From positions 4,340,001 through 4,404,000 of the forward strand of contig NC_092671.1 of assembly GCF_964355755.1 (NCBI RefSeq): a stretch of 64,000 nt of DNA. The letters run 5' to 3'. Below the pieces are notes generated by a model. It was not told where the DNA came from. It made no database searches and was given only the letters and a program-made list of their open reading frames with translations. Origin of the DNA: Antedon mediterranea (Eukaryota > Animalia > Echinodermata). Within the stretch, counting starts at the first letter, position 1. Every line of letters begins with the position of its first letter. Made by a program: the position numbers and the translations under genes. Positions 1 through 64,000 of the stretch are shown here, in pieces.

Positions 1-924
1 TAAAAATAAACTATCACGCGATCCAAGAATGTTAGTAAAGTATAATATTCCAAACAAATAAAGTGGTTTCACAAGGGCAACATAGACTGTGAATGTCACA
101 CAAACTGTCCAGAATATTTTCCTTTCAGATTTAGAACGTGGGTCGTTCTCACGTGAATTTGATACTATGTTGAGGGATTTTCTTATAGAATAGAGCATAA
201 GTGAATATAAAATTACCATACTTATAATTAGCAACATATTCACAGTTACGTTCAAAATCAACAAAATTAAATAGAGTTTATTGTATCTTGGATGAATACC
301 ACATATAGTTGCACGATTTGTAATACCTCTATACATATCAGGCCATGGAAGAATAATAGAAACGCGTATAGCATACACAAAGGCTAAAGTGTTCACAGAC
401 AAACCGAAAATCCATATAACTGCACACATTTTAACGGATCTTGAAGGAGTACCAAATGCACTTGTTTTATATTCAATAGGTCTGCAAACTGCCATATAAC
501 GTTCAATGGAAAGCCAAAAAATCGTTAAAACTCCTACATGCCCGGCACAAGTACTGAAATAATCAAACTGTCCGCATTCAAAGTTGTGAAATTCCGCTTT
601 ATCAATTTTATAGTTTACCGGTATCAGATCTTCGCTTATCCATATTTTAATTGGTGCCACAATTAAAATGATCGTATCAGCTATTGCCAAATTGGCTAGA
701 TACACGTACGCTGGTGTGTGTAATTTACTCACTATAACGATAAATGTCATTATGTTGCCGACAATGCCAAATGCAACAACAACAGGAGCAATACAGTTAA
801 TCAAAATCCTCTCGAAGTCACTAGGAAGGAACATATCAATGTATACATCAAATAGACTCGTGTTAGATGTTAAATTCCCGTGTTCAGATGCACCATAGGA
901 TGTATTGTCGACCGAAAGTGACAT
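1..924 (-). CDS. Class A GPCR, type-A copy 1 (3' end lies outside the window)
   Basis: Matches 13095-14018 at offset 13094; ATG at 924; the frame runs off the window edge. Confidence 0.85.
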   Translation of the reverse strand, partial: MSLSVDNTSYGASEHGNLTSNTSLFDVYIDMFLPSDFERILINCIAPVVVAFGIVGNIMTFIVIVSKLHTPAYVYLANLAIADTIILIVAPIKIWISEDLIPVNYKIDKAEFHNFECGQFDYFSTCAGHVGVLTIFWLSIERYMAVCRPIEYKTSAFGTPSRSVKMCAVIWIFGLSVNTLAFVYAIRVSIILPWPDMYRGITNRATICGIHPRYNKLYLILLILNVTVNMLLIISMVILYSLMLYSIRKSLNIVSNSRENDPRSKSERKIFWTVCVTFTVYVALVKPLYLFGILYFTNILGSRDSLFL

Positions 925-1294
925 TTCTTTGTTTTCCCCACTGAATTGCTAACAAAATACTGTACACAATCTCCCAAAACAGTCCTAATAATGGTGCTTT
1001 GCCAGAATTCTTTTTAGTAGAGGGACGCGTTCAAACTCACACTACATCTAGGCTATATAACAGGTCCAGATTCTACTGACAATGATAAAATGTGGGAGTT
1101 ACTATGCACGAACGTGAAATGTACTGTACTGTAGGTTTTTACTAAACTCAACATTGTATCCTATTCAAAATAGACTTGACGAATGTAAATTGAATTCAAA
1201 GAATAATGTTAGCGGTGAAATGAAGCCACACCTGTTCACCGCCAATTTTGTACTGTATTGTTTACCGTTGATATAATAAATGTTGAATGTTGTG

Positions 1295-1388
1295 TAGTCC
1301 TTATCCAAGAAGACTTGTTCCACCACCAACTATAGGAGCGTGTCGGCCTCGAACCCATGCCGATGATATTGTTGGCTCATTAGGTAAA
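1295..1388 (-). mobile_element. Deleted relic of the tRNA-derived Meta-type SINE (also ~14389-14482 and ~38970-39065)
   Basis: TAGTCCTTATCC...GACTTGTTCCACCACC...CCTCGAACC matches the fuller SINE at 10495-10811. Confidence 0.6.
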
Positions 1389-2141
1389 CCTAGAACAAAT
1401 TGCAACATGTAAATGAAAATGAAACAAACAAACAGATGATAGACCCCTCTGCAACTTTAATTTATGAATATTAGTTTCGAGGCATTTCATAACATCCGAC
1501 CCAAAATTGCTATCTGCGGACCGACCTCGTTTTTTATTTCTTTGAAAAAATTGATAAATATAATTGTTTGTACGCTTTAAGCTTCCTTATATGGACATTT
1601 TTGTAAACATCGCCATAATTTTATTATCTGATTTCCGCTATGTGGGAAAGAAACAATAAAGTAGTGTTATTTTTTAACAATTTTATTTACTTCTTATACT
1701 TTCTTACCATATGATTTGCCTTGCTTAAACATAACTTAGGATGAGAGTATTACATTTGTTTTAGTTTTTCTTTTACAATTACCTGACTTCATTAACAGAA
1801 ATATAAATGTCAATATTTATTGTGTAAAAAGAAAGACTTAACAAGAGAAAAACCACTATAAGTTGTAGGTCTATCATATTGTTGATTAATTATATCGTCC
1901 TATATATCACTAAAAAACCATTGGAAACTAATTATTTTTATCACATAGGGCCTTAGTAGTGAAACAGTATCTCCATCATATAACAAACCCTTTGTTCTTG
2001 TTTTCTTTGGTGGGGGTGGCCCATATTTATTCTCATATGCATAAACTATACAGACTAAATAAAATAGGATTAGTACACTATCAGTGTCTAACTAATATCT
2101 CTTGTTATCTTCCATTACATTCATTTTCTCTTATAATTGTT

Positions 2142-4764
2142 TTTTTTTTTTCGTCTTGTGTGGGTTCGTCCCACTTTTATTATAGTTCTATAAATATAAA
2201 TAATATATGTATATATGCACATTTATATAATTCTCTTATTTATAAGGTACATTGTTAAAAAAATACATATCTTTTGAACAGTATATACATAAGACTAAGA
2301 TTATTTTGATGTTAAGAAGTAACCACATTTACATTCATATACATTTTTAAAAATACAATTAATTAAAATATGTCGATGGCAGTAAACTGACGATAAAAAT
2401 TGATTTAAAAAAAACGTACTTATGAAAAAGTTATTATTGTTGTTTTATTCTGTTCGTGTCCGTTGTCTGGGTAGAGAGGCTATAAACTCAGGGGAAGAAT
2501 ATAAAGAATCTTCCATTTTCACCAAGAAAAAAATGGATGAGATGAAAACGAAGAATGCAAAATCTTGAAAAAAGGGTGTTTAGAATGGATAGGATGGAAT
2601 GATATATAATGAAAACCGTAAGGTTAGAGTCCATACACAGTGCAAGTCCAAGGTAATATTTTGGCTCTGTGTGTATGTGAGTCGCTTCATACCCGGATGA
2701 CATATCTTAAAACTAATATAGTTACTAGGCCTATATACAATTTATTTAAGAGATAAAAATAGCATTTTTTTTATTTCATTAATTTAAGGAGATTTTGCTT
2801 TATATCTTCCCATTTACATTGAGCTTTAAAGTAGTAGCACTTATACTCATTTTCAATTAAATGCTTTTCCAGATCTTTTTTTCATAGTTGTTTCCTTTTT
2901 TTTCAGGTTTTGTTAATATATGCAACTTATATATAGAGAATACAAATAATGAAATCAATTCATTTACAATTATGTTATTTGATCCAGTAATCATTGTAGT
3001 CCAAGTTATTGGGTCTTCGTTTGAAAAGCTCTTAACTATGACATTTTTAAATTTAAGCCATATCCATTGAATTACACTGCATTTATATAACATGTGTTTT
3101 TCAGTTTCAACCTTGTTTATACATTTATCACATAAATCATTACCTGCTAAGTTCCAGATTTTCAATCGTTTTTACATGGTAGTATTCTATGCAGAAGTTT
3201 AAAATTAAATTGAGCAACTTTGGGTATATGTTTTAGTCTATAAACTTTATAGTACCAAACATTACTCCAATCAATGTCTACCTTACCTAGTTCTATTTCC
3301 CATTTTGTTTGTGAATTTGGTATTTTTGAACATCTATTAATAAAATGATTATAGAAGACTGTTCCTTTATTTTTCATATAAAGTCGTAGACTAGGAATAC
3401 TATTGTCTTCCTTTTTTATATTACCTTTTTCAATAATTTCTTTCCACTCTTTTGGTATGGCTTTTAACAATTGCATATATTCAATTAAGGCGTTATGCCG
3501 TTTATACAGTTTAGGAAATATTTCACAAGGTGAAAGTACTCTATCATTCATGTAAATATCTCCGATTGTTTTAAACCCAGAAGATAACCATACTTTAAAA
3601 TACATAGATTTATTGTTCAATACGATATGTCCGTTTTCCCATAATTGTTGGCTCTTTATTTCCATGGTAGTTTTTGGTTTTACATGTATGATATTGTTTA
3701 ATTTTACAACAGACTTCATCATATTTCTATAAAATAAAGGCATACTGCCCAGGTTAGCATGCTCTTCTAAATTCAACTGCGTTATGTTAACTGTGTATTC
3801 AATAGGTTGAAGGTAAAACTTTGGAAAGCATTTCCATTTACCTGGATCTGGGCTTAAGAGTCTCTTAACCCAGGTTAGTTTGAGAGATTCTATCACCGAA
3901 GTGAGATCTGGCATATTCAAACCACCTTCTTCCACATTTCTAATTAATGTTGTTCGTTTTATTTTTTCTATTTTATTACCTTAAAGGAAGTCATATAACC
4001 GTTTTTCTATTTTTGTAGTTATTTCCTTAGGCACCTCAATAATACTAGCAGTATAGATAAACCTTGATATTGCTAGTGTTTTTATAATAGTAATTTTACC
4101 AAAAAAACTTAGGTTACGTCTTTTCCATAAAGTTAGTACATTTTCTGAGTTGGTGATTTTTTTCTCCCAATTTCTGTATTCACATAATTGTTTATCATAA
4201 CCTACATGTATTCCTATAAATTGTACTGGTTCACTGGACCATACAATATTGAATGGTTTTGACATATTATTTTTGTTTGAACCAATCCACATACCATTTG
4301 TCTTATTTTTATTTAGTTTTAATCCTGACACTCTACAGAATAGATCAATTTCATCGAAAAAATATTTTAGACTACTTTCATCTTGCGTAAAAATAACGGT
4401 ATCGTCTGCAAGTTGAGCAATCTTTACAATGTTGTCATTTTCGTTATTGCTGTTTGGTAATGTAATTCCTTTACATTTAGGATTTTTTCTTATATTTGTG
4501 GCCATTAATTCTGTCACCAAAATAAATAGTAGCGCTGATAATGGACAGCCTTGCCTCACGCCGCACTCCATATTAAAGCTTTCTGAGAGCCATCCGTTAT
4601 TTACTATAACACAATTTGTTTCTTTATAAATTACATTTATCCATTTGATAAAAGAATTACCAAAACCGAAATGACTTAAAGTCTTAAATAATAGTACTCT
4701 ATCTAATGAGTCAAAGGCTTTTGCAAAATCTAGAAATACAATTGCCCCTGACATATTGTTTAAG
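2142..4764 (-). mobile_element. 5'-truncated Tx1/L1-clade LINE, degenerate ORF2 (RT and C-terminal Zn finger)
   Basis: RT motifs LDFAKAFD, GVRQGCPLS and QLADD, EEGGL motif, and CDKC..ETEKH. In-frame stop at 3981 and frameshift near 3165. Poly(A) seen as a T run at 2140-2151. TSD CTTATAATTGTT at 2130-2141 and 4765-4776. Empty site near 39815. Confidence 0.93.
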
Positions 4765-5471
4765 CTTATAATTGTTAATAATTCTTTTATACAGTATCCA
4801 TCGTAATAATAGTAATTATTGCCTGCACAGTCCGAATAGTGCATTTGTTCTTTATGTATCTTTTTTATCTTTAATTACTTGTTGAGTGCTAGGCCTATGT
4901 TTTGTATTTTTTTATGCGATATTTTATGTTCAACCTCAATTGTTAAATAATGAATTGCGATAATAAAGTTCAAGTTTATAATAAAGCTACAGATCAGCAG
5001 GCCGGAGAAAAACTAAAGGACAAGTCGTATTTCAGATTGACCAACGGTAGAGATTGATAACCTGACATATAGACAAATTTGTATAGACTAGGTTATATAT
5101 TTGAAACTACTTAAAGTGAAATAATTGTCACCATTTCAAACTAATTCATATTTGGGTCTCTTAATTTCATGTAGGCTATACTGTATATATATATACCGTG
5201 CTCAACTCAGTCCTATAAGTATGCATCAGAGTTGGTATCATTTATCAATATTTGCTTATATTTTTGCTTAAACTGAAATATTTAAGAAGTGCTTAAGCAA
5301 TTAACTTAAGCATATCTGTATTGTAGAGGACCTCTTGAGACAAGCTATTGCTTCTAGTGCGGGCCCCAGTTATTGTCAATATAACTGAATAAATGTGTAT
5401 GAATGAATGAGAATATTAATTTATCAAACCGTCTTAGCAGAAAAACTGTCTTTGCGCATGCGTAATATTAA

Positions 5472-5487
5472 ACACTAGAGGGCAGCA
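5472..5487 (+). promoter_or_regulatory. CTCF-like motif ACACTAGAGGGCAGCA beside an NRF1-like TGCGCATGCG (also 18566-18581 and 40521-40536)
   Basis: Resembles known consensus motifs only; no functional evidence. Confidence 0.3.
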
Positions 5488-5999
5488 AATTATGTCTTAA
5501 GACGAACCTTTTTTTCTCTTAGCGATAACGGTGCTTTACATATTTCACTGGCAGAGCAGTAGTCGTATTATTATATAAATATATGGCTCGCTGTCCATTG
5601 GGAGCCTCGATTAAGCACCATCTTCTTAAAATTATTTCTTTGAATTCCCGTGTTCAGATTCATCATAGGATACATTTGGAATTTATAAGCTACACCCTGA
5701 TTTTTCTCACTATCAACACATTTACCTTGTTTGTGTACCATTTCCATAAATTACCGAGGGTAACATAAACTGCCAATCAAACAATTTTCCTTTCGGATTT
5801 AGAATGGAAGTTGTTGCACCGGTGGCGGATTGGAAACGCATTGCGGGATCTTCTTACAGAATAGAGCATAAGTAAATATAAAATTACAATAATTATAATT
5901 AGCAAAATATTTACACAGTTCAGAATCCACAAAACCATATATCGTTTATCGTGATTAATATCACATATAGTTGCACGATTTGAGATACCATACATATCA

Positions 6000-8900
6000 T
6001 TTTTTTTATTTTTATTTTATTTTATTTTTAAAACCAGAAACAACAGCAGAAACAAATCCGCCACTTACAGCTTGGTTTAACAGATACAAAACAATTACAA
6101 CAACTCAGAAACACTTAAATTACGACGAAACAGATAAAGATTGGAATTAAAAATGTCAATATGGGGATGGGCCTGGACTAAAATATTATAATATAAACTT
6201 AATCTACTGATGTAACCACTTTTGAGAACATTGACTCTACAAAAGGGAACACAAAGGATACTATTGTTTCTTAAATTACGGGCGGGAACACGAATACCGA
6301 AATTGGAGATAAAGTTGCAGTCAAAAATAGAATGAAGACATTTAAAAAGAAAAATAAGATCATTGTGACATCTACGTAATGAAGGGGGAGATATGGGATA
6401 TATTTTGTTATCATCACAATTATAAAGATTGTTACATTTAAAAAGATTATTCTGATTGTGGTTGTGGCTGATGTAGCGCAAAAATCTAGAATAGAGTCGG
6501 TCAATACGTGAGGCTTGGGTTTTGGAGATCGAATTGTAAATAACAGAACAAAAGTCTAAATTAGGTTGGATTAAGGTGATATATAGATAAACTTTGGAAG
6601 AACGACCGAGATATTTTCCATTGCGCCACATCAGCCCAAGCAGCTTATTGCATTTATTTAGAAGATGATCGACAAGGGAACTATCTAAAATAATACCGAG
6701 ATCACGATGTTGATGCACCTTATTAATAGGTTTGTCGTCGATGGAATAGACATAAACAATTTTATTTTTATTTAAAGTACAGGACAAAATATTGCACTTG
6801 GAAGAGTTTAACATCATGCCCCACAAAGTGGACCAGGAACTAAATTTAGTAAGGTCTCCCTGAAGCATTTCAGCATCTTCATAACTGTTGATAGTTTTAA
6901 TAATTTTAAGATCGTCAGCAAACATAAGACAATCTGAATAGCGAAACAGCGATGGAATATCGTTCACATACAAATTAAAAAGGAGGGGACCGAGGATTGA
7001 CCCCTGAGGAACACCGGAATGAACTGGAAGCCACTCAGATGCCTCGCCATCGATAACTACACGTTGATGTCTACCATCCAAATAGCTGAACCAGGACAAA
7101 AGATGAGGATTAAAACCAAGTCGTTGAAGTTTAAAAATAAGAAGACTGTGTGGCACCAAATCAAAAGCTTTTGAGAAGTCAGTATATATAACATCACATT
7201 GTGGCCCTTGATGGCATCATACACAGTTGTCAGAAGACAAGCAAGATTTGTTTCATATGACCTGTTGGGAACGAAACCATGCTGATAGAGAGAGATGGTA
7301 GGATGAACATGGGACCAAATGTGATTATACATGACTCGTTCGAAAAGTTTTGAGATGGTAGGCAAAATTGAAATCGGTCTGTAATTGGTGACGGATTTCT
7401 TGGAACCAGATTTGTAGATAGGAACAACATTAGATTGCTTCCAGAAAGATGGGAATTTACCAAAAGTCAGAGATTTGTTAAAAATAGAACAGATAGGAAT
7501 AGAGAGAGGTTTCGCACAAACTTTTAAAACATGGTTACTCAGCTCATCACAGCCAGAAGCTTTATGTGGTTTGATAGACGTAAGCAGTTTGTAAACAGAA
7601 TCCGGCTGAATATCAGGTATAATTAAATAATCAAGGGATGATTCAGGGAGAGCATGATGTTGGTCAGTGATACTTAAAGTAGATTTTTGAAAAACAGAAT
7701 GAAAAAATGAATTAAACAAAATAGCTTTATCTTTCGCACTCTCCGCGACCTTGTCCCCGTAGTTCAAAACAGACGGATAAGACGACGTTTTTGTTTTCGT
7801 CTTGATCCATGTCCAAAAGCGCTTGGGATTAGATTTTATGCTATCAGAGAGGGAACGGATATATTGTGAGTAATTCTTTTTGGCAAGCTTTTTAACGTTT
7901 TTCTGGCCGTAATGAAATATTTTTAAAGTGTATTAGTTTATGTTTTTTCCACATTCTGAAAAGGTGTTCTTTACGTTTCAAGATAGCTCTAATTTCATGG
8001 TCAAACCATGGCGGCATTTGGCGTCTGAATGTTTTGATGGGGACAAGATCGCGGAGGGCGGCGTCAATTAAATCGTAAAAAACAGTAACACAATCATCAA
8101 CATTGTCTTCGGTATTAATGATATCAAAAGGAACTTTGTCGAAATGATCAATAAGGTCGCTGTTATTAATTGCTTTAAAATTATAAGATTTTCTATGTAA
8201 TCTATTATGACTAATATTGGCAACATAAAAATTTAAAGACAATATAAGAGAGCGATGGTCAGAAGAAAAAATATCTTGACCAACAACAATGTCAGAAATA
8301 AGTTCCTTAGAATTGCATAAAATTAAATCAAGAATATTATTGTTACATGTAGCCGTAACATTACATTGGATCAAATTAAGACCGTTCAACAAGCTGTTAA
8401 TGAATAGTTCACCAATTGAATTTGTGGATGCTGATCCCGTACCATCAGTTGTCCACTTAATGTTGGGAAGGTTAAGATCTCCTACCAAGATGAGTTGATG
8501 CCGGAGGTAAGTAGACATTGCATCTTCAACCAATTGGGCGATTTTTAAAATACTCTCACGATTGCTGTTTGGTGCTCTATAGACGACTCCGATAAGTACA
8601 ACTTTACTTTTACTCATTTTGATTTCAGTCCATAGTAATTCCACATCTTTATGTTCAAGATGGACCAATCGTCTCGATTTAAACTTGTTGGAGGTAAGCA
8701 ACATAATTCCGCCTCCCCTTCTACCATCGTTTCTGTCTTTCCTATGTGTGGTGAAACCAGGACAGTATAATTCTGAGTCGGAAACAAATGAATTGAGCCA
8801 TGTTTCAGAGAAACAAACGAAGTCAAATGAATTATTTAAAAGATGACCTTGCAATTCAGAGTTGTATACATCTAGTTTATTTTTTATGCTTCTAATGTTC

Positions 8901-9449
8901 TGATAGTAGAGCTCAGGAGTGTTGTTGTTATTGTTTTGATTTTGATGACTGGACGTGGTAGAGCATGTGGAATTCAAAACATGTTGACCGATCGTTGGTC
9001 CGGGATTGACTTCGATGTCGCCACACTTGATAAGCGTAGGTTGAAAAGTTGAGACACAAGATCTAGCTGAAAAGTATGGAACTCTGGCACCACTGTATTT
9101 GAGATGAGTAGTACCATTGTTCCTACAGCGTCTACAATCGAGTAGGCCGGCAATTTCAGGCTGAATGCCCAGCCATTGTTCATAACAAAGGTGGACATCG
9201 GTATTAATTGTTGTGTGCAGGTGTGTACAGCAATGCACAGTGAGGCCTAGCAAGTTGTGAATGATTAGAGGTAAATAATCGTCAAACTGCATAAACTTAC
9301 GTCCGTTGATACATTGCACAGTGTTTATATTTGCTTCAGGATGATATGTGCTGGTTTTTAAGATGAAATTATATCTTAGATGGCATATAAAAAAACACAG
9401 ATAGAGAACGTAATGAGAACGACGTGTACTGGCCATTGTATCTTTTTAT
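6000..9449 (-). mobile_element. CR1/L2-group LINE with a single long ORF (2A-like peptide, APE, RT), frameshifted
   Basis: APE motifs YQNIRS, SETWL, GDLNLP and SDH; RT motifs YRPIS, GVPQGSILGP and FADD; (TAAAA)n tail at 6000-6030; flanked by CATACATATCA at 5989-5999 and 9450-9460; frameshifts near 7930 and 7203. Confidence 0.92.
8996..9040 (-). other. 2A-like StopGo peptide PTLIKCGDIEVNPG/P (also 22094-22138)
   Basis: Exact match to the D(V/I)ExNPGP consensus, placed shortly upstream of the APE domain. Confidence 0.85.
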
Positions 9450-10494
9450 CATACATATCAGGCCAAGGAAAAATGATTGATACGCGTACAATATATACAA
9501 ATACAACAGTGTTCACCGCCAAACAAAAAATCCATATTACTGCAGACATTTTAACAGATCTTGAGAGAATACCGAATCCACTTCCTATAAACCAATAAAG
9601 TTTACAAACTGCTATGTAACGTTCAATAGAAAGCAAAAAAATCGTGTAAAACTCTTACGTGCCCGGCACAAGTACGGAAACAATAAAACAGTCCACAATC
9701 CAAGTTATTCATTTCCACTTTATCAATCGTATAGTTTACCGGTATTAGATCTTCGCTTATCCATATTTTAATTGGTGCCAAAATTAAAATCATAATATCA
9801 GCTAATGCTAAATTTGCTAGATACACGTAAACTGGTTTGTGCAATTTACTCACCATAACGATAAATGCCATTATGTTGTTGACAATGCCAAAAGCAGCAA
9901 CAACAGGAGTAATATAGTTAATCAAAATCCTCTCAAAGTCACTAGGAAGGAACATATCAATGTATGTATCAAATAGACTCGTTTTAGATGTTAAATTCTC
10001 GTGTTCGGATGCACCATAGGATACATTGTCGACTGCAAGTGACATTTCTTTGTTTTAGAAGAATTCCCACAAAAATTACAATACAAGAAAACGTGAACGG
10101 TAACGATGATTGAAGTAAGACGCCAGTGACCTGATAACAAATGCTGTACAAAATCTCTCATACAGTCCTAATGCTGGTTTGTCAGAATTCTATTGAGTAG
10201 AGGGACGTGTTCAAACTTACAGTGTACACCTATTTTATAGTTCAGATGACAATAATAAAATGTGGGCGTTACTATGCACAATCGTGATTTTAAAATATAT
10301 TGGTATACGGTGGTTTTACTAAACTTAACGTATCATATTCAAATGTAGACGTGACGAATGAGAATTTAATTCAGAGAATTAGTTATCGGTGGAATGTAGC
10401 CACACCTATTTACCACCAATAAGGAAAAATGACTTTAATTATAATGATATGTACTTGATAAACAGGCCATCGTTGTTGTTTAACAATATATATT

Positions 10495-10811
10495 TTTATT
10501 TAATATCTTTAGGCACATGTGGCAAAAGATTACCAACAGTAAATTATAATCACTGTCCTATCAGACAGGTGGTAATCCCTCTGATACAGGAGATATTTTG
10601 TGAACCAGTTAACCGGGGTAACCTCATACACGTCTCGAATGATGAACTGGGTTCTTTAAAGTGCACACAGGTTATAACTGTGTACACTGGACCTATGGTT
10701 TATAGTCCTTATCCGAGGAGACTTGTTCCACCACCAGAACTAGGAGCGATTCAGCCTCGAACCATTGCCGATGTTGTTGGCTCTTTAGGTAACCGATCGG
10801 CCATTTGACTC
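10495..10811 (-). mobile_element. tRNA-derived SINE with a Meta-like central domain
   Basis: Minus strand shows A-box TGGCCGATCGGTTA, B-box GGTTCGAGGC, then CCTCGGATAAGGACTATAAACC.TAGGTCC and GCACTTTAAAGAACCC (recalled as the MetaSINE core), and an A-rich tail. Confidence 0.7.
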
Positions 10812-11749
10812 GCGGATGACTAAAATACACTCACTTCTATAACACATACAGCATATTACAATATTTAAAAGCATTTTTTAAAAATAAGGTTAAACATATA
10901 TAAATACAAAAATGTAAAATTATTCTTTTACATAAATGCTAATTTGTTATTAATATATAGGCCTAGTAAACCTAAGAAAAAATTGCGACTTTATCTAAAT
11001 GAACATCATAACAAACAGACTACATAATTTTAGGTATGAATATCAGTTTCGAGGCATTTCATAACATCAGACCCAAAGATGCAATCTGACCATCGCATGA
11101 TCCTCGTTTTTTATTTCTTCGAAAAAAATGATAAATACAATTGTTTGTACGCTTTAAAGTTTCCTTATATGGATAGTGGTGTATGCTGATAGGCTTACAT
11201 CACCATTATTTTATTTCCGCTATGTCGGGAAAGAAACAATTAAGCATTATTTTTTACAAATTTATTCATTATTTTTTTACAAAAAAAATAAATTAAAAAA
11301 AAAATATTTTACTTATCATATGATGTGCAGGATGTAATATAATCTTAGGATCACAGTCATTATTACATAACTACATAATCGGAGTTCGTGATAATCCTAT
11401 GATGTACGGTAATCTGAGTATAAAAACGGTGTCATATAAAAGTCACACAATCTGTGAAAAATGTTTCCTTCTTAGATGTAATACTAGGATCGGATGCTTG
11501 ACGATTTGCTACCTGTACGGAATTTACTTAAAGCATAAAGTATACCAAAGAATATTATAAGAATGAGAGCAATCCGCAATTTCTCTGCCACACTAATGTT
11601 TCGCAGAGTCATAATAATTAACTGGCTCTGGTTTTCCGTGGAGTAGGGCATCGACAAGTTTTTGTGGCGGTTATACTAATCTAAGCCCGGACAAAGGGGT
11701 TTTATGATAAAAATGTTATCAACTATACATATGCTAACATCATGTTAAA

Positions 11750-12060
11750 TGCCACATCATCATTGTCACCATCTTCAAACGTCACTATCCTTATCACCAT
11801 ACCCTCATCATTGTCACCATTATCATTTTCATCATCATCATTGCCACCATCGTCAAACGTCACCATCTTCATCATCATTGTCACTATTACCATTGTCACC
11901 ATCATCGTTTTCACCATCATCATTGTCACCATTGTCAAACGTAATCATCCACATCATCATTGTCACCATCGTCAGACTTAACCATCCTCGTCACCATTGT
12001 CACCATTATCAACGTCATCATCCTCGTCATCATTATCATGGTCACCATCTTCATTGTTGG
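11750..12060. repeat. Imperfect (CAT/CAC/TGT)n repeat, core TCATCATTGTCACCA
   Basis: Directly visible; it produces the spurious poly-His/Ile/Ser ORFs. Confidence 0.9.
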
Positions 12061-12160
12061 CATTCACACGGTGTTTGATAAAGAAAGACAATTTTTCATT
12101 TATTTTTTTGCACAAATAATTATTAACCAAAAGCAACTGGAAATAAAGCCTAATATTTAA

Positions 12161-12430
12161 AGATGTATTGTCCCTTAAAAACATGAAAATGGATTTTGTA
12201 TAGGCCATTTTGTAGTTATAACAAAGTTAATCACTTCCATAGAAAAAAACCCGAAAAAATATGATTTCACTTACAAAATGACAAAATAAACAATTCAATT
12301 CAATCAGAAACTCACTGACTTCCAGCCAATTTGACTATTTAAAAAAAAATTACAGTTTTCAGGTAAATAATCCAGGTAATAACAATTATGTGACATTAAA
12401 ATGGCATATAAAAAAAGGGACAATACATCT
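12161..12430. mobile_element. Kolobok-like MITE (also 25649-25915 and 46213-46481)
   Basis: TIRs AGATGTATTGTCCCTT / AAGGGACAATACATCT with TTAA on both sides; purine-purine termini fit Kolobok rather than piggyBac. Confidence 0.7.
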
Positions 12431-12962
12431 TTAATAAATTTAATTATAAACATTAATTTTTCTATACAATAATAAAACAATTAAACAGTCCATTAAGCAG
12501 ATTTACTGGATTTTACGTTTTGTATAGAATACACTTATATTTATGTTAACGTTATCCTCTTCCATTCCCTATGAAGGTACGTATCTATAAACGCATCAAA
12601 TACAGATGGAAGTGAAATTTTGTTTTAAATGGTTTCTAATGTTAATAACAATAGAAGTAATAATGAAGTGGGTCCTTCTTGAAATAAAAGTCAAAGATAC
12701 ATTATAAGGACGATAATTGTGATTTCTTATGCACTTTTAGAGGTGCAGTATTTTTAAAAGCAATGACAAAAAGTATTGCAAGACGTTCATAAGTAAGACT
12801 GAAACAAGTTTAGACGTAAATATGTTGAAATGAAATTATTCATTAATTAATGTTTTTAAAAGATTTAAAAATATACGGTAATCTATCATGTTTGCTAATG
12901 AAGTAAGTAATAATTTTAATTCCGGCATAGATTAAATAAAAGTAAAGTATAAATTGGTAAAA

Positions 12963-14018
12963 TCATCTAATCAATCTCGTTCGAATTCTTCTGTAGAAAA
13001 CGTCAACAAACTCTCGTCTAAAACCGTCATTCACTACATTATATATCAAAGGATTTACAGCAGAATTTAGAAATGTTAAAAATCGACAAATATTTAAAAA
13101 TAAACTATCACGCGATCCAAGAATGTTAGTAAAGTATAATATTCCAAACAAATAAAGTGGTTTCACAAGGGCAACATAGACTGTGAATGTCACACAAACT
13201 GTCCAGAATATTTTCCTTTCAGATTTAGAACGTGGGTCGTTCTCACGTGAATTTGATACTATGTTGAGGGATTTTCTTATAGAATAGAGCATAAGTGAAT
13301 ATAAAATTACCATACTTATAATTAGCAACATATTCACAGTTACGTTCAAAATCAACAAAATTAAATAGAGTTTATTGTATCTTGGATGAATACCACATAT
13401 AGTTGCACGATTTGTAATACCTCTATACATATCAGGCCATGGAAGAATAATAGAAACGCGTATAGCATACACAAAGGCTAAAGTGTTCACAGACAAACCG
13501 AAAATCCATATAACTGCACACATTTTAACGGATCTTGAAGGAGTACCAAATGCACTTGTTTTATATTCAATAGGTCTGCAAACTGCCATATAACGTTCAA
13601 TGGAAAGCCAAAAAATCGTTAAAACTCCTACATGCCCGGCACAAGTACTGAAATAATCAAACTGTCCGCATTCAAAGTTGTGAAATTCCGCTTTATCAAT
13701 TTTATAGTTTACCGGTATCAGATCTTCGCTTATCCATATTTTAATTGGTGCCACAATTAAAATGATCGTATCAGCTATTGCCAAATTGGCTAGATACACG
13801 TACGCTGGTGTGTGTAATTTACTCACTATAACGATAAATGTCATTATGTTGCCGACAATGCCAAATGCAACAACAACAGGAGCAATACAGTTAATCAAAA
13901 TCCTCTCGAAGTCACTAGGAAGGAACATATCAATGTATACATCAAATAGACTCGTGTTAGATGTTAAATTCCCGTGTTCAGATGCACCATAGGATGTATT
14001 GTCGACCGAAAGTGACAT
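12963..14018 (-). CDS. Class A (rhodopsin-like) orphan GPCR, 351 aa, type-A copy 2
   Basis: Seven hydrophobic segments; GN (TM1), NLAIAD (TM2), SIERY (TM3), NSAVNPLIY (TM7), FRREF helix 8; N-terminal N-glycosylation sequons; no intron in the CDS. Confidence 0.93.
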   Translation of the reverse strand: MSLSVDNTSYGASEHGNLTSNTSLFDVYIDMFLPSDFERILINCIAPVVVAFGIVGNIMTFIVIVSKLHTPAYVYLANLAIADTIILIVAPIKIWISEDLIPVNYKIDKAEFHNFECGQFDYFSTCAGHVGVLTIFWLSIERYMAVCRPIEYKTSAFGTPSRSVKMCAVIWIFGLSVNTLAFVYAIRVSIILPWPDMYRGITNRATICGIHPRYNKLYLILLILNVTVNMLLIISMVILYSLMLYSIRKSLNIVSNSRENDPRSKSERKIFWTVCVTFTVYVALVKPLYLFGILYFTNILGSRDSLFLNICRFLTFLNSAVNPLIYNVVNDGFRREFVDVFYRRIRTRLIR

Positions 14019-15235
14019 TTCTTTGTTTTCCCCACTGAATTGCTAACAAAATACTGTACACAATCTCCCAAAACAGTCCTAATAATGGTGCTTTGCCAGA
14101 ATTCTTTTTAGTAGAGGGACGCGTTCAAACTCACACTACATCTAGGCTATATAACAGGTCCAGATTCTACTGACAATGATAAAATGTGGGAGTTACTATG
14201 CACGAACGTGAAATGTACTGTACTGTAGGTTTTTACTAAACTCAACATTGTATCCTATTCAAAATAGACTTGACGAATGTAAATTGAATTCAAAGAATAA
14301 TGTTAGCGGTGAAATGAAGCCACACCTGTTCACCGCCAATTTTGTACTGTATTGTTTACCGTTGATATAATAAATGTTGAATGTTGTGTAGTCCTTATCC
14401 AAGAAGACTTGTTCCACCACCAACTATAGGAGCGTGTCGGCCTCGAACCCATGCCGATGATATTGTTGGCTCATTAGGTAAACCTAGAACAAATTGCAAC
14501 ATGTAAATGAAAATGAAACAAACAAACAGATGATAGACCCCTCTGCAACTTTAATTTATGAATATTAGTTTCGAGGCATTTCATAACATCCGACCCAAAA
14601 TTGCTATCTGCGGACCGACCTCGTTTTTTATTTCTTTGAAAAAATTGATAAATATAATTGTTTGTACGCTTTAAGCTTCCTTATATGGACATTTTTGTAA
14701 ACATCGCCATAATTTTATTATCTGATTTCCGCTATGTGGGAAAGAAACAATAAAGTAGTGTTATTTTTTAACAATTTTATTTACTTCTTATACTTTCTTA
14801 CCATATGATTTGCCTTGCTTAAACATAACTTAGGATGAGAGTATTACATTTGTTTTAGTTTTTCTTTTACAATTACCTGACTTCATTAACAGAAATATAA
14901 ATGTCAATATTTATTGTGTAAAAAGAAAGACTTAACAAGAGAAAAACCACTATAAGTTGTAGGTCTATCATATTGTTGATTAGTTATATCGTCCTATATA
15001 TCACTAAAAAACCATTGGAAACTAATTATTTTTATCACATAGGGCCTTAGTAGTGAAACAGTATCTCCATCATATAACAAACCCTTTGTTCTTGTTTTCT
15101 TTGGTGGGGGTGGCCCATATTTATTCTCATATGCATAAACTATACAGACTAAATAAAATAGGATTAGTACACTATCAGTGTCTAACTAATATCTCTTGTT
15201 ATCTTCCATTACATTCATTTTCTCTTATAATTGTT

Positions 15236-17858
15236 TTTTTTTTTTCGTCTTGTGTGGGTTCGTCCCACTTTTATTATAGTTCTATAAATATAAATAATAT
15301 ATGTATATATGCACATTTATATAATTCTCTTATTTATAAGGTACATTGTTAAAAAAATACATATCTTTTGAACAGTATATACATAAGACTAAGATTATTT
15401 TGATGTTAAGAAGTAACCACATTTACATTCATATACATTTTTAAAAATACAATTAATTAAAATATGTCGATGGCAGTAAACTGACGATAAAAATTGATTT
15501 AAAAAAAACGTACTTATGAAAAAGTTATTATTGTTGTTTTATTCTGTTCGTGTCCGTTGTCTGGGTAGAGAGGCTATAAACTCAGGGGAAGAATATAAAG
15601 AATCTTCCATTTTCACCAAGAAAAAAATGGATGAGATGAAAACGAAGAATGCAAAATCTTGAAAAAAGGGTGTTTAGAATGGATAGGATGGAATGATATA
15701 TAATGAAAACCGTAAGGTTAGAGTCCATACACAGTGCAAGTCCAAGGTAATATTTTGGCTCTGTGTGTATGTGAGTCGCTTCATACCCGGATGACATATC
15801 TTAAAACTAATATAGTTACTAGGCCTATATACAATTTATTTAAGAGATAAAAATAGCATTTTTTTTATTTCATTAATTTAAGGAGATTTTGCTTTATATC
15901 TTCCCATTTACATTGAGCTTTAAAGTAGTAGCACTTATACTCATTTTCAATTAAATGCTTTTCCAGATCTTTTTTTCATAGTTGTTTCCTTTTTTTTCAG
16001 GTTTTGTTAATATATGCAACTTATATATAGAGAATACAAATAATGAAATCAATTCATTTACAATTATGTTATTTGATCCAGTAATCATTGTAGTCCAAGT
16101 TATTGGGTCTTCGTTTGAAAAGCTCTTAACTATGACATTTTTAAATTTAAGCCATATCCATTGAATTACACTGCATTTATATAACATGTGTTTTTCAGTT
16201 TCAACCTTGTTTATACATTTATCACATAAATCATTACCTGCTAAGTTCCAGATTTTCAATCGTTTTTACATGGTAGTATTCTATGCAGAAGTTTAAAATT
16301 AAATTGAGCAACTTTGGGTATATGTTTTAGTCTATAAACTTTATAGTACCAAACATTACTCCAATCAATGTCTACCTTACCTAGTTCTATTTCCCATTTT
16401 GTTTGTGAATTTGGTATTTTTGAACATCTATTAATAAAATGATTATAGAAGACTGTTCCTTTATTTTTCATATAAAGTCGTAGACTAGGAATACTATTGT
16501 CTTCCTTTTTTATATTACCTTTTTCAATAATTTCTTTCCACTCTTTTGGTATGGCTTTTAACAATTGCATATATTCAATTAAGGCGTTATGCCGTTTATA
16601 CAGTTTAGGAAATATTTCACAAGGTGAAAGTACTCTATCATTCATGTAAATATCTCCGATTGTTTTAAACCCAGAAGATAACCATACTTTAAAATACATA
16701 GATTTATTGTTCAATACGATATGTCCGTTTTCCCATAATTGTTGGCTCTTTATTTCCATGGTAGTTTTTGGTTTTACATGTATGATATTGTTTAATTTTA
16801 CAACAGACTTCATCATATTTCTATAAAATAAAGGCATACTGCCCAGGTTAGCATGCTCTTCTAAATTCAACTGCGTTATGTTAACTGTGTATTCAATAGG
16901 TTGAAGGTAAAACTTTGGAAAGCATTTCCATTTACCTGGATCTGGGCTTAAGAGTCTCTTAACCCAGGTTAGTTTGAGAGATTCTATCACCGAAGTGAGA
17001 TCTGGCATATTCAAACCACCTTCTTCCACATTTCTAATTAATGTTGTTCGTTTTATTTTTTCTATTTTATTACCTTAAAGGAAGTCATATAACCGTTTTT
17101 CTATTTTTGTAGTTATTTCCTTAGGCACCTCAATAATACTAGCAGTATAGATAAACCTTGATATTGCTAGTGTTTTTATAATAGTAATTTTACCAAAAAA
17201 ACTTAGGTTACGTCTTTTCCATAAAGTTAGTACATTTTCTGAGTTGGTGATTTTTTTCTCCCAATTTCTGTATTCACATAATTGTTTATCATAACCTACA
17301 TGTATTCCTATAAATTGTACTGGTTCACTGGACCATACAATATTGAATGGTTTTGACATATTATTTTTGTTTGAACCAATCCACATACCATTTGTCTTAT
17401 TTTTATTTAGTTTTAATCCTGACACTCTACAGAATAGATCAATTTCATCGAAAAAATATTTTAGACTACTTTCATCTTGCGTAAAAATAACGGTATCGTC
17501 TGCAAGTTGAGCAATCTTTACAATGTTGTCATTTTCGTTATTGCTGTTTGGTAATGTAATTCCTTTACATTTAGGATTTTTTCTTATATTTGTGGCCATT
17601 AATTCTGTCACCAAAATAAATAGTAGCGCTGATAATGGACAGCCTTGCCTCACGCCGCACTCCATATTAAAGCTTTCTGAGAGCCATCCGTTATTTACTA
17701 TAACACAATTTGTTTCTTTATAAATTACATTTATCCATTTGATAAAAGAATTACCAAAACCGAAATGACTTAAAGTCTTAAATAATAGTACTCTATCTAA
17801 TGAGTCAAAGGCTTTTGCAAAATCTAGAAATACAATTGCCCCTGACATATTGTTTAAG
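15236..17858 (-). mobile_element. Tx1/L1 LINE, duplicate of 2142-4764
   Basis: Identical ORFs at +13094 with the same TSD. Confidence 0.93.
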
Positions 17859-18713
17859 CTTATAATTGTTAATAATTCTTTTATACAGTATCCATCGTAA
17901 TAATAGTAATTATTGCCTGCACAGTCCGAATAGTGCATTTGTTCTTTATGTATCTTTTTTATCTTTAATTACTTGTTGAGTGCTAGGCCTATGTTTTGTA
18001 TTTTTTTATGCGATATTTTATGTTCAACCTCAATTGTTAAATAATGAATTGCGATAATAAAGTTCAAGTTTATAATAAAGCTACAGATCAGCAGGCCGGA
18101 GAAAAACTAAAGGACAAGTCGTATTTCAGATTGACCAACGGTAGAGATTGATAACCTGACATATAGACAAATTTGTATAGACTAGGTTATATATTTGAAA
18201 CTACTTAAAGTGAAATAATTGTCACCATTTCAAACTAATTCATATTTGGGTCTCTTAATTTCATGTAGGCTATACTGTATATATATATACCGTGCTCAAC
18301 TCAGTCCTATAAGTATGCATCAGAGTTGGTATCATTTATCAATATTTGCTTATATTTTTGCTTAAACTGAAATATTTAAGAAGTGCTTAAGCAATTAACT
18401 TAAGCATATCTGTATTGTAGAGGACCTCTTGAGACAAGCTATTGCTTCTAGTGCGGGCCCCAGTTATTGTCAATATAACTGAATAAATGTGTATGAATGA
18501 ATGAGAATATTAATTTATCAAACCGTCTTAGCAGAAAAACTGTCTTTGCGCATGCGTAATATTAAACACTAGAGGGCAGCAAATTATGTCTTAAGACGAA
18601 CCTTTTTTTCTCTTAGCGATAACGGTGCTTTACATATTTCACTGGCAGAGCAGTAGTCGTATTATTATATAAATATATGGCTCGCTGTCCATTGGGAGCC
18701 TCGATTAAGCACC

Positions 18714-21700
18714 ATCTTCTTAAAATTATTTCTTTGAATTCCCGTGTTCAGATTCATCATAGGATACATTTGGAATTTATAAGCTACACCCTGATTTTTC
18801 TCACTATCAACACATTTACCTTGTTTGTGTACCATTTCCATAAATTACCGAGGGTAACATAAACTGCCAATCAAACAATTTTCCTTTCGGATTTAGAATG
18901 GAAGTTGTTGCACCGGTGGCGGATTGGAAACGCATTGCGGGATCTTCTTACAGAATAGAGCATAAGTAAATATAAAATTACAATAATTATAATTAGCAAA
19001 ATATTTACACAGTTCAGAATCCACAAAACCATATATCGTTTATCGTGATTAATATCACATATAGTTGCACGATTTGAGATACCATACATATCATTTTTTT
19101 TATTTTTATTTTATTTTATTTTTAAAACCAGAAACAACAGCAGAAACAAATCCGCCACTTACAGCTTGGTTTAACAGATACAAAACAATTACAACAACTC
19201 AGAAACACTTAAATTACGACGAAACAGATAAAGATTGGAATTAAAAATGTCAATATGGGGATGGGCCTGGACTAAAATATTATAATATAAACTTAATCTA
19301 CTGATGTAACCACTTTTGAGAACATTGACTCTACAAAAGGGAACACAAAGGATACTATTGTTTCTTAAATTACGGGCGGGAACACGAATACCGAAATTGG
19401 AAATAAAGTTGCAGTCAAAAATAGAATGAAGACATTTAAAAAGAAAAATAAGATCATTGTGACATCTACGTAATGAAGGGGGAGATATGGGATATATTTT
19501 GTTATCATCACAATTATAAAGATTGTTACATTTAAAAAGATTATTCTGATTGTGGTTGTGGCTGATGTAGCGCAAAAATCTAGAATAGAGTCGGTCAATA
19601 CGTGAGGCTTGGGTTTTGGAGATCGAATTGTAAATAACAGAACAAAAGTCTAAATTAGGTTGGATTAAGGTGATATATAGATAAACTTTGGAAGAACGAC
19701 CGAGATATTTTCCATTGCGCCACATCAGCCCAAGCAGCTTATTGCATTTATTTAGAAGATGATCGACAAGGGAACTATCTAAAATAATACCGAGATCACG
19801 ATGTTGATGCACCTTATTAATAGGTTTGTCGTCGATGGAATAGACATAAACAATTTTATTTTTATTTAAAGTACAGGACAAAATATTGCACTTGGAAGAG
19901 TTTAACATCATGCCCCACAAAGTGGACCAGGAACTAAATTTAGTAAGGTCTCCCTGAAGCATTTCAGCATCTTCATAACTGTTGATAGTTTTAATAATTT
20001 TAAGATCGTCAGCAAACATAAGACAATCTGAATAGCGAAACAGCGATGGAATATCGTTCACATACAAATTAAAAAGGAGGGGACCGAGGATTGACCCCTG
20101 AGGAACACCGGAATGAACTGGAAGCCACTCAGATGCCTCGCCATCGATAACTACACGTTGATGTCTACCATCCAAATAGCTGAACCAGGACAAAAGATGA
20201 GGATTAAAACCAAGTCGTTGAAGTTTAAAAATAAGAAGACTGTGTGGCACCAAATCAAAAGCTTTTGAGAAGTCAGTATATATAACATCACATTGTGCTC
20301 TGCCCTTGATGGCATCATACACAGTTGTCAGAAGACAAGCAAGATTTGTTTCATATGACCTGTTGGGAACGAAACCATGCTGATAGAGAGAGATGGTAGG
20401 ATGAACATGGGACCAAATGTGATTATACATGACTCGTTCGAAAAGTTTTGAGATGGTAGGCAAAATTGAAATCGGTCTGTAATTGGTGACGGATTTCTTG
20501 GAACCAGATTTGTAGATAGGAACAACATTAGATTGCTTCCAGAAAGATGGGAATTTACCAAAAGTCAGAGATTTGTTAAAAATAGAACAGATAGGAATAG
20601 AGAGAGGTTTCGCACAAACTTTTAAAACATGGTTACTCAGCTCATCACAGCCAGAAGCTTTATGTGGTTTGATAGACGTAAGCAGTTTGTAAACAGAATC
20701 CGGCTGAATATCAGGTATAATTAAATAATCAAGGGATGATTCAGGGAGAGCATGATGTTGGTCAGTGATACTTAAAGTAGATTTTTGAAAAACAGAATGA
20801 AAAAATGAATTAAACAAAATAGCTTTATCTTTCGCACTCTCCGCGACCTTGTCCCCGTAGTTCAAAACAGACGGATAAGACGACGTTTTTGTTTTCGTCT
20901 TGATCCATGTCCAAAAGCGCTTGGGATTAGATTTTATGCTATCAGAGAGGGAACGGATATATTGTGAGTAATTCTTTTTGGCAAGCTTTTTAACGTTTTT
21001 CTGGCCGTAATGAAATATTTTTAAAGTGTATTAGTTTATGTTTTTTCCACATTCTGAAAAGGTGTTCTTTACGTTTCAAGATAGCTCTAATTTCATGGTC
21101 AAACCATGGCGGCATTTGGCGTCTGAATGTTTTGATGGGGACAAGATCGCGGAGGGCGGCGTCAATTAAATCGTAAAAAACAGTAACACAATCATCAACA
21201 TTGTCTTCGGTATTAATGATATCAAAAGGAACTTTGTCGAAATGATCAATAAGGTCGCTGTTATTAATTGCTTTAAAATTATAAGATTTTCTATGTAATC
21301 TATTATGACTAATATTGGCAACATAAAAATTTAAAGACAATATAAGAGAGCGATGGTCAGAAGAAAAAATATCTTGACCAACAACAATGTCAGAAATAAG
21401 TTCCTTAGAATTGCATAAAATTAAATCAAGAATATTATTGTTACATGTAGCCGTAACATTACATTGGATCAAATTAAGACCGTTCAACAAGCTGTTAATG
21501 AATAGTTCACCAATTGAATTTGTGGATGCTGATCCCGTACCATCAGTTGTCCACTTAATGTTGGGAAGGTTAAGATCTCCTACCAAGATGAGTTGATGCC
21601 GGAGGTAAGTAGACATTGCATCTTCAACCAATTGGGCGATTTTTAAAATACTCTCACGATTGCTGTTTGGTGCTCTATAGACGACTCCGATAAGTACAAC

Positions 21701-23097
21701 TTTACTTTTACTCATTTTGATTTCAGTCCATAGTAATTCCACATCTTTATGTTCAAGATGGACCAATCGTCTCGATTTAAACTTGTTGGAGGTAAGCAAC
21801 ATAATTCCGCCTCCCCTTCTACCATCGTTTCTGTCTTTCCTATGTGTGGTGAAACCAGGACAGTATAATTCTGAGTCGGAAACAAATGAATTGAGCCATG
21901 TTTCAGAGAAACAAACGAAGTCAAATGAATTATTTAAAAGATGACCTTGCAATTCAGAGTTGTATACATCTAGTTTATTTTTTATGCTTCTAATGTTCTG
22001 ATAGTAGAGCTCAGGAGTGTTGTTGTTATTGTTTTGATTTTGATGACTGGACGTGGTAGAGCATGTGGAATTCAAAACATGTTGACCGATCGTTGGTCCG
22101 GGATTGACTTCGATGTCGCCACACTTGATAAGCGTAGGTTGAAAAGTTGAGACACAAGATCTAGCTGAAAAGTATGGAACTCTGGCACCACTGTATTTGA
22201 GATGAGTAGTACCATTGTTCCTACAGCGTCTACAATCGAGTAGGCCGGCAATTTCAGGCTGAATGCCCAGCCATTGTTCATAACAAAGGTGGACATCGGT
22301 ATTAATTGTTGTGTGCAGGTGTGTACAGCAATGCACAGTGAGGCCTAGCAAGTTGTGAATGATTAGAGGTAAATAATCGTCAAACTGCATAAACTTACGT
22401 CCGTTGATACATTGCACAGTGTTTATATTTGCTTCAGGATGATATGTGCTGGTTTTTAAGATGAAATTATATCTTAGATGGCATATAAAAAAACACAGAT
22501 AGAGAACGTAATGAGAACGACGTGTACTGGCCATTGTATCTTTTTATCATACATATCAGGCCAAGGAAAAATGATTGATACGCGTACAATATATACAAAT
22601 ACAACAGTGTTCACCGCCAAACAAAAAATCCATATTACTGCAGACATTTTAACAGATCTTGAGAGAATACCGAATCCACTTCCTATAAACCAATAAAGTT
22701 TACAAACTGCTATGTAACGTTCAATAGAAAGCAAAAAAATCGTGTAAAACTCTTACGTGCCCGGCACAAGTACGGAAACAATAAAACAGTCCACAATCCA
22801 AGTTATTCATTTCCACTTTATCAATCGTATAGTTAATTACCGGTATTAGATCTTCGCTTATCCATATTGCTAGATACACGTAAACTGGTTTTTGCAATTT
22901 ACTCACCATAACGATAAATGCCATTATGTTGTTGACAATGCCAAAAGCAGCAAAACAGGAGTAATATAGTTAATAAAAATCCTCTCAAAGTCACCTGGAA
23001 GGAACATGTCAATGTATGCATCAAATAGACTCGTGTTAGATGTTAAATTCCCGTGTTCAAATGCATCGTAGGATGTATTGTCGACTGCAAGTGACAT
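18714..23097 (-). pseudogene. GPCR pseudogene B2, split by a LINE; 48-bp TM2 deletion and frameshifts
   Basis: ATG at 23097; YLAIWIS replaces YLANLALADIMILILAPIKIWIS; fragments lie in several frames. Confidence 0.9.
19094..22547 (-). mobile_element. CR1/L2-group LINE, duplicate of 6000-9449 with an unbroken RT region
   Basis: 514-aa APE ORF plus 558-aa RT ORF separated by one frameshift; lacks the 4-bp deletion of copy 1. Confidence 0.92.
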
Positions 23098-23469
23098 TTC
23101 TTTGTTTTTGAAAAATTCCCACAGTACCTCGGAATTGTCAATTGCCAATAAAAGAAAACGTGAACGGTAACGATGATTGAAATAAGACGTACACAATCTC
23201 TCATACAGTCCTAATAATATTGCCTTGTCAGATTTCTATTGAGTAGAGGGCAGCTGACAATGATAAAATATGGGCACTACTATCACAGCGTGATTTTAAA
23301 TGTACTAAACTCAACAATGTATCATATTGACATTTAGAATGAGAATTGAATTCAAAGAATAAAGTTATCGTCACATCTTTACCACCAATAAGGAAAAATG
23401 ACTTTAATTAATTCCGATGATAGCTACTTGATAACAGGCCATCTTGCTGTTTAACAATATATATTTTTA

Positions 23470-23781
23470 CGTTTTTAGGCACATGTGGCCAAAGATTACC
23501 AATAGTAAATTATAATCACTGTCCTATCAGACAGGTGGTAATCCCTCTGATACCGGGGATATTTTGTGCGTGAACCAGTTCACCGGGGTAATCCCATACA
23601 CGCCCCGAATGATGAACTGGGTTCTTTAAAGGGCAAACAGGTTATAACTGTGTACACTGGACCTATGGTTTATAGTCCTTATCCGAGGAGACTTGTTCCA
23701 CCACCAGAACTAGGAGCGATTCAGCCTCGAACCATTGCCGATGTTGTTGACTCTTTAGGTAACCGATCGGCCATTTGACTC
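23470..23781 (-). mobile_element. Meta-type tRNA SINE
   Basis: Paralog of 10495-10811. Confidence 0.7.
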
Positions 23782-24724
23782 GCGGATGACTAAAATACAC
23801 TCACTTCTATAACACATACAGTATATTACAATATTTAAAAGCATTTAAAAAAAATAAGGTTAAACATATATAAATACCAAAATATAAAATTATTCTTTTA
23901 CATAAATGCTAATTTTTTTATTAATATATAGGCCTAGTAAACCTAAGAAAAATTGCAACTTTATCTAAATGAACATCATAACAAACAGACTACATAAGTT
24001 TAGGTATGAATATCAGTTTCAAAGCATTTCATAACATCAGACCCAAAGATGCAATCTGACCATCGCACGATCCTCGTTTTTTATTTCTTCGAAAAAACTG
24101 ATAAATACAATTGTTTGTACGCTTTAAAGTTTCCTTATATGGATAGTGGTGTAAGCTGATAGGCTTACATCACCATTATTTTATTTCCGCTATGTCGGAA
24201 AAGAAACAATTAAGCATTGTTATTTTTTACAAATTTATTCATTATTTTTTAGTTCAAAAATAATAAATTAAAAAAAAAAATATTTTACTTATCATATGAT
24301 GTGCAGGATGTAATATAATCTTAGAATCACAGTCATTATTACATAACTACATAATCGGCGTTCGTGATAATCCTATGATGTAAGGTAATCTGAGTATAAA
24401 ACCGGTATCATATAAAAGTAACACAATCTGTGAAAAATGTTTCCTTCTTAGATGTAATACTAGGATCGGATGCTTGACGATTTGCTACATGTACGGAATT
24501 TACTTAAAGCATAAAGTATATCAAAGAATATTATAAGAATGAGAGCAATCCACAATTTCCCTGCCACACTAATGTTTCGCAGAGTCATAATAATTAACTG
24601 GCTCTGGTTTTCCGTGGAGTAGGACATCGACAAGTTTTTGTGGCAGTTATACTAATCTAAGCCCGGACAAAGGGGTTTTATGATAAAAATGTTATCAACT
24701 ATACATATGCTAACATCATGTTAA

Positions 24725-25530
24725 ATGCCACATCATCATTGTCACCATCTTCAAACGTCACTATCCTTATCATCATTGTCACCCTCATCATTGTCACCAT
24801 TATCATTTTCATCATCATCATTGCCACCATCGTCAAACGTCACCATCTTCATCATCATTGTCACTATTACCATTGTCACCATCATCATTTTCACCATCAT
24901 CATTGTCACCATTGTCAAACGTAACCATCCACATCATCATTGTCACCATCGTCAGACTTTAACCATCCTCGTCACCATTGTCACCATTATCAACGTCACC
25001 ATCCTCGTCATCATTATCATTGTCACCATCATCATTGTCACCATCGTCAGACTTAACCATCCTCGTCACCATTATCAACGTCACCATCCTCGTCATCATT
25101 ATCATTGTCACCATCATCATTGTCACCATCGTCAAACGTCACCATCCACATCATCCTCGTCATCATTATCATGGTCACCATCATCATTGTCACCATCGTC
25201 AGACTTAACCATCCTCGTCATCATTGTCACCATTATCAACGTCACCATCCTCGTCATCATTATCATTGTCACCATCATCATTGTCACCATCGTCAAACGT
25301 AACCATCCTCGTCATCATTGTCACCATTATCGACGTCACCATCCTCGTCATCATTATCATTGTCACCATCATCATTGTCACCATCGTCAAACGTCACCAT
25401 CCTCATCATCATTATCATTGTCACCATCATCATTGTCACCATCGTCAGATTTAACCATCCTCGTCACCATTGTCACCATTATCAACGTCATCATCCTCGT
25501 CATCATTATCATGGTCACCATCTTCATTGT
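24725..25530. repeat. Expanded (CAT/CAC/TGT)n repeat
   Basis: About 800 bp, versus about 310 bp at the paralogous sites 11750 and 45785. Confidence 0.92.
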
Positions 25531-27196
25531 TGGCATTTTACACGGTGTTTGATAAAGAAAGACAATTTTGGGGTTTTTGTTTTTCATTTATTTTTTTGCA
25601 CAAATAATTATTAACCAAAAGCAACTGGAAATAAACCCTAATATTTAAAGATGTATTGTTTAAAAACATGAAAATGGATTTTGTATAAGCCATTTTGTAG
25701 TTATAACAAAGTTAATCACTTCCATAGAAAAAAAACCCGAAAAATATGATTTCACTTACAAAATGACAAAATAAACGGTTCAATTCAATCAGAAACTCAC
25801 TGAATTCCAGCCAATTTGACTATTTAAAAAAAAATTACAGTTTTCAGGTAAATAATCCAGGTAATAACAATTATGTGACATTAAAATGGCATATAACAAA
25901 AGGGACAATACATCTTTAATAAATTTAATTATAAACATTAATATTTTCTATACAATAATAAAATAATTAAACAGTCCATTAAGCAGATTTACTGGATTTT
26001 ACGTTTTGTATAGAATACACTTATATTTTGCTACTCGGAGACTGCGGCAATTAACAAACTCATAGAATAATAAATAAAGACGCATACAACATAAGTTCTG
26101 GCTTAAATAGCTTAATTAGTAAATGAACATTCACCCATGTAAAACTGCACATAAAAGTCATAAGCAAATATAAGTTATATAGCAATAATTTTCCAATTCT
26201 AAGTAAGCACAACAGGGATGCTCAGAGAAAAATAGCCCTATTGCCATAAGTGTCATAATATTGGGCGGGAGGGAGGGAAAATTGTCTTCAACTTAATGTG
26301 ATCGTGTTAACAGAGAGGATGCTTGATCAAAGAGGTCGAAAACCCGCCCTCTCCGTTCTCAAAATAGAATTGTGTTTCCAACCCAATTCTTGATTTTTGC
26401 TACTCGGAGACTGCGGCAATTAACAAACTCATAGAATAATAAATAAAGACGCATACAACATAAGTTCTGGCTTAAATAGTTTAATTAGTAAATGAACATT
26501 CACCCATGTAAAACTGCACATAAAAGTCATAAGCAAATATAAGTTATATAGCAATAATTTTCCAATTCTAAGTAAGCACAACAGGGATGCTCAGAGAAAA
26601 ATAGCCCGCGGCAGGTGCCAAGGCACCGCCAAGAGCAGCCCACCAAAGAGCAAGAAACAAGGAAGAATGTTCACTTACTCGCATGAAACTGAGATAAAAA
26701 AAAACAACCAGGACTCCCTGGAAGAGTCTCCAAAGAGACTGATAGGTACAAAAATCACCATTAATACAACGATGCTCCCCATGAAAGTATACGCAGATAC
26801 TTCATGGCAGTATGTTGAGCATCAGCACCTTCCACCAAAGGCTAATCCAAGGGCTCCACTACCGTGCACTGCAATGGGAGCAAAGTTGTACTAACACATC
26901 GCCAATAAACAATAATGACAGAAAAAAACAAAAAACGCATGGATGTGAGTTATAATGTAAATGTAGATTTTTATTATGTTGTTGAAAATTCGTAGAAATA
27001 TAAATTATTCAATGAAATACAACAATACAGCTGGCCACCTCTTGAACATGATGAGGGAAATCCCTGTTTTCAGTTTATGACCGCCCATTTGGAGATCTAA
27101 AAGTATGATGCTTTTTGATTAGAGTTTCCGTAACAACCTGAGGTGATTGTCAATTAGATTGCCAAGGGCTTTAGGTTGTCAACAAATCATGTCCCA

Positions 27197-27480
27197 GGTT
27201 AAGATAAAATATGATAAGATAAATCTTTATTGTCATGAACACAACAAGGCAAGCATGAAATTGGTTTTCCTTGATGCTTAAAAACACATACAATATATAA
27301 AACATTAAAAATATCAATACAATACATTAAAAATATATACAGTTGTAAACAAGTAAAACAAACTATCTTTGAAATGTTGAGTTGGAAACATGAATAGAGT
27401 TTTGGACGATGTCTAGAACAGAATTGGTGAACTTTCAAAAATTGTCTTCGGTTTTTCGGTAGGTTGATCCAATATTTAAA
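27197..27480 (-). mobile_element. Probable 3' fragment of a CR1/L2-type LINE
   Basis: Minus strand encodes KYWINLP (WNxLP-like), followed by AATAAA and a (TTATC)n-like tail. Confidence 0.4.
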
Positions 27481-28155
27481 TCAAAGACACATATAAAATA
27501 AAAATATAATGTTTAAAGTACATATTGTTAACATATTAAAGTGATTGGTTGAGAATTGATGAACGGAAAAAAAAAAAAAAAGAGTAGGCACATGTTTTTC
27601 GATTCTCAAGCCACAGTCCATTAGTTCCATTGTCTCGGGCTGAGTGAGGCTAACCTGTGACTGTCAGTAGCATTTTGGCTTAACGGAGGTTAAATCTTCT
27701 ATATATTGTATTTAACCAACATTGATTATAATTATGATTAATATATTTGCCATTCCTAACGTTCCGAAGAATTAATAATAGGTAGGCATACTTAATTATT
27801 TTGAAGTATTTTAAAACATATTAGTTAGAAATGCGCAACATTCCTATTATAGCAAATGGAATCGTCCGTACCATGAAAGTTAAATACTTTATGGACAGGT
27901 CCACTTATTTTCAAGGGATATTCTTTGATTATTATTGATTGAGGATTATTTATATATATATATAAATTTGCCATTGGATATATATATATAAAGTATGAAC
28001 GGAATCATATTTTGTAGGTTTTTAGTTTTAATTGATTAATTTAAAACTGTTAGTACTGCTATAGAAATCTATGTTTGCATTTTCTTCAATTAATATTTAT
28101 TTTTTAAAATGAAAACATATTATTCTTAAAACTGAATTTATTGTAATTAATTAAA

Positions 28156-28979
28156 CTAGATGGTCGTGTCCACGGATGGTTCTCGAATACACAGTAATTT
28201 CAGCGTGAAAAAAAAACAACGAAAAACTGGCGATTTCAAATGTACGTACCGCAGGACTATAGAACATTGTCGTTTACAGAAACGAATAAATAGACACGAT
28301 GATTTATGTAGTCAACTAAAATTATCACCATGGTAATTAGACCTACTTCCGAAGAAGGAGAAACTTTTTTATTTGAACTCATTTAAACAAACCCAATTTG
28401 TGTTTTGTATATAACATTAGGGTTGAGGGATAGGGAAGAGGATGTAACGATACACCACTACGAAGTTTATATTGTTTATAATTAATTATTAATATAAACG
28501 TTGAGAAGCAGCTGTCAGTAATACAGTTTCTTATTTGTATATTATGTGTTTATATATCCAGCAGTAGAGCATACCCACGGTAACAGTAATACATGTTCTT
28601 TGTATATGTGTTTATATATCTAACAGTAACCACATTCACCGTAAGAAAGTTTCGATTCAAATGGCGACCAAAAATGGTTAATACGTATTTACAATAATGT
28701 CAAAGTTTTGCAATATCTCAGTTTTAAGTTTATTCTCCAAGGGCTCATAAATTTACCTACTTGTGTTAAACCAACACCCCTATTTGGGGCAAATAATTGA
28801 ACCTACATTCGTTTTAATTGTTAATAACTAATTATCTGACTAAATTTAATTAGTAAACAGGGTTACATCAGGTGGTAAAAACCAGTACCGAGATTCTAAC
28901 CAACTTTATCATCGAGTAAACATTCTAGGAATAACGCACGATTTACCGAATTTTTTCCTTACGTTAATTTATATATAGA
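28156..28979 (-). mobile_element. Non-autonomous Helitron, short relative of 43045-45597
   Basis: Minus strand 5'-TC...CTAG-3' between A and T; both ends are homologous to the 43045-45597 element. Confidence 0.7.
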
Positions 28980-29194
28980 TTATGATTGATCAACAGGTAT
29001 TTAATCTATACAGTAATGGAAGAAAATATGAAAGAAAATTATCAGAATCAGATTCTTCAATGAACACATGTAATTCGGACAGTTTGAAAAAGAAAATTGA
29101 TCGTGCAAATAATGTTTACGTTTCAACATATTTTTTTTTTTATTACATATTTCTATGGTATCAAAGACATATTTTTAATAAACATTTGATTTAA

Positions 29195-29660
29195 AATTGT
29201 GTATTTATATTATACAATTAACTGGTGAAACAATGGGCATGATGTGATTTATAATTAAGAGCTATGTTAGATTTTGTGTAATTTTGCGATTAACCAACAC
29301 ATTTTTATTTTGTTACACGTTTCCATGATAACAACAAAAACATATTTTTCGTGTTTTATTAAAAATTGTGTATTTATAGTATACAATTAAATAGTAAAAA
29401 CAAAAAATGGGCATTATGTGATTCATAATTAAAGAACTATCTTTGATTTGTATGTATTTTTGCGATAAAACGACAATTTTTTTATTTATTTTTTTTTATT
29501 TTTTTTTATTACACGTTAACAACATGTTAACAAAAACATGTTTTTTAATAAAGTTTTGAAGGAAAATGATGTATTTATATTATACAATTAACTGGTGAAA
29601 AAATGTGCATAATGTGATTAATAATTAAAGAGCTATGTTAGATTTTTGTGTATTATATTA
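29195..29660. repeat. Three degenerate tandem copies of a 170-200-bp AT-rich unit
   Basis: TGTATTTATA.TATACAATTAA...TGTGATT.ATAATTAA recurs near 29200, 29369 and 29570. Confidence 0.7.
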
Positions 29661-30356
29661 CATTCAAATATTACCTATTTGCATTATGTATTATGATAAA
29701 ACAATATTTTATGATTTTTTTTTTTTTTTCCAAAAGTTTTATAGAAGATGTATTTACATCAATCAATAACAGTTAAAAAAACTAAGTTGGTACAATTTAT
29801 GGTTGTCTTACGTGCTGTCCGTTTGGCCAATATGAACCCCTATCAGAAATCGATGTAGGAATACAATACAACAAAATGTTAATAATACCCCAAAACGTAG
29901 TGTGGATTGCCGTACGATATAATTATTATAGGTATTATACATTATGTACAGTGGAGCTAGGCTGAATTCAAAACTTCACTTGACCGAACTTATGGAAAGG
30001 TACACGTTTGTTTGTTTGTGTAATTACTAGGCATAGTCGTTTGTAGACGTTAATATAGAAAGTTAGCTTTTATATTTTACTTAGAAGTAGAAGTGTGTAT
30101 ATATTTTTAAAAATATATAAAATAATGTATATTATTAAAACTAGAATTTAACTCGTCACTTTGACCTAATATACTGTGTATATATAAAGGAAATAAACAG
30201 TGTCCCAGTAAAATATATCACACCGTAAGGAAAACTGGATACTCGAAGTAATATCTGATACTAAGGTGAAAAATGCTAGTCTGTTATCGCTCGACATACC
30301 AGACCAATGTGTAATGTGGTTTGCGATTACTATAGTGCCTGTCTGTTAAAAAATGT

Positions 30357-31690
30357 TTGTGTCGTTAATATCTTCCTACGAGAGGATTTATGTATGGGCC
30401 TTGTAATGTGCGAGTCGTTATCGTTTATGTATGGGCCTTGTCGTTGACTAAGGCGAAAGTAAATGTGCGAGTCGTAATCGCACGACATATAAAATTCATG
30501 TGCGAGTCGTTATCGCATGACATATAAAATTCATGTGCGAGTCGTTATCGCACGACATATAAAATTCATGTGCGAGTCGTTATCGCACGACATATAAAAT
30601 TCATGTGCGAGTCTTTATCGCACGACATATAAACATTCATGTGCGAGTCGTTATCGCACGACATATAAACATTCATGTGCGAGTCGTTATCGCACGACAT
30701 ATACAATTAATGTGCGAGTCGTTATCGCACGACATATAAAATTCATGTGCGAGTCGTTATCGCACGACATATAAAATTCATGTGCGAGTCGTTATCGCAC
30801 GACATATACAATTCATGTGCGAGTCGTTATCGCACGACATATAAAATTCATGTGCGAGTCTTTATCGCACGACATATAAACATTCATGTGCGAGTCGTTA
30901 TCGCACGACATATAAACATTCATGTGCGAGTCGTTATCGCACGACATATAACATTCATGTGCGAGTCGTTATCGCACGACATATACAATTCATGTGCGAG
31001 TCGTTATCGCACGACATATAAAATTCATGTGCGAGTCGTTATCGCACGACATATAAAAATTCATGTGCGAGTCGTCATCGCACGACATATAAAATTCATA
31101 TGCGAGTCGTTATCGCACGACGTATAAAATTCATGTGCGAGTCGTTATCGCACGACATATCATGTGCGAGTCTTATCGCACGACATATAAAATTCATGTG
31201 CGAGTCGTTATCGCACGACATATAAAATTCATGTGCGGGTCGTTATCGCACGACATATAAAATTCATGTGCGAGTCGTTCATCGCACGACATATTATAAA
31301 AGTATATGTGCAGGTAGTGTCTGTGTCGTTAATATCTTCCTACAAGAGGATTTATGTATGGGCCTTGTCTTCGACTAAGGCGAAAGTAAATGTGGGAGTC
31401 GTTATCGCACGACATATAAAATTCATGTGCGAGTCGTTCATCGGATGAAATATTATAAAAGTATATGTGCAGGTAATGTCTGTGTCGTTAATATCTTCCT
31501 ACAAGAGGATTTATATATGGGCCTTGTCTTCGGCTAAGGCGAAAGTAAATGTGCGAGTTGTTATCGCACGACCTATAAAATTCGTGTCCGAGTCGTTAAT
31601 CGCACGACATACAGGGATTACAGTATAATATAAGAGTATAATATGTGCGGGTAATGTTTGTGTCGTTAACATTTTCCTACGAGAGGACAA
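30357..31690. repeat. 35-bp minisatellite (about 24 copies, ~30463-31292) inside ~160-bp higher-order units
   Basis: Unit CATGTGCGAGTCGTTATCGCACGACATATAAAATT; the longer unit starting GTGTCGTTAATATCTTCCTAC recurs near 30359, 31324, 31482 and 31660. Confidence 0.95.
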
Positions 31691-31707
31691 CATATAAAAG
31701 TAAACAG

Positions 31708-31709
<2 letters not shown>

Positions 31710-31780
<71 letters not shown>
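31710..31780. repeat. (TA)n microsatellite
   Basis: Directly visible. Confidence 0.98.
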
Positions 31781-31781
<1 letters not shown>

Positions 31782-32623
31782 GTATAAAGTCGGAAAAAAC
31801 ATGTGTTAAATCACAATGGCGGCCGAACAGTTGGCCCTTGTGTAAACTGGAATCACACCAGTAGCCTGGACACACCTTAAAACACACTCACGTTACCACA
31901 CATACAGTACATAGGTAGACTTTCCATAAAGGAAAGGGCTGTAGTATTTGTAGTCGTGGAAGTATGAGTAGCATCGCATAAGGTGCCGAATTGTTAGAAA
32001 ACTTACTTGTAAAAATGTTGCTGTGTTAGGATGGAAATCGGTGATGGAAAATAAGGAAAATTGTCTTCAACTTAATGTGATCGTGTTAACAGAGAGGATG
32101 CTTGATCAAAGAGGTCGAAAACCCGCCCTCTCCGTTCTCAAAATAGAATTGTGTTTCCAACCCAATTCTTGATTTTATGTTAACGTTATCTTCTTCCATT
32201 CCCTAGGAAGGTACGTATCTATAAACGCATCAAATACAGATGGAAGTGAAATTTTGTTTTAAATGGTTTCTAATGTTAATAACAATATAAGTAATAATGA
32301 AGTGGGTCCTTCTTGAAATAAAAGTCAAAGATACATTATAACGACGATAATTGTGATTTCTTATGCAGTTTTAGAGGTTTAGTAAACCTTACCAAACTAG
32401 TGAAGTATTTTTAAAAGCAATAAAAAAAAGTATTGCAAGACGTTCATAAGTAAGACTGAAACAAGTTTAGACGTAAATATGTTGAAATGAAATTATTCAT
32501 TAATTAATTAATGTTTTTAAAAGATTTAAAAATATACGGTAATCTATCATGTTTGCTAATGAAGTAAGTAATAATTTTATTTCCTGCATAGATTAAATAA
32601 AAGTAAAGTATAAATTGGTAAAA

Positions 32624-33679
32624 TCATCTAATCAATCTCGTTCGAATTCTTCTGTAGAAAACGTCAACAAACTCTCGTCTAAAACCGTCATTCACTACAT
32701 TATATATTAAAGGATTTACAGCAGAATTTAGAAATGTTAAAAATCGACAAATATTTAAAAATAAACTATCACGCGATCCAAGAATGTTAGTAAAGTATAA
32801 TATTCCAAACAAATAAAGTGGTTTCACAAGGGCAACATAGACTGTGAATGTCACACAAACTGTCCAGAATATTTTCCTTTCAGATTTAGAACGTGGGTCG
32901 TTCTCACGTGAATTTGATACTATGTTGCGGGATTTTCTTATAGAATAGAGCATAAGTGAATATAAAATTACCATACTTATAATTAGCAACATATTCACAG
33001 TTACGTTCAAAATCAACAAAATTAAATAGAGTTTATTGTATCTTGGATGAATACCACATATAGTTGCACGATTTGTAATACCTCTATACATATCAGGCCA
33101 TGGAAGAATAATAGAAACGCGTATAGCATACACAAAGGCTAAAGTGTTCACAGACAAACCGAAAATCCATATAACTGCACACATCTTAACGGATCTTGAA
33201 GGAGTACCAAATGCACTTGTTTTATATTCAATAGGTCTGCAAACTGCCATATAACGTTCAATGGAAAGCCAAAAAATCGTTAAAACTCCTACATGCCCGG
33301 CACAAGTACTGAAATAATCAAACTGTCCGCATTCAAAGTTGTGAAATTCCGCTTTATCAATTTTATAGTTTACCGGTATCAGATCTTCGCTTATCCATAT
33401 TTTAATTGGTGCAACAATTAAAATGATCGTATCAGCTATTGCCAAATTGGCTAGATACACGTACGCTGGTGAGTGTAATTTACTCACTATAACAATAAAT
33501 GTCATTATGTTGCCGACAATGCCAAATGCAACAACAACAGGAGCAATACAGTTAATCAAAATCCTCTCGAAGTCACTAGGAAGGAACATATCAATGTATA
33601 CATCAAATAGACTCGTGTTAGATGTTAAATTCCCGTGTTCAGATGCACCATAGGATGTATTGTCGACCGAAAGTGACAT
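32624..33679 (-). CDS. Class A GPCR, 351 aa, type-A copy 3
   Basis: Differs from copy 2 by two residues (HTPA/HSPA and KSLN/KSRN). Confidence 0.93.
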   Translation of the reverse strand: MSLSVDNTSYGASEHGNLTSNTSLFDVYIDMFLPSDFERILINCIAPVVVAFGIVGNIMTFIVIVSKLHSPAYVYLANLAIADTIILIVAPIKIWISEDLIPVNYKIDKAEFHNFECGQFDYFSTCAGHVGVLTIFWLSIERYMAVCRPIEYKTSAFGTPSRSVKMCAVIWIFGLSVNTLAFVYAIRVSIILPWPDMYRGITNRATICGIHPRYNKLYLILLILNVTVNMLLIISMVILYSLMLYSIRKSRNIVSNSRENDPRSKSERKIFWTVCVTFTVYVALVKPLYLFGILYFTNILGSRDSLFLNICRFLTFLNSAVNPLIYNVVNDGFRREFVDVFYRRIRTRLIR

Positions 33680-34536
33680 TTCTTTGTTTTCCCCACTGAA
33701 TTGCTAACAAAATACTGTACACAATCTCCCAAACAGTCCTAATAATGGTGCTTTGCCAGAATTCTTTTTAGTAGAGGGACGCGTTCAAACTCACACTACA
33801 TCTAGGCTATATAACAGGTCCAGATTCTACTGATGTCACACAGCCGCAATTACGGCTCTTTCGGACATGTAATATCTGGTAACCACCGGTAAACAACGAC
33901 AAATAGCCACAACTGTACACATATAAATGTAAAAAATAAATTTAATAATAATCTTTGACCAACAATTCTTCCTTCTATAATCCAAACCCCCCCTAAAAAA
34001 ACCCACAAAAAAAAAACCCCAAGCAATTCTCAAACAATGATACAGTATCCCTATTCCCACACAATGTATACACTTCCCCAAATTCCCAATCCTTCCAGAC
34101 AAAATATCGACAATCTTCTTATTGTCAAATATAAATCCCAGAACCCCCCTTTCAAATACAATAATATCACAAGATGAATAATCAAACAATAATAAATGTC
34201 CACAATATCGTTCCTTCTTGCCTTTTCTCCTACGCTGACACAAAAACAAATTCGAAAGATAAAAGTTAAAACGATTCTGCAACTAAACAACTCCCACGCC
34301 TCTTCTCCCGTTCTGCTTGTATTCCCAATTATACTTCTTCTCAACCTGCAACTATCTTCTGACATATAAATAAATGAAATATAAAGTTAAAAATGTTTCT
34401 TGATGTCCTTCTGCACTGCAATCCGCTCCCCGATCAATTATTTCTTTCTCCTTTTCCACGTAACATAATATCAGTATCAATAAAGTCAGTCTTCGATACA
34501 TTCAACAAAAGCTTTCTTTAAAAGCAATTAATTCTG

Positions 34537-34915
34537 CTATTTCCAACAGTTATTATTCGATTTATTAACTTCATGTATCTCACTTTATTTCATTTCTGCT
34601 CCAGCTCTAGATCACCATAATTATTTCCAACTCACAATTTATTAACTTCATGTATATCACCTTATTTCATTTCTGCTTCAGCTCTATATCACCATAATTA
34701 TTTCCAACTCACAATTTACTAACTTCATGTATATCACCTTATTTCCTTTCCGCTTCAGCTCTATATCACCATAATTATTTCCAACTCACAATTTACTAAC
34801 TTCATGTATATCACCTTATTTCCTTTCCGCTTCAGCTCTATATCACCATAATTCTTTCCACCCCACCATTTATTAACTTCATATATATCACTTTACTTCC
34901 TTTCTGCTTCACCAT
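34537..34915. repeat. 77-bp tandem repeat, about 5 copies, inside the LTR (also ~38073-38450)
   Basis: TTATTTCCAACTCACAATTT recurs at 34621, 34698 and 34775. Confidence 0.9.
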
Positions 34916-35216
34916 AACATAACCCTCTTTCTCTGTCTCCTCTCAATTTTCATCTCCCTCTCAACATTCCCTCAATTTCACACATACCACCACCTTATCC
35001 TTCTCAACCAATCAGCAACTCACACACCAACTCAACTCTTACACCTCTCCTCCAATCAGCAACCTCCACACACTCCTTCTCTGCACACAAACACTCTGCT
35101 CCACTGGCTTCAAACAATAGTTTCCTAAAACAAAAGAAAGGTTCAAATAATGAAAACAAAAGGAAAAGTAAGCATGACTTGCACAATAAATACAAAACTT
35201 ATGTCACTTGTGACAT

Positions 35217-37202
35217 TTACTCCCCTCTAAAAGAAATATGTCCCAACATTTTCTTCAAACCGGAATGGGTCCTAATACTTTGAAACATGTGTTTGTTGTT
35301 TGATTGTTGTTTGTGTGTTTCTGTGGTCCTAAGTGTTCTGAATGGTGGATTCTTAGTGTTAGCTTGAGACCGGGTAACAACAGAACATCCTTCAAGATTT
35401 TGCTCTGTCCATGTTGGATCTGGATTTCCTGGTGCTCGTACTCCTGCAATGTTACCTAATATCAAACCATAAATAGGGTTACCCATACATAGTGCATACG
35501 TTTTTCCTGAAAAGAATGGAGTATTAACATTTATTAATGCAACCGGTAAGTTGCGAACAGTGCCATCAATCAGCATACATGTTTTCTCTTTACCCGTAAG
35601 TTGTTCGGCGGATACAAGTTCTTTCTTCACAAACACCCCACTACAGCCACTGTCACGAAGAACAGAGACACGGCGTGATCCAACACAACCTGTATAAATG
35701 GGCATTTTACTACTTGAATGATTTAGAGCCGCTGCCATAATTGGAAGACAGTGCCCACACTGAAGCGTGACCTTATCACCATCATTATTGATACAACATT
35801 GATTTAAAGATTCTGACATTTTCGTAACCATACTAGCCCCCACAACGGGAATTTCTTCTTTGGCTTTACAATCGGGTTGGTTTGTACATTTTTGGCAATC
35901 AGACTCTTTTTGTAGTAAAGTAGACAACCCCGAGAAACTGTTGGTATCCTGTCTTCAATTTCTGGCAATATGTCCCATTTTTAAGCATCGGTAACACTTT
36001 GGAGGAGAGTTTCGCTTATACCTAGTTGCAGCTCTGCCGTTCGGCTCTTTTTGAGGTGAAATAGACAACCCAGCGCGTCTACAATTTCTGGCAATGTGTC
36101 CTGTTTTTAAACATCTGTAACATTTTGGAGGAGGGTTTGGTTTATACATAGTTGAGGCTCTGCAATTTCTAGCCAAGTGACCTACACGATGGCATATAAA
36201 ACAAGTTGGGCTACGGAAACTAGATGGGCTTTGTGCTGAGGATGTACTGGGAACATTATTAGAGGGAAGTTGAGGGGAATTCGGCTCCTTTTGTTTAAAC
36301 TCTATTGGTTTACCAAATAACCCCCCACGGGCTTCCAAATATTGTTCAGCAATTTCAGCCATCGCTTGTATCGTTTTCGGTTGAAGTTCCCTTAGGAACA
36401 GGGCAAGGTCCTTCCCACACCCATCAGTAAATTGCTCTCGCAGCAATAAATCTTTTAACCCCTGAAAGGTTTTCTCCCCTCTGCTAGGTCAATCCACCTA
36501 TCCAGATAATTGCTTAACCTTGCAGCGAACTGCAGTCCGCTTTCTCCGTATTCGGGCTTGGCTGTCCGTAACTTATGTCGAAATCCATCGGCGGTTAACT
36601 GAAACCGTTTTAGAAGAGCCAATTTCAACAGTTTGTAATCGTGAGCTTCAGCTGAAGACAACCTGGAATAAACCTCGAGAGCTTTCCCAGTTAGTAGGGC
36701 ACTTAAGTTAACCGGCCACTCACTTTCTTTCCACTCCTGACTAGTCGCATACCGTTCAAACCTAGGCATCTAGGTCATCTGTTCGGTCATGGAAAGGGGG
36801 TAATTTAGGTTTACTGGCCTTAACCCGTGACTCAGGATTGGGTAATACTCTACCACCTGGCCGTGCCCGATTCTTTTCTTGCTCTAATTGGATTTCTAAC
36901 CTTCGCATTTCTATGAGATAGGCCTGATTTTCAGCTTCTTTCACCCTTTCATTTACTCTCTCTTTTTCTTCACTCGCTCTTTTCCTCTCTGCTTCGTCCC
37001 TCTCTAGCACCTCTCTTCTCTCTCTCTCTTCCTTGTCTCTGTTTCGCTCTTTTTCTTCTCTCTCCCTGTTTCTTTCTTCTCTCTCTAGTGCTCTCTCTTC
37101 TCTCTCTCTCACAGCTTCCTCTCTCTTTTCCACAAACTCCCTTAATTCCACTCCATCCAAACCCAACGCTTTTCCTGCATCAACAATTTTAGTGAGATCC
37201 AT
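35217..37202 (-). pseudogene. Disrupted gag-protease of the LTR element
   Basis: Coiled-coil N-terminus, RFERYA...LLTGKALEVY capsid-like region, three CX2CX4HX4C knuckles (last Cys is now TGA), protease LRDSGCS; frameshifts near 36765 and 36450; no RT, RNase H or integrase. Confidence 0.9.
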
Positions 37203-37346
37203 TTCTTACGAAAAAAAAAAAATATATATATATATGTAAAGTATCCAATATAAGTATACAGTATGTCAATAATATGACAAATAGACAATCCAATCAATCA
37301 CGTACAATTGTTTCATCTACCGATGTTCACGCTAGGTTACAAAGTC

Positions 37347-37363
37347 TCCCGGACGAGCCCCCA
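37347..37363 (-). promoter_or_regulatory. Primer-binding site complementary to tRNA-Pro
   Basis: TGGGGGCTCGTCCGGGA, 4 nt inside the 5' LTR; equals the known tRNA-Pro PBS sequence. Confidence 0.9.
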
Positions 37364-40300
37364 TAAATGTCACACAGCCGCAATTACGGCTCTTTCGGAC
37401 ATGTAATATCTGGTAACCACCGGTAAACAACGATAAATAGCCACAACTGTACACATATAAATGTAAAAAATAAATTTAATAATAATCTTTGACCAACAAT
37501 TCTTCCTTCTATAATCCAAACCCCCCCCTAAAAAAACCCACAAAAAAAAAAACCCCAAGCAATTCTCAAACAATGATACAGTATCCCTATTCCCACACAA
37601 TGTATACACTTCCCCAAATTCCCAATCCTTCCAGACAAAATATCGACAATCTTCTTATTGTCAAATATAAATCCCAGAACCCCCCTTTCAAATACAATAA
37701 TATCACAAGATGAATAATCAAACAATAATAAATGTCCACAATATCGTTCCTTCTTGCCTTTTCTCCTACGCTGACACAAAAACAAATTCGAAAGATAAAA
37801 GTTAAAACGATTCTGCAACTAAACAACTCCCACGCCTCTGCTCCCGTTCTGCTTGTATTCCCAATTATACTTCTTCTCAACCTGCAACTATCTTCTGACA
37901 TATAAATAAATGAAATATAAAGTTAAAAATGTTTCTTGATGTCCTTCTGCACTGCAATCCGCTCCCCGATCAATTATTTCTTTCTCCTTTTCCACGTAAC
38001 ATAATATCAGTATCAATAAAGTCAGTCTTCGATACTTTCAACAAAAGCTTTCTTTAAAAGCAATTAATTCTGCTATTTCCAACAGTTATTATTCGATTTA
38101 TTAACTTCATGTATCTCACTTTATTTCATTTCTGCTCCAGCTCTAGATCACCATAATTATTTCCAACTCACAATTTATTAACTTCATGTATATCACCTTA
38201 TTTCATTTCTGCTTCAGCTCTATATCACCATAATTATTTCCAACTCACAATTTACTAACTTCATGTATATCACCTTATTTCCTTTCCGCTTCAGCTCTAT
38301 ATCACCATAATTATTTCCAACTCACAATTTACTAACTTCATGTATATCACCTTATTTCCTTTCCGCTTCAGCTCTATATCACCATAATTCTTTCCACCCC
38401 ACCATTTATTAACTTCATATATATCACTTTACTTCCTTTCTGCTTCACCATAACATAACCCTCTTTCTCTGTCTCCTCTCAATTTTCATCTCCCTCTCAA
38501 CATTCCCTCAATTTCACACATACCACCACCTTATCCTTCTCAACCAATCAGCAACTCACACACCAACTCAACTCTTACACCTCTCCTCCAATCAGCAACC
38601 TCCACACACTCCTTCTCTGCACACAAACACTCTGCTCCACTGGCTTCAAACAATAGTTTCCTAAAACAAAAGAAAGGTTCAAATAATGAAAACAAAAGGA
38701 AAAGTAAGCATGACTTGCACAATAAATACAAAACTTATGTCACTTGTGACAACTGACAATGATAAAATGTGGGAGTTACTATGCACGAACGTGAAATGTA
38801 CTGTACTGTAAGTTTTTACTAAACTCAACATTGTATCCTATTCAAAATAGACTTGACAAATGTAAATTGAATTCAAAGAATAATGTTAGCGGTGAAATGA
38901 AGCCACACCTGTTCACCGCCAATTTTGTACTGTATTGTTTACCGTTGATATAATAAATGTTGAATGTTGTGTAGTCCTTATCCGAGAAGACTTGTTCCAC
39001 CACCAACTATAGGAGCGTGTCGGCCTCGAACCCATGCCGATGATATTGTTGGCTCATTAGGTAAACCTAGAACAAATTGCAACATGTAAATGAAAATGAA
39101 AAAAACAAACAGATGATAGACCCCTCTGCAACTTTAATTTATGAATATTAGTTTCGAGGCATTTTATAACATCCGACCCAAAATTGCTATCTGCGGACCG
39201 ACCTCGTTTTTTATTTCTTTGAAAAAATTGATAAATATAATTGTTTGTACGCTTTAAGCTTCCTTATATGGACATTTTTGTAAACATCGCCATAATTTTA
39301 TTATCTGATTTCCGCTATGTGGGAAAGAAACAATAAAGTAGTGTTATTTTTTAACAATTTTATTTACTTCTAATACTTTCCTACCATATGATTTGCCGGG
39401 CTTAAACATAACTTAGGATGAGAGTATTACATTTGTTTTAGTTTTTCTTTTACAATTACCTGACTTCATTAACAGAAATATAAATGTCAATATTTATTGT
39501 GTAAAAAGAAAGACTTAACAAGAGAAAAACCACTATAAGTTGTAGGCCTACCATATTGTTGATTAGTTATATCGTCCTATATATCACTAAAAAAAACATT
39601 GGAAACTAATTATTTTTTATCACATAGGGCCTTAGTAGTGAAACAGTATCTCCATCATATAACAAACCCTTTGTTCTTGTTTTCTTTGGTGGGGGTGGCC
39701 CATATTTATTCTCATATGCCTAAACTATACAGACTAAATAAAATAGGATTAGTAGGCCTACACTATCAGTGTCTAACTAATATCTCTTGTTATCTTCCAT
39801 TACATTCATTTTCTCTTATAATTGTTAATAATTTTTGTATACAGTATCCATCGTAATAATAGTAATTATTGCCTGCACAGTCCGAATAGTGCATTTGTTC
39901 TTTATGTATCTTTTTTATCTTTAATTACTTGTTGAGTGCTAGGCCTATGTTTTGTATTTTTTATGCGATATTTTATGTTCAATCTCAATTGTTATAATGA
40001 ATTGCGATAATAAAGTTCAAGTTTATAATAAAGCTACATATCAATAGGCCGGAGAAAAACTAAAGGACAAATCGTATTTCAGATTGACCAACGGTAGAGA
40101 TTGATAACCTGACATATATATAGACAAATTTGTATAGACTAGGTTATATATTTGAAACTACTTAAAGTGAAATAATTGTCACCATTTCAAACTAATTCAT
40201 ATTTGGGTCCCTTAATTTCACGTAGGCTATACTGTATACATATACCGTGCTCAACTCAGTCCTATAAGTATGCATCAGAGTTGGTATCATTTATCAATAT

Positions 40301-40664
40301 TTGCTGATATTTTTGCTTAAGCTGAAATATTTAAGAAGTGCTTAAGCAATTAACTTAAGCATATCTGTATTGTAGAGGACCTCTTGAGACAAGCTATTGG
40401 TTCTAGTGCGGGCCCCAGTTATTGTCAATATAACTGAATAAATGTGTATGAATGAATGAGAATATTAATTTATCAAACCGTCTTAGCAGAAAAACTGTCT
40501 TTGCGCATGCGTAATATTAAACACTAGAGGGCAGCAAATTATGTCTTAAGACGAACATTTTTTTCTCTTAGCGATAACGGTGCTTTACATATTTCACTGG
40601 CAGAGTCGTATTATTATATATATATATATGGCTCGCTGTCCATTGGGAGCCACGATTAAGCACC

Positions 40665-41600
40665 ATCTTTTTTAAATTATTTCTTTGAATTCCCGTGTTC
40701 AGATTCATCATAGGATACATTTGGAATTTATAAGCTACACCCTGATTTTTCCCACTATCAACACATTTACCTTGTTTGTGTACCATTTCCATAAATTACC
40801 GAGGGTAACATAAACTGCCAACCAAACAATTTTCCTTTCGGATTTAGAATGGAAGTTGTTGCACCGGTGGCGGATTGGAAACGCATTGCGGGATCTTCTT
40901 ACAGAATAGAGCATAAGTAAATATAAAATTACAATAATTATAATTAGCAAAATATTTACACAGTTCAGAATCCACAAACCATATATCGTTTATCGTGATT
41001 AATATCACATATAGTTGCACGATTTGAGATACCATACATATCATATCATACATATCAGGCCAAGGAAAAATGATTGATACGCGTACAATATATAGGCCTA
41101 CAAATACAACAGTGTTCACCGCCTAACAAACAATCCATATTACTGCACACATTTTAACAGATATTGAGAGAATACCGAATCCAGTTCCTATAAACCAATA
41201 AAGTTTACAAACTGCTATGTAACGTTCAATAGAAAGCAAAAAAATCGTTAAAACTCTTACGTGCCCGGCACAAGTACGGAAACAATAAAACAGTCCACAA
41301 TCCAAGTTATTCATTTCCACTTTATATCAATCGTATAGTTTACCGGTATTAGATCTTCGCTTATCCATATTGCTAGATACACGTAAACTGGTTTTTGCAA
41401 TTTACTCACCATAACGATAAATGCCATTATGTTGTTGACAATGCCAAAAGCAGCAAAACAGGAGTAATATAGTTAATAAAAATCCTCTCAAAGTCACCTG
41501 GAAGGAACATGTCAATGTATGCATCAAATAGACTCGTGTTAGATGTTAAATTCCCGTGTTCAAATGCATCGTAGGATGTATTGTCGACTGCAAGTGACAT
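40665..41600 (-). pseudogene. GPCR pseudogene B3, no LINE
   Basis: ATG at 41600; shares the 48-bp TM2 deletion with B2; several frameshifts and stops. Confidence 0.9.
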
Positions 41601-41974
41601 TTCTTTGTTTTTGAAAAATTCCCACAGTACCTCGGAATTGTCAATTGCCAATAAAAGAAAACATGAACGGTAACGATGATTGAAATAAGACGTACACAAT
41701 CTCTCATACAGTCCTAATAATATTGCCTTGTCAGATTTCTATTGAGTAGAGGGCAGCTGACAATGATAAAATATGGGCGCTACTATCACAGCGTGATTTT
41801 AAATGTTCTAAACTCAACAATGTATCATATTGACATTTAGAATGAGAATTGAATTCAAAGAATAAAGTTATCGTCACATCTTTACCACCAATAAGGAAAA
41901 ATGACTTTAATTAATTCCGATGATAGCTACTTGATAACAGGCCATCTTGCTGTTTAACAATATATATTTTTCTT

Positions 41975-42286
41975 TTACGTTTTTAGGCACATGTGGCCAA
42001 AGATTTACCAATAGTAAATTATAATCACTGTCCTATCAGACAGGTGGTAATCCCTCTGATACAGGGGATAATTTGTGAACCAGTTCACCGGGGTAACCCC
42101 ATACACGCCCCGAATGATGAACTGGGTTCTTTAAAGGACACACAGGTTATAACTGTGTACACTGGACCTATAGTTTATAGTCCTTATCCGAGGAGACTTG
42201 TTCCACCACCAGAACTAGGAGCGATTCAGCCTCGAACCATTGCCGATGTTGTTGGCACTTTAGGTAACCGATCGGCCATTTGACTC
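41975..42286 (-). mobile_element. Meta-type tRNA SINE
   Basis: Paralog of 10495-10811. Confidence 0.7.
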
Positions 42287-43044
42287 GCGGATGACTAAAA
42301 TACACTCACTTCTATAACACATACAGCATATTACAATATTTAAAAGCATTTTTTTTAAATAAGGTTAAACATATATAAATACAAAAATATAAAATTATTC
42401 TTTTACATAAATGCTAATTTTTTTATTAATATATAGGCCTAGTAAACCTAAGAAAAATTGCAACTTTATCTAAATGAACATCATAACAAACAGACTACAT
42501 AATTTTAGGTATGAATATCAGTTTCGAAGCATTTCATAACATCAGACCCAAAGATGCAATCTGACCATCGCATGATCCTCGTTTTTTATTTCTTCGAACA
42601 AACTGATAAATACAATTGTTTGTACGCTTTAAAGTTTCCTTATACGGATAGTGGTGTAAGCTGATAGGCTTACATCACCATTATTTTATTTCCGCTATGT
42701 CGGAAAAGAAACAATTAAGCATTGTTATTTTTTACAAATTTATTCATTATTTTTTTTTACAAAAATAATAAATTAAAAAAAAAAATATTTTACTTATCAT
42801 ATGATGTGCAGGATGTAATATAATCTTAGAATCACAGTCATTATTACATAACTACATAATCGGAGTTCGTGATAATCCTATGATGTATGGTAATCTGAGT
42901 ATAACAACGGTATCATATAAAAGTAACACAATCTGTGAAAAATGTTTCCTTCTTAGATGTAATACTAGGATCGGATGCTTGACGATTTGCTACATGTACG
43001 GAATTTACTTAAAGCATAAAGTATATCAAAGAATATTATAAGAA

Positions 43045-45597
43045 CTAGATGGCACGCTCGCTTCGCTCGCGTACCATCTAGGGGTGCTCACAGATGGTTC
43101 TCGAATACAGTAGAATCCACGGACGGGGACTTTTTTGGGACACTAAACAAAAACGGAAGTGTCCCCCTAATTCAGAAATAGAGACAACAAAACCAATACT
43201 GGATTCCATAAAGGACAATTAATTTATGTGGATTAAAGAAATTAGGGAGAAATGGAAATGTATGTACGGGAATTGGGCGGCACGTGGTGGTGGTGATGGA
43301 ACCGCAGTAATAAAGTTGATTGTATTTATATATTATAAGAACCAAACTAAATAAATAGACCTAGACATTCTGCGAAATGGAAATCGGAAATTCAAGCTCC
43401 TATTCAGTGAAAAATTAAACTGTAGTCTACCTAAATATTTAGGGCAAATCATCGGTTGTGGTGTTGAAATTCCTGTAAACATTTGTGTGAACCAAACTGG
43501 GTCGAATTTCTGTCATGAGTACTGATTTGTTGGCCTGTGATTTATGACGCCTAAGGGATCTATCTAGACTTATTTTTTAGAATAATGTACGTACCTGTCA
43601 GATACAATTGTCTTGTGTCGTATAATAAATAAGTACTGTAATAGTTACTGAAGTTACTATTACAATCTCGTCAATGAAAACACGAAAATGTATATGCACT
43701 TACTTATGAAAACGTATACAGTATTATACTCAGTTATTGAAACAGTATGTTTTAAAAAAAGTTTCGTTTGTCTGTAAAATGATGTAATCAAGCTGTTTAC
43801 ATGAGTCTTAATTTATAAGCACTCAATAATAAAATAGTTTATCTATCCTGTAATTGGCGAGATTATGGTCGCTGTTGAATGAAATAAAGCCAATCGGTAT
43901 CATATTTGTACAGAAACGTTTTCGCGGCCGAAGGGTGTAACCTAAATTCGTTGTATTATCGTCAAAAACTAACTGTAACTAAACTTACATAGAAAGTAGG
44001 GTATCATAAATTTGGCCTTAGCACTCGGGGGAGTGGCTAAGATGAAGTCCGTGGGACTACTAAATATAAATTGTAATGAACCTCGAGGGACATAAATAGG
44101 AATATTTCATGTTTCATTATCAATGTATAATAAATGGAAACTGTTTACCGATTCAAATAATAGAAATTGGTTTTTAACATATTCCGAACCTATTGCAAGT
44201 TTATTCTCAAAGGGCCCATATATTTACCTACCGTATGTGTTAAACCAAGGGCTCATAAATTTACCTACAGTACTTGTGTTAAACCAAACTCTGGCAGACT
44301 GAGAGATTGGGATGTTCCATTCATCGCAAATCAATACATTTGTATAATCGTATATTAAATCTATCAAAATAGTATTTTTTAAAGAAAATCGGCCTGTCTT
44401 CAACATTATGATGGTGTACTCTAGCAATCTATCAAAATAGTATTTTTTAAAGAAAATCGGCCTGTCTTCAACATTATGATGGTGTACTCTAGCTGTTCAA
44501 CCGGTTTTCAGCTATTAAAAACAATTATCGTAGGAGGAGATAGGAAAATGCGAAGCCTCCTCGCTATGTAACATTAGGGTTGAGGGATGGGAAAGCGGAT
44601 AGGTACAAAGAGGAACAATTTTTAAATATATTCTTTATCCACTGAGTAACGAAATATTTTGTTCATGTTTTATAGGCCTATAAATAATATACCTCTAAAT
44701 ACAGTAGGCCTAAAACATTTGCGATTTAATACTTTGTTAAAACTGTCACTGTCATAATCGATTGAAATATTAAAGTACATGTCACGATACACCACTACGA
44801 CGTTTATATTTTTGGTAATTATTAATTAATACAAACGTTGAGAAGGAACTGTCAGTATAAAGTTTATTTGTATATCTAACAGTAGAGCCTATCCACAGTC
44901 TCAGTAATAAAGTTTATTTGTATATATTTTTATATTACATAACAGTACGAACATTCACAGTAAGAAATGTTCGATTCAAATGAAAAATAGTTAATAGGTA
45001 TTTACAGTATTGTCAAAGTATTGCAAGTTTATTCTCAAAGGGCCCATATATTTACCTACCGTATGTGTTAAACCAAGGGCTCATAAATTTACCTACAGTA
45101 CTTGTGTTAAACCAACTCTGGCAGACTGAGAGATTGGGATGTTCCATTCATCGCAAGTCAATACATTTGTATAATCGTATATTAAATCTATCAAAATAGT
45201 ATTTTTTAAAGAAAATCGGCCTGTCTTCAACATTATGATGGTGTACTCTAGCTGTTCAACCGGTTTTCAGCTATTAAAAACAATTATCGTAGGAGGAGAT
45301 AGAAAAATGCGAAGCCTCCTCGCATTTTTTTGGCGGGTATTTTTCAAGATGGACATCCATTAGACAGTGTATACCACGATCGGAAAACACCCCTATTTGG
45401 GGCAAATCGTTGAACCTAAATTCGTTTTAATCGTCAATAACTAATTATCTAACTCAATTTAATTAGTAAACAGGGTTACATCAGGCGGTTAAAATCAGTA
45501 CCGAAAGTACGAACCAACTTTACATACCATCGAGTGAAAATTCTAGAAGTAAGGCGCGATTTACCGAATTTTGCCCTTACGTAAATTTATATATAGA
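43045..45597 (-). mobile_element. Non-autonomous Helitron, 2.55 kb
   Basis: Inserted at GAA|TGAG with no TSD (empty sites near 11563 and 24539); minus strand TC...CTAG; terminal hairpin CTAGATGG...CCATCTAG at 43045-43081; internal duplication ~44191-44563 / ~45019-45323. Confidence 0.85.
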
Positions 45598-45784
45598 TGA
45601 GAGCAATCCGCAATTTCTCTGCCCCACTAATGTTTCGCAGAGTCATAATAATTAACTGGCTCTGGTTTTCCGTGGAGTAGGGCATCGACAAGTTTTTGTG
45701 GCGGTTATACTAATCTAAGCCCGGACAAAGGGGTTTTATGATAAAAATGTTATCAACTATACATATGCTAACATCATGTTAAAT

Positions 45785-46095
45785 GCCACATCATCATTGT
45801 CACCATCTTCAAACGTCACTATCCTTATCACCATTGTCACCCTCATCATTGTCACCATTATCATTTTCATCATCATCATTGCCACCATCGTCAAACGTCA
45901 CCATCTTCATCATCATTGTCACTATTATCATTGTCACCATCATCATTTTCACCATCATCATTGTCACCATTGTCAAACGTAACCATCCACATCATCATTG
46001 TCACCATCGTCAGACTTAACCATCCTCGTCACCATTGTCACCATTATCAACGTCATCATCCTCGTCATCATTATCATGGTCACCATCTTCATTGT
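45785..46095. repeat. (CAT/CAC/TGT)n repeat
   Basis: Paralog of 11750-12060. Confidence 0.9.
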
Positions 46096-47036
46096 TGGCA
46101 TTCACACGGTGTTTGATAAAGAAAGACAATTTTGGGGTTTTTGTTTTTCATTTATTTTTTTGCACAAATAATTATTAACCAAAAGCAACTGGAAATAAAG
46201 CCTAATATTTAAAGATGTATTGTCCCTTAAAAACATGAAAATGGATTTTGTATAGGCCATTTTGTAGTTATAACCAAGTTAATCACTTCCATAGAAAAAA
46301 ACCCGAAAAAATATGATTTCACTTACAAAATGACAAAATAAACGGTTCAATTCAATCAGAAACTCACTGAATTCCAGCCAATTTGACTATTCAAAAAAAA
46401 ATTACAGTTTTCAGGTAAATAATCCAGGTAATAACAATTATGTGACATTGAAATGGCATATAAAAAAGGGACAATACATCTTTAATAAATTTAATTATAA
46501 ACATTAATATTTTCTATACAATAATAAAATAATTAAACAGTTCATTAAGCAGATTTACTGGATTTTACGTTTTGTATAGAATACACTTATATTTATGTTA
46601 ACGTTATCTTCTTCCATTCCCTAGGAAGGTACGTATCTATAAACGCATCAAATACAGATGGAAGTGAAATTTTGTTTTAAATGGTTTCTAATGTTAATAA
46701 CAATAGAAGTAATAATGAAGTGGGTCCTTCTTGAAATAAAAGTCAAAGATACACTATAAGGACGATAATTGTGATTTCTTATGCACTTTTAGAGGTGTAG
46801 TAAACCTTACCAAACTAGTGAAGTATTTCTAAAAGCAATGAAAAAAAGTATTGCAAAACGTTCATAAGTTGACTGAAACAAGTTTAGACGTAATTATGTT
46901 GAAATGAAATAATTCATTAATGAATGTTTTTTAAAAGATTTTAAAAAATATAGGGTAATCTATCATGTTTGCTAATGAAGTTATTAATTTTAATTCCAGC
47001 ATAAATTAAATACAAGTAAAGTATAAATTGGTAAAA

Positions 47037-48089
47037 TCATCTAATCAATCTCATCCGAATTCTTCTGTAGAAAACGTCAACAAACTCTCGCCTAAAACCG
47101 TCATTTACTACATTATATATCAAAGGATTTACAGAAGAATTTAGATATGTTAGAAATCGACATATATTTAAAAATAAAGAATCACCCGATCCAAGAATGT
47201 TTAAAAAGTATAACATTCCAAAAAAATAAAGTGGTTGCACGAGAACGACGTAAACTGCGACTGTCACAAAAACTGTCCAGAATATTTTCCTTTCAGATTT
47301 AAAATGTGGGTCGTTCTCACGTGAATTTGATACTTTTTTGCGGGATTTTCTTATAGAATAGAGCATAAGTGAATATAAAATTACCATACTTATAATTAGC
47401 AACATATTAACAGTTAAGTTCAAAATCCACAAAATTGTACACAGTGTATTGTAGCTTGGATTATAACCACATATAGTTGCACGATTTGAAATACCTCTAT
47501 ACATGTCAGGCCAAGGAAGAATGATGGATGCGCGTATAGCATACACAAATGCTACAGTGTTCACAGACAAACAGAAAATCCATATAACTACACACATTTT
47601 TACGGATCTTGAAGTACCAAATCTACTTGTTTTAAACTGAAAAGGTCTGCAAACTGCCATATAACGTTCAATGGAAAGTCCAACAATCGTTAAAACTCCT
47701 GCATGCAGGGCACAATTACTGAAATAATCAAACAGTCCACATTCAAAGTTGTTTATTTCCATTTCATCAATCGTATAGTTCACCGGTATTAAATCCTCAC
47801 TTATCCATATTTTACTGGGCCCTATAATTAAATTCATTGTATCAGCAATTGCCAAATTGGCTAGATACACGTAAACTGTTGTGTGTAATTTACTCACCAT
47901 GACGATAAATGTCATTATGTTTCCCACAATGCCAAAAGCAACAACAACAGGAATAATATAGTTAATCAAAATCCTCTCGAAGTCACTAGGAAGGAACATA
48001 TCAATGTAAGCATCAAATAGACTCGTGTTAGATGTTAAATTCCCGTATTCAAATGCATCATACGATGCATTGTCGACGGAGAGTGACAT
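47037..48089 (-). CDS. Class A GPCR, 350 aa, diverged intact paralog (type C)
   Basis: Same motifs (NLAIAD, SIERY, NSSVNPLIY). Start set at ATG 48089 by homology (MSLSVDN), not at the upstream TTG of the ORF track. Confidence 0.92.
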   Translation of the reverse strand: MSLSVDNASYDAFEYGNLTSNTSLFDAYIDMFLPSDFERILINYIIPVVVAFGIVGNIMTFIVMVSKLHTTVYVYLANLAIADTMNLIIGPSKIWISEDLIPVNYTIDEMEINNFECGLFDYFSNCALHAGVLTIVGLSIERYMAVCRPFQFKTSRFGTSRSVKMCVVIWIFCLSVNTVAFVYAIRASIILPWPDMYRGISNRATICGYNPSYNTLCTILWILNLTVNMLLIISMVILYSLMLYSIRKSRKKVSNSRENDPHFKSERKIFWTVFVTVAVYVVLVQPLYFFGMLYFLNILGSGDSLFLNICRFLTYLNSSVNPLIYNVVNDGFRREFVDVFYRRIRMRLIR

Positions 48090-48529
48090 TTCTTTGTTTT
48101 TGGAAAATTCCCACAGAATGCCTATAGTTTCCAATAAAAGAAAACGTGAACGATTAACTATGATTGAAATAAGACGCCAGTGAACAGGAAACAAATTCAA
48201 ACAGTCCTATAGATGCTTTGTCAGAATTCTATTGAGTAGAGGGACTTCAAACTCACAGTGCTCCCTATATAACGAGTTTAGCTACTGCTGACAATGATAA
48301 AATGTGGGCGTTACTATGCACGAAAGTGATTTTAAAATGTATTGGTATACGGTGGTTTTACTAAACTCAACGTATCCTATTCAAATGTAGACGTAACGAA
48401 TGAGAATTGAATTCAAAGAATAAAGTTATCGGTGGAATGTAGCCACACCTATTTACCCCCAATAAGGAAAAAGGACTTTAATTTTAATGAATGTACTTGA
48501 TAACAGGCCATCGTTGTTGTTTAACAAAA

Positions 48530-48641
48530 TGTTCTATGGAATTTCTCTATATATCTCTACAACTCACTATGTCGGTCAGTTGGTCGGTAAACACTAATTC
48601 AAATTTGAGCACGCGACTGCAGCCATGTATATGGCCTTGTT
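48530..48641 (+). mobile_element. Partial DINE-1/HINE-like short element
   Basis: Shares CAAATTTG.GCACGCGACTG...GCCATGTATATGGCCTTGTT with 57773-57857; absent from the paralogous spacers; GTCG/GTTG-like short repeats. Confidence 0.5.
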
Positions 48642-49847
48642 ATTTTATGTCTTTAGCCACATGTGGCCAAAATTACCAATAGTAAATTATAATCACCAGG
48701 CCCGTAGCCAGAATGCATCAGAGGGGGGTTTTCTTGACACCAAGTATTTTGCGAGCACAGCGAGCAACTGTAGGCTGGGGGCCAGGGGGCCGCCAAGGGC
48801 CCCGGTCGGGGTCCAGGGGCGAAGGCCCCTGGAAGCTTTGGCTCTCAGAGCAATTTCGGTTGTTTTAATAAGCTTACAGAGACATTTTTTACCTACTAAA
48901 ATCTGAGTTATGCAGAGAAATTATATAGTACAGTATTATGGAAGTTAGTAGTACTGATCATGAAATACAGCTTTATTGTTGCAAAAAAGAATATTATATT
49001 AGGCCCTTAAATAATTTCTTATCCTATAAACATAAAAAACAAATAGTACCGTATATTTCGGTGTACAAGTCGCACCTGTGTATAAGACGCACCCATAACG
49101 GAGACTGAAATATTAGTATTTTTTATGTAGTCGATGCATAAGACGCATTTTAATAATAAAACAACGATATTTGAGACATATTTATTAGAATCAAATGATA
49201 TAATTTTGTTTGATTGCCTTTATTACATCGTATCAGTCTCTACTTCAACTGAACGTTCAATGAAAAGGGAAATCCCCATATTGTTTCAGTTACGATGCAC
49301 TGTGTGGGTAGGGCTAGCCTTAGCCTATCTATGTCTATTTAAGTAACTTTAATTTCACATTATTTAAATATATACCTTCTTATTGTGTGTATGACCATTA
49401 TAAAATCAATCCAAATGATGTTCAGTTTTTTGGGCTGATAATGAACCAGGAATATCATGTTGGGTAGGCCTATATGAAAATCTTTCCTATTTTCATGCAT
49501 GCATTACAGCAATATGAGGAGAGGAGAGCACTAACCATGTGCTCCTTGCCTGGTGGCCAGCACTGTTGGCCATATACACTATGAGATTAGGGGAAGCTAC
49601 TTACAATAACAACACACTCTTTTAGATATCGCTTGACATACGAACTATTGCCTAAATGATTATAAAATCATGTGATTGTTGACATAGAGATGTAATAAAA
49701 ATAAACCATCGTGATCAAGGGAAATAGTTATTGTGTAATTAAAATGTGACACCACCGTAATTAATGGACTCTTCCATAAATGTGTTGCGCTGATGCTGCA
49801 TGCTGCTAGAATACACACCCGCGAGTACTAGGCCTGGGTAGAATATC

Positions 49848-50510
49848 TACGGTGGCCTATAAGTGTCACGGCAACTTTCAAAAAATATCACGGCAATTGT
49901 TTCAAAAAAAGCCACGGCAATTTGAAAAAAGCCACGGCAATTTGAAAAAAGCCACGGCAAATTAAAAATAAAACATCACGGCAAATTAGAAATAAAACAT
50001 CACGGCAATTTAACAAAAATACCACGGCAACTTTAAAAATGAAACACCAAGGCAAATTAGTATTGAAACGCCACGGCAAATTAGTAATGAAACACCACGG
50101 CAAATTACAGAAAGCCACGGCGGAAATGAGTTACCACGGCGGAAGTAAAACCCCTGGAATCTTCGATTTTTTCTGAGGTAAGTAATTATTTGTGCATTGA
50201 TGTAAATAATAATTAATATATTAGTGTATTTAACTGCAGCAGTTACGACGTACGTGTTTATTGCACTCTTCTTGAACTGCCTAGGCCGGGCTAGACCCTA
50301 GGCCTTATTACAAGGCACTACATTCTACAACGTTTTAATATTTTTACAGTAATCTTTTTTTTATATTAACATTAACAAGTTTTTTTTTACAGTAGGCCTA
50401 GCCTCTGTCTCTATCTAGGCCTAGCTAGGCTAGCTGTTACATACAGGCCTAACTAGAGGCCTTATTAGTAGTAAAACTAGGCTAGGCCTAGTAGTAGTAG
50501 GGCATAGCTA
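49848..50510 (+). repeat. Left TIR with an array of CACGGC(AA) motifs (49867-50140)
   Basis: About a dozen motifs spaced 17-31 bp apart; inverted copy at 55885-56512. Confidence 0.9.
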
Positions 50511-51042
50511 AGCCTAGGCTAGGCTATATTTCTATAAATAATAAAAATAATAATAAAGCTTTAGCAGGTTTTAGGTTGTTGTCAGCAGGTTTAGGTCTAG
50601 GCCTAGTTTAGGCTTAATAACGGCCCTGGCTATGTCTATGTATGAATCATAGCGAATGTATACTATATATAGGCCTAGGCCTAGTAGGCATAACAACATG
50701 GAGATGGTTTGGCTAATAATAAAGAGGCCTAGCCGGCACTACTGTGTACTTTGACACCTAACTGGGCATAAGACGGTCACTCACCATCACAATCGCTCAG
50801 CAGATAATTGTTTTTAAATTGGGTTAAGCTTGTGAGATGTGGTGCAAAGTAGCACTAACCAAGTCTAGGCAGTTGCATTATTGTTAGTAGGTAAGTGTAA
50901 ATTAATTGTCTGATACATACAGTACACAATATATTTTCTATTTTCAGGAACTATTATGAATATGTGAGAGTCTTGGTTGTGAAGGTGCCAAGAAAAAGTG
51001 ACCATATTTATAGGCTGTATAGGCCGTACACAGTAATGCAAT

Positions 51043-52206
51043 ATGACTGGCAGAGAAAACAGTGATCTGGATGAGACAGAAGAAGATGAAATTGATGAAG
51101 ACGGATTAATCAAATATTATTTTTTCAAAGGTTTTATATATGATGAAATCTGTTTGTTTTTGTCCAAGTACCATGGCATAGAATTAAGTTTAAGTACGTT
51201 GAAAAGGAGGATAAAGCGTCTAGGACTTAAACGTAAAAATCCAGATTATGATATTGATTTTATAACAGAGTCCATCCAAACATTACTGAATGGACCTGAT
51301 AGTCAGAGAGGTTACCGTTCAATTTGGCACACACTGCAATTAAATGGTATACGGGTACCAAGATTGGTTGTCGAACAAGTACTACGAGAGCTGGACCCAG
51401 ATGGTGTTCAAGAAAGGGCACGCCATCGACTAAAAAGACGAGTTTATCGTAATCCCGGACCGAATCATTCGTGGCATTGTGATGGGTATGACAAACTAAA
51501 ACCTTTCGGCTTTCCTATTCATGGTTGTATTGACGGTTGGAGCAGGAAAATTATTTGGTTATATGTAACCCGCTCAAATAATTTACCCACAAATATTTTT
51601 TTATAATTTTATTTAGAAGCAGCGGAGAAAGCTGCAGGATGTCCAATTGACTTGGTTACTGATCGTGGAACAGAAAATGGTTTAATGGCTGCAATGCAAG
51701 CCTTTTTTAGAGATGATCCAGGTAGTCACCGTTATGTTCCTTCGCCAAGGAATCAAAGGATAGAAGGATGGTGGTCTTTTTTTAGACGAAGTCACACACA
51801 TTGGTGGATTAATTTTTTTAAAGAACTTTGTGAAAATAATGTTGTTGACCTTACTAATTTACTGCATAAGGAGTGCCTCTGGTTTTGTTTTAGTGATTTA
51901 CTACAAAAGAGCATTGATGAAGTTAAAGAGCATTGGAACACTCACTATATTCGCAAATCACGACATGATACTGTACAGGGGCGACCTGATTCTTTGTATT
52001 TTTTACCAGAACTTCATGGGGGTACTTCAAACTTGCTACTTTCTATTACAGAACACAACAAGAGATTTGCGAAGGAACATTTGATTGAAACAGAAGAAAA
52101 TAATATTCACAATGACTATTTTATCTACATCATGGAAACATGTCAGTTCCAGCAACCTAGTAATTGGCAAGAAGCACTTAGGCTTAATTGTATGGTATGC
52201 TGTTAA
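51043..52206 (+). pseudogene. IS3/IS481-like DDE transposase (integrase core) with one in-frame stop at 51604-51606
   Basis: HTH-like N-terminus (LSLSTLKRRIKRLGL), RGYRSIW, and triad WHCDGYDKL / VTDRGTEN / NQRIEGWW. The two ORFs are in the same frame (NIFL*FYLEA). Confidence 0.88.
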
Positions 52207-53232
52207 TGGTGTCAATTGAGAAAATACCTGCACTGGTTCTAGTAGTTTTGCATTCATTATAAAAAGTTTTAATTTACAATAAAACTGAAAATGTTGAATA
52301 AAACCGAAAATAATTCAAGTATTGAGTTAGCAAATTATTGTATTGTTATGTTTTGCTTATAACAGCTTATCAGCTTGAATGGAGTGTTTTATAATGTACT
52401 CATATTATATGTTTCACTTATAGAATGGATTTGGATAAAAATGGCCTATTTAAAGTTTAATTTTTGTAAACAATGAACAATTGCTAAATAAACATGAATA
52501 ACTATACATTAGTTGTTGAGTAAACTCTGCCATTTCATTTATTATTTATTTATTTATTATTTCAGTAATGCATTTGAATAATGTTATAATTGTGATGTCA
52601 TTACTGTTTTAAAATATCGTCTGTAGACAAAACTATGAGAAAATATATATGGTGTTCATTTTAATTATATGTAAAACAATGTAAAAATGTGGTCTATTTA
52701 TCAAGTAAGTAATATGACTATAATGCATTGCAACATGTGGTTTATTCAAATGTGTACTACTGTATTCATTACAGCAGGCCAAGAGGAAACATTTTCTAAT
52801 AACTTAGAAATACAGTGGAAGAAACACTGTAAATATATGCAGAAACTTTAACATATTAAAACACTATTTATCTTTTACAGTATTATTTAAAAGAAGCACT
52901 GATTTTAATTTTGAAATTTACCTCTTTTTTGTTAACTATGCGTGCTGGTACTAATTATTATACTAAACAGGATTTCCATTGCCTAATTATAATAAAATGA
53001 TTGGAAAATCAAATAAAACATTAGCAAGTCATCAAACGTAAAACCATTTCAACAACAAACTTTTAAGTCATAATAGAATAAACACTGTTTATTATAAACA
53101 GAACTGTTTATTATAAACAGAACTAGAACACAATAATAACTCCGAAATACAGTGCTAATGCTTGAAAAACATGAACATATGTTGGTCAGTGGCAATCTAT
53201 AAAGAATGTATAATTGGCTGCTTGTTGTTTAA

Positions 53233-55420
53233 TTAAGACTTTGCAAAAGATTGACCCTTGCAATAACCGAGTATAAAAAGCTTACGAAATTCATCTTCTG
53301 TGTGCATGTGTGCAACTGGTAATGTTAAGTCTCTGCTACAAGCACCAACCAATGGGAAGCATACTGTATGCTTTGGGTTTCGCAATAGACATTCATGGTC
53401 GAATCTTACAGTTATAGATGGTCTTTCTCTTCCCATGACATGCTTCTGTCTCTGACCAGTCAGCCATCCCATAACACCTGCTACACTGAGTTTAGGGTTT
53501 TCAAATTCTGCGTCTTCAGAACAACGGCCTTCTTCATTGTCCACATTCCATGTCACAGAAGCATGATAGCCGGTCATATCAGTGTCTTCTAAAGACATCA
53601 ACAAATCTTGAAAGTAATCCATAATAGATTCTTCACGAGTGCGCTTCGACGATCCTTGCTCCGAGTGAATGGGTTCTATTAAAGAAAAAAGATAGTTTGC
53701 ATCTGGCTCAAGGTTCTTTTTGAACTCTGAAACAAACAAGCTTGCACAAGCATCTGGATAAGCTGATATAATTTGCTGCAAATCATACCTATCAAAACCG
53801 CGCTTGAATTCATTCATGCACAAAGTACGTTTACCCACAAACGCGACTTTAACTGACTTTAAGATATCCTCTACATTTTTTTCACCAATTATCCCTGTAT
53901 AACCATGCTCCAAAATTGTGTCAACATGGGCATGACAGTCATTTCTGATTTTACTTAGAGTATCTAGTTCATAGGCAGTTAAGTCTTCATCTTTTATATC
54001 CTGCAAATCAACATCTGCATATAAACACCTGTATGCACATCGATCGAGAAAACATGAGATAGGACCACCCTGCGCTATTGAAACGGAGACTATTTCTCCG
54101 CAAGTGCGGAAATTGCCATTTTGGATTTGGTTGGTTGAATACAAAGGGCTTCCATATGGAAACATCTGTGCAGCGATGGCATCTAAAGTATTTTCCAAAA
54201 ATTCCATCGACATTGCCCCAGAGTCGATTCCTTCTTCGCCGCTAAATTTTACCCTAAATTGCGACATGATATCTGACTTTTTTGATTCCCGTTGCCACAG
54301 AAAAAGTTGTCTGTTAAGTGGAGCATTTCTTCTGCATATCAAAAAAAATTGTTTACTTGAATCAATTCTTGTATTTAACTGCGCGCATACATCTTTCGCT
54401 GATGTCACAACTTGAAGATTTTGCACGGCAGTTAAGGCTGGTTGTGTCAAATTGACAAAACTATCTTTCTTCACTTCTGACTGTATGTTTTCATCTCCTT
54501 CATCATTTTCCTTTATATCAAATGATTCTCTAACGTACCCTTCTTCATGTTGGTTCAGGTCAAATAGATTTTCATTATTTACATTATCATTATCATTTTC
54601 CTCACTGTCATCACTTCCTCCTTCAAATGATTTAAAGTCGTCCTCATGACATACATAAAGAATTATTCTCTTGAAATCCCTTCCAAGTTTGTTTTTGTAT
54701 TTTTCTAGTTGAAAGAATTCTTTGTAATTTCCTGGTATAAATCGAGCGTAGCTGTTATCTTTGTAAAGTAAAACATAGCTGCTTTTGCTGTCAAACTCTC
54801 TATCGAAAGCAGCCAATTTTTCAATAGCCCTTTCAAGAACAATCGGATATGTGGCCGCCTTGGGCAACCTAATCGGTAGTCGTTTCCCTCTAGCAGCTTT
54901 GAGCATTCCGTTTTTTAACTGCTTAAACCCAATGTTAATTGTTACTTCTTCATCTAATTTTCTTGACTTTTTCCTTGGCATTGTGACATTCTCTTTTGAT
55001 GTTTTAGCTTTTAAAAATTTATCAAATGACATAATGCTCCTTTTCATACTGGTGGTATCTGTCTGAGAAGTCGAAATACTAGTGGAGCAGGTGGGAGATT
55101 GAGATTCAACTTCATTTGACAATTTTGGTGAGCAGTCAGATGGTCGCAATTTTGTTTGGTTGCCTTTACATGACCAACAAAATTTTGATATCACTAGAAC
55201 CTTTGCTCCACACTCACTACAGTATCTGGAAAATAGAATAATGCATGTACTGTTAAAGTTGGTGTGGTGATGGACATCAAACACAAACCCTCATACGATT
55301 GTCACTACTTACAGTACAGGTAGATTTGCAAGGGCAATTTATTTATACTGTACTCTATAAGTAAACTTACACAATATCTATATCCTTTTCACGGCCTCCT
55401 CCTCCATCACGTTCAGCCAT
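53233..55420 (-). CDS. Zinc-ribbon plus HECT-domain (G2E3-like) E3 ubiquitin-ligase-like protein, about 680 aa; coding exons 55420-55371 and 55225-53233
   Basis: HECT-like motifs VKFSGEEGIDSGAMSMEF, FRTCGEIVSVSIAQGGP, MGWLTG, FPLVGACSRDLTLP (Cys at 53338-53340) and terminal SFAKS; N-terminal CSEC..FCWSC. A 145-bp GTAAGT...TTTTCCAG intron joins MAERDGGGGREKDIDIV to YCSEC in frame. Confidence 0.8.
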
Positions 55421-55884
55421 TTTTTGGTCTACTTGTTCTAAAAGGAATTTAAGCACAAATATCATGTATAAAATATAGTCAAACAATCGTAATTAAATGA
55501 AACAAGTGAGAGAGAAAGAGTTACTTTCCGTGCTGGCCTAGAAAACACATAAGCCTACCGACTGTATGCAAGCTCAATGTCATACATATTATGTTATACA
55601 TAACATTAATTTGCACTATCAAAAAAATAATAGTTAATACTATATAATATTTGTCATAAAATAACTATAATTCAAGGCTAATCGTTAATATACCAAGTAT
55701 CAATTCCAAAACTATCTACTATCCTATAATTATTATAGGATAGATAGTTTTATAATAATAATACTAATAGGCCTATAGGCCTACAACTACAATAAAATCT
55801 AGGCCTATACCCACCTAGCTGCGGCTGCTAATAGCTAAGTCTAGCCTATATGGCCTAGCCGACGATCAGTGGCGCGAGTAAATT

Positions 55885-56512
55885 CGCTATGCCTAGCTAG
55901 GCCTACTAGTTTTACTAGGCCTAATGCCTGTAGTACTAGCTAGGACTGTAACAGTAGCTAGCCTAGGCCTACTTACTGTAAAAAAAACTTAATTGTTTAA
56001 TATAAAAAACATATTACTGTAAATATATTAAAACATTGTAGAATGTAGGGTCTAGACCTACCTTATAAAGCCTAGGCCTAGTAGGGTCTAGCCCGGCATA
56101 GAGAGTTCAAGAAGAGTGCAATAAACACGTGCGTACTGTAAATTAATATATTATTTACATCAATACACAAATATTAATTACTTACCTCAGAAAAAATCGA
56201 AGATTCCAGGGGTTTCACTTCCGCCGTGGTAACTCATTTCCGCCGTGGCTTTCTGTAATTTGCCGTGGTGTTTCATTACTAATTTGCCGTGGCGTTTCAA
56301 TACTAATTTGCCGTGGTGTTTCATTTTTAAGTTGCCGTGGTATTTTTGTTAAATTGCCGTGATGTTTTATTTTTCATTTGCCGTGATGTTTTATTTTTAA
56401 TTTGCCGTGGCTTTTTTCAAATTGCCGTGGCTTTTTTCAAATTGCCGTGGCTTTTTTTGAAAATTGCCGTGATATATTTTTAAACTTGCCGTGACACTTA
56501 TAGGCCACCGTA
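55885..56512 (-). repeat. Right TIR with (TT)GCCGTG array
   Basis: Reverse complement of 49848-50510; highly similar over the outer ~345 bp. Confidence 0.9.
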
Positions 56513-57772
56513 AATATCTAATGCGTACTGTAATATTAATTAATTAGGGTAACATTTAGAGGTCAAATTTGTGTGTCAAAAGTGCGTCTTATACACCGAA
56601 ATATACGGTAGGCCTACGTACACGTACCAATTTAACTCAGCACCATTTTTATTCAAGTTTACACAGTGGTTTAATGAAATATATTTCCAGGAAAAAAATT
56701 AAAATCCCCAAAAAGATTGAACTGACTGAACGTGATCTTGTGCGTTCCGAAAAGCCCGGCCGAAGCACGCGATTGGTCAGTCCATTTTTCTGTCATATTT
56801 ATAACCATCATCTCTCAACAATCTCTCGATCTCACGCTCAGCAGTGACATTGACATCGGACAATCTGTATATTCGATCGATTTAAACATAGTCAATTTAT
56901 AGAAGTAAAATGACCAAAAAATCTGCTATAATTGATAATTAATTGCACGATTTTGGAAGTGGGGCCTTTGTTTTTCAAGGGGGTTCGCTGGTAAAAGGGG
57001 GGTTCGCGCAAAAGGGGGGTTCGCCCGAACCCCCAAAAACCCCCCTGGCTACGGGCCTGATCACTGTCCTATCATATCAGAGAGGTGGTAATCCTCCTGA
57101 TTCAACGGGTGCACCGGGGTAACCCCCTACAGGTCTCGAATGATGAACTGGGTTCAAAGTGCACACAGGTTATAACTGTGTACACTGAACGGTTTATAGT
57201 CCTTATCCAAAAAGACTTGTTCCACCACCAGTAGGAGCGAACCCATGCCGATGGTGCCGGCTCTTTAGGTAACCGTTCGGCCATTTGACTCGCGGATGCA
57301 TAAAATTACTTACTTCTATAACACATACAGCATATTATTTAAAAACATTAAAAAAAAATAAGATTAAACATATATAATTACAAAATAAAAAATGCTGATT
57401 TTAAATAAATGCTGATTTTGAAATTATAAGTAAATCTTATTGCAACAAATTGAAACTTTAAATGAAAATCATAACAAATAGACGACATATAAATAATTAT
57501 AATTTGATAAATATCAGTTTCGAGGCATTTCATAACATCCGACCCAAAGATGCCATCGCATGATCCTCGTAGAAAAATATAATAATAATTAATTGTTTGT
57601 ACGCTTTAAAGCTTCTTTATATGGATAGTTTTGATTACCTTATTTCCGGGCGAAAGGAACAATAAAGTATTGTTATTTTTCACCAATTTGTATTTACTTC
57701 TTATACTTCCTTATCATATATGATTTGCCAGATGTAAACAAATCTTAAGATGAGAGTATGAAATTTGTTTCA

Positions 57773-57857
57773 TTTTTAGTCGCGTGCAACGCAACTCTAT
57801 AGCTCACTAACTCAAATTTGCGCACGCGACTGGGCCAGCCATGTATATGGCCTTGTT
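57773..57857 (+). mobile_element. DINE-1/HINE-like (Helentron-associated) miniature element
   Basis: Lies in a T run; sub-terminal inverted repeat AGTCGCGTGC / GCACGCGACT; 3' hairpin GCCAT..ATGGC then TTGTT; absent at the paralogous site near 1765. Confidence 0.55.
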
Positions 57858-58446
57858 TTTTTACACTTACCTCACTTCATTAACAGAAATATAATTGAGA
57901 ATTTGTATTATATAAAAAGAAAGAGAAAAACCACTGAATTGATGAATATAATTGTTTTGATAATTGACAAACAAAAAGAAAAAAGTAATCAATAAGATTT
58001 GCCTTTTTCGCATAATATAAAAAGAGAACTAATTATTTTGCTGTTACTGCCACTTATACTATATAATATGTATTATTTTCTATTATTGTACTTGGGCTAG
58101 TGGCCTACATTATTGAATACATGAATGTTTGAAGCATAATACATCACAGAAGCTATTACCTCATTTCCGCTATGTAGAAACAATCAAGTAGGCCTACTAT
58201 TGAACATGATACTCGCTTTTCATTTCTTCGAAAAAGATTTATAATACATTGTTTGTACGTTGTTAAAGCTTCCTTATATGGATATTTTGTAAACAGATAG
58301 GCCTACATCACCAGACTTTGATTATTACCTAATTTCCGCTATAACCTAATGTCTGGAAAGAAAATTAAGTACTGCTATGTTTTGCCAATTTTTATCTATA
58401 GGCTTATATAAATTATGCTTTTTTCTGGAATAGGTAGACACAATGT

Positions 58447-61400
58447 AGTTTAAATGTACGGGGGCTTAGAAACCCTTTTAAACGCAGCACCGTATTTAAT
58501 TGGCTAAGGGATCAACCCTTCTCCATATATCTCCTACAAGAAACCCACTGCACACATGAGCTGGAAACTGCGTGGCGTAATGACTGGGGTTCTGAGATTA
58601 AATTTAGCAATGGAAAGAATAATTCGGCTGGAGTCTGTATTCTTTTAAAATTAAATGTCAGCTACAAAATAGGAAACATATACAATGATCAAAATGGGAA
58701 ATTTATTATTATGAATATACAAATAGAGGATAAACATATTACAATTGCAAATTTATATGGTCCAAATGATGACAACAGTTTCTTTTTTGAACAATTTAAT
58801 AATAAAATTGAGGAGTTCGCACAGTACTCTCTAATAATAGGCGGAGATTTTAATACAATACTTGAACCTGATCTGGATAAGAAAAATGGAAGAGGTCAAA
58901 TTCACCCGAGATCTGTAGAACAAATAAATAGTATAAAAGACAATTATAATTTAATTGACATCTGGAGACAGGAAAATCCAACTAAAACCCAATTTACATG
59001 GCACTCCAATCAATCTCCAAAAGTGTTCTGTAGGTTAGATTATTTTCTTATATCCTATGAACTTTGAAAAAACTTTAATATCACCGGGTTTTAAAAGTGA
59101 CCATTCATTGATTACGTTATCAATACATGGAATAACAAGCAAACGAGGGTCAGGTTTCTGGAAACTGAATACAAGCCTTTTAAGTGACCCACAATACGTT
59201 AAAGAAATTAAAGAAACCATAAAAAACACAAAAGAAGAATGTTTAGAAAATAACCCACATACTGTATGGGAAATGATAAAATGTAATACAAGGAGAACAT
59301 CAATGTCGTATTCTGGTAGACTAAATAAAACAATTAAAAAAGACGCGGATCGATTAAACAATGAAATCAAAACCTTAGAAGAGCAATATTGCGTAAACAG
59401 TAATGAAAAAATAACCGAAATGATCCAAATTAAAAGAAACGAACTAGAATCAATCTATGAAATTAGAACACGTGGCTCACTGATTCGATCCAAAGCCCGT
59501 TGGATAGAAGAAGGAGAAAAAAGCACGAAATATTTTCTTAATTTAGAGAGGAGGAATTATAATAAAAAGCATATAACTAAAATTACAACAGATAATGGAG
59601 ACATAACTAACCCCGACGATATAATAAATGAAGAAAAACGATTCTATGAATCATTATATAGTTTTGAAGGCGAAAATAACAATGTCAACCCTGCTGATAT
59701 TTTTGACAAGATACACATAGATAAAATCAATAAAGATGATGAATCTATATGTGACCAGCCCCTTAGAGATACAGAATGTTTAGAAGCATTAAAGGCGATG
59801 GATAACAATAAAACCCCTGGGACAGATGGTTTTCCTGCCGAGTTTTATAAACTATTTTGGAATGATATAAAAGATACGCTAATTAACGCTTACCATTATT
59901 CTTTCCAATCCGGGTTTTTAAGTATCTCCCAGAAACGAGGGGTGATATCACTTATACCGAAAAAAGATAAATCTCCGCTATTATTGAAAAACTGGCGTCC
60001 CATCTCGCTTTTAAATGTGGATTATAAAATTTTAGCAAAAGCCATTGCGACTCGTTTAAAATGTGTGCTGCCATCAGTAATTAATCCTGATCAAACGGGC
60101 TTTCTTAAAGGCAGATATATTGGAGAAAACATAAGATTAGTCTATGATGTAATAAAATATGCAGAAATGCACAACAAGCCAAACTTACTATTTTTTGTAG
60201 ATTTTGAAAAGGCTTTCGATAAGGTGAAATGGGACTTCCTTGATATGTCTCTTAAGAGATTTGGCTTTGGTAAAAATATGATAAATTGGATAAAAATATT
60301 ATATAAAGACATTGTTAGTTGCGTTATAAATAACGGGGTAACATCAAAATTCTTCAATTTAAAACGAGGCCTGCGTCAAGGATGTCCCTTATCCCCATAT
60401 CTTTTTATAATTTGTGCAGAAACACTAGGTAACATGGTACGTCAATCAGACACATTTAAAGGTATAGAGTACAATAATGTAGACATAAGAATTAGCCAAT
60501 TTGCAGATGACACTGTGTTTTTTCTCAAAGACCAAAACTCAATTAAACCGATTATAGATATACTGGATGAATTTTCTATATATTCTGGACTCAGAATTAA
60601 TTATGAAAAAAGTAACATTATGAGAATAGGATCGTTAAGAAACTGCGACTATAAAACGCCATCTGAGAAAAGTATTTCATGGACCAAAGGCCCAGTAAAA
60701 TACTTGGGTGTCAATATTTCTTGTAATTTTAATGATATTTTCAGACTCAATTTTCCAGATAAGGCTAAAAATGCTGAACAAGTATTAAATATGTGGAAAC
60801 AACGCTCACTTACTCTGTTTGGAAAAGCAACTATTATTAAGTCACTGTTTCTCCCGATATTCACGTATGTTTTCTCAAATTTACCAGACCCACCCGATTG
60901 TTTCCTTCAAGATATTCAAAGTAAAATTTTTAAATTTATATGGAACGGAAAACCCGATAAAGTCAAAAGAAAAGTCATGCTTAACAATTTTGACGAAGGA
61001 GGGTTAAAAATTCCCCATATTAAGAGTTACTGTACATCTCTCAAATCATGTTGGGTGAAAAGATATCTTGATGGAAATCAATCCAAGTGGAAAGTGTTTT
61101 TAAAAAGTAAGATTAAAGAGGTTGGAGGAAATATTGTTTTCGAAACCAACTTTTCTAAATCTTCAAAAATATTAAAACAATTTGAAAGGTTCCATAAAGA
61201 TATACTCTCTGCGTGGAGTGAATACAATTTTGTAGAACCGTATACGATAGAGGACATCTTAAATCAATCTTTATGGAACAACTCATGTTTTGATAAAAGA
61301 GAATTTAAAGTTGAAAAAAATTGGTTGGTTAAAAATGTAAACTATGTAAAAGATATCGTGAACAAAGAAGGGAAAATATTAGAACTAGACGAATTTAACC

Positions 61401-62086
61401 AAAAATATAATTTTAAACCAGACTTCTTATTATATCACCAGATTGTAAATTCAATTCCAAAGCTCTGGAAACAGAAATTAATTGAACAAGGTATAAACAC
61501 AACTAATGAAGTTGAATCCAAATTACAGACATTCATTTCTGTGAAAACGAGAAATTGTCATTATATCTATAAACACATTATATTAAAAAATGTTGAAGAG
61601 CCAATTGGAATTGAATCCAAATGGGAAAAGGAGTTTGACAACAAACTTAATTGGAAAAACCTTTTCTCAAATTTACACGCCTGTACAAATGACACTAAGC
61701 TAAAAAATTTTCAATTTAAATTTATTCATCGTATAATTTATACAAATACAATGCTCTTTAAGATGTCAAAGGTCGATTCACCAATGTGTAGTTTTTGCAA
61801 GGAAAAGCAGGAAACACTGCTACATATGTTCTTTGAATGTGATCTGGTAAAGAACATTTGGGAAAATGTAAAACAATATATGTATCGAAATATCAACAAT
61901 AACTTAATTATCACCAAAGAAAGTATATGTTTTGGTTTTGGAAAAACACACAGTGATGCAAACATTTTAATTTTAATTACAAAGTGGTACATATTTAGTT
62001 GCAAAATCAAAAAACAATTACTTAATTATAATCATTTATTTCACATTTACCAAAAATACAAGGCAACCATATTATTAGCAAAATGA
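58447..62086 (+). pseudogene. LINE ORF2 (APE, RT, Zn finger) with one frameshift near 59060
   Basis: LNVRGL, LQETH, GGDFN, RLDY and SDH (APE); NWRPISLL, GLRQGCPLS and QFADD (RT); CSFC..ETLLHMFFEC. No start codon retained. Confidence 0.92.
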
Positions 62087-62230
62087 TTATTATTAAGTGT
62101 ATTTTTGCGATACATTATTTTTTTTTTCTTTAATTTCATTACTCTCTTATTTTTGAGAGAGTATTATATCGTTTTAATTGTTACGTTGCCTTTATATATT
62201 AATTTTGTATTATGTATGTGATGAAATGAA

Positions 62231-62260
<30 letters not shown>
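58448..62260 (+). mobile_element. Tx1/L1-clade LINE, 5'-truncated at the start of ORF2
   Basis: TSD AGACACAATGTA at 58436-58447 and 62261-62272; poly(A) of about 28 nt. Confidence 0.95.
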
Positions 62261-62263
<3 letters not shown>

Positions 62264-64000
62264 CACAATGTAAAACGCTTGTCACCAACTCCGTGTCGGT
62301 TAATCTCCCTTCTGATGTGTACCGCGTTACGTAGGCCTATATTCTACAACATTTTAGCAGGCCTTTACAATGTTCCATATTTCTCTCTTAGGAAGATATC
62401 ATGTAGGTTTTAAAACGAAATGTTGGATTTCATCGGTAGATGTTTAATCGTCGGCGCGGTAACGTTAGTTCCGGATTCGGTGATTCAATACGTTGCGACT
62501 TCCTGGTTTCAACTAAGTTGGCCGTTGGTGGCAAAAGCCTTTTTAGCTTTTTTGTTTATTTTCGGACCGCGAGATAATCCGGGAGCCCATAAAGATTTGT
62601 TTGCGAGTACCGTAAAAGGTATGAGGCATAGAATATGTCAAGTAGGGTCCAGGGACCATCAAAGGGCCTTTCTTAAGTTTCCGCCCCTGTACCAACTCTA
62701 TTAAGGGCGTTCAAAATACCCCAACATTTAAATTAAGTAGCATAATCGAGTACATACATGATGAAACCACTGTTAAAATACCAAATCATGTACCATTACC
62801 CTTTAAGAAAGGGTCAAAGGTCAGTTTCTGTTGCAAATAAACTTTATTATGCATAATTAGTAGCCCTAAACTTGTGAAGAAAATAATAAATAATTTTTTG
62901 TCTAATAAAGATTTATCTTTACCGGGCGTTTGTATACAAATAATGCACAAGTCAGAGTGCGTTAGTGAGATGTGGCGCACTTGAGGGTATTTACAATATT
63001 GCGACATGCACGAAATTTGTGTTATTTATTGTTATTTGTTAACTATTAGCATGGTGGTAATATTATCAAGAAGTGATTGTACGATAGATCGTTATTAAAT
63101 ATTTTCTATGAACTATTCTTTCTATTCATTGTGACTTCTTTAGTCTGTAACAACAGCTCGTGTGAGGGCGGGTATTCATGCTCTGCTAAAAGTGTTACAA
63201 ATTTCCAACGAATCGTTCTAACATATTTATTTTTTTATACATATATTAAACTAGAAATTGCATAGTGCAAGTGAATGCTGCCAGCAGATCTCTGAGCATT
63301 TCGTCCCGTATACAGTATCTTTTGTTATATAAAAACGATTATTACAAACTGCATCCTTGGTAATTGATTGCAAAATAAATGATGAATAATTTATAATCTT
63401 TCTTTAGTAGCTACTGTAAACGATTAATCTAAATTAATTAATTTAATTAAAACGTATTTGGTAAGAAATGCATTTCATATCTATACAGTATGTAAATTAT
63501 TATTCTGAAATATGCGACCACTTAAAATAGACGTATACAATATTCAATTTCAACATTTAACAGCTAGCTATAGCCAAATTCGCTACATCTACGTACACTA
63601 TTTTCGCGTTTAATTATTAGGCCTATAACGCTAAACATTTTTATTATTATGTTCGTCGATACCCAAAGCGATCATAATTTAAAATCATGTACTTTCCAGA
63701 GGTTCCAAAAAAAAAACCCCGAAATTTCGGGTAAACAATAGAGGGCGTGCTATAATAATTTATAATTATATAGAGGGCGCTATATAAGTTAATAGTAAGT
63801 TATACAACAAATCTCGAGCGTACATCAAATTGACTAGGTCTACCTACCTATTTTCATTAATAAACAATGGGTAATATCAGACACCTTTCAAGCGCGGTAT
63901 TGGCCTAGAATAGCTCAACTGACGAGCGCTACTAGAGATTACAAGGTCAGATGAGCCCAGGGTCATACGTTAACGTTCATATATCTGTTGACGAGTAACA

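What the first reader, a model, noticed from the sequence alone, without database searches (positions are those of the whole stretch)
49848..56512. DNA transposon carrying its own HECT E3 ubiquitin-ligase-like gene
Seen: a cleanly bounded 6,665-bp element (TAC...GTA ends, 6-bp TSD AATATC, ~650-bp TIRs) holding a DDE transposase and a convergent ~680-aa gene. That protein has an N-terminal CxxC..CxxC ribbon, a basic PRKKSRK NLS-like patch, a ~100-aa globular domain (possibly beta-grasp), an acidic linker, and a C-terminal HECT-like domain with the Cys in the usual LPxxxxCxxxLxLP context. Known: TAY termini, a 6-bp TSD and an IS3-like transposase fit the IS3EU superfamily, recalled as two-gene elements with a poorly characterised second protein; I cannot verify whether a HECT identity is already recorded. 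Inference: a transposon-encoded nuclear ubiquitin ligase could counter host silencing or control transposase turnover, and many invertebrate and fish G2E3-like genes may be such cargo.
Basis: partly seen in the sequence, partly recalled or inferred. Interest (0 to 1): 0.88.

Follow-up and report, generated by a model that had tools for sequence, protein, structure and literature searches.

The report
Transposon carrying its own ubiquitin ligase
This is a 6.7-kb cut-and-paste transposon in an animal genome whose second gene is predicted to encode a ubiquitin ligase, and related transposons from many other genomes carry the same gene in the same place, so these elements likely use the host's protein-tagging system to help themselves spread.

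Summary
Observation confirmed. Window 49848-56512 is an IS3EU/GingerRoot transposon: TACGG..CCGTA ends, 6-bp target duplication AATATC, about 560-bp inverted repeats (not 650). This copy's transposase is broken by a stop between its catalytic aspartates; contigs from three other runs lack the stop. The convergent gene of about 680 aa has a predicted zinc ribbon, a ubiquitin-like domain and a HECT domain (Z 22.6 to HUWE1), although Pfam HECT misses it. Cys631 is kept in 76 of 77 aligned homologues and the -4 phenylalanine in 66 of 75; a clade-specific HxC..HxxC cluster flanks the active site. The gene is no one-off capture. All 14 related loci with enough downstream DNA hold a convergent transposase (13 clean, 1 ambiguous). 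Two are complete elements with the same termini and their own 6-bp duplications. dN/dS between families is about 0.2. Catalysis and substrate are untested; a host nuclear restriction factor is my best guess, the transposase the main rival. Eight literature searches found no report, but Repbase and Kojima's 2019 review were not available. This scan noted the same pairing in eight earlier windows of other genomes. The G2E3 link is untested.

The parts
49842..49847 (+). left target-site duplication AATATC
49848..50404 (+). left terminal inverted repeat (TACGGTGGCC start; about 13 CACGGC repeats at 49867-50140; splice-donor-like GAG|GTAAGT at 50177)
51043..52206 (+). IS3EU/GingerRoot DDE transposase (D147, D207, E241 counted from the Met at 51043); broken in this copy by a stop at 51604-51606 and a frameshift near 52183
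53233..55420 (-). HECT-type ubiquitin-ligase gene, about 680 aa; predicted exon 1 at 55420-55371, intron 55370-55226, exon 2 at 55225-53233
   Evidence: (splice predicted from sequence only)
55168..55221 (-). CxxC..CxxC zinc ribbon
54958..54978 (-). basic patch PRKKSRK (nuclear-import-signal-like; function inferred)
   Evidence: sequence; basic patches at the same place in homologues (by eye)
54619..54948 (-). ubiquitin-like (beta-grasp) domain, predicted
54424..54615 (-). acidic linker, predicted disordered (pLDDT under 50)
53236..54417 (-). HECT domain, N- and C-lobe, predicted
53359..53397 (-). clade-specific H612-x-C614..H621-x2-C624 cluster, putative zinc site next to the catalytic loop
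53338..53340 (-). putative catalytic Cys631 in P-x4-C-x3-L-x-L-P
53245..53247 (-). [quoted passage not shown]
   Evidence: role in E6AP from PMC6463701
55960..56512 (-). right terminal inverted repeat (mirror repeats and mirror splice-donor-like site at about 56186)
56513..56518 (+). right target-site duplication AATATC

Best explanation
This is a two-gene IS3EU/GingerRoot cut-and-paste transposon whose second gene is a standing, selected part of the element lineage and is predicted to encode an active HECT ubiquitin ligase that likely tags a host nuclear protein restricting the element. Shown: boundaries, gene pair, linkage in other genomes, purifying selection between families. Predicted: the HECT and ubiquitin-like folds. 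Inferred: (1) promoters in the two inverted repeats fire inward and co-express transposase and ligase; (2) the basic patch takes the ligase into the nucleus; (3) it takes ubiquitin from a host E2 onto Cys631 and passes it to a substrate picked by the N-terminal ribbon, helix and ubiquitin-like domain; (4) the substrate is a host silencing or chromatin protein (about 45%) rather than the transposase (about 30%). This copy cannot make a working transposase but has an open ligase frame and could be moved in trans.
For: Fold: Z 22.6, rmsd 4.2, 334 residues aligned to the HUWE1 HECT domain; all 50 rows listed are HECT ligases; Foldseek best E 8e-11; the family profile hits only HECT ligases, 18 of 18 PDB sequences. 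Catalytic features: Cys631 in 76 of 77 aligned rows with a residue there, -4 Phe in 66 of 75 complete C termini; the same register as E6AP Cys820/Leu824/Phe849. Both residues are kept in all 14 linked loci that cover them. Linkage: 15 of 57 loci hold a transposase, always convergent; 14 of 14 with at least 1.6 kb downstream (L010 ambiguous). L013 and L036 are complete elements with TACGGTGGCC..GGCCACCGTA ends and duplications CTTATC and ATCTAC. The terminus lies 967-1432 nt upstream of the ligase gene in 9 of 18 loci with enough DNA, never reversed, against 0.085 expected. Selection: median dN/dS 0.20 over 22 pairs at dS 0.4-1.5 and 0.54 over 17 near-identical pairs, the pattern of selection on active lineages with decay of single copies; transposase pairs give 0.12-0.32. 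For a host target: ligase and transposase trees conflict at supported nodes, and fungal IS3EU carry an alpha-kinase gene opposite the transposase, plus TET/JBP genes (PMC12730594).
Against: No activity, expression or substrate data. Pfam HECT does not hit this protein, and only 1 of 25 homologues passes its cut-off. The E6AP active-site neighbours His818 and Phe821, which matter for catalysis there, are replaced by Gly and Ser/Gly/Ala. The ubiquitin-like domain is under purifying selection (dN/dS 0.08-0.31 in 6 pairs), with no sign of an arms race. The terminus was missing upstream in 9 of 18 loci, and 4 of the 9 positives are one family. The tree conflict rests partly on L039, a frameshifted and truncated copy. 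The converse, how many such transposases lack a ligase gene, was not measured.
Confidence: 0.5

Rival explanations
1. The ligase is active, but its substrate is the element's own transposase or transpososome: it limits transposase level, or marks the post-insertion complex for disassembly so that the host can repair the site.
For: Fixed two-gene layout with convergent orientation. Closely related elements keep matching pairs: L002/L003, L014/L015/L036, L027/L038. The ubiquitin-like domain is under purifying selection. Second proteins that bind their transposase are known in Harbinger and CACTA elements (recalled).
Against: Across 16 elements, transposase and ligase identities correlate weakly (Spearman 0.19, permutation p=0.15). 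Supported nodes differ between the trees (L019+L039 98% for the transposase, L012+L039 97% for the ligase), which fits partner swapping better than a lock-and-key pair.
Confidence: 0.3
2. The protein keeps the HECT fold but works without ubiquitin transfer, as a scaffold, a zinc-binding module or a decoy for host E2 enzymes.
For: Strong divergence from canonical HECT sequences (11-17% identity in structural alignments). Changed active-site neighbours and a near-invariant His/Cys cluster beside the Cys, so Cys631 could be a metal ligand.
Against: Cys631 sits in exact catalytic register, and the -4 Phe, which serves ubiquitin transfer in E6AP, is kept in 66 of 75 close and 53 of 59 distant homologues. 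The cluster has four ligands without Cys631.
Confidence: 0.12
3. The gene is passive cargo, a host HECT gene captured once and carried along, or kept for the host's benefit.
For: GingerRoot elements often carry captured gene fragments (29% in Selaginella, PMC6839031). Some fish homologues look like ordinary genes shared across species (zgc:112970 cluster).
Against: The whole gene is kept in one position and orientation in families only 40-55% identical, with dN/dS about 0.2 between families and near-neutral decay among copies. Homologues are multi-copy in Clavelina, Dendronephthya and Engraulis.
Confidence: 0.06

Closest known systems
IS3EU/GingerRoot superfamily of DNA transposons (Kojima and Bao 2023, PMC10045372; Cerbin et al. 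2019, PMC6839031)
   Same: TA..TA termini, 6-bp duplication, DDE core with the WHxDGYDKLKP / TDxGTEN / NQRIE motifs of IS3EU-1_HM, IS3EU-5_DR and coral AD_GR-003 (by eye); found in cnidarians and fish.
   Different: Inverted repeats of about 560 bp against 100-150 bp for GingerRoot. The passages and supplements searched never mention HECT or ubiquitin. Repbase entries were not seen.
Fungal IS3EU elements with alpha-kinase and TET/JBP genes (Kojima 2025, PMC12730594)
   Same: Same superfamily and TAYGG..CCRTA ends; a protein-modifying enzyme gene lies opposite the transposase; proposed escape from silencing.
   Different: The cargo there is a kinase and a DNA dioxygenase in fungi; here it is a ubiquitin ligase in animals.
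Host HECT E3 ligases (E6AP, HUWE1, UBR5, NEDD4 family, G2E3; classification of Marin 2010, PMC2837046)
   Same: Bilobed HECT fold at the C terminus, catalytic Cys register, -4 Phe.
   Different: 11-17% identity; missed by Pfam; ribbon plus ubiquitin-like N terminus; extra HxC..HxxC cluster. Mobile and multi-copy. Marin's passages list G2E3 as arising after the chordate/echinoderm split and never mention transposons.
VANDAL/VANC anti-silencing proteins of Arabidopsis Mu-like elements (PMC5735166, PMC10398659; abstract starts only)
   Same: A second transposon-encoded protein that would help the element against host control.
   Different: VANC binds the element's DNA in plants; here an enzyme acting on proteins is predicted, and anti-silencing is not shown.
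Zisupton/KDZ transposons with F-box and SUMO-protease domains (recalled, no call)
   Same: Transposons that carry parts of the ubiquitin/SUMO system.
   Different: Different transposase superfamily; adaptor or protease domains, not a self-contained catalytic ligase gene.

Membership tests
IS3EU/GingerRoot | TA..TA (TAYGG..CCRTA) termini | tested here: met
   TACGG..CCGTA; criterion from PMC10045372 and PMC12730594
IS3EU/GingerRoot | 6-bp target-site duplication | tested here: met
   AATATC here; CTTATC in L013 and ATCTAC in L036
IS3EU/GingerRoot | IS3/IS481-like DDE transposase without HHCC, matching Repbase IS3EU cores | tested here: met
   Pfam rva_4; motifs match the IS3EU rows, not the Ginger2 or IS3 rows, of the published alignment (by eye; no tree with those sequences)
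IS3EU/GingerRoot | intact transposase (autonomous copy) | tested here: not met
   stop at 51604-51606 between the first two catalytic Asp; contigs of runs X3, X4 and X5 lack it. This bears on the copy, not on family membership
IS3EU/GingerRoot | identity with a named Repbase/Dfam family and its annotated second protein | not testable with these tools
   Repbase is not held; the Kojima 2019 review is not held
HECT E3 ligases | C-terminal bilobed domain of about 350 residues with the E6AP fold | tested here: met
   predicted model, pLDDT 80.8; Z 22.6, rmsd 4.2, 334 residues aligned
HECT E3 ligases | conserved catalytic Cys about 30-35 residues from the C terminus | tested here: met
   Cys631 of 665; 76 of 77 aligned rows
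HECT E3 ligases | [quoted passage not shown] | tested here: met
   Phe662; 66 of 75, 53 of 59
HECT E3 ligases | Pfam PF00632 above its curated cut-off | tested here: not met
   no hit for this protein; 1 of 25 homologues passes and 6 more hit weakly
HECT E3 ligases | ubiquitin thioester formation and transfer | not testable with these tools
   needs a biochemical assay
G2E3 subfamily | N-terminal PHD/RING-like fingers before the HECT domain | tested here: not met
   the N terminus is a single ribbon plus a ubiquitin-like domain; the G2E3-like Atlas cluster carries PHD_G2E3 and matches only over the HECT part, TM 0.45
G2E3 subfamily | HECT domain groups with G2E3 in a tree | not tested

The most novel reading that the evidence does not exclude
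Animal IS3EU transposons encode their own clade of HECT ligases, marked by a zinc site beside the catalytic cysteine, and use it to destroy or re-tag host silencing proteins: transposon counter-defence by targeted ubiquitination. Stranded copies would account for many orphan HECT genes of corals, tunicates and fish (such as zgc:112970), and perhaps for G2E3-like genes.
Probability: 0.3. Interest if true: 0.85.

Novelty: new variant of a known kind. Interest (0 to 1): 0.62.

Why it matters
Few transposon-encoded counter-defence proteins are known in animals. A complete ubiquitin ligase kept under selection as the regular second gene of a widespread, little-studied superfamily makes the question testable with one compact protein: who is the substrate, and does transposition need it? 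It also bears on annotation and on HECT evolution. About 1,400 protein clusters related to this one, named 'uncharacterized' or at most 'HECT domain-containing' where names exist, may largely be transposon genes. They form a clade with a possible zinc site that the passages I saw of the standard HECT classification do not cover.

Tried and rejected
Whole-genome copy count: no genome is held for this window, and no second copy lies in the window. Complex prediction of the intact L012 transposase (residues 17-410) with its ligase (residues 54-553, C-lobe left out): no answer, score 0.00, alignments not used by the tool; this is no evidence either way. Expression: no RNA holder listed; X5 is only guessed to be RNA, and no contig joint matches the predicted intron among the rows shown. 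Viral origin: neither profile found a relative in viral contigs. Foldseek gave no match at E<=0.001 for the N-terminal domain; the wide search gave Z up to 8.4, modest but nearly all ubiquitin-like folds. Strict co-phylogeny of the two genes: not supported. A shared splice donor in the inverted repeats as a family rule: only 5 of 16 ends have one at positions 250-450, against 8% by chance. L010 as a clean pair: rejected, because a second terminus lies between the genes and its transposase is of the other IS3EU clade. Literature on zgc:112970: only unrelated matches among the 10 listed of 66. Sequence and place look-ups in the scan's earlier notes: nothing.
Full report
Observation. The element runs from 49848 to 56512, starts TACGGTGGCC, ends GGCCACCGTA and is flanked on both sides by AATATC. 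These are the only two such termini in the window, and the element has no second copy there. The inverted repeats align over about 560 bp (504/580 columns, 87%; the outer 340 bp about 97%), somewhat less than the 650 bp stated. Each carries about 13 CACGGC-centred repeats of 20-24 bp, probably transposase-binding sites (inference). In one public run, two contigs pass from the left-flank sequence directly into the right flank at 56513, as an empty site would (table 7). The surroundings are animal-like: rhodopsin-family receptor genes and LINE elements. No whole genome is held.

Transposase. The frame from ATG 51043 matches Pfam rva_4 in both halves. It has the motifs WHCDGYDKLKP, TDRGTEN and NQRIE, with D147, D207 and E241. 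By eye these match the IS3EU rows, not the Ginger2 or bacterial IS3 rows, of the alignment in the supplement of PMC10045372 (part 12 of 18 read). That paper gives TA..TA termini and usually 6-bp duplications for IS3EU and joins it with GingerRoot (passages). This copy has an in-frame stop at 51604-51606, between the first two catalytic residues, and a frameshift near 52183 that replaces the conserved C terminus. Contigs of runs X3, X4 and X5 (two samples) lack both lesions. The X1 contig over this stretch differs from the window by one letter and 8 gap positions. So the species holds other versions of the family. Contig depth is far higher over the outer repeats than over the interior, which hints at many short non-autonomous derivatives, though the tool warns that depth is no copy number.

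Second gene. An open frame of 685 codons lies on the minus strand. A 50-nt first exon at 55420-55371 and a 145-nt GT-AG intron would give 680 aa (predicted, not seen in reads). Residue numbers below refer to the 665-aa translation of 55230-53236. Pfam finds only a weak zinc ribbon and no HECT, and a single-sequence PDB search gives E6AP at E=0.022. A search of 7993 scored candidates gave 113 homologues; those with names are 'uncharacterized' or 'hypothetical' proteins of octocorals, stony corals and a tunicate, apart from one fusion model. The exhaustive search gave 1449 clusters at E<=0.001. A profile of 105 sequences hits 18 PDB sequences, all HECT ligases. The AlphaFold2 model (mean pLDDT 80.8) matches HECT domains over residues 272-665: Foldseek best E 8e-11, and Z 22.6, rmsd 4.2, 334 residues against HUWE1, with all 50 listed rows HECT ligases. 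Residues 95-204, folded alone (pLDDT 85.3), match ubiquitin-like folds at Z up to 8.4 (rmsd 3.2, 87 residues). The score is modest, but nearly all 50 rows are of that fold by my reading of their titles; Foldseek had no match at E<=0.001.

Catalytic signs. Cys631 sits in P-x4-C-x3-L-x-L-P and is kept in 76 of the 77 rows (of 105) that have a residue there. Phe is fourth from the end in 66 of 75 complete C termini. In E6AP, Cys820 is catalytic, and Phe849, four residues from the end, contacts the donor ubiquitin (PMC6463701, passages). Against this reading, the E6AP neighbours His818 and Phe821, which affect catalysis there, are Gly and Ser/Gly/Ala here. Of 140 more distant representatives, 59 reach the C-terminal motif; 54 of them have the cluster and 53 the Phe. 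A zinc site is the likely reading (inference). Only 1 of 25 homologues passes the Pfam HECT cut-off and 6 more hit weakly; UniRef names some Clavelina and Coilia homologues 'HECT domain-containing'.

Is the gene part of the element? A scan of metagenome contigs gave 57 loci. Fifteen hold a relative of the transposase, always downstream and on the opposite strand. All 14 loci with at least 1.6 kb beyond the ligase match have it; five with 1.0-1.4 kb show none, and two loci gave no ligase match at my cut-off. One of the 14, L010, is ambiguous: a second terminus lies between the genes, and its transposase is of the other IS3EU clade. L013 (6875-12978) and L036 (2280-8259) are complete, with TACGGTGGCC..GGCCACCGTA ends and their own duplications, CTTATC and ATCTAC. 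Among loci L001-L050, 18 have at least 1300 nt upstream of the gene; 9 of them show the terminus 967-1432 nt upstream in the right orientation, none reversed, against 0.085 expected from shuffles. Four of the nine are one family with different flanks. The converse, how many transposases of this kind lack a ligase gene, was not measured.

Selection and history. Over the HECT domain, median dN/dS is 0.54 for 17 near-identical pairs, 0.38 for 16 pairs at dS 0.1-0.4 and 0.20 for 22 pairs at dS 0.4-1.5; these pairs share loci. Seven pairs with no locus used twice give 0.15-0.37 for the N-lobe, 0.09-0.43 for the C-lobe and 0.08-0.31 for the ubiquitin-like domain (six pairs). Three transposase pairs give 0.12-0.32. 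This is the pattern expected of a gene selected in active elements that decays in single copies. Close relatives keep matching gene pairs, but across 16 elements the identities correlate weakly (Spearman 0.19, p=0.15). Trees of 13 elements (three short ones left out) conflict at supported nodes, partly through one damaged copy. Ligase genes may therefore move between transposase lineages.

How it most likely works. Shown: an IS3EU element with two convergent genes, the second kept whole and under selection. Predicted: HECT and ubiquitin-like folds. Inferred: both genes are transcribed inward from the inverted repeats. In several relatives the ribbon-coding first exon begins at the inner edge of the repeat array, and the window has the same splice-donor-like site in both repeats (read by eye). 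The basic patch would bring the protein into the nucleus, where it would use host E1 and E2 to ubiquitinate a target. I put a host silencing or chromatin protein first (about 45%), because the partners appear exchangeable and because fungal IS3EU elements carry an alpha-kinase gene opposite the transposase and TET/JBP genes thought to counter silencing (PMC12730594, passages and supplement search). The transposase itself is the main rival (about 30%). A non-catalytic role (12%) and passive cargo (6%) follow. No evidence here identifies the substrate.

What is known. 'HECT' does not occur in the main text of four IS3EU/GingerRoot papers or in two supplements; 'ubiquitin' is absent from the four main texts and from the one supplement searched for it (find searches, not whole readings). 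Searches combining HECT with transposon, transposase, inverted-repeat or G2E3 terms gave nothing relevant by title and abstract start; the IS3EU search listed 40 of 63 papers, and the zgc:112970 search gave only unrelated matches. PMC11934779 says that structure and function of IS3EU are largely unexplored. Marin's classification of animal HECT ligases never mentions transposons (PMC2837046, passages). Repbase entries and Kojima's 2019 review could not be seen and may already name the domain. Ubiquitin-system domains in Zisupton/KDZ elements are recalled, not checked. This scan's own notes list eight earlier windows in other genomes with an IS3EU-HECT pair; they are unchecked leads, not support, and none shares short words with this sequence. 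The G2E3 suggestion is untested: this protein lacks PHD fingers, none of 10 clusters looked up is named G2E3, and G2E3-named Atlas clusters score weakly.

Verdict. A real, well-bounded but transposase-defective IS3EU element whose second gene is a divergent HECT ligase typical of its lineage. New variant of a known kind, not found in print by my searches; mechanism open. Interest 0.62.

Noticed in passing
window 53359-53397 (minus): Near-invariant H-x-C..H-x2-C cluster (plus H641) right before the catalytic loop, in 54 of 59 distant homologues that reach the C terminus; a possible zinc site that marks this HECT clade.
   Followed up: partly
L012 about 5075-5140 and L013 about 12480-12610 (transposase side); L022, L026, L027, L036, L044 (ligase side): A CxxC..CxxC-coding stretch lies just inside the repeat array on the ligase side, and in L012 and L013 also on the transposase side, so a ribbon exon may be shared by both genes through the inverted repeats (by eye).
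   Followed up: no
L010:2594-6411 and L011:3084: A second IS3EU-type terminus and a transposase of the other (NHKL-motif) clade sit directly behind a ligase gene: a nested insertion or a chimera.
   Followed up: partly
L039 versus L019: Transposases 74% identical but ligases only 41%: a possible swap of the ligase gene between families, or a recombinant dead copy.
   Followed up: partly
protein cluster of P0189: Homologues in four characiform fishes, over 90% alike and named zgc:112970 in one: a candidate domesticated copy or host ancestor of the clade.
   Followed up: partly
window 49848-50190 and 56175-56512: Outer repeats are far deeper than the interior in contigs of all four runs laid, hinting at many short non-autonomous derivatives (depth caveat applies).
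   Followed up: no
window 48800-49847 and 56513-57600: Both flanks are themselves repetitive; the element appears to have landed in another repeat (inverted 34-nt match 49047-49080 / 56577-56610).
   Followed up: no
window 9623-10054, 12963-14042, 32624-33703, 47037-48206: Tandem array of closely related rhodopsin-family receptor genes, with a duplicated block of about 13 kb holding two LINE elements (3162-9445 and 16256-22543).
   Followed up: no
window 58438-62086 and 35217-37205: A near-complete LINE (endonuclease plus reverse transcriptase) and decayed gag/protease-like frames of an LTR element (by eye; no Pfam hit for the one frame scanned).
   Followed up: no
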